Below are positions 1-64,000 of a stretch of 64,000 bases of DNA, piece by piece. Position 1 is the first letter of the stretch. Every line of letters begins with the position of its first letter. Under the pieces are notes generated by a model that worked only from the letters and a program-made list of their open reading frames with translations, made no database searches and was not told where the DNA came from. The stretch is from positions 278,566,001 to 278,630,000 of the forward strand of contig CM126204.1 in assembly GCA_052327205.1 (NCBI GenBank), written 5' to 3'. Source of the stretch: Somniosus microcephalus. Its lineage: Eukaryota. The position numbers and the translations under genes are program-made.

Positions 1-50
1 ATGACCCAAAAATCCAGGTAAATTCAGAAAAATCAATTAAAAAAAACTAA

Positions 51-1444
51 GGCCATGATATTGCTGGCACTCAGTGGACCCGATTGGTGCGGGTCAGGTG
101 TGAAATTTAAAATGATCGACAGTGGGTCGGGAACCCGCTGTCAAATGCGCACACCTGCATTTCCCGATGTTGGGTCTGCCAGCGCTGAGCATACCCAACA
201 GGCAGCGGCAGGGGACCCAATTCAAGCTTGTTTACAGCCATTTAATGCTTTTTTCCCCAGCTTTTTGAATTTGACAGGTCACCCACCAGTTTCCCGCTGT
301 ACCAAGACCTCGTCTGTGAAGCTGAGGCGGGAGGTCAGTGGCCATTGAATCAGCTGATGAATTGACAACTTCAAATGTGAAGTCAAAGCTCCCAGCTGAT
401 TAAGAAATGTTCCCTTAACCACTAGCTTCTCTAATTTCCACGACAGGTTCAGAATGTCCAAAGTCATGACACAAGTCTCCATCCAGTCTGATCTCATTAC
501 CTCTCCCACCATTGACAGATCGCTTCTGTTATCTCTACTTCACCTGCCATCTATTCCACCAGCATGGGTGCACTTTATACTGTCTCACCTTGGTCCTCAG
601 GATCTGACATCAGCAACACCAACCTTGTCCGCAATCACCTGATGTTGCACAAGACAGAGGGCATCAGCACCCGACCATATTGCTGCCCGGGAGGCCAGGG
701 ATGGCCTCACCATGGCAAGATTTACTTCACTTGACGCTGCACACCCTGGCTGCCACATGATGTGCCAGGTTAGCACCAACACCAAAACCACATTCCTACA
801 ATGCCCAAGCCATTCCTTTCACACTCATCACCATTGCGGGGGGTACCGTTATGTCTCACCATTCACTGCAACTCACTATGGGGGATGTGATGAGTGGCAC
901 AGCAGGATGAGGTTGTGTGTGACTCTGCAGTAATATTTCATGATCTACTGAGATCATTGAAAGGTTTGCGCCACTGCAGCCAGGTCCTCCAGACAACATT
1001 CTTGCTTGTGCCCTCCTGTGCAACGAGGTTGCGTTGGTCTCCTGGGGAGGTCTCTTCCACCCATTGGAAGGGAAGAGAACCTCCCTGCGTGCTGTGACTC
1101 CCTCCATAAGCATATGGAGGGAGTCATGGGTGAGCCTGGGTGCAGCCCTGAACCTTTGTGCAGTGCTCGTCAGTGTTTGCAGCACCTCAATGCTGTAGAA
1201 CACTGACAGCACAACTGTCAAAGTAAATTTGCGCACGGTCCCTTTAAGGAAATCGGCTGGTGATGCGTCATCAAATGACATCATCAGGCCCGCTACCTCT
1301 AATTGGCTGGGATATGCGCTGGGCGGGCTTAACAAGCCCAATCAGGGGAAAGTCATGTCAGAGGCCGGGATGGAGCCAGCAGCGGGGCCGTGACCCGCCA
1401 CCGACGTCGCCCGCCTCGGACCCAAGGTAGGGAAAATCGCGGCC
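51..1444. mobile_element. Non-autonomous PIF/Harbinger derivative (copy 1) retaining a Myb/SANT-like exon on the minus strand
   Basis: TIRs GGCCATGATATT (51) and AAAATCGCGGCC (ends 1444), flanked by a TAA 3-bp TSD (48-50, 1445-1447). Minus-strand peptide AAPRLTHDSLHMLMEGVTARREVLFPSNGWKRPP resembles the Harbinger Myb/SANT protein. Similar to 3988-8540 and 19629-21344. Confidence 0.85.
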
Positions 1445-2799
1445 TAAGATTTAAGAAAACCAGCAAGGGATTTTAAATTGTAGTCAAGCTAAATGACAAA
1501 CCACAGATCATACAGTTCAGAAACCCCACTTTTATGGGCTCACCATCATACTCTTGCTTGACTTGATAGTTTAGTTGAAACTATAAGTAAAATTGAAGAA
1601 CCTATGTATATTGTTGTGACTCCAGCCACTTACCTACCGCTATGAAGATGGGGCATTAACATTTTTTGAGAGATTATGCACAGGGGAAGAGTTGTAATCT
1701 TGCTTTTAGTAAGCAATGCCTTGGTGTGTGAGCAAAGTCAGCCTCTGATTGATGACCTCAATCTTCAGGAGACTATCAGTGTGGTAACTGCCAGCGCACT
1801 GACATCCTTGCTCCAAAATTAACGAGGAACAAAGGCTGACATTCCCTGTAGTGTAAAGAATATCATCCTTACAACAGTATTTAAAGATAGTCGGGCTACC
1901 CTTAAAATCGTATTGCACGGCATCCATTTCTTTCCCTGCTGAAAATTGGGTCCAGAGATGCAGGGAACTCAGCATTACAAGTGCAGCATGTAACGTGTGC
2001 ACTACCATCACAGAGGTGACGCACCCGCATTTCCAGATTGGATTTTTGGTTAAATAAACAATGGAACATTTCAAGAGGGTTTATTTATATTTTTTTAATA
2101 CAATTTTTTTTTCATCAATTCACCATTCAAAAACAATCTGGTAATTTATCAGTGGAAATCAGTACAAATTGAATGTGAAGCTCCCTAGCCATAATGTATC
2201 CTGTCGTAAATGAAGTAAAGAATTACATCTTCTCAGCAAATAGAAGTTGCCTGCCTTTAACATGCATGATTGAAGAGGATCACTTAAAAAAAGTGTCAAA
2301 AGGATAAATGAAAAAAGTAAGTGAGGAATATAGAGCCCAAGTGTGATGGCACAGAGTTACTGGAATAAGAGAACATTTGCAATCAGAATAAGCAAGCAAA
2401 CTGCTAAATGCAAGAATGTTCAAATATGAAAAACTGTACACAGACTTATAAAGGGAAGCAGTGAGATTTTTCTTCTAATAAACACATTGTACAATGAATT
2501 TACCCAACAAGGCACCAAATAATGGGAATAATTACGCAAATAAATTACGCAAATAAATTAACTGTAAAAAAATGTTTCTTTGCAAACTAAAACCCAAAAT
2601 AATTGAAGGATCAGACAGTGTTCTGAAAGCAAAGGCATTTTCTGCTAAGAAAGAGATACAGGAACTTGGTTCTATCCACTGACAGAGATCAAAGATTATG
2701 GTCTGGCAAAGAAGCAGTACATCTCCACTTAGCATATTTCTTGGTTTGAGGCACAGAGGTACAAGTGACTGCCTTGGTGATCAATGTTATATTTGGTAG

Positions 2800-3070
2800 C
2801 TATATAAAAAGCACATTAAAAAAGGTGGTAGTTGATGTTTTGGGAAGAGGATATTTAATGTTCTTGTATCAGAGGGCCTAATAAAAAGGAGAAAATCTGA
2901 GAGAATTCTTTCCAAAGGAAGTATCTCTTTAAAAGGGGTTATAGACAAACATATGTTAAAGAGGGAAGATTATGTGGAAGTGGTTGGTGCAAATTGCAGC
3001 TACATGACATGGGTTCAGAACCAGTGCAGACTGATGAGATGAAGGTCTTTTCTCTCTACTGTCTGTCTAT
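2800..3070 (+). mobile_element. Old, degenerate CR1 3' end
   Basis: Eroded versions of CR1 3' motifs seen in younger copies here (TCTTTAAAAGGGG..TAGACAAACATATG; AACCAGTGCAGACTGATG..GGTCTTTTCT). Boundaries approximate. Confidence 0.4.
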
Positions 3071-5126
3071 AAGGGTCCTACATGAAATGAGACGAAGCAG
3101 ATTGAACTCAGTTCCTAGCAAGCATGAACCCACAGTTCTAAATTGCCCCTTCTTTGGCAATATCTTTTAGGGAGGCCACAATGATGGTGGACGTGGGAAA
3201 TGGAAATATCCCTTGCTGGTGGGGCGGGGTGCTAGAGAACATTTGTGGCACAGAGCAAAGAGAGTTTACTCTGCAGCTGGCTGTAGTGCACCTCAGCTGC
3301 AGAGTGTTTAATGCCGACACCGAGAGTCTGAAATGTTTCATTTCCCAAAATTATAACCTTTCACTTTGATGAGCGCAAAGTTCACCAAAGGGAACAGAAT
3401 CATCAGTAAATGCGAAACTTAAAAGAGAAAGCACAAATGATCCAGTAGAAAGCATCACTGCCCGAGAAAGACCTGGGTGACCTGGTGTATCATTAGATCA
3501 CAACAAGGCAGCACAAATCTCTGAACTAACAGCTAAGTGTGTACTCAAGTTAGAAGCACTTTATTAGATATATGGGCCAAGATTTCAGCAGCTACTTCAG
3601 AAAATGTTAAAGCCATCCTTCATCATAGCAGGGTCAACACAGTAACTGCTGTCACACAGTGATCCTAAATGAAGTGCTTCTAGACAGAGTGCTAAATTGG
3701 GAATTTGGAGAGGGTGGGAGTCTCTGATAGCTACAGGATAAGTATTAGCTGTAAAAAACAGAATTTAGTTGAACATTTTGAATTTAACCTCGAACTTTAA
3801 AAACTGTAGTTAACAGAAACCGCCTGCCAGTGGCAGTTAACCGTCAGTCAGCTGTAAGTGTTTATCTTGAACAGGTGCTAATCACCAGGAGCAAGGGAGC
3901 GGAGGCAGGACTTGTAACTTGGGTGTGCCTCCAAGTGTATAAAAGTAAACACTAACTGCTGACGCACAGAGTGATCCTAAACGTAGTGGGGGGAATTTTT
4001 CGGGAGGTCAGCGGGCGCAATCGGTGGCGGGTCGGGTGAGAAAATGGGCTTTTTTGACAGCAGGTCGGGACATGGCTGTCAACCCGCCACCATGCACCTT
4101 TCCCAGATGTCGGGTCTGTCAGCGCTGAAGAGACCCGACACGCAGTGGCAAGGGAGGCAATTCAGGTCTTTATGATCTTGTTAACAGCCCATTAAGAAGT
4201 ATTTTGAGCTCACCTTTACATTTTACGAGGTCGCCTATGGGGTCCATGCTGCTCGGGGATCACATCAGGTAAGCAGGTCGGGAGTTGTATGACCATGGAA
4301 TCATCTCATTACTTGACAGCTACAAATATGCTATAAAATTTCCCATCTCACATCTGTTCACTTTCCAAGCTCAGGAGCTGTTGCTAACTGCATTTGGAAG
4401 ACAGATTGAGCTTTATGCAGGTTGCAAGTGTTTGGAGTAAACTCTCTATCCAGTGTCACCTCATTGGAACAACCTCGCTCACCATTGACAGGTCGCTTCC
4501 GTCACCTCAAGTTCACCTGCCATTGATGACATCAGCATCAGTGCCCTTGAAACGATCTCACTGTGGTCCTCAGAATCTCACCACGATCAGCCCCAACACC
4601 AGCAGAATCAGGTACACCTGCAGCACCAACAACACCAACCTTCTCCGCAATCAACTGATGCTACACAGGACACCGGGCATCAGCACCTGACCACATTGCT
4701 GCCTGGGAGGCCTCACCATGGCCAGATTTACTTCACATGACGCGGTACACCCTGGCTGCCACATGATGCGCCAGGTTGGCACCACCCCACACCAACACCA
4801 TAAAGCATCCCTACAATGCCCAAGCCATTCTTTTCACACTCATGACCATTGCGGGGGGTACTGTTATGTCTTACCATTCAATGCAACTCACTAACTAAAC
4901 CACTTCCAAAGGTGCACACAAATCTGTCCAAGAACGCAAAGTGTTGAAAATAAAGATTTTACTGTTTGACAGCACATTAACAGAAACTTCACATGAATAT
5001 TGGCTAAGAGACACAAGTGCCTACCCTTGTGCATTGTTAGTTGGTATGATTGCACTAGGATGAGGGCGAGTGCGAGGGGTGGCTTGTGAGATGGGGAAGT
5101 GATAATGTAGATAGAGAGGGATGGGT

Positions 5127-7908
5127 TGTGAAGGAATAGCCATGATTCAGAGATACGCTGGGTTTAAAAATCTAAAGCCTCAAAGACACAAGTCTCAGCA
5201 GACAATGCTGTAAACAGAGAACAGGCTTCGGAGAGAAAGATCAGCTGATAACAAAGTTGTAAAACACCACAGGCTTTGAAATGGGAACGGGATATTGACC
5301 AAGAAACTAAGACCCTATTGAAAAGCAAAGACTTGCTTCCGAAGAGTCTAGAGTTTGGGTGTAACACAAGTGAGGTGTTAAAAACCAACACATCGAACAG
5401 GAACATAAAATATTGATTAAACCATGTGCCTTTGTAAAAGTATCAAATAAGACAGGAAACACGATTAAATATGCAACCAATTGAGATAGCTAGAAAACAA
5501 GTAAACACACAGTTAAAGTGGTTTTGATTTACATATTGTAAATATAATACCAACAAGAAGGCTTTGAAAATATGACTTGAATAGAGACACCAAGCACTTG
5601 CATTGTGTTTGTATTAAACTTGGAGCAGAACATCAGTGGTTGGGAAATTATTGGAAAAAATTCTGAGGGACAGAATTAGTCTCCACTTGGAGAGGCAAGG
5701 ATTAATTAGGGCTAGCCAGCATGGCTTGGTCAAGGGAAGATCATGTCTGACCAATTTGATTGAATTTTTCGAGGGGGTGACTAGGTGTGTGGATGAGAGT
5801 AGTGCAGTGGATGTGGTATACATGGATTTCAGTAAGGCTTTTGATAAAGTCCCGCATAGGAGACTGGTCAGGATGGTAAGAGCCCATGGGATCCAGGGTG
5901 CCTTGGCACATTGGATCCAAAACTGGCTTAGTGGCAGAAGGCAGAGGGTGATGGTGGAAGGTTGTTTTTGTGACTGGAAGCCTGTGTCCAGTGGGGTACC
6001 GCAGGGATCGGTGCTGGGTCCCTTGCTGTTTGTGGTCTACATTAATGACTTGGATATGAATGTAAAGGGTATGATCAGTAAGTTCGCAGATGACACAAAA
6101 ATTGGTAGGGTGGTAAATAGCGAGGAGGGAAGCCTCAGGCTACAGGATGATATAGATGGGTTGGTCAGATGGGCGGAACAGTGGCAAATGGAATTTAACC
6201 CTGAAAAGTGTGAGGTGATGCATTTTGGACGGACTAACAAGGCAAGGGAATACACAATGAATGGTAAGACCCTAGGAAAGACAGAGGATCAGAGGGACCT
6301 TGGTGTGCATGTACATAGATCCCTGAAGGCAGCAGAACAGGTGGATAAGGTGGTTAAAAAGGCATATGGGATACTTGCCTTCATTAGCCGAGGCATAGAA
6401 TATAAGAGCAGGGAGGTTATGATGGAGCTGTACAAAACGCTGGTGAGGCCACAGCTGGAGTACTGTGTGCAGTTCTGGTCACCACACTATAGGAAGGATG
6501 TGATTGCTTTGGAGAGGGTGCAGAGGAGATTTACCAGGATGTTACCTGGGCTGGAGCGCTTCAGCTATGAAGAAAGGCTGGAAAGGCTGGGGTTGTTTTC
6601 CTTGGAGCAGAGAAGGCTGAGGGGGGACCTGATTGAGGTGTACAAAATTATGAGGGGCATAGATAGGGTAGATAGAAAGGAACTTTTCCCCTTAGTAGAG
6701 GGGTCAATAACAAGGGGGCATAGATTCAAAGTAAGGGGCAGGAGGTTTAGAGGGGATTTGAGGAAAAACTTTTTCACCCAGAGGGTGGTTGGAATCTGGA
6801 ACTCACTGCCTGAAAGGGTGGTAGAGGCAGGAACCCTCACAACATTCAAGAAGCATTTGAATGAGCACTTGAAATGCCATAGCATACAAGGCTATGGACC
6901 AAATGCTGGAAAATGGGATTAGATTAGACAGGGCTTGATGGCCGGCGTGGACGTGATGGGCCGAAGGGCCTCTTTCTGTGCTGTATAACTCTATGAATAT
7001 AAGAATGGGGTCACAATGTCTGCAAAAAACCAGTAAAGCCAATATTAAGAATTGAATGAAGAATCTTTGATAAGAATGACATCAAACAAAAACCATAGCT
7101 GTCATTATTTTTATGATGGTTTTTGGAACACCTAAAAAGGTAGAGAAATAATTATGCATGCAATAGTAGAATTGATAGTAAGAATAGAAAGCATTCGAAA
7201 GAGGTATCAATAAAGACAATTAACTAACATCAGCAGAGAACATCAAAGAAGAAACCACTGCCGAAAGGGTATAAAAATAAGACCTTTTCAACAGAAAAGT
7301 CAGAACACGCTGAACGGGCAAAGCGTTTCTCAACTCTTCAGAGAAATCTCTAAGTCTTTAACTATGAGTCTCGGGTAGTCAAAGTGATTGATTTTGGTGG
7401 ATGTTCTGGATTTAGAAATAAGTAAGAAATAAGAAATGTAACGAAGTAAAGATTTGAAAATAAGGATCTCTGAGAAAGAAGAAATGTAAGCTAATTGTAT
7501 TTTGAATTGTTAATGTTGCGATTGATTCAACAGATGTTAACTGAATGTCGGCTCTTAAATAAAACTATATATTTTTAGAATTGTCTCAGAGTAAATCTGT
7601 ATAAACTCGCAAACCCACAAATTCTGTACACTCTTTTGTAAGGAGTTGCAGAATTCTGGGGGGTATTCTGGACCCTCATAATATCCGGAAGGTTACAGTC
7701 TAGTTCAACTTATTAAAAGTACTATCTGGAGAACAGTAACATCTTCAATCATTCCGTTCCTTTAGGGAGAGATAGCCTGAACCTTTAGACCCATTTAAGC
7801 GTCTTATGGAATTTGGCTATCTCTAACTTAAGTTGAGGGTGAATGTCTGGGGAATACACCTGATCTGGGATTGCCCAAAAGGGCTAGGACTGTAATTATC
7901 CCTTCAGA
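5127..7908 (+). mobile_element. Probable long solo LTR (about 1.4 kb net of the CR1 insert)
   Basis: Interrupts the Harbinger precisely with a GGGT 4-bp TSD (5123-5126, 7909-7912). Inverted termini TGTGAAGG..CCTTCAGA (one mismatch from TG..CA). TATAAAA at 7270, AATAAA at 7558. Confidence 0.65.
5629..6996 (+). mobile_element. 5'-truncated CR1 LINE; uninterrupted RT C-terminal ORF at 5636-6922
   Basis: RT motifs QHG..GRSCLTNL, DFSKAFDKV, SGVPQGSVLGP, KFADD; CR1 C-terminus (RPQLEYCVQFWSP, NFFTQRVVGIWNSLP); 3' tail CTGTATAACTCTATGA. Confidence 0.95.
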
Positions 7909-10148
7909 GGGTGGAGGTGCAAGGTAAGTTGGTGTGAGTAAGGATGTGCAGGAGTAGGGTAGGGAAGGCAGAGTGATGGGGATGTGATGAGTGGCACAGG
8001 AGGATGAGGCTGAGTGTGGCTTTGTACTAACATTTCGTGATCTACTGAGATCACTGAAAGGTTTGCGCCACTGCAGCCTAGTCCTCCTGACCACATCCCT
8101 GCTTGTGTCCTCCTGTGCAATGTGCAACCAGGCTGTGTTGATCTCCTGGGGAGGTCTCTTCCACCCATTGGAAGAGAAGAGAACCTCCCTGCGTGCTGTG
8201 ACTCCTTCCATAAGCATATGGAGGGAGTCATGGGAGAGCCTTGGTGCAGCCGTGCACCTCTTTGCAGTGCTTGTCAGTGTTTGCAGCACCTCAGTGCTGT
8301 AGAACACGGGCAGCAGAAATATCAAAGTAAATTTGCGCACGGTCCCTTTAAGGAAACCGGCTGATGACACGTCATCAAATGACGTCATCAGACCCGCTTC
8401 CTTTAATTGGCCGACAAACGCGCTGGGCGGGCTTAACAAGCCCAATCAGGGGAAAATCATTTTGGACAGTGGGCTGGAGCTGGCAGCGGGATCAGGGCCC
8501 GTCACCAACATCACCCGCCAAAGTTGGTAAAATCCAGCCCAGTGCTTCTAGACAGAATGCTAAACTGGGAATTTGGGGAGAGTGGGAATTCGGAGCAGAG
8601 GGGAAAGGAGGAGCGAGCCAGAGGAGCAGCCGGAGATAAAGGCAGGCCCAAGAGCCCGGAGGGAGAGCAAACATCAGGGAGCAGGATAAGTGACATCAGC
8701 ACAAGGGAGGGAACTGAAGAGGAAAAAACCCAAATTGGTGAGTAGCTGATGGTTGTTCTTTTTTAAGTCTTGAGTTTATTTCTGTTAAGTTAGTTAATAA
8801 TCTATTAAGTACAGATGTGGCAGGGCACCTCAGTCCCATGGAATGCACATCTTGTACCATGTGGGAAATCCAGGATGCTTCCAGTTCTGGGGGAGGTGGG
8901 ACCTGCACAGGCCAGACGGGTTGCACCTCAACAGAGCCAGAACCAATATGCCCTGGGGTTTGCTAGTGCTGTTGGGGAGGGTTTAAACTAATTTGTCAGG
9001 GGGATGAACACCGGGATGTAGCATTAGAAAGGAGAAACAAAGTGCACAAAGGATTGGGAGAGACAGATAGCACTAGAGTAAGAAATAGTAAGGTATTAGG
9101 TGGGGTCAGACTAAGAGAGAACACAAGAAGGTCCAAGACCGGTTTACAGTGCATGTATGTAAACGCACAAAGCATGGTAAAGAGATTGGTGAGCTGCTGG
9201 CACTAATAACCATATGGGATTATGAAGTTGTGGCAATAATGGAGACCTGACTCAAAAAAGAGCACGATTGAGTTTTAAATATTCCTGGATATCAGGTGTT
9301 CAGGAAAGATAGGAGGTGGGGTGGCAGTATTGGTTAAGGAGAATATTACAGTGCTGGAGAGAGAGGATGTCCTGCATTAATAATTAATAAAAAAATGTAA
9401 ATGGCCTTTAGATTCTGCTGTTTGAATATTAGTGTGAAAGCAAGTTACTGGCTCATGTGACATTGCCCTTTCTTTGATCTGCTATTCTAATGGAGGTACA
9501 GTATACCTTTCAGTCAGAGTTATCTGATAACTCAAATTTGTAAACACTGAATTCCTATTTTATAATGTTATTTATGGTACCCAATTCAAAATACTGAATA
9601 ATTCCAACTTCCTTAGCACAAAAATGACTTTAAATTATCAAAAGGAGTGAGGGAGCACAAACTCTTTTAGACACACAGCCGTGTTTATTTTAAAGAGCCA
9701 CATAGATCAAAATAGATTTTTTCCCCTAAATATTTGTTAAAATAACAAAGAAATTTCATAAGGACGCTTTGAGCAATGATAATATTCATGCAGTGTAACT
9801 CAAGGCCAGTATTTTTGACAAATGTCCTCCTTCCCACCCCACCCCCCCAAAAAAGTCAAAGTTTTTTTGCAAATTGAAGCCTTCTACTGAGCATCCAAAA
9901 TATGACAGATAGGAAGGACCCAGAGGTTATAGCAACTGAACTTGTCCTCAAATGCAATCTTTCTTACACTGTGTCCTACAACACTTCTTGGAATACAGAT
10001 ACCCCTTTGACACCTTCCAAAAATCTGAAAGTGGCTGGAAGAGCGATAATTCAGGAGCTCTATAATCTTTGAAGGGAGGCAATGTTGTAAAAATATGCAT
10101 GAGAGCAGACGGAGCACTGGCAAACCGACCTAGAAAATCTTTAACGAT

Positions 10149-10272
10149 AGCAAAATACTGCAGATGCTGGAAATCCGAAACAACAGAAAATGCTAGAAAA
10201 ATTCAGCAGACCAGGCAACATCCATGGAGAGAGAAATAGTCAACGTTTCAGGTCGAAACCCTTTGTCAAGGT
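10149..10272 (-). repeat. Penelope-type terminal-repeat fragment with a degenerate hammerhead-like core
   Basis: Shares the TGCTGGAAAT..CAGCAG..CAGGCA(G/A)CATC..GAGAGAGAAA..AACGTTTCAGGT motif with 49061-49207. Minus strand reads TTGACAAAGGGTTTCGACCTGAAAC. Family assignment is from recall of shark repeats. Confidence 0.55.
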
Positions 10273-10465
10273 AAGCAATCTAGGGAGGAGGGAATATGCC
10301 GGGGTCCTCACTCCTGATCATTATCTGGTGACTATATGTGGAAAGGACCAATGTGCAGGTGTCAAGCGAGGATAGGATTGGGTTCGGCTGTGATCCCCTC
10401 TATAGTTGAATAACTGCTGGCATTTACCGTCTAGGTTCACACACGATATCATGCAAACAACAATA

Positions 10466-11207
10466 GGCCCAGAAATTCGGGTCGGGGGCTTCCCGCGGGT
10501 GCAAGCCCCCGATCTGCACTTACCTTGCGCGCCGGCCGTTGAGCTGTAGGGCCCCGTGGAATTCCGATCCGGGGCCTGGCCCAGCTGCCGGCGCGCAGTG
10601 CTTGCGTATCCCAGGGGCGCAGTTAGTTCGATGCGTCCCCTGGGATCACGTGGGCCATGGGCAGCCAATCGGAGCAGGGAATGCTCCATTCATAAGTCTG
10701 ACAGGGAGTGCTGTCAAGACTTATAAATACTACAGCCCCAAAATAGCACTAAATCTTCAAATAATTTTTTTTTTTAATCACTTTTTTAAATAAACTATAA
10801 ATTACATTTTAAACAATAATTTAAATTTTTGAATTTTTTTTTTAATATTCTAACGGGGCTAAAAATAAACTTACCTTGCTTTAAAGTATTTAAAAATAAT
10901 AAACTTGTGGGAAAAATGTTTTAACTTTAATTAATTCACCACTTACCTTGTAAAAAGCAGGCGCTTTTTACATTTCTAAATTCTGCAGGCTTACCCTCAC
11001 GGGAAAACCTGTAAAAAAAAACGAAGTTTGATGCGCACGCGCAGCCTCCCCCACGTACGCGTTCGACCTCTGAACCTCTTCGTTCAGAGGAACGGAAGTG
11101 CCGGTTTCCCGCGCATGCGCAGTGCATGCAGGAAACCGGCATTTCATTCGAGCCTATGGGCGAGTACCCCGTGCGTACTCACCCGTGGAGACCTGAATTT
11201 CTGGGCC
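10466..11207. mobile_element. Harbinger-type MITE (742 bp), GC-rich arms and AT-rich centre
   Basis: 18-bp TIR GGCCCAGAAATTC(G/A)GGTC at both ends; flanks ATA / AAT (imperfect 3-bp TSD); CpG-rich arms. Confidence 0.85.
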
Positions 11208-11660
11208 AATGTCTGTTTCCAGGGGGTGACTCAGAATCGGAGACAGACAGATCCAACGCTGACCTGTTTGTGGGATACTTTCGCTGACAAGTAGACCCTT
11301 CATCTCCTGCTATTGGGAAGGTACTGGCAGGAAATTTAAAAGGATTACAGGCCCTGCTCCTTTTTAGCTGCAGTGTCTCTTTATAAAGAAAGTCACTCAT
11401 CAATTTTGCATATTCAAAATCAGGCCATGATCCCATCACTGAAGTAACAAGCCAGGTATTTTGAGTGATTTATTAGTTAGGAATCCAGTCCTGGAGTTCA
11501 AATGTCAAACTCCAACAGCAAAGCTCAGCAATCCTTGAACCTTGGTTGACTTCCCCCAACCCAGGGGCTTTCAGGTAAATTGTAGTGCTCGACTGTTTCA
11601 CTAGCTGAAATGAGACAACTATCAGTTTCACAAGCTCAAATCAGTCAACTAAAAGAAATA

Positions 11661-12118
11661 CTTGCATTTATATAGCACCTTTCACAGCCACCAGACGTCC
11701 CAAAGCACTTTACAGCCAATTAAGTTATTTTTGAAGTGCAGTCACTGTTGTAATGTAGGAAACGCAGCAGCCAAATTGCACACAGCAAGCTCCCACAAAC
11801 AGCAATGTGATAATGACCTGATAATCTGTTTTTGTTATGTTGATTGAGGGATAAATATTGGCCAGGACACTTGGGATAACTCCCCTGTTCTTCTCGAAAT
11901 GGTGCCATAGGATCTTTTACATCCACCCGAGACGGCAGACGGAGCCTCGGTTTAATGTCTCATCTGAAAGACGGCACCTCCGACAGTGCAGCACTCCCTA
12001 CTGCATTGCACTGGAGTGTCAGTCTAGATTTTTGTGCTCAAGTCCCTGGAGTGGAACTTGAACCCGCAATCTTCTGATTCAGGTGAGAGTGCTACTCACT
12101 GAGACACAGCTGACACTG
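11661..12118 (-). mobile_element. tRNA-derived Deu-domain SINE with L2-like tail (SacSINE1-like)
   Basis: Minus strand: tRNA-like head with box B (GGTTCAAGTTCC), Deu-type core GGGAGTGCTGCACTGTCGGAGGTGCCGTCTTTCAGATGAGAC, and tail GGTGCTATATAAATGCAAG shared with the L2 end at 63705+. Confidence 0.8.
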
Positions 12119-12124
12119 ATTGCG

Positions 12125-12735
12125 CAGGAGGTCTGATAAAGGTCTTTAAAATTATGAAGGGATTCGATAGGATGGATGTGGCGGTATTGTTTCCACTGAG
12201 AAGGGACTAGAGAATATGGGAGTACGATGGGAAGTGGTGGAGTTGGAGGAGGCTAGTGTGGAGTATAAACACCAAGATTTATTTATTATTGTTCATTCAT
12301 TGGACGTGGGCACCCTTGATGAAGCCGGTATTTGTGGCCTATCCCAAGTTGCCCTGAGAAGGTGGTGGACCTTCTTCCTGCAACAATTTGATACAACCGA
12401 GCAGTTTGCTCGGCCACTTCAGAGGGCAGTTAAGAGCCAACCACATTGGTGTAGGGCTGAAGTCACATATAGGTCAGACCAGGTAAGGACAGCAGGCCTC
12501 CTTCCCTAAAGGACATCAGTGAACAGCTTTATAGTCATGTTTACTGATGCCAGCTTTTTATTTCCAGATTTCTTTTCAAAGTCTCAAACTGCCATGGTAG
12601 GAATTGAACTCACCTTGTCTGGATTATTAGTCCCGGCCTCTGGATTACTAGTCCAGTAACATAACCGCCGCACTACCATGCTCCTCGACCAGTCGGGCCC
12701 AATGGCCTGTTTCTGTGCTGTACATTCTACGTAAT
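12125..12735 (+). mobile_element. Degenerate CR1 3' fragments flanking an inserted SINE
   Basis: CTGATAAAGGTCTTTAAAATTATGAAGGG (about 12133) and the CR1 tail GGCCTGTTTCTGTGCTGTACATTCTA (about 12704-12729). Confidence 0.6.
12277..12680 (-). mobile_element. tRNA-derived SINE (second family)
   Basis: Minus strand begins GGTAGTGCGGCGGTTATGTTACTGGACTAGTAATCCAGAG..GAGTTCAATTCC (tRNA-like A/B boxes) and ends in an AATAAAT-type tail. Confidence 0.65.
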
Positions 12736-13947
12736 TTTTTGTAGAAAGCCGCTCTTCAAGAGCACATTCATATTTAGCGTTTTATTCTCTCTAGCTTAAC
12801 TAGATAAACTAATTAATATAACTATAAGTAAATGTTTTAATAAAGACTTTAACTACGAGAGTGAGAGAAGCGGCCAGAGATAAAGATAGGCCCAACTTTT
12901 AAGACTCGGAGGGGGTGAAATTGGGTATCAGCCCGTTTGGGGCACTAACTTTTGAAATGTTGAAAACTTTGCGCCAGGCGCTAAAGGATTCTGAGCTTCT
13001 ACTGAATTGGGTGTTAGTGCCCCAGGAAGGAAGTGGGGTGCTAAATCAAGCACTAATGACCTCAGTGGGGCATTACCAGCACAGCTCTACTGAATTTCAG
13101 GTGCAATGCATTCAGCAATGATCCTTCACACTGGTTCCTTCCAGCTCTTAAAGGGGAGGTTGCATCATTGTCCAGATGCTCATTTTCAGCATTGCTGGCT
13201 TTGAGGCGCCCTGTGAGTAAGTGAATCCCCTGATGGCTACTGCTGTTCCCACTCCCAGGGAGAGAGCTCGTCAGTTCACAGGCGTGGCATTGGTGGCTAG
13301 AGTGGATCGAAAGAGGGCAATGCTGTTCCCGGCCACTGGAAGGAGGCCATCCTCTCAGGGCAATGTGGAGGGAAGTGGCCCAGGAGGTCTCGGCCAGTAG
13401 TGTGGTCATACGCAGCCTGACAGGATGACAGCATTCATGATCCCACCACTGCCACTTCGCCATTGCACATGTCGCTGCCCGTCATCCAGCCAGCCCAGAC
13501 TGCTGCCACCCAGCCTGAGGTGGTGCAGTGCACAGCCGGGCATTCCGGGCCCAGAGCTGGTCGAGGGCATCCTGCAAGGCCATCTGTAGTCTCTGGCACC
13601 GACACTCAGCAGCCTTCCACCAGCCCTGCTGCAGCCACTGGGGAAACACTACATAGGAGCACTAGATTAGGAAAGGGGCCAGTAAAGAGGGGAGGCAAGG
13701 GTTTGCACCAGGGTGATTAGTTGATATTTTTGTTGTATATTTGTGGTAAATGGTTTTTGATAAATTTATTACTGGAATGTTGCAGATTTGGTGCTGTGTC
13801 TCTGGGGTGTGGCATGGAATCACAAAGTGATGGAATGATGGTGACGTGCTCAGCAACCGGAAAGAGGACTTGAAGTCACTGGAAACATAGTCTGATGAGG
13901 CGGTCACGGACAAACCTTGCAGAACACCAATTGAGTGGCTGCCTCCT

Positions 13948-15009
13948 CTATCGCTGCTGTTCGTCCTCCTGCTCTTCTCCTTCCTCCTCCTCATCCTCCT
14001 CCTGAGGTAGTGCGGCTAAGCCTGGTGGCAATGGCTGTGTCCTCATGATGGCCAAGTTGTGCAGCATGCAGCAGACGATGACGAAAAGTGACACCCGCTC
14101 AGGTGAGTACTGGAGGGCTCCTCCTGAACGGTCAAGGCAGTGGAACCGTTGCTTGAGCACTCCGATGGTCTGCTCAATGATGGCAGCATGGTTCTCATTG
14201 TACGAGTGCTGGGCAGGACTGTTGGGGTTGCAGAGGGGAGTCATGAGCCAGGTGGAGAGCGGATAGCCCTCATCTCCCAGCAGCCAGCTGCAAGCTTCAT
14301 GTGGTGGTTGGAATAGATCTGGCACAGGATGAAGGCATCGTGGCTGCTTCCAGGATAGCGGGCATTGATGGTCAGGATTCGCCGAGTGTGGTCGCACAGC
14401 AACTGCACATTAAGTGAGTGGTAGCCTTTGCAGTTACGGAATACCTCAGGATTGTTGAGCTGCCCGCAAAGCGACGCGGGTGCAGTCAATAGCGCCCTGC
14501 ACCATGGGGAAGCCCGCTATCCTGGCAAAGCCACATGCACGCTCGCACTGCTTTTCTCTGGTCATGGGGAAGGAAATGTAGTCCCTTCTCCTTCTATAGA
14601 GAACATCTGTGACCTGGCAGATAGAGCAATGGATGGCAAACTGGGAGATGTTGGAGATGTCGCCTGTCACACACTGGAATGATCAACTGCCATTGAAATT
14701 GTGGGCGACGGTGACCTTGACTGCCACCAAGAGCCGTGGTGGTCCTGATCTGAGGCTCGAGGTCTAGCTGCAGGAAGAGGCAGAGCTCTGTGACCACGTA
14801 CTTGCTGAAGCAGAGCCTTCTAACACACTGGTCCTCAGTGAAATTCATGTAGGAGAACTGCTGCCGGAATACCCTGGGTGGGTAAGGCCTCCTGTTGAGA
14901 GCCCTGTTGGCCCTCCTACCTCTGGCCACATTTTGCACTCTTTCTCTGTGCCTCAGTTGCCTCCGATGTTGATGCTGGAGGGCGAGGTCCAGTGCCAGTA
15001 CAGCCCTCA
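13948..15009 (-). pseudogene. Harbinger (HARBI1-like) DDE transposase, frameshifted
   Basis: Motifs across frames: RRPYPPRVFR, GFPMVQGAIDCTRV, NCKGYHSLNVQLLCD, ARYPGSSHDAFIL, WLLGDEGYPLSTWLMTP, IEQTIGVLKQRFHCLD, CCMLHNLA, acidic tail. Confidence 0.9.
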
Positions 15010-15189
15010 TGAAAGGATACAAATATTACACTTTCAAATCGCCCCTCAATGAAACTCAATAATCTTAATGTGCCAGAACACTCGCTGAAATGAAAAACAT
15101 GCAAATTGGTCAAAAGGCCTCTTTGCCGATGTGAAATTAATGATGCAGCATTGTTGGCCGACGAAAACTACACCGGAAGTGGACACCTT

Positions 15190-18100
15190 TAAATATCATT
15201 GGAAGGGGAGGGTGAACAGCCAGTTGTCGTGGTGCATATAGGCACCAACGATATAGGTAAAAAGCGGGATGAGGTCCTAAAAGTGGAATATAGGGAGTTA
15301 GGAGGTAAATTAAAAAATAGGACCTCAGAGGTAGTAATCTCAGGATTGCTACCAATGCCACGTGCTAATCAGAGTAGAAATAGAAGGATATTTCAGATGA
15401 ATACGTGGCTAGAGGAATGGTGCAAGGGGGAGGGATTCAAGTTCCTGGGACATTGGAACCGGTTTTGGGGGAGGTGGGACCAATTCAAACCGGACGGTTT
15501 GCACCTGGGCAGGGCTGGAACCGATGTCCTAGGGGGAGTGTTTGCTAGTGCTCTGGGGGAGGGTTTAAACTAAAATGGCAGGGGGTTGGGAACCTGAGCA
15601 GGGAGACAGAGGAAAGGGAAACAAGGATAGAAGCAAAAGACAGGAAGGAGAAAAACAAAGGTGGCAGTCAGAGAAATCAAGGGTTTAAATCAAACGTGGC
15701 CACAGTAAATAATAATTCTAATAGGTCTAAGAGCGTTAAAAAAACAAGCCTGAAGGCTTTGTGTCTTAATGCGAGGAGCATTCGTAATAAGGTGGATGAA
15801 TTGGCTGTGCAAATAGAGGTAAACGAAGATGACTTGGTTGGGATTACGGAAACGTGGCTCAAGGATGGCCAAGGCTGGGAACTCAACATCCAGGGGTATT
15901 CGATATTCAGGAAAGATAGGCAAAAAGGAAAGGGAGGTGGGGTAACATTAATGGTTAAAGAAGGGATTAACACAATTGTAAGGAAGGATATTAGCTGTGA
16001 TGTGGAATCTGTATGGGTAGAATTGAGAAATACTAAGGGGCAGAAAACGTTAGTGGGAGTGGTATATAGACCTCCAAACAGTAAGGTGGAGGTTGGGGAT
16101 GGCATTAAAAGGGAAATTAAAGAAGCGTGCAATAAGGGCACAGCAGTCATCATGGGTGACTTTAATCTATATATAGATTGGGCTAACCAAATTAGTAACA
16201 ATACTGTGGAGGAGGAATTCCTGGAGTGTTTACGGGATGGTTTCCTGGACCAATATGTCGAGGAACCAACCAGAGATCAGGTCATCTCAGATTGGGTATT
16301 ATGTAACGAGAAAGGATTAATTAGCAATCTTGTTGTACGAGGCCCCTTGGGTCGGAGCAATCATAATATGATCGAATTCTTCATTAAGATGGAGAATGAA
16401 GTAGTTGACTCAGAGACTAGGGTCCTAAATTTAAATAAAGGAAACTACGATGGTCTGAGGCGCGAGTTGGGTAGGATTGATTGGGGAATGTCACTCAAAG
16501 GGTTGACGGTGGGTAGGCAATGGCAAACATTCAAAGACCGAATGGATGAACTACAGAATTTGTTCATCCCAGTTTGGCATAAAAATAAAACAAAAAAGGT
16601 GACTCAACCGTGGCTAACAAGGGAAATTAGGGATAGCATAAGATCCAAGGAGAGGACATATAAATTGGCCAGAAAAAGCAATACTCCTGAGGATTGGGAG
16701 CAGTTTAGGATTCAACAAAGGAGGAAAAAGGGGAAAATAGAGTGTAAGCTTGCAGGGAACGTAAAAACCGACTGTAAAAGCTTTTATAGATATGTGAAGA
16801 GAAAAAGATTGGTGAAGTCAAGCGTAGGTCCCTTGCAACCAGAATCAGGGGAATTTATAATGGGGAACAAAGAAATGGCAGACCAACTAAATACATATTT
16901 TGGTTCTGTCTTCACAAAGGAGGACACAAATAACCTCCCAGAAATGCCGGGGAACATAGGTACTTAAGGAAGTGGCCCTAGAAATAGTAGATGCATTGCT
17001 GGTCATCTTCCAAAATTCTATAGATTCTGGAACAGTACCCATGGATTGGAGGGTAGCTAATGTTACCCCACTATTCAAAAAAGGTGGTAGAGAAAAAGCG
17101 GGGAATTATAGACCGGTAAGCCTGACATCGGTAGTGGGGAAAATGCTAGAATCCATTGTAAAAGATGTAATAGCAGAGCACTTGGAAAGCAGTGACAGGA
17201 TCGGACAAAGTCAACATGGATTTACAAAAAGTAAATCGTGCTTGACTAATCTACTGGAACTTTTTGAGGATGTAACTGGTAAAATAGATAAGGGAGAACC
17301 AGTGGATGTGGTGCATTTGGACTTTCAGAAGGCTTTCGATAAGGTCCCGCATAAGAGATTAGCATGCAAAATTAAGGCACATGGGATTGGGGGCAAGGTA
17401 TTGACTTGGATAGAGAACTGGTTGGTGGATAGAAAGCAGAGTTGGAATAAACGGGTCGTTTTCTGAGTGGCAGGCAGTGACTAGTGAGGTACCGCAAGGA
17501 TTGGTCCTAGGACCCCAGCTGTTCACAATATATATTAATGATCTGGACGAGGGAATTGGATGTAATATCTCCAAATTTGCAGACGACACAAAGCTGGGTG
17601 GGAGGGTATGCTGTGAGGAGGATGTCGTGAAACTCCAGTACGATTTGGACAGGTTGGGTGATTGGGCAGAAACATGGCAAATGCACTATAATGTGGATAA
17701 ATGTGAGGCTATCCACTTTGGTGGCAAAAACAGGAAGGTAGATTATTATTTGAATGGCAATAGATTGGGAGAAGGGGAAGTGCAAAGAGACCTGGGTGTT
17801 CTTGTGCACCAGTCGCTGAAGGTAAGCATGCAGGTGCAGCAGACGGTTAAGAAGGCAAATGGTATGTTGGCCTTCGTAGCAAGAGGGTTCGAGTACAACA
17901 ACAAGGATGTCTTGCTGCAGTTGTACAGGGCCTTGGTGAGACCACACCTTGAGTATTGTGTGCAGTTTTGGTCGCCTTACCTGAGGAAGGACGTTCTTGC
18001 CATGGAAGGAGTGCAGCGAAGATTCACCAGGCTGATACCTGGGATGGTAGGAATGACGTATGAGGAGAGATTGTGTCGATTGGGCTTATACTCACTGGAG

Positions 18101-18502
18101 TTTAGAAGATTGAGAGAGGATCTCATCGAAACCTATAAAATTCGGTCAGGCCTGGACAGACTAGATGCAGGAAGGATGTTTCCGATGGCAGGGGGGTCCA
18201 GAACCAGGGGTCATAGTCAAAGGATAAGGGGTAAGACATTTAGGACTGAAATGAGGAGGAATTTCTTCACCCAGAGAGTGGTGAACCTGTGAAATTCTCT
18301 GCCACAGAGGGTGGTGGAGGCCAGTTCATTAAATATATTCAAGAAGGAGTTGGATATATTTCTTAAGGCTAAAGGGATCAAGGGATATGGGGAGACGGCA
18401 GGGACAGGGTACTGAATTTGGATGATCAGCCATGATCTCATTGAATGGCGGAGCAGGCTCGAGGGGCCGAATGGCCTACTCCTGCTCCTATCTTCTATGT
18501 TT
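15190..18502 (+). mobile_element. CR1 LINE with ORF1 esterase C-terminus (15199-15573) and broken ORF2 (APE+RT, 15696 to about 18415)
   Basis: SGNH-esterase motifs HIGTND and DGLHL; APE motifs LNARS, GITETW, YRPP, GDFN; RT KFADD; internal deletion near 16960 and frameshifts; tail CTTCTATGTTTC. Confidence 0.95.
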
Positions 18503-18932
18503 CCTCCAGGGGACATCCGACTGAAAGCCGCCTCCTCTACCTGTCATTGTTAACGGCAAGCACACAAGCAGGGGGCGAGAGGGAAAGTTCCATCTGGGGC
18601 GCGACCGGGGCGCTGCCTACGGCAATGACGTCACAATCTCCAGGCGCAGGAGATCGGGGCGCAATGTCTTACCGCTGCCGCAAAACTCCACTGAATTTAG
18701 CGAGAGGCGTTGCTATCGCCGCACCCGGTCGCAAACCCCCCTTTCAAAGCAACTTGTCAAAAACCTTCAGAACTAAACATATAGTACAACATTTTATATT
18801 GGTTCATAAAATTTCGTAGCAATTCTTCTAATTCACCTTTCAGAACATGCCTATTACATTGTAATAGTAGCAGCTCAATGATAATGCATTTCATTAAATG
18901 TACTGAAAAGAAGCAACCCTAAAAGGATTGCC

Positions 18933-19278
18933 TTGCATTTGTATATCATCTTATTACTTTCTTGGGATGTCCCAAAGCACTTAACCATCAATCGATTACT
19001 TTTGTGCATTCATTATTGTTATGTAGGCAAATATGACAGACAATTTGTGCACGTCAAGATCTCAAACAGCAAGTGAAATGAATGATCAGATAATCTGATC
19101 TTTTGGTGGTGTCTTTTGAGAGAGAAGTGTCAGCCAGGGGACTGGGAGAACTCTCTACACACTGGCGCCACGGTATCTTTTACATCCATCTGAGCAGGCA
19201 AACAGGGCCTCAATTTAGTGTCTCATCTGAAAGACAGCAGCTCCGACAATGTAGTACTACCTCAGTACTGCACTGAAG
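18933..19278 (-). mobile_element. Deu-domain SINE, 5'-truncated and diverged
   Basis: Aligns by eye to 11661-12020 (TTGCATTT..TCCCAAAGCAC..TCTCATCTGAAAGACAGC..CAGTACTGCACTG). Confidence 0.75.
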
Positions 19279-19628
19279 TCTCAGAAAGGATTAAGAGACT
19301 GGAAAATAAAGAAAAAAAGTCACTGTTGCTGATTTCTCAGGATACACCACTAAATCTTCACATTGCAGTGGTCAGATGGAGAAATTGCACTCAAGATCAC
19401 ATGTTTGAAATTTCTGATTTCACATGCGACCCTAGAGGGATCAAAGCTGATGATTCTCTCACTAGAAGTGTGTCAGAGCATGCACGCTCATTGCTGTTTT
19501 ACCACAGCATTGACATTAGCAAGGCAAGAAACCTAAGCAGTAGTGAAGCATTCCAATCTATTATAATTGTTACAATGTCAACTTTTTCCAAACACTTATT
19601 CAGCACTACCTGCAAGGCCAGACATATA

Positions 19629-21344
19629 GGGCTCATTTTGCGGGCGGTCAGCGGTGGCAGGTCGGGTGGGAAAGTGTTTTTTTCCCCCAGCGGGTCAGGA
19701 GTCCGCTGTGAACCTGCCACCACACGCATTTCAGTGCTGAGCAGACCCGACGCACAGCGGTGGGTTCACAGCGGGGGACCCAATTCAGGTAATTAGTCGC
19801 TTGTTTACAGCCACTTAACAATTAATTTCAGCTCACCTTCTGCATTTGACAGCTCGCCCACGGGGTTCACGCTGGTCGTGGACCATGTTGGTCAAGCTGA
19901 GGCAGGAGTACAGTGGCCATTCAACCAGCTGTTGAGTTGACAGCTTCAAATGTACAGTAAAAGCTCCCACCTTAGAGATATCTTCCCTCAGCCACAAGCT
20001 GTTCCTCACTGCATTTCCACAACAGATTCAGAATGCTGCAAGTCTTTACACAAGTCTCCATCCAGTCTGACCTCATTACCTCTCTCACCATTGATAATCG
20101 CTTCTGTCATCGCTACTTCACCTGCCATCTATTCCATCAGCATGGGGGCCCTTTACACTCTCTCACCTTGGTCCTCAGAATCTCACCACGATCAGCCCCA
20201 ACACCAGCAGCACCAGGCACACCAGCAGCACCAACAACAACACCAACCTTCTCCGCAATCAACTGATGCTGCATAGGGCTGAGGGCATCAGCACCCGGCC
20301 AGGGATGGCCTCACCATGGCCAGATTTACTTCATTTGATGCTGTGCACCCTGGCTGCCACATGGTGCGCCAGGTTGGCACCACCCCACACCAACACCATA
20401 AAGCATCCATACAATGCCCAAGCCATTCCTTTCACACTCATCAGCATTGCTGGGGGTACCGTTATGTCTCACCATTCACTGCAACTCACAAAGCCGCTTC
20501 CAAAGGTGCACACAAATCTGTCCAAGAACGCAAAATGTTGAAAATAAAGGTTTCAATGTTTGACAGCACATTCACAGAAATTTTACATGAACATTACATA
20601 AGGCACCTAAGTGCCTACCCTTGTGTACGTTAGTTGGTATGATTGCACTAGGATGAGGGCGAGTGTGAGGGGTGGCTAGTGAGATGGAGATGTGATAATG
20701 TAGATAGAGAGGGATGGGTGGAGGTGCAAGGTAAGTTGGTGTAAGGATGTGCAGGAGTAGGGTAGGGAAGGCAGAGGGATGGGGTTGTGATGAGAGGCAC
20801 AGCAGGATGAGGTTGAGTGTGACTTTGTACTAACGTTCCGTGATCTACTGAGATAATTGAAACGTGTGTGGCACTGCACCCAGGTCCTCCTGACCACATC
20901 CCTGTTTGTGCCCTCCTCTGCAATGAGCAACCAGGCTGTGTTGATCTCCTGGGGAGGTCTCTTCCGCCTATGGGAAGGGAAGAGGACCTCCATGCATGCT
21001 GTGACTCCACCCATAAACATATGTAGTGAGTCATGGAAGAGCCTGGTTGCAGCCCTGCACCTCTGTGCAGTGCTTACAGCACCTCAATGCTGCAGAACAT
21101 TGACAGCACAAATGTCAAAATAAAGTTGGCCATGGTCCCTTTAAGGAAACCGGCTGATGGTGCATCATCAAATGACGTTACCAGACCCGCTTCCTCTAAT
21201 TGGCCGGGAAATGAGCTGGGCGGGCTTAACAAGCCCAATATGGGGAAATTCATTTCAGAGGCCAGAATGGAAACAGCAGCGGGGTTGGGACCCACCATCG
21301 ACGTCGCCCACCACAGACCCACCAAGGTTCGTAAAATCGCGGCC
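19629..21344. mobile_element. Non-autonomous PIF/Harbinger derivative (copy 3, uninterrupted, 1716 bp)
   Basis: TIRs GGGCTCATTTT / AAAATCGCGGCC; ATA TSD (19626-19628, 21345-21347). Myb/SANT exon at about 20835-21060 (-): EVLFPSHRRKRPPQEINTAWLLIAEE..RTWVQCHTRFNYL. Confidence 0.85.
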
Positions 21345-21390
21345 ATAAACTCAGGAATAGAGTGAATGGAGCATCAACGGAAAGGAAAGG

Positions 21391-21833
21391 ACTTGCATTT
21401 ATATAGTGCCTTTCACAACTTCAGGAAGTCCCAAAGCACTTTACAGCCAATGAAATGCTTTTGAAGTGTAGTCACTGTTGTAATATAGGGAAATATAGCA
21501 GCCAATTTGCACGGAGCAAGGTCCTACAAACAGCAATGAGATAATGATCAGATAATCTGTTTTAGTGATGTTGGTTGAGGGATACATATTGGCCGGGACA
21601 CTGAGAACTCCCCTGCTCCTTTTCGAATAGAGCCATTTTACATCCAACCAAGAGGGCAGATGGGGCCTCGGATTGACATCTCATCCGAAAAATGGCACCT
21701 TCAACAATGCAGCACTCCCTCAGTACTGCACTGAGGTATCAGCCTTGATTATATGCTCACATTTCTGGAGTGGGACTTGATCCCACGACTTTCTGAAATA
21801 GAGACAAGAATGCCCACTGAGCGAAGGCTGATA
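21391..21833 (-). mobile_element. Deu-domain SINE
   Basis: Same family as 11661-12118. Confidence 0.8.
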
Positions 21834-22321
21834 CCTATCTGCAGAATGAACAATTACCTTCGTAAGATATTTGCAATCAGAAGGCACACAGGTTGTGCAC
21901 TGTGCGTTATTCTCCTCTTCAACAGGCAAAAATACTACAGCAACAGACTGTATATTTCAGGCTAAAATTATGAATCGAATTTATCACTTGATAATTCACA
22001 TGGAAGCAAAAATATATGATTAACTTGCACAATACTGTTTAGAGAATGGCTGCTCTCATTATTTCCTGATTTCAAAATAACAAAATTGTTCCAGAGTCTT
22101 TATAGAATCTTAAAACTGAATCCTTCGAAGATCTTTTCCATAGATGAAAACCCCTGTTCCATGGAGCTCTGCATCATTACTGTGATGTAGAAACACAGTT
22201 GAACTGAGTTAACCAAATATCCTAATACCGAGCCATACTCCTCACTTTCTCTGAAATGGGGGCCAGCTTCTTTGAAGAACACAGAGTTCTTTCTCAACAG
22301 GCCAGTAATTATAGCATTCAC

Positions 22322-22502
22322 TATTATGTCCGTGTATAATTGAGACACAGACAGCAGGAGTTGATTATAACAAGTCTTTACTGAATGGAGACAATCGGGA
22401 AACTGAAACTACAGAAGATTGCTAGCGCCTTTTATACAGGGGTGGTCACTGCCGGTACTGCAGTCTGAGACCAGTTATTCCCTTAAAGGTACATACACAA
22501 CA
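22322..22502 (-). mobile_element. Solo LTR related to the Gypsy A/B LTRs
   Basis: TTCAC 5-bp TSD (22317-22321, 22503-22507). Ends T(A)TTATGTCCGTGT..AAAGGTACATACACAACA resemble TGTAGTGTCCGTGT..AAAGGCACATACACCACA of LTR 39745-39918. Confidence 0.8.
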
Positions 22503-25500
22503 TTCACCATAGTAGATGGAGATGTGTATAGCTCACTGGGGTTTTACTAGGTGACGTCTGAAACAAAGCCCACTAATATTTGATGCAACCACATGCACAA
22601 AGGGCTTAATTTTTTCTCCATAGCAAACTTCCCCAATTATCATTTCACTAACCAAATGTAGTAGATGGATTTGATTAGGCTTTGGTTATAGGCAATAATG
22701 AGAGACAAAGCACCTTCCCTTGAGGTGGCAGCTATTCTCCAGACAGTATTCTGTACTGCTTAAAATTTAGACTCCAAGCTAAAGATTAAAGAAATTCCTT
22801 CAGAGGCAACTGAAAGTATTTTATTTTAAACTCACTGTGCAATGGCCAGGCTACAAATTTCACATGAACAAAGCAGAAATATTTTATGAAATATGATGCA
22901 AAACAGGATCCATTGTTTAATGCTTTAGTGCCAATTGTTAGAATATAGGCGTGCTAAAAATCTGATAGCTGAACAGAACCAGCAATGAAATTAAGGAAAT
23001 TCACAGCAAGTGAACTGGCATCTAAAAAAGATGCGGACCATTCCCACGAGACATTAACCTTTCTTTCTCTTTCAGAAACTGATCAATCTGTTGTGCATTT
23101 CCACTGTTGCAGGTTTTTCTTCTTATCTCAAGCAATATATACTTGCCCTAGCCCAACATGATAACCAGGGAGCACAGGGTCTTAAACCTTTTGATCACAT
23201 CAGGTGACTCCAAATGAAGGAATCAAACCTCCAGATGTCCTCCAATGCAACAAATTGTAAATGAAGAAAAAAAATCAGAATAGTAAAGAGGGAGGGTCAA
23301 TGTTAAAAATAAGAAACCATTTTATGTATTGTTTTTAAAGTCCCAGGTTTCTCAGTGCCGGGTCTGTATTTTCTCTTCATCCAGAAAACAAAATTTCCCA
23401 GGAATTTACACATTTTGACAATAACTTTTGAATCCTCTGGTGTTCTCTTATAATCATTGGTGGATTGGATCACATCAACTCTTTGTACGGCAGGCAACCA
23501 CAGCAAGAAAAATGAAAAATGCACTAAACACAACAGAAAAATAACAAAGCATTCATCATATCAACTCGTATTTTTCTGAAATTCAAAAGTTGACTTTTTC
23601 TCAGTTTGGTTACTGAAAAGCTATTTCACGAGTGTTTTTCACCAGGTGCGGCGTTATATACATTGCCCAAGTAAGTCAAATGAATTTTTAATAAAGATGA
23701 CCATTTTAAAGAATATATATGGCATCATATGGGATGTTATTTCATTCTTTTCCAATTTGAACCTTTGCTGATACGACAACAAAAGGCTTGATAAAGGAAA
23801 TCAGTCAAGCTGATTAATTATGTACAAAAATTAAATGGACACTGATTTATTTTTTTTAGTCAATATATTTGAACTCTGCACCACAATTCAAGAACTCAAT
23901 TTCTGTAATTTATTAATTCTGAGCATTTTTCCATTCAAAATAGATGCTGTTAAATAATCTATTTATTGAGTTTGATTCTTTCATATCATCAAGATCATAG
24001 CTTCCACCATAATGCAGAACACATGAAAGGACAGTACTAAAATCTTCTCAATTGTTCACACCCTGAAATTCTATCCAATCTTCCCTTAATTATTATTTAA
24101 AATTAACAGTATTACCTGCACGGTCTCACTGGGCAATCTATTCCACACACACTCACCCATCCTCTGCAAAAAGTTAAATCTAAATTGTCTGTGCATCTTC
24201 CTTGTTTTGAGCTCTGTGAATTTGATGAAATTGTCTAGCTGGCAAACATTGGCTGGACCTATTTTACATTGTGTTACTTCTCTTAAGTGGTGGAATTTGT
24301 CTTGTTTGCTGGACTTTGCCAAAGCTCTTTTGTACTTTGAACACAAACTGCTGATCACTGTGCATTACTAGGAGATCACAGGAAAAGGATTGGGAGTGCT
24401 GTCAAGCTCATTGGGAAGACTGATCTTTTAACTCTCATACTGATATGAAAGACTCTCTATGGTTCCAAACTAAAGAAAAGTGTTTGGTGGATATTTGCTG
24501 ATACAATGATGGTTTCCACTGTAACCTAATTATTTGTTCAAGAAATCACATAAGACAATACTGGAATTAACTCTAGCACCATGCCATCATGGACAATTTA
24601 GCATTTGACTTTTAAGGTCACCAATAGAGATCTGTGTGTGTAAATTCAGGACCAACTAAAGGGATTTGCACTAAATCATCAGTCAACATGCTTGTAAAAT
24701 TAGCGATCTGTGACTATTGGTGGCTGTAGTCGCTGACTTATTTTTCCAGGTGGCACATTCATTTCCTGTTCAGTTTGTCTCAGAGCCTATTCTTAACAAT
24801 TCAGGATCCTTTACTGGTTTCCACAAAGCTCAATATCACCACCATCTATTTATCCCATGCTACAATACCCAGAGCACTGCAAATAAAGTTGACAGTCTTA
24901 ACCTATATCAGCAGTTATGATAACTGAAAACTTAGCTTACTACATCATTGAAGACAAGAAGATCAATCTATTGCCAATAACAGTGGATAACAAGCAGGAC
25001 AGCCGAGTATTAATGATTTGTCACCATTAGTCACACATACCCTGTCTCAGGCAGCTATGAAACTATAGGGAAAGAAGTCAAGCAGTTCTCATCAACAGCA
25101 CATTATGTTAAAATGTCTTCCAAAGCAAGTCTTCCTATAGTTTTATGCTCTATGTTAGTGAATCTATGTATCGTGTCAACTGGAGATCTTAATAGCAATC
25201 TGGCAACCCAGAAATACTATGTTGCTAATCTGTGCAAATTAATTAGAAGCCAGTTTCAGATTCCAAATTACCCTCAGTCATAAAACATTCAAACCGAGAA
25301 GGATCAGAACAATAAAAATAATCACTGAAAATGTTTTTCTCAAATTCAGACTTACAGTTCTATGGTTTTGTTATTCTCCCTCTCCTTTTTTATCTCCTCC
25401 TTTTCTGCATTATTTTGAAAATAAACTGCCATGTTTCCCCCAATTTATGGGCATCTGGTTCACTGATACACCGACCGAAACCAATTCTTCACTAATTAAT

Positions 25501-26409
25501 TTCAGTTATAAAATCTGTATTCCATCTAAACTGTTAGATGTAGCTTTAAGAATAAATCCTTGATTATAGTCAAACTGTTACATATTATCAACTTTAAAAG
25601 TACCTTGGGAACACAGGAAAAAAAAACAAACATGGTCTGAGATTGGTAGATGAAGGATGATTAGAAACACGGCCACTAATCTTAAATTTACCAAAATAAA
25701 TCGGTACAACCAAATCCCCTTTGAATACACTGTTTCCTCTGTGGGCCCAACCCAGATGATGCACCCAAAATTGTACCCGAAGCTGCGCCCTTTGCCGATG
25801 TCAAATTACACCCAAGTATCCTCCCAATCTCATTAGAATATGCCCAAACTTAAAATGGGTGCAAAAGGGCATTAAATCAAAGGAATTCACCGTAAGCAAT
25901 TAGGGCCAAAGCAAACGCTGAACCCACAGCAGTATATTTCTTCTTTGAGTCTTAAATTTAAGTTTCAACTCATTTAACCATCATTCATGCACATCGTGTT
26001 TAAGATCCCACAATCAGGGAAGCTTTTCAATTTTTCATGTGACATACTTATGCCATAAAAATCTATTCAAAAGGAAAAGGTAATACAGAGCAGGTCTCAG
26101 TAAGGATACATTTTAAAATAACACTCAAAAATTTGCAGTTAAAAGACCAGAGAAATGACGCTGCTGTGCCTGAAAATTTGGCCACAATATTGAGGATCTT
26201 GTCTATTTGCAACACCAGATTTCTGATGGGTGTGTCGTGTCCTCCAAGGGGACCAGTTTGTCTGGAATGTGTAATTTGATCTTGCCTGCCGGAGTAATCA
26301 AGATCTTTGCAATGTGTAATTCGATCGAGTCATCATCACAGGCAGGCTCCAGAGCTCACTATGCGAACAGTACTGCTTTCAGAGAACAGACAGGATTCAC
26401 CCTCTCGGA

Positions 26410-26840
26410 TTAGGAGCGCTCACAGTGCCGAGTTCAGATAGGAAGGCGTGAGGCAATGGAAGGATTTTAACATAAGGGTGAGAATTTTAAAATTAAGTTG
26501 TTGGTGAACAATGCTCCCCCTAATTTTTTCTGGGTGTGCGGTCCCTTTAATGGGCTGCGCGGCCCATTCAAAATTTTGCACATGTGCAAAATCTCCCATT
26601 CAAAAGCCGGTAAGCGGCCTGCACGGGACCTCCAGACAGCTGCGCGGCTGCACAGCTTAGCAGGAATGGTGGTGGTGGACCATGAGCCAATGTAGGTCAA
26701 TAAGCACAGGGGTAATGAGTGAATGGAACTTGCTGCATGTTAGGATATGTGCAGCAGAGTTTTGGATGAGCTCAAGTTCATTGAGGGTGGAAGATGGGAA
26801 GCTGGCCAGGAGAACATTACAATAGTCAAGTCTGGCAAAT
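26410..26840 (-). mobile_element. L2 LINE RT C-terminal fragment
   Basis: Peptide RLDYCNVLLASFPSSTLNELELIQNSAAHILT..ITPVLIDLHWL, typical of the L2-clade ORF2 C-terminus. Confidence 0.8.
26509..26671. mobile_element. Small hAT-like MITE inserted in the L2 fragment
   Basis: Imperfect TIR CAATGCTCCCCCTAA / TTAGCAGGAATGGTG; 8-bp flanks TTGGTGAA / GTGGTGGA (6/8 match). Confidence 0.6.
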
Positions 26841-27453
26841 CTACAGTGGTTGGTTTGTCTGTCTGTATGTCCGCTATACACTCAAAAGTTATAGAGCGTA
26901 CCTACACATATGTTATATCAAAAGAAAGCTGATGATCAGGGGAGTGTCATAGGCATATTTACTTTTTGGTCAGACAAAAATTGTTCGGACAGTATACAAA
27001 AATGTTCAAAAATCCGCTCCTACTGCTCATTAGCATTGAGTGACGTGATGGTTGACCAATCCTACGGGGTGTGCGGGGTCTAATCATTCAAACTGCCGTT
27101 AGTGCGGGAGCGGGAGCTGAGCGGCGGCCATTAAACACCTGCTGGGCCTCAAGCTAAAAAAATGGTAATGGGGATTAAATGATATGAAATATAGATTTCC
27201 AGCAAAAAAAAAAGTTGGTTTTAAAAGAAAAAAACATCCATTTGCAAAGGGGACTCGGGCTTTCCCCCCCCTCGGTGGTGGATGAGCTGCCTGCAGGCCT
27301 CGAAGCCTCAGCCTCTCCTCGCCAGCCACGCCCGAGCTAGGCACCGCCCGTCCCGCTGGGCCCGATTCCAAACCAGCGGCCCGCGATCGCCGCCATCTTG
27401 ATAAAGGCTGGCAGGGCGGAGCCAAGCGTAGCCATCACCGCTCTGAGGAAATC

Positions 27454-30400
27454 GGAGAGACAGGGGGAGGGAGAGGAGAGGAGGGGGGGGGGAGAGGAGA
27501 GGAGGGGGGAGAGAGGGAGAGGAGAGGAGGGGGGAGAGAGGGAGAGGAGAGGAGGGGGGGAGAGAGGGAGAGGAGAGGGAGAGGAGGGGGGAGCGGGAGA
27601 GGGAAAGGAGGCGGGGGAGAGGGAAAGGAGGGGGGGANNNNNNNNNNNNNNNNNNNNNNNNNNNNNNNNNNNNNNNNNNNNNNNNNNNNNNNNNNNNNNN
27701 NNNNNNNNNNNNNNNNNNNNNNNNNNNNNNNNNNNNNNNNNNNNNNNNNNNNNNNNNNNNNNNNNNNNNNNNNNNNNNNNNNNNNNNNNNNNNNNNNNNN
27801 NNNNNNNNNNAGAGGGAGAGGAGGGGGGGNNNNNNNNNNNNNNNNNNNNNNNNNNNNNNNNNNNNNNNNNNNNNNNNNNNNNNNNNNNNNNNNNNNNNNN
27901 NNNNNNNNNNNNNNNNNNNNNNNNNNNNNNNNNNNNNNNNNNNNNNNNNNNNNNNNNNNNNNNNNNNNNNNNNNNNNNNNNNNNNNNNNNNNNNNNNNNN
28001 NNNNNNNAGGGGGGAGAGGGAGAGGAGGGGGGAGAGGGAGAGGAGGGGGGAGNNNNNNNNNNNNNNNNNNNNNNNNNNNNNNNNNNNNNNNNNNNNNNNN
28101 NNNNNNNNNNNNNNNNNNNNNNNNNNNNNNNNNNNNNNNNNNNNNNNNNNNNNNNNNNNNNNNNNNNNNNNNNNNNNNNNNNNNNNNNNNNNNNNNNNNN
28201 NNNNNNNNNNNNNNNNNNNNNNNNNNNNNGGAGGGGGGAGAGGGAGAGGAGGGGGGAGAGGGAGAGGAGGGGGGGAGAGGGAGAGGAGGGGGGAGAGGGA
28301 GAGGAGGGGGGGAGAGGGAGAGGAGAGGGGGGAGAGGGAGGGGAGAGGGAGCGGAGGGGGGAGAGGGAGAGGAGGGGGGGAGAGGGAGAGGAGGGGGGAG
28401 AGGGAGAGAAGGCGGGAGAGGGAGAGGAGGGGGGAGAGGGAGAGGAGGGGGGAGAGGGAGAGGAGGGGGGAGAGGGAGAGGAGGGGGGAGAGGGAGAGGA
28501 GGGGGGAGAGGAGAGGAGGGGGGAGAGGGAGAGGAGGGGGGANNNNNNNNNNNNNNNNNNNNNNNNNNNNNNNNNNNNNNNNNNNNNNNNNNNNNNNNNN
28601 NNNNNNNNNNNNNNNNNNNNNNNNNNNNNNNNNNNNNNNNNNNNNNNNNNNNNNNNNNNNNNNNNNNNNNNNNNNNNNNNNNNNNNNNNNNNNNNNNNNN
28701 NNNNNNNNNNNNNNNNNNNNNGGGAGAGGAGGGGGGGAGAGGGAGAGGAGGGGGAGAGGGAGAGGAGGGGGGAGAGGCAGAGGAGGGGGAGAGGAGGGGG
28801 GAGAGGGAGAGGGAGAGGAGAGGAGGGGGGGAGAGGGAGAGGAGAGGAGGGGGGAGAGGGAGAGGAGAGGGGGGAGAGGGAGAGGAGGGGGGGAGAGGGA
28901 GAGGAGGGGGGGGAGAGGGAGAGGAGAGGAGGGGGAGAGGGAGAGGAGAGGAGGGGGAGAGGGAGAGGAGAGGAGAGGAGGGGGGAGAGGGAGAGGAGGG
29001 GGGAGAGGGAGAGGAGGGGGGAGAGGGAGAGGAGGGGGGAGAGGGAGAGGAGAGGAGGGGGGAGAGTGAGAGGAGAGGAGGGGGGAGAGGGAGAGGAGAG
29101 GAGGGGGAGAGGGAGCGGAGAGGAGTGGGGGGGAGAGGGAGAGGAGAGGAGAGGGGGGAGAGGGAGAGGAGAGGAGCGGGGGGAGAGGGAGAGGAGAGGA
29201 GCGGGGGGAGAGGGAGAGGAGAGGAGCGGGGGGAGAGGGAGAGGAGAGGAGCGGGGGGAGAGGGAGAGGAGAGGAGCGGGGGGAGAGGGAGAGGAGAGGA
29301 GCGGGGGGAGAGGGAGAGGAGAGGAGGGGGAGAGAGGGAGAGGAGAGGAGGGGGGAGAGGGAGAGGAGAGGGGGGGGAGAGGGAGAGGAGAGGAGCGGGG
29401 GGAGAGGGAGAGGAGAGGAGCGGGGGAGAGGGAGAGGAGAGGAGCGGGGGGAGAGGGAGAGGAGAGGAGCGGGGGGAGAGGGAGAGGAGAGGAGCGGGGG
29501 GAGAGGGAGAGGAGAGGAGCGGGGGGAGAGGGAGAGGAGAGGAGGGGGGGAGAGGGAGAGGAGAGGAGGGGGGAGAGGGAGAGGAGAGGGGGGGAGAGGG
29601 AGAGGAGAGGAGGGGGGAGAGGGAGAAGAGAGGGGGGGAGAGGGAGAGGAGATAGGGGGGGANNNNNNNNNNNNNNNNNNNNNNNNNNNNNNNNNNNNNN
29701 NNNNNNNNNNNNNNNNNNNNNNNNNNNNNNNNNNNNNNNNNNNNNNNNNNNNNNNNNNNNNNNNNNNNNNNNNNNNNNNNNNNNNNNNNNNNNNNNNNNN
29801 NNNNNNNNNNNNNNNNNNNNNNNNNNNNNNNNNNNNNNNNNNNNNNNNNNNNNNNNNNNNNNNNNNNNNNNNNNGGGAGGGAGAGGAGAGGGAGAGGAGG
29901 GGGGGAGGGAGAGGAGAGGGGGGAGGGAGAGGAGAGGGGGGGATGAGGGAGAGGGGGAGGAGGGAGAGGGGGGGAGGANNNNNNNNNNNNNNNNNNNNNN
30001 NNNNNNNNNNNNNNNNNNNNNNNNNNNNNNNNNNNNNNNNNNNNNNNNNNNNNNNNNNNNNNNNNNNNNNNNNNNNNNNNNNNNNNNNNNNNNNNNNNNN
30101 NNNNNNNNNNNNNNNNNNNNNNNNNNNNNNNNNNNNNNNNNNNNNNNNNNNNNNNNNNNNNNNNNNNNNNNNNNNNNNNNNNNNNNAGAGGGGCGAGGAG
30201 GGAGAGGGGCGAGGAGGNNNNNNNNNNNNNNNNNNNNNNNNNNNNNNNNNNNNNNNNNNNNNNNNNNNNNNNNNNNNNNNNNNNNNNNNNNNNNNNNNNN
30301 NNNNNNNNNNNNNNNNNNNNNNNNNNNNNNNNNNNNNNNNNNNNNNNNNNNNNNNNNNNNNNNNNNNNNNNNNNNNNNNNNNNNNNNNNNNNNNNNNNNN

Positions 30401-30626
30401 NNNNNNNNNNNNNNNNNGGAGAGGAGAGGCGGGGAGGAGGGAGAGGAGAGGGGGGGAGGAGGGAGANNNNNNNNNNNNNNNNNNNNNNNNNNNNNNNNNN
30501 NNNNNNNNNNNNNNNNNNNNNNNNNNNNNNNNNNNNNNNNNNNNNNNNNNNNNNNNNNNNNNNNNNNNNNNNNNNNNNNNNNNNNNNNNNNNNNNNNNNN
30601 NGAGGAGGGAGAGGAGAGGGGGGGAG
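27454..30626. repeat. Polypurine GA-rich low-complexity/minisatellite tract with multiple assembly gaps
   Basis: Almost pure G/A on plus; recurring 18-24 nt units such as GGGGGAGAGGGAGAGGAGAGGAGC; several N runs. Confidence 0.95.
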
Positions 30627-33292
30627 TGTGGTAAACCACTTTTATCGTTACACTATAGTTATCACTGTTGTATTGTTATCACCGTTATCACTGTTGTATC
30701 ACGATACGAGGTCGCCTCTTGTCGCGCTGTTATACCTGGGCTGACCACCTCCGACTCCGCCCATGGCTCCACCTACCTGCCCAGGTATAAAGGTAGTCGA
30801 CTGGCTGGTATTCCTCCTTGTTGGACCCGATCACCCACGAGGGTGGGCTCTGTTATTTAGTCAATAAAAACCTTTAGTTACGTTCCTAACTCGTCGCTTT
30901 TTATTGGACGAATTGATAGGTATATCAATTTTATTGACTAAATTTTAAAGATGTCTACTACTGGCCAGCCAGAAGCCCTCCCAGAAGCACAGCCACACCA
31001 GCCGGCTTGGCTGCAAGCCCTCAAACCACCGTACCTGGATCTAAACCCACAGGCAGCAAACGCAGCCCTCAACTTCAAACACTGGCTGGACTGCTTCGAA
31101 TCCTACCTGGAAGAATCCGGCGCCCCGCAGAGATCCAAACTAAGACTTCTGAACGCCCAAGCGAGCCCGAGAGTATACGCACTCATACAGGACACGACTA
31201 CGTACGAGGCCGCTATCAACCTACTGAAACAGCAGTACCGCAGCCCGGTAAATTACATGTACACCAGGCACCTCCTAAGATCCCGCCCGCAACAGCCAGG
31301 AGAGTCTGTAGCTGAATTTTTACGGGCGCTAAGAGCACTCGGCAGGAACTGTGACTTTAAAGCGGTGACGGCTGTTGAAAATACGGAAGATAATATCCGC
31401 GATGCCTTTGTGAAAGGCCTACGGTCCGACTACTCACGGCAAAGACTGCTTGAAGCTAAAGACCTCGACCTGGACAAAGCTGAAGCCCTCGCTCTCTCCC
31501 TGGAGGTGGCCCATCAGGACCAGGAGGCGTTTTCCAGGTACTGCTCGCGACCCTGGGACTCGGGCCCGACCCCTACCGCAATACCCTTCGCAGCGCCGCC
31601 CCCGGGACCTACCTCAGCGTCGGCGTCCCGGACCCGACCGGGCCCGCCACCCCCGGTACCGGCTCCGACATCGGGCACCCGCGATCGGGCCGCCGGCTGC
31701 TTCTTTTGCGGCCAGGAGAAGCACCCGAGGTCGCGCTGCCCAGCCAGGAACTCTACCTGCACAACCTGCAGGAAGAAAGGCCACTTCTCTAAGGCCTGCA
31801 GGAGCGGATCTTCAGAGGCCAGCAGTGCCTCATGCGAACTGTGGGGGCGGCCATCTTCTTTCACGGCAACTGAGGCCAGTATCCCCACACGTGAGTCATG
31901 GGGGCGGCCATCTTTGATCAAGGCAACCGACCCCAATAGTGCCTCATGTGAGTTATGGGGGCAGCCATCTTCTCCGCCATTTTGTCCTACCTCGTGGGAG
32001 ACGCCATTTTACCCACCACGCCCGACTGCCACCGGGCCCCCGGACCCGACGACCGCCTCGCCCGCAGACGACAACGACTCGCTTACCTACACGCTAGCCT
32101 CCGTCACTCTGGATCAAGCCCGCCCACACCACCTGTCCAAGTCGATGATGGACATCAAAGTAAACGGCCACGCCATGACCTGCCTGTTCGACAGCGGAAG
32201 CACGGAGCTTCATCCACCCAGACACGGTGAGCCACTACTCCCTCCCTGTCCTGCCAACGCGCAACCGAATCTCGATGGCATCGAGGTCCCACGCCACGGA
32301 CATTAGCGGCTACTGTGCTGTGACCTTGTCGGTTAAGGGTACAGAGTATAAAAACTTTAAACTCCTCGTCCTCCCCCAGCTCTGCGCTGCCGTCCTACTA
32401 GGGCTGGACTTCCAATCCCACCTCCAAAGTGTAACCCTAGCATACGGTGGACCCCTCCCCCCACTCACAGTCGACAACCAGCGAAGGTTAAACCGCCCAC
32501 CGCGTAACACCTGCAGCCTATCCACCCTCAAGGTGCCGCCACCTTCCCTGTTCGCTAACCTCACCCCCGACTGCAAACCCGTCGCTACCAAGAGCAGGCG
32601 GTACAGCGCTGGGGACAGAGCTTTCATTAGCTCTGAGGTGCAGCGTCTCCTGAAGGAGGGCATCATCAACAGCCCCTGGCGTGCCCAGGTCGTGGTCGTT
32701 AAGACCGGCGATAAAAATCGCCTGGTCATCGACTACAGCCAGACCATAAACAGATACACCCAGCTGGACGCATACCCCCTTCCCCGCATATCTGACATGG
32801 TCAATCAGATTGCACAATACCGCGTATTCTCGACCATCGACCTTAAGTCGGCCTACCACCAACTCCCTATCCACCCCGAGGACCGCCAGTACACCGCCTT
32901 CGAGGCGAATGGGCGCCTATACCACTTCCTTAGGGTCCCCTTCGGTGTCACCAACGGGGTCTCGGTCTTCCAAAGGGAGATGGACCGGATGGTTGACCAG
33001 AACGGACTGCAGGCCACATTCCCCTACCTAGATAACGTCACCATCTGCGGCCGCGACCGGCAGGACCACGACGTGAATCTGGAGAAATTCCTCCGTACAG
33101 CCCAACGGCTGAACCTCACCTACAATAAGGAGAAATGTGTGTTTAACACCTCGCGCCTTGCCATCCTTGGCTGTGTAGTAGAGAACGGACTCATCGGCCC
33201 CGACCCCGAAAGAATGCGCCCCCTCATGGAGCTACCCCTCCCCCACTGCCCTAAGGCACTTAAGAGAACCCTGGGGCTCTTCGCCTACTATG
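30627..33292 (+). mobile_element. Ty3/Gypsy LTR retrotransposon D (5'LTR 30627-30927, gag-pro-RT), cut by an assembly gap
   Basis: TG..CA LTR with TATAAA (30786) and AATAAA (30863). Gag with CCHC-type knuckles (CFFCGQEKHPRSRC, CTTCRKKGHFSKAC); protease DSGS; RT motifs IDLKSAYHQ, PFGV, YLDN. Confidence 0.9.
30951..32306 (+). CDS. Gypsy D gag and protease N-terminus (frameshift near 32205 just after DSGSTE)
   Basis: 451-aa ORF from ATG 30951 with zinc knuckles. Pol continues in the 32227 frame up to the gap at 33293. Confidence 0.8.
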   Translation: MSTTGQPEALPEAQPHQPAWLQALKPPYLDLNPQAANAALNFKHWLDCFESYLEESGAPQRSKLRLLNAQASPRVYALIQDTTTYEAAINLLKQQYRSPVNYMYTRHLLRSRPQQPGESVAEFLRALRALGRNCDFKAVTAVENTEDNIRDAFVKGLRSDYSRQRLLEAKDLDLDKAEALALSLEVAHQDQEAFSRYCSRPWDSGPTPTAIPFAAPPPGPTSASASRTRPGPPPPVPAPTSGTRDRAAGCFFCGQEKHPRSRCPARNSTCTTCRKKGHFSKACRSGSSEASSASCELWGRPSSFTATEASIPTRESWGRPSLIKATDPNSASCELWGQPSSPPFCPTSWETPFYPPRPTATGPPDPTTASPADDNDSLTYTLASVTLDQARPHHLSKSMMDIKVNGHAMTCLFDSGSTELHPPRHGEPLLPPCPANAQPNLDGIEVPRHGH

Positions 33293-33792
33293 NNNNNNNN
33301 NNNNNNNNNNNNNNNNNNNNNNNNNNNNNNNNNNNNNNNNNNNNNNNNNNNNNNNNNNNNNNNNNNNNNNNNNNNNNNNNNNNNNNNNNNNNNNNNNNNN
33401 NNNNNNNNNNNNNNNNNNNNNNNNNNNNNNNNNNNNNNNNNNNNNNNNNNNNNNNNNNNNNNNNNNNNNNNNNNNNNNNNNNNNNNNNNNNNNNNNNNNN
33501 NNNNNNNNNNNNNNNNNNNNNNNNNNNNNNNNNNNNNNNNNNNNNNNNNNNNNNNNNNNNNNNNNNNNNNNNNNNNNNNNNNNNNNNNNNNNNNNNNNNN
33601 NNNNNNNNNNNNNNNNNNNNNNNNNNNNNNNNNNNNNNNNNNNNNNNNNNNNNNNNNNNNNNNNNNNNNNNNNNNNNNNNNNNNNNNNNNNNNNNNNNNN
33701 NNNNNNNNNNNNNNNNNNNNNNNNNNNNNNNNNNNNNNNNNNNNNNNNNNNNNNNNNNNNNNNNNNNNNNNNNNNNNNNNNNNNNNNNNNNN

Positions 33793-34848
33793 AAGCAAAG
33801 AGTTGGAATAAACGGGTCTTTTTCCGAGTGGCAGGCAGTGACTAGTGGGGTACCACAGGGATCGGTGCTAGGACCCCAGCTATTCACAATATATATTAAT
33901 GATCTAGACGAGGGAACTAGATGTAATATCTCCAAGTTTGCAGACGACACAAAGCTGGGTGGGCGTGTGTGCTGTGAGGAGGATGCCGAGAAACTCCAGG
34001 ATGATTTGGACAGGTTGGGTGATTGGGCAGATGCATGGCAGATGCAGTATAATTTGGATAAATGTGAGGTTATCCACTTTGGTGGCAAAAACAGGAAGGC
34101 AGATTATCTGAATGGCAATAGATTGGGAAAAGGGGAAGTGCAACGAGACCTGGGTGTCCTTGTGCACCAGTCGCTGAAGGTAAGCATGCAGGTGCAGCAG
34201 GTGGTTAAGAAGGCAAATGGTATGTTGGCCTTCATAGCGAGAGGATTCGAGTACAGGAGCAAGGATGTCTTGCTGTACTTGTACAGGGCCTTGGTGAGAC
34301 CACAGCTTGAGTATTGTGTGCAGTTTTGGTCACCTTGTCTGAGGAAGGATGTTCTTGCCATAGAGGGAGTGCAGCGAAGATTCACCAGACTGATACCTGG
34401 GATGGCAGGAATGACGTATGAAGAGAGATTGAGTCGATTAGGCTTATATTTGCTAGAGTTTAGAAGAATGAAAGGGGATCTCATTGAAACTTATAAAATT
34501 CTAACAGGACTAGACAGACTAGATGCAGGAAGGATGTTCCCGATGGCGGGGGAGTCCAGAACCAGGGGTCACAGTCTAAGGATAAGGGGTAAGTCATTTA
34601 GGACTGTGATGAGGAGGAATTTCTTCACCCAGAGAGTGGTGAACCTGTGGAATTCTCTACTAGAGGCCAACGTATTAAATATATTCAAGAAGGAGTTAGA
34701 TATATTTCTTAAGGCTAAAGGGATCAAGGGATATGGGCAGAAAGCAGGGACAGGGAATTTGGATGATCAGCCATAATCTCATTAAATGGCGGAACAGGCT
34801 CGAGGGGCCGAATGGCCTACTCCTGCTCCTATCTTCTATGTTTCTATG
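33793..34848 (+). mobile_element. CR1 LINE 3' half (RT), begins at the gap edge
   Basis: SGVPQGSVLGP, KFADD, tail CTTCTATGTTTCTATG; closely similar to 17436-18502. Confidence 0.95.
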
Positions 34849-37667
34849 TAAGACATCTTGTATCACTACACTCTCACTTCTAACATTTTAAATTAATCCA
34901 CCTTAATGCCGCTCTCTTTTACTTTCCAAATAATTAAATGAGTTTGGTTTTCTTACAGATTCTAACAGCTAGAATGGTTTGTTGTCAGCACTCAATTTTT
35001 GATAATAGTCATGAAGGCCTTTTTGATTAATTTAGGGTCCCTTATATTCCCTTATTAACCAAATTAGATAAAGCAAGCATTTCTGGTCCCCTTTCAAAGT
35101 GTTTTTTAAAAATCTGTTTCAATTTAAATTCCACAACATAAATAGTCAATAACATCACATCCAATCAAGAGCCTGTGGCTTCTGTTGTTCCCCAAGGCTG
35201 TGTAGTGAAATCTACTTTTACTGCTATGGATTTGCGATTTAAAGCATTAAAAAAAAAATCTCACAAGATGGAAATGCGTGCGAAGTCATAATATAACCTT
35301 TCACATATAATGCCAGTTTCTCAGACCATATTTCCTCCAGTTTTGTACTAACCCAGTCCATGGCATGTCTTATTTGAAATCTCTGAAGAACAAGTTCGAA
35401 TCATCTACATATAATTATCAATTACTAACATGCCAACTTTCAGCCTGATGTTAAGGTTTGCATTAGCACTCTTCCATTGAGGGAGACTTCGATTTTAAGT
35501 TACAGGGAAATGATAATATAGACATCAGTGAAACACATGAGATAGCTCAAGGTTGATAAATAATTCACTTAAAAATTCGTCTTCAATCCTACTGTTCCAA
35601 ATGTAGGTCCTTTTATCCCTACCATCCTTTAATGATGCTCACTTATCTGCATCCTCATCAACAGATCATTTCAGAAATTAACCTGAAAGATTAAACTGGG
35701 CCTGGATTATTTCCTGCAGGTCTGTCTGGTCTGTAAACAACTTGCCTCGATTGTAATAAATCCATTCTGCATCAGTGCATAGATACAAAATGCATCAGTA
35801 GAGATATGGACACATCCTCTAACAGTGTATCTCTCTGCACCCTAAGAGATCTTACATTACCAGTAATTCTTCTCTTCCTCCCTTTTCTTAAGCTTATTAC
35901 TGGCATTTTCCTTCTGCAATCCTGCACTGTGATGGAATTGCCTACCCGGCTTTAGTGCAGATTCAAACACGCTCTCAAAATTCAAATTTATTTACTTTCC
36001 CAGGATAACAAAAAATATCCACTTTCCTGTTATCTCACTCTAAATTTACTGATTTCCAAAAGTTTTGTTACAATACTATGCAAACGCCATCTTCATCGTA
36101 ATCTTAGGCATTCACTTACAGCAACATCACATTTTCCACACTCCTATTAAGACATGTTATTGATTACTGTCCATTGTATTGTAATGATGGGTACTGTAAA
36201 GCAGCCATTTTATCAAGGTTCTTCCAAAGGCTGTGTTTTTATGCAATGCCTATTCAACTCTAAAGGTCACCCTGGACAGCATCACTTTCCTTCTGGTCAC
36301 TGATGCTGCACTGAAAGTTCATTAAAATAAGCAGACAGAAAATAGTACAGCAAAATGTGTCCTGCTGATTTTATACGGTAGCCAATTATTTCATTTCCCT
36401 CGGCATAAAGGACATCACTTGGTCCATGTTCAAATACGGAGGCATATACAAACGGCATAACGCCTTGGCAGAATACCCGCAGCGGCGACAGTGCCGTCAT
36501 ACGTGCGATATTTCCATTCTTGAACAAACCCCCACCCCCCTCAGCTTCCAGCCCAGCTCTATTAGTGTTACTGAGTCCCCCTGTGTGAACAGTGAACCCG
36601 GCGTGATATTGCAGCCTGCTAACTCCGCCAGTCACTGGAAATTTCCACTTCTCCAGAATATCAAGCTCGTCATATAATAAGTATTCAAGAAAGCCAGTCT
36701 GCGTCTGAGCCACTGCGATTGCTCCCAGTGAGTCGGTGCTCTCCTGAAGTCCCACCGCCGAGATTTACAAATAATTGCCACCCAGCCGCTCCCCTACTTG
36801 TATTAAATTCTGCCCACATCTCCCTCGTTAGGTACAAGGGCTAAAACCGCTCGTCATCAAAATACCACAATCTAGTATTTTTAAAAAAAAATGGCCCATC
36901 CTTCCATCATACGTCCAACAAAAAAAGCCCCCGCACCGTCTCCTGGTTCTTTCCGATCGAGATACAAACCGAGAGCAATGCCTGTCCTTTCCCCATCTCA
37001 CTGGTCAGCCAGGTGCTGAAAGACGCACTCTGTTCATTTCTAATAAAAGATCACAGTAAAAGTACCAGAGCAAATTACAGCCCAGCCTCTATTCAGGCAA
37101 AAATATATATAAACAATCAAGTTTGCAGGTCGTCCACCGAACTATTCGGCAACAACAGTTTGTACAGGACACTGACCGCGGCCCCGTCCAATCCGGCACC
37201 TTTACTCATTTCACAGCGCTTGGGGCATCGGGCGATCCGACTGCTCCCGAAATAATCCAATTAAACTAAAGATGAAATTGAACCTACAAACATCGAACTT
37301 TTACTATAACACATACTGTAAAATGACACAAAGAGCGCGGCAAATAAATCCAACCTTCGTCTATTTTTAACAATCGCAAGTAAATTCGCACAAATAAAAT
37401 GATTGAAATGGAAAAATGTGTGAAGCATTACAAAAAAAATTCTGCATAAAACTGACACGTGGATGGTGCTGCTCTTCCCTGTTTACCGTCGAGATCGATA
37501 TATATTCTCCCGGGGCGTCAACAGTATCACAGTGACGTTTGGCAACACTACAAATAGCAGAGGGATGTTAATATTTTTTCACCCTCCTTTGTAAATGTTA
37601 CAATGCTGAAGTTGGCTTGTTACAGTCGGAGAAAAGTGGGTCGAGCCAGTGTTGGCCGCCCGTGTGT

Positions 37668-37693
37668 TTCAGCACCACCCGCCTTGGACAGCG
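37668..37693 (+). promoter_or_regulatory. Non-canonical (split) REST/NRSF RE1 site
   Basis: TTCAGCACC (37668-37676) + 9-nt spacer + GGACAGCG (37686-37693); the canonical spacer is 2 nt. Confidence 0.6.
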
Positions 37694-37900
37694 AACAAAG
37701 GAAAGGAGCCGAGCTTGGGGAACTAACTGTTTCCAAATAACTCCCCTTCGCCCTTTATTTAAAGGCGATTTCTTCAGACCCAGGCTTTTTTCAATCAATC
37801 AATTCACGAATTCATCCACCCAGAGCGACGTTTAGGGACAAACTCGTCTTAAAACGAAACACCAGCACCGGCAGGAAATGAGGAGCCTCTAAATTCTTAC

Positions 37901-37985
37901 CGAACATCTGAATGTGCCCTTTAGTGATGGGGTTGAAGCTCCCGCAGGCTAGCAGGATAACGTGTGTTTTAGTCGGCTCTGCCAT
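37901..37985 (-). CDS. NMNAT2: Nicotinamide mononucleotide adenylyltransferase 2, first coding exon (85 nt, phase 1)
   Basis: Minus strand CAGC-ATG-G.. translates [28 protein letters not shown]-(G). This matches the human NMNAT2 N-terminus as I recall it ([29 protein letters not shown]), including the GSFNPIT..H nucleotidyltransferase motif. Followed by the donor GTAAG (37900-37896). Confidence 0.97.
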
Positions 37986-38382
37986 GCTGCCCAGCTGCCC
38001 TCTGCTCCTCGCTGGCTTTCTCCCCTTCTCTGCAATGCGAGGCGAGGCTGGCTTCGGACCGTTTTACAGCCTCGGATGTCTCGCTGCTCACACACAGTGC
38101 GTCACCCATTGATTATTTTTTTGTTTTTTTTGTTTAGTGTCCCCGTTTGCCTCCAGCGTTTGGCGAGCCGCTATTGAGATTTCGATCGCCCGCAGCCACG
38201 GGTTTTAGCCGCAGGTTGGCTGAAGCATCTAAACGCTGTGATCAGATACTCGCTGCTTTGATTTGAGGGCGTTTTTGCTGTGAAATGTATCAACACATAG
38301 TTGTCTACCCAAAAAGAGCAGAGTTGGGTGAGTTTTTCCCCCACCACCTCGACTAATCTTCGGTCGGGAGCCGCTGGCTGCT

Positions 38383-38460
38383 CTGGGATTTGTATTTCGC
38401 CTGAGTCAGATTTCCCTCCACTACCGTCTGTGAGGAACTACAAATCCCAGATCCCATTGG
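38383..38460. promoter_or_regulatory. Inverted pair of ACTACA-NN-CCCAG (ZNF143/THAP11-type) motifs flanking an AP-1 site, plus a CCAAT box
   Basis: CTGGGATTTGTATTTC (38383-38398), TGAGTCA (38402-38408), GAACTACAAATCCCAG (38435-38450), ATTGG (38456-38460); about 400 bp upstream of the NMNAT2 ATG. Confidence 0.7.
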
Positions 38461-38727
38461 TGCGAGTCTACATTGAAGTGAAACGTTCAACAATAAAATA
38501 TTGAAATTGCAAGAACGGAAATGACCAAGACGCGAATTGAAAACTTGTGTGTGGGCGTAATGTGCTGTTTATAGTAACGCGTTCCTTTTTTGATAGTTAC
38601 TGTGGGTTGTCATGTTATTGACGTGTCTCCCCACCTGGGTTCTTTTTCCAAAGATCAACCTTCCACAATTGTGTGGCGTACTCCATAGTTTCAATGTCCT
38701 GGTCGTTGTGAATAACCTGCACACATG

Positions 38728-39195
38728 ATGAGATTTACTGGAATGGTACCAGGGATGAGGGACTTCAATTATGTGAAGAGACTGGAGAAGCTGTGGTTGT
38801 TTTCCTCAGAGCAGAGAAGGATAAGGAGAGATTTAATAGAGGTTTTTAAAATTAGTTTAAAATTATGAAAGGCTTTGACAGAGTCAATAAGGAGAAACTG
38901 CTTCCACTGGCAGGAGGGGCGGTAACCAGAGGACACAGATTTCAGGTAATTGGCAAAAGAACCAGAAGGAAGACAAGGAGAATGTTTTTTTCTACAGCAA
39001 GTTGTTGTGATCTGAACTGCACTGCTTGGAAGGTGGGAGCAGATTCAATAGTAACTTTCAAAAGGGAATTGGATAAATACTTGAAAAGGAAAACAATTGC
39101 AGGGCTCTGGGGAAGGAGCAGGAGAGTGGGACTAATTGGGTAGCTCTTTTAAAGAGCCGGCACAGGCACTATGGGCCTCCTGTGCTGCATGAGTC
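38728..39195 (+). mobile_element. Degenerate CR1 3' fragment
   Basis: RFTGMVPGM and MKGFDRVNKEKLLPLAGG.VTRGHRF CR1 C-terminal motifs; tail GGGCCTCCTGTGCTG. Confidence 0.8.
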
Positions 39196-39199
39196 TGTG

Positions 39200-39345
39200 T
39201 TCTGGTTGGAGTGACTAACTTGCACACATATGTCCTGGTTAGAGTGACTACTCACATTCACATACTGGAGTGAATACCTGTGCACAAGAACTGGTTAGAA
39301 TGAATACTGAAGCTCCTGTCCTGGTTAGAATGAATGTTTGAATAC
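39200..39345. repeat. Degenerate tandem repeat, about 30-bp unit (CTGGTTAGA(G/A)TGA..)
   Basis: About five decayed units; a related unit at about 38696-38727 on the other side of the CR1 fragment. Confidence 0.55.
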
Positions 39346-39744
39346 ATGCAATGGAATAATCCCTTTTGCACATGACGACCTAACAATGTGCAATTTGTAA
39401 AAACCAATTATATTAGTCAATGCTTTGTCCCATAAGAAATAGGAGCAGGAGTAGGCCATTTGGCCCTTTGAGCCTGCTCCGCCATTCAATAAGATCATGG
39501 CTGATGATTTACCTCATCTCCACTTTCCTGCACTATCCCCATATCCCTTAATATTCAAAAATCTTATCGATCTCTGTCTTGAATATACTCAACGACTGAG
39601 CCTCCACAGGCCTCTGGGGTAGAGAATTCCAAAGATTCATCACCCTCTGAGTGAAGAAATTTCTCCTCATCTCAGTCCTAAAATAACCAATCCCTTATTC
39701 TGAGACTGTGACACCTGGTTCTAGACTCCCCAGCCAGGGGAAAC

Positions 39745-42700
39745 TGTAGTGTCCGTGTGTTGATAAAGACACTGAAGACAGGAGTTGGTTCATAGGTATT
39801 TACTAAGCAAAGTCGGGGGGTGTTCTAAAGGATATACACAATACACAGGCTTATATAGCCCAAGTGGCAATTACCGGCATTACGCACACCTGGGGCTCGT
39901 AAAGGCACATACACCACAATTCCTCCCCTTTTAGCTAACCAGTACATCATATTTTAAGTAATTATTAATTACATGTTATATGCAAAATAATATACATTGC
40001 TGTAATTAATTAATTATAAGTTAGTCTCTCAGGAGGCTTCCTGACTCAGTCCAGATAACGCCTCGGGGGTGTAGTAGTTTCTGGTGGTGTAGTAGGTTCT
40101 TCTGGCAAGGCTGATTCGGCTTGAATGTCAGCGTCGGGTTCCAGTATCACCGGATTGGAGGTAGATATGGGTATCTCTACTTCATTGTTAGATGTATAGA
40201 GTGGTGGTGTAGGTTGTCCCTTTTCGGATGACTTTATGATTTGGTCAGCATGGCGCCTTATTATGCTTTCTCCGATGTCCACGGTATACATCAGTGGTCC
40301 TAGTCGTGTGCAGATGGTTCCAGGCTGCCATTTCTCGGTACGGTAGTCCCAGGCCAAAACCTGTTGGCCTATCTGGAAGGCCCTAGTTGGCCTTTCATTC
40401 ATGCCTTGAAACTGCCGGTTCTCCACGTCCCTTCTGATGTTGGGCTTGACCAAATCCAGCCGGCATCTTAGGTTTCTATTGAAGAACATCATGGCGGGAG
40501 TTTGGTTGGTAACCATATGTGTTGCATTCCTGTATGCGAATAAGAAGTTATCCACCTTGTGCTGAAGTTTTATGTCTTCATTACCCATGGCCTTTATGGC
40601 CTTCTTGAGGGTCTGGACAAACCTTTCAGCCAATCCATTGGTGGCGGGATGGTATGGGGCGGACGTGTAGTGCTTTACCCCATTGTTTTTTAAGAACTTT
40701 CTGAATTCTTCGGACACAAATTGCGGTCCATTATCAGAACATATCTGTTCCGGCAGCCCATTCCTGGCAAATATGGTCCTTAATACTGTGATGGTTTTTT
40801 CCGTGGTGGTGGAGGACATCTTTATTACCTCCGGCCACTTGGAGTGTGCATCAACCGCGATTAAGAACATTGAGTCCATAAATGGACCAGCAAAGTCGAT
40901 GTGCACCCTTTGCCAGGGAGATGAGGGCCACTCCCATGGATGTAGAGAGGCTTGTGGTGGAGCGTTTTGGACCTTCTGGCATCCTAGGCAGCTCTTGGTC
41001 ATTTCTTCGATGTCTCCATCGATACCTGGCCACCATACAAACGCCCTGGCTAGGTTCTTCATTTTCACTCCACCCAGATGCCCCTCGTGAAGCTCCTTTA
41101 GCACTTTATCCTGGAGTTTGGGTGGAATCACCACTCTGGATCCACACATCAAGGTTCCTCGGCACACTGACAGCTGTTCTCTTCTTTGCGAGAATGCTGG
41201 CAACAGTGGTTCGCCATGTGCTGGCCATCCCTTCACTGTTAAATCGTAGACCCGTGAGAGAGTCGGGTCATTTCTTGTCTCCCTTTCAATGGCAGAATTT
41301 GTCACTGGTAGACATTCCACTATGGTAGAGTGGAATATCTCTACTGGGTCTACTGTAGGTGCCTCTTCTATCGTTGGCAACGGTAGGCGCGATAAACCAT
41401 CAGCATTCCCATGCTGTTTTGACCCTTTGTATTCTATGTTGTATTGGTGTGCCCCTAGAAAAAGGGACCACCGCTGTAGCCTTTGTGCTGTCATAATGGG
41501 AACACCCTTTTTAGGGTTGAATATGGAGATGAGGGGTTGATGTTCAGTCAACAAGGTAAATTTTTGTCCGTGTAGGTAATGGTTGAATTTCTTTACTCCC
41601 AATACCAGGCTGAGTGCTTCCCTGTCGATCTGGGCATAGTTACGCTCAGCTGAGTTCAATGAGCGTGACGCAAAAGCTATCGGCCGTTCTGAGCCATCAG
41701 GGAATTTATGAGATAATACTGCTCCTATGCTGTAAGGGGATGCATCGCACGCCAGTCTGATTGGCAGTGATGGGTTGTAATGAGCCAAAACTTCTTTGGA
41801 TGTGATTAAGTCTTTGCATTTACGGAAGGCATTTTTGCAGTTTTTGTTCCATTTCCAAATTACTCCTGTTTGTAGCAGTTCACTAAGAGGGTGTAGAAGA
41901 GTTGATAAGTTCGGTAAAAATTTATGATAGTAATTTATTAATCCCAGGAACGACCTTAATTGTGAAACATTTTCAGGTGCTGGGGCTTTTATGACCGCCT
42001 CAATTTTCTCAGGTGACTTATGCAACCCTTCCTTATTTATTATGTGGCCACAATATGATATTTGATTTCGGAAAAATTCGCACTTGGGGCGAGTTGCTCG
42101 TAGGCCCCGTTCTCTCAGCCTAGTGAGCACCTGCTCTAAATTGGCAAGGTGCTCATTGTCGTTTTCTCCTGTTACAAGGATGTCGTCTAGGTAGCATGGA
42201 GTCCCCGGAATCCCTTGGAGGACTTGCTCCATAGCTCTTTGCCAGATAGCTGGAGCGGATGCTACTCCGAAAACCAATCGATTGTACTGGTACAGACCTT
42301 TGTGTGTATTTATCGTGAGATATTTTTTAGAGGCCTCTTCAACCTCCATCTGTAGATATGCCTGTGCCAAGTCAATTTTGGTGAAACGTTTCCCTCCGGA
42401 TAGTGAGGCGAAAATATCTTCTATCCTCGGAAGAGGATACTGTACCGTGTGAAGGACCGGGTTTACAGTCACCTTGAAGTCTCCACAGATGCGAATTTTT
42501 CTCTGTTCTTCAGATCCATCACCCTTCAATGCTTTCTTCATGACTGGGATGATGGGTGTTGCCCACTCGCTCCAATCTATTTTAGATAATACGCCTGCCT
42601 TTTCCAAATTCTCCAGCTCTGCCTCGACTGCTGGACGAATTGCGTATGGCACCGGTCTTGCCTTAAAAACTTGGGAATTGCTACATCTTCTACATTTATT

Positions 42701-44527
42701 GAGGCGGTGATGCCTTTCAAGGTTCCTAGTTTCTCTTGAAATACTTCCTTGGCGTTGGCCAAGATGTCTTTCAATCGTTCAGGTATGACGTCATCATCAT
42801 TTTTTTCCTTACTGGTCACCGTCAGTGCCTGAATGGAGTGCCAGTCTAAACGTATTTTTCTGATCCATTCACGTCCCAACAGCGGTGGACCACCATCTTG
42901 TAGAACATATAAATACAACTTTTGTATTTCCTTGCCGTTGTATACAACAGGCACCCTTATTTTTCCTTTGGGGTATACTTTCTGCCCCGTATATGTTTTC
43001 AAGATAATGGATGTATCTTTTAAAGGTATATGCAGAAATAGCCGCTCGTAATCCCGTCGATTTATGACGGTCAGAGCTGATCCTGTATCTAGCTCCATTT
43101 TAACTGGGGACCCTGCTATTGTGAGGGTAACCCAAATGGTCTGGTAATCTTCTTTGGCAATTACATTATGTAATTTGAGAGAGCTTAGTCTCTTGTTCCC
43201 GGAGTCGCTATCGCTCTTCTGGTCTTCAGAGCTACTGTCCGTCATCATTTGTACCTTTCTGTGATTTTCCTTATTGATTCTTTTCTCGTTAGTGGATTTT
43301 TTATTTTCAGATCGGCGCACACGTGGAATGTGTCCCATCTTTCCGCATCGCCTGCATGCTTTTTCCTTGAACCAGCAGTCCCTCTGGTCATGGGTGGATC
43401 GGCCGCAGCGATAACATCTCTCGAAACCCCGTGTCATTTCATGGGTGTCGAAGTCCTGTGGCCTTTGCTGTATCTTTGCAGCTCCTATTGCACTGAAAGC
43501 CTTGTCCAGTGTTAAATCTTTTTCAGAAGATACCTTTTTTTTGTGTTTCTACACTTAGGGGATCGCAGATGAATTTGTCTCGCAGAGAATCTGCCAGTCC
43601 TGCCTCGAATTGGCAGTGTAGGGTATCAACAATCTCCTCAAAATTCTTGTCCATCGGTTCGGCTGGAGTGATTAAGTTTCGTAACAGCTTGTATGTCTTT
43701 GCGCCCATTAGATCCAGAAGCACTGAAGCTTTTTTTTCATCTTCTATTCCATTTGCGGTGCAATATACCTCCACTCTTTCCACATATGTGGTCCAATCCT
43801 CTATCTTGTTATCAAAAACATTAATATTGCCAAAATTAGGCTCTGTTTCGCTATCAAAAGCATCAATATTACCAGACTTAGGCATTTCAGAAAAGATATG
43901 GCGCTTCCCGCCCTTTTTTTTTTCTCTTTTCTGTAGCAAGATATGGCGCTTCCCGCCGCTGCTGCCGATAACAACGCTGTTTACTGCTGTTCCCGTTCTC
44001 TTTATGTTTTTTAAAAATTTACTGTTGGAGACTCGTTCTCGCCGGAGGTCTGAACGCTGATCTGCTTGCTGCGCCGGCCGTCTCCCGAGTGCTCCCTCCC
44101 AGTCCGTTATTGCTTGCCTCCGATTTCGCTGCCTGTCTCAGCTGTAGAGCCCGCCGCTGGAGCCCCAGCCTGACGCCCAGGAAGGATTAGCGCAGTACCT
44201 GCCACCAGCTTGGCCAGCTGGTGAAACCACAGCTTCTTTCACTTCCTTGAGTCTTCTGGACGCCCGAGGAATCGATGTCCTTGAGGTGCTGCCGAATTGC
44301 CGGTAAGTCCGTTTCCACTTCGTCGCCACTGTAGTGTCCGTGTGTTGATAAAGACACTGAAGACAGGCGTTGGTTCATAGGTATTTACTAAGCAAAGTCT
44401 GCGGGGGGGGGGGGGGGGGGGGGGGGGGGGTTTCTAAAGGATATACACAATACACAGGCTTATATAGCCCAAGTGGCAATTACCGGCATTACGCACACCT
44501 GGGGCTCTTAAAGGCACATACACCACA
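39745..44527 (-). mobile_element. Ty3/Gypsy LTR retrotransposon A (full length, decayed gag)
   Basis: LTRs 39745-39918 and 44330-44527; GAAAC TSD; PBS TGGCGACGA (tRNA-Ser(GCT)-like); PPT AAAAGGGGAGGAAT. RT-RNaseH-integrase ORF 40046-42652 (YLDD; HHCC region; DDE: HIDFAG, SDNGP, AER). Confidence 0.97.
40046..42652 (-). CDS. Gypsy A pol (RT, RNase H, integrase), frameshifted from the upstream gag-protease
   Basis: 868-aa open frame with RT, RNase H (DAS..IAFASR) and integrase motifs; protease DTGS in 42577-43437. Confidence 0.9.
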   Translation of the reverse strand: MPYAIRPAVEAELENLEKAGVLSKIDWSEWATPIIPVMKKALKGDGSEEQRKIRICGDFKVTVNPVLHTVQYPLPRIEDIFASLSGGKRFTKIDLAQAYLQMEVEEASKKYLTINTHKGLYQYNRLVFGVASAPAIWQRAMEQVLQGIPGTPCYLDDILVTGENDNEHLANLEQVLTRLRERGLRATRPKCEFFRNQISYCGHIINKEGLHKSPEKIEAVIKAPAPENVSQLRSFLGLINYYHKFLPNLSTLLHPLSELLQTGVIWKWNKNCKNAFRKCKDLITSKEVLAHYNPSLPIRLACDASPYSIGAVLSHKFPDGSERPIAFASRSLNSAERNYAQIDREALSLVLGVKKFNHYLHGQKFTLLTEHQPLISIFNPKKGVPIMTAQRLQRWSLFLGAHQYNIEYKGSKQHGNADGLSRLPLPTIEEAPTVDPVEIFHSTIVECLPVTNSAIERETRNDPTLSRVYDLTVKGWPAHGEPLLPAFSQRREQLSVCRGTLMCGSRVVIPPKLQDKVLKELHEGHLGGVKMKNLARAFVWWPGIDGDIEEMTKSCLGCQKVQNAPPQASLHPWEWPSSPWQRVHIDFAGPFMDSMFLIAVDAHSKWPEVIKMSSTTTEKTITVLRTIFARNGLPEQICSDNGPQFVSEEFRKFLKNNGVKHYTSAPYHPATNGLAERFVQTLKKAIKAMGNEDIKLQHKVDNFLFAYRNATHMVTNQTPAMMFFNRNLRCRLDLVKPNIRRDVENRQFQGMNERPTRAFQIGQQVLAWDYRTEKWQPGTICTRLGPLMYTVDIGESIIRRHADQIIKSSEKGQPTPPLYTSNNEVEIPISTSNPVILEPDADIQAESALPEEPTTPPETTTPPRRYLD

Positions 44528-46639
44528 GAAACATCCTCCCTGCATCTACCCTGTCAAGCCCTGTAAGAATTTTGTATGTTTCAATGAGATCACCTCTCAT
44601 TCTTTTAAACTCTAGAGAATATAGGCCTAGTCCACTCAATCTCTCCTCATAGGACAATCCCCCCATCCAAGGAACCAGCCTGGTGAACCTTTGTTGCACT
44701 CCCTTTATGGCGAGTATATCCTTCCTTAGGTAAGGAGACCATAACTGTACACAATACTCCAGGTGTGGTCTCACCAGGGCCCTATATAATTGCAGTAAGA
44801 TGTCTTTACTCTGATACTCAAAGCTTCTTGTAATAAAGGCCAACATACCATTTGCTTTCCTAATGGCTTGCTGTACCTGCATATTAACTTTCAGTGATTT
44901 GTGTACAAGGACACCCAGGTCCCTCTGAACACCAACATTTCCCAATCTCTCACCATTTAAAAAATACCCTGCTTTTCTATTTTTCCTACCAAAGTGGATA
45001 ACTTCACATTTCTCCACATTATAAACCATTTGCATATTCTTGCCCACTCACTTAGCCTGTCTATATCCCCTTGAAGCCTCCTTGCATCCTCCTCACAACT
45101 TACATTCCCACCCAGCTTTGTATCATCAGCAAACTTGGATATATTACATTTGGTCTCCTCATCCAAATCATTGATGTAGATTGTGAATAGCTGAGGCTCG
45201 AGCACTGATCCTTGCGGTACCCCACTAGTTACAGTCTGCCAACCCGAAAATGACCCGTTTATTCCTACTCTCTGTTTTCTGTCCATTAACCAATCCTCAA
45301 TCCATGCTAGTATATTACCCCCAATCCCATGAGCCCTAATTTTGTTTAATAACTTCTTGTGTGGCACCTTATTGATTATAGAGAATACACCTTAGAGCTT
45401 GTAGAGAATACAGTTGTATTTAATTAATGACCCAGTGTTAGTGATCATATGGACTATTAAAAAGTGCCACCATCTTTTCAATATAAGAGAAGGGCTGCTC
45501 CCCATTTCTCCGGCCGAGGGGCGAGTAGGGGAGAACAGAAATATGGTGAATTTGGAGAACATCACTCTGCAGAATGAGGCTGGGTTATAGTGGCAACTGT
45601 ACAAAGGAATTAATCAGTTCAGACCAATTGTGTAACGTGATATTACAGATAAATCATATTGCTGCATATGCTTCCACTACCTATCAAGCCAAGTCTTATT
45701 TCATGCCGTGTAGCTACTATGCTAGAGACGATATCACAATCTGGTTAAATTATGGGCTGGTATTGTTTGTATTAACTGATAAATACAGGACAAATACAAA
45801 CGAAACACAACTTTAGGGACATAAACTATTTAATTGCTTGTTAGTTTTTTTTTCTAGGTCTAATTGAACGGAACAGAATACGTGAGTTTAAGCTGTGGGG
45901 CCTTCAGCTGGGTGGAATGAATGAGTGTAATTAGATTTCAACTGCTGGAATACTAATTCAGAGTCGGAGCAGACTGCAATGGTCTCAGGAAAGTGTAAAT
46001 GCTTTTAACATATATGCATTTAGAATATTGCAACATGCTATTTGGAACTGATGGGGTTTTAGCTCAGATGTTTCTGCAGCTACTCATTGCTTCAAACAAA
46101 TCATATTTTTCAGGCAAAAACCTGGAGGCTACATTGAGGTGCGCAGGTGTGGGATGTAATTTAGAGAACAACCCACAAGTCATTGCAGCCAGGGCCGGTT
46201 CCATATTAATTTTATGTTTGACGTCGGGAATCATTTTATATTTATAGAAAGCGAGCACGTTAAAAAATAACTTGTAATTTAAGTGCAATAGTGTTCTAGG
46301 ACTGTATCGACATCAACCTGCCCAGAAACAGTTAGAGGAGACCCCTTAACAATTAACACACAACACTTAAATAAAGAGATAGGAGGGAGATACCATCAAA
46401 CATATTTCATTTTGGAGATGCTTAAGGGTCAATTTAAATGCAGATGCTAAGTGTAACCGCTTTTTAAAAAATGACACTGCAATTATCTTTAAATAAATCA
46501 TGTATTTTAAGCTGGACAGGAGACTTGCTGGGGCAATATAAATTGGCTTTCAGTGCACATTCCAATATGACAGAACAGGATTTCTTCACTTTGAATCATT
46601 CTTTAAATATTAAGTTTAAACAAGTGGCTTTTAAACAGA

Positions 46640-47467
46640 GTGGCAACAGGAATTCGGTGCAGAGGGGGAAGGAGGTGCTAAGTAATTTAAGACAAGGGTC
46701 AACAGTAAATATATAAATAATCAGAATAATTAATTAGATCAAAAGGGATTTTTTAAAGCAAATTGATGGGATAGCTGAGACCCGTTGCCTGCAATTCCTG
46801 TGCCATGTGGGAACTCCAGAACGCTTCATGTGTCCTGGATAACCACATGTGCAAGAAGTTCCTTCAGTTGCTTGAACTCGGGCTCAGGGTTTTAGAGTTG
46901 GAGGAATGGCTGGAGCCACTGCAGGGCATACAGGAGGCTGAGAATTTCCTGGAGGTGGTCACCCCACAGCTACAGAGAGCTCAGAAGAATAGTAAGTGGG
47001 TGGCTATCCAGCAGGGTAGGAAGAGGCAGGCAGTGCAGGAATCCTCCGTGAGTGTGGCACTCTCAAATTGATTTTCAGTGCTAAATATTTTCTGGATCAG
47101 TCTGTTTCTAGCCCGACAAGGAAGGAAGCAGTGTTGGATCTAGTTCTGGGGAATGCAATGGGGCAAGTGGAGCATGTTTCAGTGGGAGAGCATTTGGGCA
47201 ACAGTGATCATAATATCATCAGGTTTAGAATAATTATGGACAAGGTACAATCAAGCATAAAAATACTTAACTGGAGGAGGGCTAACTTCAGTGAGCTGAA
47301 AAGAGATCTGGCCCAGGTGGATTGGAATCAAAAATAGGTAGGCAAAACAGTGATTGAACAATGGAAGGCCTTCAAATATGAGATGGTTTGGGTACAGAGT
47401 AGACACATTCCTATGAGGGGGAAAGGAAGGGCATCCTAAGCAGAGCTCGCTGGATGACTAAAGATTT
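46640..47467 (+). mobile_element. Fragmented CR1 (ORF1 N-terminus and ORF2 APE part), host of later insertions
   Basis: CNSCAMWELQ zinc-finger-like ORF1 start; PTRKEAVLDLVL..LGNSDHNIIRF APE motifs. Continues at about 49450-49638 and 63117-63705. Confidence 0.8.
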
Positions 47468-49440
47468 AGGGGAAAAAAAAATTGTTTACGCCAAGAGAAC
47501 TGCCAGTGTCATCGGCAACTCAAGTTAATGGCCGCAGCACTACCGTTGAAAAATTCATGCTGCGGGTTGGCAATGAGGAGCACAGCACTAACTTACTATA
47601 CCACGCCCTCCTGGTGGCGTTAATAGAGGCCTCTGACCCGAAGTTCCCATCCACAGTTGGTGTTGCAGCTTCTTACAGCCTCTGGGAGCGAGGCTGTGGA
47701 GTTTGCAAGGCATTGTGGGCAATTAAAGGGGCATTCAGAACTAATAAAAATTACAGTGCAGTGAAAATGCAACTTTCAGCCTTTACTGCATTTCAATAAA
47801 AAACACTATCATAAAAAAGTCCCAGATGGGATTCTTCAGCACTTAAAGCTGAATTCCCTTCCGAACATCAGAAAATGGGAAAAGTGCTTCAGCACTAACA
47901 CAAATGGCTCAGCCAATCAGGGAAGGGGCAACCAGGGTTTTGCATGCAGTACTCCAGCTTTGTGCAGGGGCTCAACACTGCAAGACAGGTCATCCACCCA
48001 CAGGGGCCAGGAGGCCCTCCAGAAAGAATGATGTGGGACCACATCACCGAGGCCGTCACTGCCACCCGTGTCACGTCCCCCCCCCCCACAACCTGGCTCC
48101 AGTGCCCAAAGAAGTTTCATGACCTCAAACCAATGGTCAAGATCAGTGAATGCATCTTCAAAAGCTGTCTCCTACCAACTGCATCACTAGCCTCACGAAC
48201 TTCTCAATGTAACCCCCCCCCCCCCCCAATCACTCACCTACCAACAATCTGTACTGATCATGGGCACATCTCTCATTCCTAACCTCGCCTCACCCTCTTG
48301 GAGGAGATGGTGCTGGCCATTCTTGGCAGGGGCATGGCTGAGCCCTTGGCCAGTGGCGGGGCTGAAAGGATACAAGATGCTGGTATCCTCATATATTATC
48401 CTCCTTCTAGCATGCACCTCTTGCTTTCCCGCTCTCCCCTCACCACAACTGCTTCCCTTGTGCCTTCCCTATTTCACACATCCAACAATGCAGCCAGCCC
48501 AACCAATGGTTAGCCAAGATGAGGGTGAGGAGAGTGAAGAAGAACAAGAAGAAGAAGATTGATTTGACACTCCCAGCCACCAGCTCCTCAAGATCGACAA
48601 GCAAGGCCATTTGCAGTGTCCCCCACTGAAAGTAAGCAGCCTTCCATCAGCCTTGCTGTAGCCACTGGGATAGCACTGCATGACATCAGTAGGATAGGCA
48701 AAGACATACACAAGACAGTCATGAAGAATGCATTCGGTGATGGGTTGATTTTGTAATGTCATATTGGATGGATAGATGTATAAAGTTGGATTGGAAAGTT
48801 TGCTTTGTGGTGGCTTTTATTTAAGCATCATGGCCAAGAGGACACTGTGATAGTCAATAACAGAGGGAAGGTAAGGTGTGGGACTAATGTTGAAAGGGGA
48901 ATTGGGGTTGTGGTCACTGGGACTGCAGGCAGCTGATTCCATCCCAGCTATCCCAGCCAGAAAGGAGCTCTCTGGGATGCAACCTTCCATCTGCTTCCTC
49001 CTCTTCAGCTTCCTCCTCTTCTGCTTCTTCCTCTTCTGTGTCTTCCTCTTCCCTCTGCAAGTGGATGCTGTAAATCTGAAATGACAGCATAAAATGCTGG
49101 AAATACTCAGCAGGTCAGGCAGCATCTTAACCTGAGACATGAACTCTGTTTCTCTCTCCAAGGATGTTGCCTGACTTGCTGAGTATTTCTAGCATTTTCT
49201 GTTTTCTTAGATGCCTTCCTTTACCATCCGAGGCCATGCAAGCATCCAGCAGCACTCCCTACACACTTAAAAAACTTTTAATATATATTGCAGCAAGCCA
49301 CTATTTCAATAAAATAAAAATAAAAAGTCCAAAGCTTAAATGCAAACTTACCTGAGCGATGTGTGTGTCCCTTTAAGAGGTGCTGACAGTGCCTCTGTCA
49401 GTTTCTTTGCACACTGGGTTTCCCTGGTGTGGTTATGACC
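47468..49440 (+). mobile_element. Internally deleted Harbinger with Myb/SANT remnant (+) and acidic transposase tail (-)
   Basis: MAQPIRE.. start at 47904; MMWDHITEAV..TWLQCPKKFHDL Myb/SANT motif; TC-rich (poly-E on minus) tract at about 48995-49055. Boundaries approximate. Confidence 0.65.
49061..49207. repeat. Palindromic Penelope-type terminal-repeat element
   Basis: AAAATGCTGGAAATACTCAGCAGGTCAGGCAGCATC (49091-49126) is inverted against GATGTTGCCTGACTTGCTGAGTATTTCTAGCATTTT (49163-49198). Confidence 0.7.
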
Positions 49441-50113
49441 CAGCACTGAACTGAGGGAAGTAAGGGTGGAAATTGCAGTGGCTCTGGCCACAATCTTCCA
49501 ATCCTCCTTGGATATGGGGGTGGTGCCAGAGGACTGGAGGATTGCAAATGTTATATCCCTGTTTAAAAAAGGGGAGAGGAATAAACCTGCAACTACAGGC
49601 CAGTCAGCCAAATGTCGGTGGTGGGGAAACTTTTAGAAATTCGGAGGTTTAGCGCCGGCTGTTCAGGCCAATTTCGATGAAAAAATGGCTGCCAACTTGC
49701 TTCCACCCTCTTCCGGCGGATCCCCTGGTGGCTGCCATTTTAGGGAGGTCAGTAGCGCTGCCATTGCCAGTGCTCGTGCCACATATTTAGATTAGGCAGA
49801 TCATGATGTCAATGAGTGTGCAATGCTGATTTGACGCACAACCTGCCATTTTGGACGTGACCGCTCCATTCAACGCCCTCTTCTAATCACGATCAGTTGA
49901 CCAAGATCCCCCAGCAGTGCTAGTTAAAGGGATTATCAACAATTTGCAGCTAACTTGCTTTTTCATTTCTACTGGCTCTGTCTAAGTTTGTGCGACCGTT
50001 TGGAGCTTTCTAGAGTTATTTAAAGTTGCTGAGGTGACAGGGAGTGTTGCTGCAAGTGGAGAACGCCTTGAATCTCATTTAAAGTGTTCTGTTCACATCA
50101 CTTGTTCCCAGTT

Positions 50114-51243
50114 ATGGGGCTCTACGTGCAGTCCCTCTCATGCTCAGGTACGATAGGGAGATGGAGCAGAGGCAGCGACGAAGAGGAGAAGATGCTCGCA
50201 GAGGGAGGAGGAGGAGGGGCAGGAGGACTGTCAAGGAAGAGCACTTCTGAGAGCTCTTCTCCGACCTGCACAAGCCAGGAGCAGTGTATTAGGAGGTTCC
50301 GCTTCACCAAGGAGGTGGTCGCAGAACTCTGCCACCTCTTTGAATCGGACCTGCAGCCTCAGAGCGGGGTGACCACGGCTCTCCCAGTGGCCCTCAAGGT
50401 CACTGTGGCCCTCAATTTTTTCACCATCGGATCCTTCCAGTCTGGAGCAGGTGACATAGCAAACATCTCCCAGTTCGCCGTCCATCGCTGCATCCGGGAT
50501 GTCACAGAGCTCTACTCCAGGAGAAGGGACTTCATTGTCTTCTCTCTTAACAGAGAGAAGCAGGACGTGCACGCATGTGGCTTTGCCAGGATAGCGGGCC
50601 TCCCCGTGGTGCAGGATGCCATCGACTGCACACACGTGGCTTTGCAGGCGCCATATACCAATCCTGAGTTGTTCAGTAACCGTAAAGGCTACCACTATCT
50701 TAATGTGCAGTTGTTGTGTGACCACACCCAGCGCATCATGATGGTGAATGCCCACTATCCTGGCAGCAGTCATGATGCTTTCATCCTGCGCCAGTCCAGT
50801 GTGCCAGCAATGTTACAACAACCACGTCAAAGCTGAGGGTGGCTGCTCGGAGACAAGGGCAATTCTCTCTGCACTTAGCTGATGACTCCCCTCCGCAACC
50901 CCACCACTCGTGGCCAGCACTCATTTAATGACAGCATGCTGCCACGAGAAACATCATCGAGCAGACCATCGGGGTGCTCAAGAAACAGTTCCACTGCATT
51001 GACCGCTCGGGAGGAGCCCTCCAGTACTCACTGGAGTGGGTGTCCCATTTTGTGGTGGTCTGCTGCATACTCCACAACTTGGTCATCATGAATGCACAGT
51101 CCTTGCCACCATGGGTTCTGGGACCACCTCAGGAGGAGGAGGAAGAGGAGGAGGAAGAGGCGGAGGAAGGGAGGAGGCAGGCAGCACATCCACATTCCGG
51201 ATGGGCTGTCCGTGAGCGCCTCATCAGACTCCGGTTCCAGTGA
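50114..51243 (+). pseudogene. Harbinger DDE transposase with stops and frameshifts
   Basis: RRFRFTKE, AIDCTHV, NRKGYHYLNVQ, YPGSSHDAFIL, LLGDKG, IEQTIGVLK, CCILHN, acidic tail; in-frame stop at 50834. Confidence 0.9.
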
Positions 51244-53210
51244 CTGAAACCACAGATCCCCGTTGCTCACCACCGCCCCATCACACCTTCCCTCTGTCAC
51301 AGAACATCACCGCATCCCCCTGAGCACAAAGCTGAAATGAGAGCCACCACAAAACACACATTCGAAACATAATTTATAAATTTATCAAATTCAAATCAAA
51401 AGAACAAAGTCAACTAATCACCCTTATGCATTCCCTTAGTGTCTGTCTTTCGTCTGCCTTTTCCGACTCTAGTGCTCCTATGAAGTGCTCCCCCAGTGGC
51501 TGCAGCATGGCTGGTGGAAGACTGCTGACTTTCAGTGTGGGTGACTAAAGATGGCCTTGCAGGACAACTTCTAGCAGCTTTGGACCGAGAAGGCCGGCTG
51601 TAGACTCGACATAGGCTCCAGCAGCCTGGGCTAGCTGGATGACAGGCAGCAGCAAGGGCACTGGTGGAATGGCAGTGATGAGAGTAGGAATGCTGTCATC
51701 CTGAGGGAGGACAGCAGGTTCTTGCTCCACAGAGCCACTGCCACTCATCTGGGGCAGTGCATCAGCATTCCTAGCAATCTGTTGAAGCACGGTTTGCTGG
51801 CCTGCTGCGACACCCTGCAGCCCCTTTTGACACTCTACCCAGCAATGATGGCAGCAGTCTGACCTTGGGTGGCTTCAAGCTGAGACTGCAGGAGAGCAGT
51901 CTGCGCTTCCACTGCAGCACTGAGACATTGGGTCGCTTCCGCCTGTGCTGCAATGCATGCTGCGAGATCGCCCATCACACCAGCATCATCTTTGGGTTCA
52001 CAAGTTCTCTCATGGAGTTGCCCATCATTTCCATCCTGGAACTCATGGGCTCCAAGCTCTGCACAAAACCCTATGAAATGTTGGAGTGGATTGCTCCATG
52101 CTCCTTGATACTGACAAACGGCTCCTTGGCAGGCTTGCCATTGCACCTAGAATTTCCGTGTGCATGCCCATCACCCTTCTTCTGAAGGTGCCCCATCGAG
52201 GTCATCATCTGAGACCTGTGGAGCAGAACTTTTGCACAAACTCACCCTCTGAGGAGCTGGCGCCCAAGCTACCCTTTCTCACTGGCCTGGCTGCAGCCCA
52301 TTTGTGCCCGGTGACTCACTACGTGCAGATCCCGCCTCTATAATACCCTCTAAAGTACGCGCAGTGTCATTTTCTGAGCTGGTGTCTGCGAGTGTCAGAT
52401 GCAGTGATGGTGTGTCGTCTTCTCCTCCATCAGTCTCTTCCACAACTTCAGGGACAGGCTGGCCAGGTTGCAATTCTGAAATCAGAAAAGGCACAAGGGT
52501 CAGGTTGTGGAGAGGGGAGGGGGGGAAAGCAAGATATCCATGCATACACCATCAGCAGCTGGTAAGTGAGAAGAGATTGTGGGATCACAGGAAAGTGGGA
52601 TGTGAGAAGAAGGATTAGGTATGAGCATACCATCATCATCAGCAATGCTTTCCACTTCTCCGCTCACCACAGACTCTGTCATAATCATAACAGCCCCTCC
52701 AATGATGTCCAGCACTGCTTCCTCCAAGTCAGTCAGGTTGTCAAGCATTGTTTGGCCACCTCCCATCTGCTGTTGCTGTCTCCGGTTGTGTGCCACCGTG
52801 GCCTGCAAGAGAGAGGAAACTGTGTCAGTGACTGTGGAGTAATGTGTTTGGGTGATGTGCCTGTCATGGTTGAATAGCTGGCAGTGTGTGCAAGGTGTGA
52901 GATGTGGGTGTGAGGCTTGCAGCAATGGTAAGTCTGTGAGGGTGAGGTGAAGCTATGATTGTGAGGTATGAGTGGTGATTGATATTGATTGTTGGTAGGT
53001 GAGTGATGGGGGTATGGTGCACTGAGCAGTGTGTGAGGCTTGTGGTGCTTGTTGTGTCAGTACCTTTCTACCTAGACACAATTTAGGACTCAGAACTCAG
53101 AGATTCAAACATGAAGTGCTTTATTGGAAGGAAAGGAGGTTCTGGAAAGTTCCGAACAAAGAGAGCTAAACTTAACAGAGAACACCCAACCATTTATCTG
53201 CTGTGACACC

Positions 53211-56200
53211 TGTGGTGTATGTGCCTTTAAGAGCAATTATGGTGTATGTGCCTTTAAGAGCCCCAGGTGTGCGTAATGCCGGTAATTGCCACTTGGGCTA
53301 TATAAGCCTGTGTATTGTGTATATCCTTTAGAAACCCCCCCCCCAGACTTGCTTAGTAAATACCTATGAACCAACTCCTGTCTTCAGTGTCTTTATCTAC
53401 ACACGGACACTACAGTGGCGACGAAGTGGAAACGGACTTACCTGCAATTCGGCAGCACCTCAAGGACATCGATTCCTCCAGCGTCCAGAAGACTCAAGGA
53501 AGTAAGAGAAACTGTGGTTTCACCAGCTGGCCAAGCTGGTGACAGGTACTGCGCTAATCCTTCCTGGGCGTCAGGCTGGAGCTCCAGCGGCAGGCTCTAC
53601 AGCCGAGACAGGCAGCGAAATCGGAGGCAAGCAATAACGGACTGGGAGGGTGCACTCGAGAGACGGCCGGCGCGGCAAGCAGGTCACCGTTTAGACCTCC
53701 GGCGGGAACGAGTCTCCAACAGCGAATAAATGGAAACCACAGTAAAACAGCGTTGTTATCGGTAGCAGCGGCGGGAAAGCGCGGGAAGCGCCATATCGTT
53801 GCTACAGAGAGAAAAAAAAAAGTGCGGGAAGCGCCATATCTTTTCTGAAATGCCTAAATCTGGTAATATTGAGGCTTTTGATGGTGAAATAGAAGATTGG
53901 ACCACATACGTGGAAAGAGTAGAGGTTTATTGCACTGCAAATGGAATAACAGATGAAAAAAAAGCTTCAGTACTTCTGAACTTAATGGGCGCGAAGACAT
54001 ACGGGCTGTTACGAAATTTAATCACTCCAGCCAAACCAAAGGACAACACTTTTAAAGAAATTGTTGATACCCTGCAGGAGCATTTAAACCCAACACCGCT
54101 GCTGATAGCGGAACGATTCAAGTTCTTCAAGATAAATCAACACAAGAATGAAAGTAACGCTGATTACCTAAACGAATTAAGAAAGCTATCAAAGTATTGC
54201 CAATTCGGAGCAGGACTATTGGATTATCTTCGAGACAAATTTGTTTGCGGTCTCTTAAGTGAAGGAACACAAAAAAGACTGCTTTCTGAAAAAGATTTAA
54301 CATTGGACAAAGCTTTCAGTATGGCTGTATCATACGAAGCAGCAGCAAAAGGAGCTGCAGAGATACAACAAGAGACACAGGACTTCGGCACCCATAAAAT
54401 GACACAGGAGTTCGGAAGATGTTATCGCTGCGGCAGATCCACCCATAACCAGAGGGACTGCTGGTTCAAGGGCAAAGCATGCAGGCAATGTGGTAAGATT
54501 GGACACATTGCACGGGTATGCCAATCTGGACAAAATAAATCCACTGACAGAAAACAAAAAATCAATAAAGAAAAGTACAGGAAGGTAAAAATGATGACGG
54601 ACAATAGCTCCGAAGACCAGAATAACGATAGCGACTCCGGAAACAAGAGACTAAGCTGTCTCAAATTACATAATGTATTTGCCAAAGAGGATTACCAAAC
54701 CATTTGGGTTACCCTCACAATAGCAGGGTCCCCAGTTAAAATGGAGCTAGATACAGGATCAGCTCTAACCGTAATAAATCGACGAGATTACGAGAGGCTA
54801 TTTTCGCATATACCTCTAAAAGACACATCCATTATCTTAAAAACATATACGGGGCAGAAAGTCTACCCCAAAGGAAAAATAAGGGTGCCTGTGGTATACA
54901 ACGGCAAAGAAATACAAAAGTTGTATTTATACATTCTACAAGATGGTGGTCCACCGTTGTTGGGACGTGAATGGATAAGGAAGATACGTTTAGACTGGCA
55001 CTCCATTCAGGCACTGACGGTAAGGAAAAAAACAATGATGACATCATACCTGAACGATTAAAAGACATCTTGGCCAACGCCAAAGAAGTGTTTCAAGAGA
55101 AACTAGGAACCTTGAAAGGCATCACCGCCTCAATAAAAGTGGAAGATACAGCAATTCCAAAATTTTTTAAGGCAAGACCGGTGCCATACGCAATATGTCC
55201 GGCAGTCGAGGCAGAGCTGAAGAATTTGGAGAAGGCAGGCGTATTATCCAAAATAGATTGGAGCGAATGGGCAACACCCATCGTTCCAGTCATGAAAAAA
55301 ACATTGAAAAATAACTCTGAGGAACAGAAAAAAATTCGCATCTGTGGGGACTTTAAGGTGACTGTAAACCCGGTCCTTCACACGGTACAGTATCCTCTGA
55401 GGATAGAAGATATTTTCGCCTCACTATCCGGAGGGAAACGTTTCACAAAAATTGACTTGGCACAGGCATATCTACAGATGGAGGTTGAGGAGACCTCTAA
55501 AAAGTATCTCACAATAAACACACACAAAGGCCTGTACCAGTACAATCGACTGGTTTTTGGAATAGCATCAGCTCCAGCTATCTGGCAAAGAGCTATGGAG
55601 CAAGTCCTGCAAGGGATTCCGGGGACTCAATGCTACCTAGACGACATCCTTATAACAGGAGAAAACGACAACGAGCACCTTGCCAATTTGGAGCAGGTGC
55701 TCACTAGGCTGAAAGAACGGGGCCTACGAGCAAATCGCCCCAAGTGCGAATTTTTCCAAAATCAGATATCATATTGTGGCCACATAATTAATAAGGAAGG
55801 GTTGCATAAGTCACCTGAAAAAATTGAAGCAGTTATAAAAGCCCCAGCACCTGAAAATGTTTCACAATTAAGGTAATTCCTGGGATTAATAAATTACTAT
55901 CATAAATTTTTACCGAACTTATCAACTATTCTACACCCTCTTAATGATCTTCTATAGACAGGAGTGATTTGGAAATGGAACGAAGACTGTAAACGTGCCT
56001 TCCATAAATGTAAAGACTTAATCACATCCGAGAAAATTTTGGCTCATTACAACCCATCACTACCAATCAGACTGGCGTGCGATGCATCCCCTTACGGCAT
56101 AGGAGCGGTATTGTCCCATAGATTCCCTGATGGCTCGGAACGGCCGATAGCTTTTGCGTCACGCTCATTGAACTCAGCTGAGCGTAACTATGCCCAGATA

Positions 56201-58119
56201 GACAGGGAAGCACTCAGCCTGGTATGGGGAGTGAAGAAATTCAACCATTACCTACACGGACAAAAATTTACCTTGCTGACTGACCATCAACCCCTCATCT
56301 CCATATTCAACCCTAAAAAAGGTGTCCCCATTATGACGGCACAAAGACTACAGAGGTGGTCCCTTTTTCTAGGGAAACACCAATACAACATTGAATACAA
56401 AGGGTCAAAACAGCATGGGAATGCTGACGGTTTATCACGCCTACCGTTGCCAACAATAGAAGAGGCACCTACAGTAGACCCAGTAGAGATATTCCACTCT
56501 ACCATAGTGGAATGTCTACCGGTGACAAATTCTGCCATTGAAAGGGAGACAAGAAATGACCCTACTCTCTCACGAGTCTACGATTTAACAGTGAAGGGAT
56601 GGCCAGCACATGGCGAACCACTGTTGCCAGCATTCTCGCAAAGAAGAGAACAGCTGTCAGTGTGCCGAGGAACCTTGATGTGTGGATCCAGAGTGGTGAT
56701 TCCACCCAAACTCCAGGATAAAGTGCTAAAGGAGCTTCACGAGGGGCATCTGGGTGGAGTGAAAATGAAGAACCTAGCTAGGGCGTTTGTATGGTGGCCA
56801 GGTATCGATGGAGACATCGAAGACATGACCAAGAGCTGCCTAGGATGCCAGAAGGTCCAAAATGCTCCGCCACAGGCCCCTCTACATCCATGGGAGTGGC
56901 CCTCATCTCCCTGGCAAAGGATGCACATCGACTTTGCTGGTCCATTTATGGACTCAATGTTCTTAATCGCAGTTGATGCACACTCCAAGTGGCCGGAGGT
57001 AATAAAGATGTCCTCCACCACCACGGAAAAAACCATCACAGTATTAAGGACCATATTTGCCAGGAATGGGCTGCCGGAGCAGATATGTTCTGATAATGGA
57101 CCGCAATTTGTGTCCGAAGAATTCAGAAAGTTCTTAAAGAACAATGGGGTAAAGCACTACACGTCCGCCCCATACCATCCCGCCACCAATGGATTGGCTG
57201 AAAGGTTTGTCCAGACCTTCAAGAAGGCCATCAAGGCCATGGGTAATGAAGACATAAAACTTCAGCACAAGGTGGATAACTTCTTATTTGCCTATAAGAA
57301 TGCAACACATATGGTTACTAACCAAACTCCCGCCATGATGTTCTACAATAGAAACCTAAGATGCCGGCTGGATTTGGTCAAGCCCAACATCCGAAGGGAC
57401 GTGGAGAACCGGCAGTTTCAGGGCATGAATGAAAGGCCAACTAGGGCCTTCCAGATAGGCCAACCGGTTTTGGCCCGGGACTACCGTACCGAGAAATGGC
57501 AGCCTGGAACTATCTGCACACGATTAGGACCACTGATGTATACCGTGGACATCGGAGACAGCATAATAAGGCGCCATGCTGACCAAATCATCAAGTCATC
57601 CGAAAAGGGACAACCTACACCACCACTCTATACATCTAACGATGAAGTAGAGATACCCATATCTTCCTCCGATCCGGTGATACTGGAGCCCGATGAACCC
57701 GACACTGGCCTTCAAGCCGAATCAGCCTTGCCAGAAGAACCTACTACACCACCAGAAACTACTACACCCCCGAGGCGTTATCCGGACCGAGTCAGGAAGC
57801 CTCCTGAGAGACTAACTTATAATTAATTAATACAGCAATGTATATTATTTTGCATATAACATGTAATTAATAATTACTTAAAATATGATGCACTAGTTAG
57901 CTAGAAGGGGAGGAATTGTGGTGTATGTGCCTTTAAGAGCAATTATGGTGTATGTGCCTTTAAGAGCCCCAGGTGTGCGTAATGCCGGTAATTGCCACTT
58001 GGGCTATATAAGCCTGTGTATTGTGTATATCCTTTAGAAACCCCCCCCCAGACTTGCTTAGTAAATACCTATGAACCAACTCCTGTCTTCAGTGTCTTTA
58101 TCTACACACGGACACTACA
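53211..58119 (+). mobile_element. Ty3/Gypsy LTR retrotransposon B (same family as A), inserted in the 3'LTR of C
   Basis: ACACC TSD (53206-53210, 58120-58124); LTRs 53211-53414 and 57917-58119; PBS TGGCGACGA; PPT AGAAGGGGAGGAAT. gag-pro 53799-55061, RT 54971-55876, RNaseH-IN 55964-57826. Confidence 0.97.
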
Positions 58120-58317
58120 ACACCGCCACCACAGGTGGGAGGAGAACACAAAATACATAACATTTCCTCCCCTCTTAAATGGAAGGTCCACATTATTCCT
58201 CAACAGGTAAGTTACTTTCAATGCAGTCAACGAAGCTAGGGTAGAGGTAGACTGCCTCAAACCCTGACTTTACCCTGGGGTTTATTCTGCCCCAGTCTTG
58301 TGGGTAAGTCACTAAGC

Positions 58318-60831
58318 CTACAGATCCAAGCGTCTTGGAGGCTGCCGCTCTCTGACAGGATACCGGCGGTCATCGCTGGCTTCCACAGCAGTAGGCATTG
58401 ACATAGGCCTGGATGGAGAAGGTGCCTGTGTCAGTCGAAAGTCAGGAGTTTGCACAGGTGGAACAGTCTCTTTGACTTCCTGTGTTGGAGAAGAGCACTG
58501 TGGCAAAGGATGCTGGTTTGCGGTATCATCCGGAAACAGTTCAGGCCAACCAGCCGTTGGAACCTCTGTGGCTGTCTCTGCTCCTAGCAACAGTTGATCT
58601 GTGTGTCTTCTCCAGACGACGTCCTCAGCAGTCTCAACCGTGTAAGACACAGGGCCCGTCTGCGCAATTACCGTAGCAGGAACCCATTTCGGTCCAGTGT
58701 TGTAGTTTCGAGCTAGGACGTGCTCTCCCGGATGAAACCATCTCTCCTTGGCTCTTTTCTCTCTCTTTTCAACTTCAGCTTGTTGTTGACGATGGACAAC
58801 CTGCTCTGCCCTTGGAGGTTTGAATAAGTCAAAACTTGTCCGCAACTGCCTCTTCATCATAAGCGAAGCGGGGGAAGTTTTGGTTGTGGCATGCGGCTCG
58901 TTCCTGTAGGACAACAGGAAGCTGTTCAGACGTTGGTGGATTGAGCCCTGACCTTGCGATGCCTTCAAGGCGTGCTTCAAAGTTTGCACGAACCTTTCTG
59001 CCTGGCCGTTAGTAGAGGGATGATAGGGCGCAGACCTGATGTGTTGGACACCATTCACATGCAGGAAGGTTGCAAAATCCTGTGATACAAATTGTGGACT
59101 GTTGTCACTTACGAGTTGTTCCGGTGAGCCATAACGGCTGAACATCTCACCAAGTTTCTCAATTGTTTTCTCTGCCGTGGTAGACCTCATCACAGCGACC
59201 TCCGGCCACTTGCTACGAGCATCTACAACCACCATAAACATCTTCTCTTCGAAAGGACCGGCGAAGTCCACATGTACTCGCTGCCACACTTCTGCAGGCC
59301 AATCCCAGGGGTGTAGGGTTGCCAGCTGTGGAACATTCCGGACCCTTTGACATGGGGAACATGTTTTGGCTTTCTCCTCAATATTCCCATCGAGACCTGG
59401 CCACCAGAAGTAGCTTCTTGCCATTTCCTTCATCCGAACCATCCCACTGTGGCTTGTATGAAGTTGTTGCAGTATAGGTTCCCTCAGAGGTGGCGGAATG
59501 ATGACACGGCGTCCCCAAAGAAGACAACCTGCCTGGATGGAGAGCTCATTTCTTTTTGAAACGTAAGGTTTCAAACTAGGAGAGTCTCCTATAGCTCTCC
59601 CTCGAATGACATCATCCATTACCTCAGACAGGACTGGATCGTTGCGGGTGTACCTTCGCACCTGAACTGCAGTGACAGGTGCTCCCTCCACTTGTCTAAA
59701 GTAGAAGATGTCTATCTGATGAGGCTCTGGGGGAGTAACAGGCAAGGGTAGCCTCGAGAGACCGTCTGCGTTGCCGTGCAAGTCTGATTTGCGATATTTG
59801 ATGTCGTATGTGTGTCCTGACAACAGTAAAGCCCACCTTTGCATCCTGCTTGCAGCGAGAGACGGAATGTGGGGCCCGAAGATTGAAGTCAATGGACGGT
59901 GGTCCGTCAGGAGTGTGAACCTTCTCCCAAACAGGTACTGATGACATTTTCGAATTCCAAAAATGATTCCCAAGGCCTCGCGCTCGATCTGCGCATAGTT
60001 ACTCTCGGCCTTGTTCAAGGTGCGTGATGCGAAGGCGATAGGTTTCTCTTCACCCGAAGGCATGATGTGGGATATGACTGCTCCCACACCATGTGCTGAT
60101 GCATCACATGCTAGCTGCACGGGTAGCTTTGGGTCGAAGTGTGTCAGGACCTCCGATTTCAGCAATGCTTCCTTTGCTTGGGCGAAAGCTTCGTTGCACA
60201 GTTCAGTCCATTTCCATGTTTTGCCTTGACATAGCAACTGATGTAACGGCTTCAGCAATGTTGCTAAGTCTGGAATAAACTTCCCATAGTAGTTAAGTAG
60301 CCCCAGAAATGAACGTAACTGGCTCACATTCTGGGGTGCTGGGGCCTCCACGATCGCCTTGACCTTTGACGGCGCCTTATGCAGGCCAGTAGTGTCAATC
60401 ACATGCCCCAGGTACTCAAATGAAGACTGAAAGAATTCACATTTGTTTTTACGAACTCTGAGTCCGTACTCTTTCAGTCGTTGTAGTGTCGCATCCAAGT
60501 TCAGAAGATGATCCTTCTCATTTGTCCCAGTGACAAGGATGTCGTCCAGGTAGCACTGGACTCCTGGCAGTCCACTCAAAATCTGATCCATTGCCCTTTG
60601 GAATAGAGCAGGGGCCGATGTAATTCCAAACGGAAGGTGGCAGTACCTGTATAGCCCCTTGTGTGTCACAATTGTCAGCAGCTCCTTTGATTTGTCATCG
60701 ACATGCATTTGTAGATAAGCCTGGCATAAGTCTATTTTGCTGAACTTTTGCCCTCCGGCCAGGCCCGTAAAAAGATCATCAATGAGGGGAAGAGGGTACT
60801 GTTCCGCAGACAGCACCGGGTTAATAGTCAC
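58318..60831 (-). CDS. Gypsy C pol (RT, RNase H, integrase)
   Basis: 837-aa frame with KIDLCQAYLQ, YLDD, DAS, HVDFAG, SDN, AER. Confidence 0.9.
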   Translation of the reverse strand: MTINPVLSAEQYPLPLIDDLFTGLAGGQKFSKIDLCQAYLQMHVDDKSKELLTIVTHKGLYRYCHLPFGITSAPALFQRAMDQILSGLPGVQCYLDDILVTGTNEKDHLLNLDATLQRLKEYGLRVRKNKCEFFQSSFEYLGHVIDTTGLHKAPSKVKAIVEAPAPQNVSQLRSFLGLLNYYGKFIPDLATLLKPLHQLLCQGKTWKWTELCNEAFAQAKEALLKSEVLTHFDPKLPVQLACDASAHGVGAVISHIMPSGEEKPIAFASRTLNKAESNYAQIEREALGIIFGIRKCHQYLFGRRFTLLTDHRPLTSIFGPHIPSLAASRMQRWALLLSGHTYDIKYRKSDLHGNADGLSRLPLPVTPPEPHQIDIFYFRQVEGAPVTAVQVRRYTRNDPVLSEVMDDVIRGRAIGDSPSLKPYVSKRNELSIQAGCLLWGRRVIIPPPLREPILQQLHTSHSGMVRMKEMARSYFWWPGLDGNIEEKAKTCSPCQRVRNVPQLATLHPWDWPAEVWQRVHVDFAGPFEEKMFMVVVDARSKWPEVAVMRSTTAEKTIEKLGEMFSRYGSPEQLVSDNSPQFVSQDFATFLHVNGVQHIRSAPYHPSTNGQAERFVQTLKHALKASQGQGSIHQRLNSFLLSYRNEPHATTKTSPASLMMKRQLRTSFDLFKPPRAEQVVHRQQQAEVEKREKRAKERWFHPGEHVLARNYNTGPKWVPATVIAQTGPVSYTVETAEDVVWRRHTDQLLLGAETATEVPTAGWPELFPDDTANQHPLPQCSSPTQEVKETVPPVQTPDFRLTQAPSPSRPMSMPTAVEASDDRRYPVRERQPPRRLDL

Positions 60832-63116
60832 TTTAAAATCCCAGCAGATTCAAACAGATCCATCCTTTTTCAGGACAGGAACAATGGGTGTGGCCCATTT
60901 GCTCACGCTCACAGGCTCCAGGACTCCATTCTCGACTAAGGCCTCCAAGTTAGCCTCAACTTTTGGCCTAATTGCATAGGGTACAGGTCGGGCTTTGTGA
61001 AACTTCGGCTTGCTGTCAGGTTTAATGTCCAGTCTCACGCTGATCTTTTTCATGCTCCCAAGTTCCCCATTGAAGAGTTCTGCATGTTTGTTTAACAGTG
61101 CAGTCAGACCTGACTCCCCTTTTGACATCATGCGGACCGCAGGCCAGTCCAGCATGATTTTCTCTAGCCACGCATGTCCCAGTAGCGATGGGTAATTTCC
61201 CTTTACCACATATAGTGGCAGTTTTGCAGTCTGTCCGTTCAATTTAACTGTCACCTCAAATGACGCCTCTCATGGCCACAGGTTCGCCGGTATACGTCTT
61301 TAGCACAATGTTTGTTGGCTGAAGGGTAAGATGCTTTAGCATTTTGTTGTAGACAGTGTCTGAAACAAGGGACACAGCCGCGCCTGTGTCCACCTCCATC
61401 CGCACTGATTGTCCCTCCACCAGTGGTGACACCCAGTAGCCATTTGAATCACCTGCAACCGTCAGTATGTGCACCTCTTCCTCCTCAGAGGTGTCGCTCC
61501 CCTCTGTTTTGCTTGTTCCATCATACTGCACTGAATGAACACTCTTTTTCCTCTCTTGTCCAAATACAGACATTTTGCTTCCATGCTTCCCAGCTCTGTC
61601 TGTTCTTTTTTTACCTCTACAGGCGCGTTCAATGTGACCCTTTTTGCCACAATTTCGGCATTCCAGCTCCGTACACCAGCAGTCATTAGCGTGATGGCCC
61701 GTTTTCCCACAACGGTAACATGTGCCGTTCCGCGCACCTTTAGGCTCAGACGACACCTTGTGAACTCTCCCTGTTGGACTCAACTGGTGAGCCTCCTTTT
61801 CCGCCATCTCCATGGAGACACTAACTTCAATGGCCTTTTCAAGAGTAAGGTTGTCCTCAGTAAGAAGGCGCTTCTGTGTGGCTGCATTTTGCAGACCCCA
61901 CACGAGTCTGTCTCTAATGGTGTCCTTCAGCACCTCCTTGAACTCGCAGTGTTCTGACAACCTTTTTAAAGCAGCAATAAACATCGTCACTGATTCCCCC
62001 TCCTCTTGATTCCGTCTGTGAAATCTAAATCTCTCAGCAATAACCAGAGGTTTTGGTGAAAAATGTGCTCCAAGAATTTCCACTAGTTGCTTATATGTTT
62101 TAATTCCTGGCTTATCTGGCTGCACGAGGCTGCGAAGTAAATTGAATGTCTTCGGCCCGATTACACTCAAAAAGGTAGGCACGACCTTTTCATTTGCCAC
62201 TGCATTCGCCAATACAAAATAGTCAAAACGTTCCATATATGCGCTCCATTGCTCCACATTTTCATCAAAATCACCGATGTTTCCTAATATAGTAGCCATC
62301 TCACGTTTCAAATTAAAATTTCTGTTTACTCACTGCACCCGTAACGTACACAGATTCATCCGCTCCTCGTTGCCACTTGTTGTGTCAGTACCTTTCTACC
62401 TAGACACAATTTAGGACTCAGAACTCAGAGATTCAAACATGAAGTGCTTTATTGGAAGGAAAGGAGGTTCTGGAAAGTTCCGAACAAAGAGAGCTAAACT
62501 TAACAGAGAACACCCAACCATTTATCTGCTGTGACACCGCCACCACAGGTGGGAGGAGAACACAAAATACATAACAGTGCTGATGGTGGGATATGGCATT
62601 TGCTGATGCCTTCACTCACCTTGACCAGCTGTGTGAGGTCATTAAACTTTTTGCAGCACTGGATCCAGGTCCTGGGGAACCACACTCATCGCAGTGACGG
62701 ATTGAGCGATCTCCTCCCAGATCCTTCTTGTGGTCAACCTTGAAGGCCTCTTGCCCCCATGCAGATAAAGGACGTCCCGATGTTGGACCCCCCAGGACCA
62801 AGGTCTCCAGTGCTGCATCAGAAAAATGTTTTGCCCTTTCTCTCAGGTGTTGCACCATGCCTTCCTTTCATCCGACAATGAGATGCTTCTGCAACAAAGC
62901 CTAGGCCAAACTTTTTGAGCCAGTAGACTGTACCCAAAATTGGACACCTCTCCCCCACCCCATTGAGCGCTAAGCCAATCAGCAGTGCGTTTAGTGCTGA
63001 GATCAGCGCTGTAATCCCAAATTGTGCGTGCTGCCTGCACCACTTCGAACTGGCGCAGGCAAATAGCGCTGGGTGGTGTCCCTGCCCATTTTCTGGCCTT
63101 ATCCAATTTCTAGGCC

Positions 63117-63705
63117 TATAATCCTGGACAAAATTAATTGGCATTTAGAAAATTATGGGTAATAAATGAAAGTCAGCATGGATTTGTTAAAGGCAAATCA
63201 TGTTTGACTAACTTGCTCGAGTTCTTTGATGAAGTAACGGAGAGGGTTGATGAGGATAGTGCGGTTGATGTTGTGTATATGGACTTTCAAAAGGCTTTTG
63301 ACAAAGAACTAGACTTGTTCGCAAAATCAAAGCCCATGGGATTAAAGGGACAGTGGCCGCGTGGATATAAAATTGGCTGAGGGACAGCAAGCAGAGAGCA
63401 GTGCTGAATGGTTGTTTTCTAACTAGAGGGAAGTATACAGTGATGTTCCCCAGGGGTCAGTATTAGGTCCACTGCTCTTTTTGATATATATTAATGACCT
63501 GGACTTGGGTATACAGGGCATAATTCCAAAGTTTGTAGATGATACGAAACTCGGAAATGTAGTGAACAATGAGGCGGATAGTAACAGACTTCAGGAGGAC
63601 ATAGACAGACTGGTGAAATGGGCAGACACATGGCAGATGAAATTTAATGCAGAGAAGTGTGAAGTAAAACATTTTGGTAGGAAGAATGAGGAGAGGCAAT
63701 ATAAC
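63117..63705 (+). mobile_element. CR1 RT fragment (continuation of the host CR1)
   Basis: SQHGFVKGKSCLTNL, DFQKAFDK, KFVDDTKLG. Confidence 0.9.
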
Positions 63706-64000
63706 AAGAACAACAACAACTTGTATTTATATAGCACCTTTAACGTAGTAAAACATCCCAAGGTGTTGCACAGGGAGTATTTTAAGACAAAACATTTGAC
63801 ACCGATCCACATAAGGAGAAATTAGGGCAGGTGACCAAAAGCTTGGTCAAAGATGTAGGTTTGAAGGAGAGTCTTAAAGGAGAAAAGAGAGGTAGCGAGG
63901 CAGAGAGGTTTAGGCAGGGAATTCCAGAGCTTAGGGCCTAGGCAACAGAAGGCACGGCCACCAAAGATTGAGCGATTTTAATCAGGGATCCTCAAAAGGG
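63706..64000 (-). mobile_element. L2-type LINE 3' end
   Basis: (AAC)n tail followed by TTGTATTTATATAGCACCTTT on plus, the same tail as the Deu SINEs; GGAATTCCAGAGCTTAGGGCC encodes PKLWNSLP on minus. Confidence 0.75.

Follow-up and report, generated by a model that had tools for sequence, protein, structure and literature searches.

A recently amplified Ty3/Gypsy family of Somniosus microcephalus with asparagine at the second YxDD position of a probably functional reverse transcriptase

The window analyzed here, a 64,000-nucleotide stretch of contig CM126204.1 from Somniosus microcephalus, holds the 5' part of a Ty3/Gypsy retrotransposon: a long terminal repeat (LTR), a gag region that runs into protease, and a reverse transcriptase (RT) domain (Table 1). 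The codons TAC CTA GAT AAC in the RT frame encode YLDN, and this RT therefore departs from the three-aspartate pattern, in which YxDD carries both aspartates. The translated gag shows two C-x2-C-x4-H-x4-C knuckles, and a Pfam search of the gag region returned no match. The element stops at a run of N, and its RNase H, integrase and 3' LTR are absent from the window. This copy is not intact: it is truncated, a frameshift interrupts it, and its RT has in addition an in-frame gap of 9 nt near 32667. Between the zinc knuckles and protease (31830-31990) lie three or four short, imperfect repeats; RNA reads show joints at these repeats, and the length of the frame differs among copies.

Table 1. Features of the YLDN element in the window
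Feature	Position	Strand	Evidence
5' LTR, 301 bp, TG...CA	30627..30927	+	matches both LTRs of 20 fetched copies at 96-100%
TATA-like box, putative function	30786..30791	+	sequence
LTR stretch with AATAAA, exact complement of primer-site sequence	30855..30869	+	15-nt exact complement; co-varying subfamily letters
Primer-binding-site position, candidate self-priming site, complementary to own LTR	30929..30943	+	sequence
gag, two CCHC knuckles, runs into protease; end approximate	30951..32180	+	translation
2-nt gap, frame shift in protease of window copy	32205 (near)	+	sequence comparison
RT domain	32578..33291	+	Pfam RVT_1 E 2e-23; best PDB match Ty3 RT 4OL8 by sequence and fold
Motif-A catalytic Asp, Ty3 D151 equivalent, intact	32839..32841	+	alignment to Ty3 RT
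YLDN motif: Ty3 D213-equivalent Asp intact (33031-33033), Asn at Ty3 D214 position	33025..33036	+	alignment
500 N	33293..33792	.	then LINE sequence

The YLDN copy adjoins the end of a long GA-rich tandem array (27286-30626), and three of 20 fetched copies (L032, L033, L034) also lie inside G-rich tandem repeats, a setting that may reflect either site preference or just the abundance of such repeats. Further along are two related YLDD Gypsy copies (40005-44525 and 53211-58049), 96% alike and inverted relative to each other; the second lies nested within a third element, in which the two LTR halves (53048-53210 and 62376-62538) are identical. A CpG-rich, non-repeat stretch at 36300-38500 looks like a gene start or exon region and contains a minus-strand frame of 155 codons (36297-36764).

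A sequence-only reading of the window had placed YLDN in an open, CpG-rich RT frame and had given YLDD for the three other Gypsy RTs. The motif and its codons are confirmed, and the three other RTs do read YLDD, though they are only 27-29% identical to this one. CpG richness also stands, with an observed/expected ratio of 0.82 in the YLDN RT vs 0.50-0.70 in the other three and 0.38 in the adjacent LINE; the copy, however, is not intact, with its gaps near 32205 and 32667 and its stop at the run of N.

Aligned to the YLDD of Ty3, the asparagine falls at D214, the second aspartate of the motif, and the other two catalytic aspartates are intact. Ty3 RT is the best match by sequence (E 2.6e-31) and by fold (E 2.9e-17, PDB 4OL8), the fold being that predicted by an AlphaFold model of the RT (pLDDT 82), a model that speaks to the fold only. 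In the excerpted text of one study the three aspartates are regarded as invariant in all reverse transcriptases (PMC2148107). The same excerpts bear out the earlier statement that the equivalent change in Ty1, D211N, keeps polymerase activity and blocks transposition; kpol also falls 223-fold, and suppressors in RNase H bring back 5-10% of transposition (PMC2148107). For Ty3, the accessible part of a second study reports that D151 and D213 are required for metal binding, and that D214N keeps polymerase activity at lower processivity and is lethal for transposition (PMC5371799).

Since D-to-N blocks transposition in both yeast elements, compensating changes should be expected, and the scans turned up none. 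Across independent pairs no column of the RT changed along with Asp or Asn (only seven pairs, hence low power), and none stood out in a scan of RNase H and integrase for a residue co-varying in this way. Both other RT aspartates are kept in 236 of 245 Asn-type homologs vs 94 of 96 Asp-type homologs, and the acidic residues of RNase H and integrase are retained equally in the two types. Columns diagnostic of the clade described below lie in finger and palm, at query positions 35-37, 54-57, 109-110, 158 and 165.

The family has at least 29,500 copies in its own genome, and Asn is fixed among them. Counts over the 6.45 Gb searched are exact pattern matches, which are lower bounds of copy number and unbiased at the codon in question. 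The exact 32-nt context occurs genome-wide 1,553 times with an Asn codon and once with any codon not starting with A (a Tyr codon); Asp occurs in none. A looser pattern that spans subfamilies gives 29,535 Asn, 49 Asp and 48 Ser, the Ser count serving as a control for a single A-to-G change, and 3 of the 49 Asp matches are, judged by their letters, members of a separate Asp family. Both AAC and AAT occur under the looser pattern, and third positions around the codon vary. In a protein search of the same genome all 150 scored matches were identical over 112 residues, a weak gauge of fixation because such a search favours look-alikes. The sequence-only reading had reasoned from the condition that YLDN is fixed in the family and had allowed that most copies might instead read YLDD; the counts decide for fixation, by 29,535 to 49.

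Twenty copies, chosen for similarity and long open frames, all read YLDN. They are 4.6-kb elements with LTRs of about 300 bp and a single frame of 1,271-1,328 codons; target duplications of 5 bp are perfect in 18, and the LTR pairs are identical in nine, figures that overstate the youth of the family because the copies were picked in this way. Between the window RT and Asn subfamilies dN/dS is 0.036-0.114 in 11 comparisons, a 12th being saturated; selection on the RT is purifying. RNA reads cover the element (6,226 and 6,812 in two runs with the same species label as the best DNA holder, not provably of this genome), mostly in the orientation expected for sense RNA. Among the variants listed there is no change at 33034-33035, at depths of about 630 and 1,130, and third positions vary widely: the family is transcribed, and its RNA keeps the Asn codon. 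The reads placed no transcript start; the position of the TATA-like box suggests an earlier one.

YxDN reaches well beyond this family. Among the best homologs, xxDN is found in 90 of the 119 that cover the motif in one set of 120, and in 100 of 120 in another. Named homologs with Asn come from catsharks, rays, cnidarians and a fluke, those with Asp from two spiders, a nematode and a moth. A set of 150 representatives, 148 of them covering the motif, divides into 52 Asn, 93 Asp and 3 other, and all 41 representatives below 40% identity have Asp. Two close homologs, P0131 and P0151, are labelled in NCBI as bacterial metagenome-assembled proteins, probably host DNA in bins. A search of a viral contig set for relatives found none.

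For a tree, 385 rows were reduced to 375 with full cover and Asp or Asn, then to 244 by thinning at 80% identity; 17 rows from the shark's own genome were added and the trait residue was masked. All 149 Asn rows fall within one animal Ty3/Gypsy clade of 237 rows (support 100), which also holds 88 Asp rows, some of them single mutated copies (e.g. L070). The tree counts 30 changes between Asp and Asn, 7 of them on starred branches, vs 84.9 with shuffled labels; many of its inner branches are weak (106 of 258 are open). A subset of 45 rows rejects a single clade for Asn (p-AU 0.027), and its starred branches force only one change. As these trees have it, YxDN is confined to one clade, within which Asp and Asn switch repeatedly, with 7-30 changes. 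Asp is likely the ancestral state, because Asp rows are basal in both trees, and it is likely that Asn was gained once or more and that several returns to Asp followed. The motif had earlier been taken as particular to one family; alignment of copies and relatives (20 of 20 fetched copies and 149 rows of the tree) shows that it is not private, and places it instead as a trait of a large, old clade. A further remark, that the G-to-A change needed does not fall at a CpG G, is true locally and beside the point, because the D-to-N change is ancient.

Both states also occur within the one genome. A sister family, fixed for Asp and with about 60% RT identity, gives 3,190 matches, three of them Asn, and its LTR pairs are 97.5-100% identical (L067-L069, L097-L116). 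Asn matches outnumber those of the sister family about 9 to 1, a ratio between different patterns that are both lower bounds. Against one Asn background of 1,963 matches, 15 Asp copies and 25 sampled Asn copies were placed in a tree: seven of the Asp copies (L137, L140, L141, L142, L147, L148, L149) group together with one of the Asn copies (support 100), and the other eight are scattered. The seven lie on separate contigs and at different target sites. It would appear likely from this grouping that they represent a mobile Asp revertant. No clear marker was found that the seven share and the grouped Asn member lacks, and two patterns aimed at the subgroup failed to isolate it (1,192 and 17 matches).

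We consider it very probable that this is a recently amplified Ty3/Gypsy family in which nearly every copy has Asn at the second YxDD position, and whose RT copies the element with only two catalytic aspartates. Fixation of Asn together with recent amplification makes a naturally working RT with an altered site very likely, as the sequence-only reading had supposed. In such an enzyme the motif-A Asp and the first Asp of the motif would hold the metals, by analogy with Ty3, and Asn may fill the accessory role well enough, through hydrogen bonding near the primer end or the pyrophosphate. Conservation patterns suggest that old, clade-specific finger and palm residues made the site tolerant of either Asp or Asn. 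Lineages would then become fixed for either residue and occasionally switch, with fitness differing little. That no residue tracks the switches, with the low power noted, is consistent with a single compensatory step at the clade's base, for which the diagnostic finger and palm columns would be the candidates.

A less probable account, though one still worth serious attention, is that Asn is itself selected because it tunes the enzyme (slower, or with other fidelity or metal use), so that the switches are adaptive rather than drift. The residue has persisted across synonymous distances that are saturated, Asp and Asn are the only recurrent residues at the site and any others are singletons, and copies that went back to Asp have failed to sweep (49 of about 29,600), all of which such selection would explain. 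Yet the Asp sister family (3,190 matches, LTRs 97.5-100% identical) thrives in the same genome, the seven of 15 Asp copies in the starred group on separate contigs suggest that an Asp revertant has moved, and no co-varying residue is seen. This account is compatible with the two-aspartate reading as to activity and differs from it only on why Asn is kept.

The primer-binding-site position follows directly on the 5' LTR and is exactly complementary to the LTR stretch that holds the poly(A) signal; the complement is 15 nt long, vs a best of 11 nt in 5,000 mononucleotide shuffles. From subfamily to subfamily the paired letters vary together (13 of 20 loci resolved, LTR boundaries being unclear in 7), and they co-vary too in a distant lineage from metagenomes (8 of 12 loci with the start). 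Every Asn element with a resolved 5' end has the self-complementary site, seven Asn-type loci among the 20 and those 8 of the metagenome lineage. So does the YLDD sister family, in 15 of 15 copies with resolved LTRs among 23 examined. The comparison covered loci L067-L086, L097-L116 and L119-L135. A short hairpin with 8-bp arms at 30911-30930 spans the LTR end, within the longer pairing of LTR and primer site. The pairing of the site with its own poly(A) signal may serve self-priming, with masking of the poly(A) signal as a rival or added role.

The sequence-only reading had suggested that Asn is possibly linked to this priming structure, with co-occurrence of the two on an RT phylogeny as a check. 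That Asn serves a self-priming mechanism now looks unlikely. Asn does occur only inside this clade, and every Asn element with a resolved 5' end does have the site; overlap at the level of the clade, however, amounts to one evolutionary event that is indistinguishable from shared ancestry, and the YLDD sister has the same site. Asn is therefore not needed for the primer site, and both are traits of the same clade. By comparison of the loci, the self-complementary primer site is a separate, clade-wide trait, independent of Asn.

It is still less likely that the RT of the Asn elements is dead and that YLDD relatives mobilise them in trans. A YLDD sister family is at hand, with about 60% RT identity, and the yeast mutants, in the accessible parts of both studies, do not transpose (PMC2148107, PMC5371799). 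Against this, dN/dS is near 0.07 across the RT and the other aspartates are retained, Asn matches exceed those of the sister about 9 to 1 (different patterns, lower bounds), and long, purely Asn clades extend across distant hosts. We find it hard to credit that A-to-I editing recodes the Asn codon to Asp in mRNA: a single A-to-G change would suffice, but at 1%, in two RNA runs, no variant at 33034 is among those listed, and edited genomic RNA would give Asp copies, which stand at the level of the Ser control (49 vs 48). A private inactivating mutation or assembly error, which the other lesions of the window copy might have suggested, is refuted by the genome-wide counts (1,553 to 0 and 29,535 to 49, Asn vs Asp) and by the same motif in other species.

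The reading of a working two-aspartate RT can be widened, to a claim that seems to us about equally apt to hold or to fail: that this is an animal-wide clade in which the third aspartate is optional, one that transposes fully with Asn and toggles even within one genome by way of a remodelled finger and palm. Together with a tRNA-free site that pairs with its own poly(A) signal, this would be an undescribed replication design at tens of thousands of copies in a vertebrate genome.

The family belongs to Ty3/Gypsy by its 301-bp TG...CA LTRs, its 5-bp duplications (18 of 20 copies), its pol order of protease, RT, RNase H and integrase (from a full natural copy and homologs), and an RT closest to Ty3-type RTs. 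In a tree built without a named Mag reference, the YLDN clade is separate from the three other Gypsy RTs of the window, at the 27-29% identity given above. Two CCHC knuckles in gag mark the Mag lineage, and the window element has them. The Cigr-1 clade, whose founder is from Ciona intestinalis, comprises short elements with one gag-pol frame and short LTRs. We take it to be the candidate name for the present family, whose 4.6-kb, one-frame copies resemble it and are set beside it by description only. The RNA-dependent RNA polymerases of Mononegavirales and birnaviruses, with GDN or ADN in motif C, also have Asn naturally at this motif position; these, however, are not reverse transcriptases.

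In the accessible portions of two papers the Cigr-1 clade is reported from molluscs and annelids (PMC6238403, PMC8556966), and a supplement files it under Mag (PMC6238403); those portions say nothing on YxDN or on the primer site. A primer site complementary to the element's own LTR is shared with Tf1, Tj1 and sushi, whose primer, according to excerpts of PMC4600332, is the 5' end of the mRNA. In the Tf1/sushi group RNase H sets this primer free. Unlike the Tf1 type, the complement here covers the poly(A) signal and would lie about 40 nt behind the start predicted from the TATA-like box. The literature on YxDD variants that we searched holds no description of a natural YxDN RT; most subscription papers lie outside that search, and older element descriptions or repeat databases may mention YLDN. 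An annotation rule that counts a missing YxDD as a sign of "dead RT" would go wrong on this very large, young family.

The closest parallels are the two yeast mutants. Ty1 D211N is the same substitution at the same motif position (PMC2148107, as excerpted), but Ty1 belongs to Ty1/copia, its transposition is lost, and no equivalent of its RNase H suppressors was found here. Ty3 D214N likewise has Asn at this position and keeps its polymerase, in the accessible text of PMC5371799; Ty3, however, is only about 30% identical, and its D214N is a laboratory mutant unable to transpose, whereas the Asn of the present family occurs naturally and has become fixed in its young copies. Both mutant enzymes, Ty1 D211N and Ty3 D214N, polymerise yet cannot transpose. 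A natural Asn lineage beside Asp sisters in one genome offers matched enzymes with which to ask about the role of the residue and its compensation.
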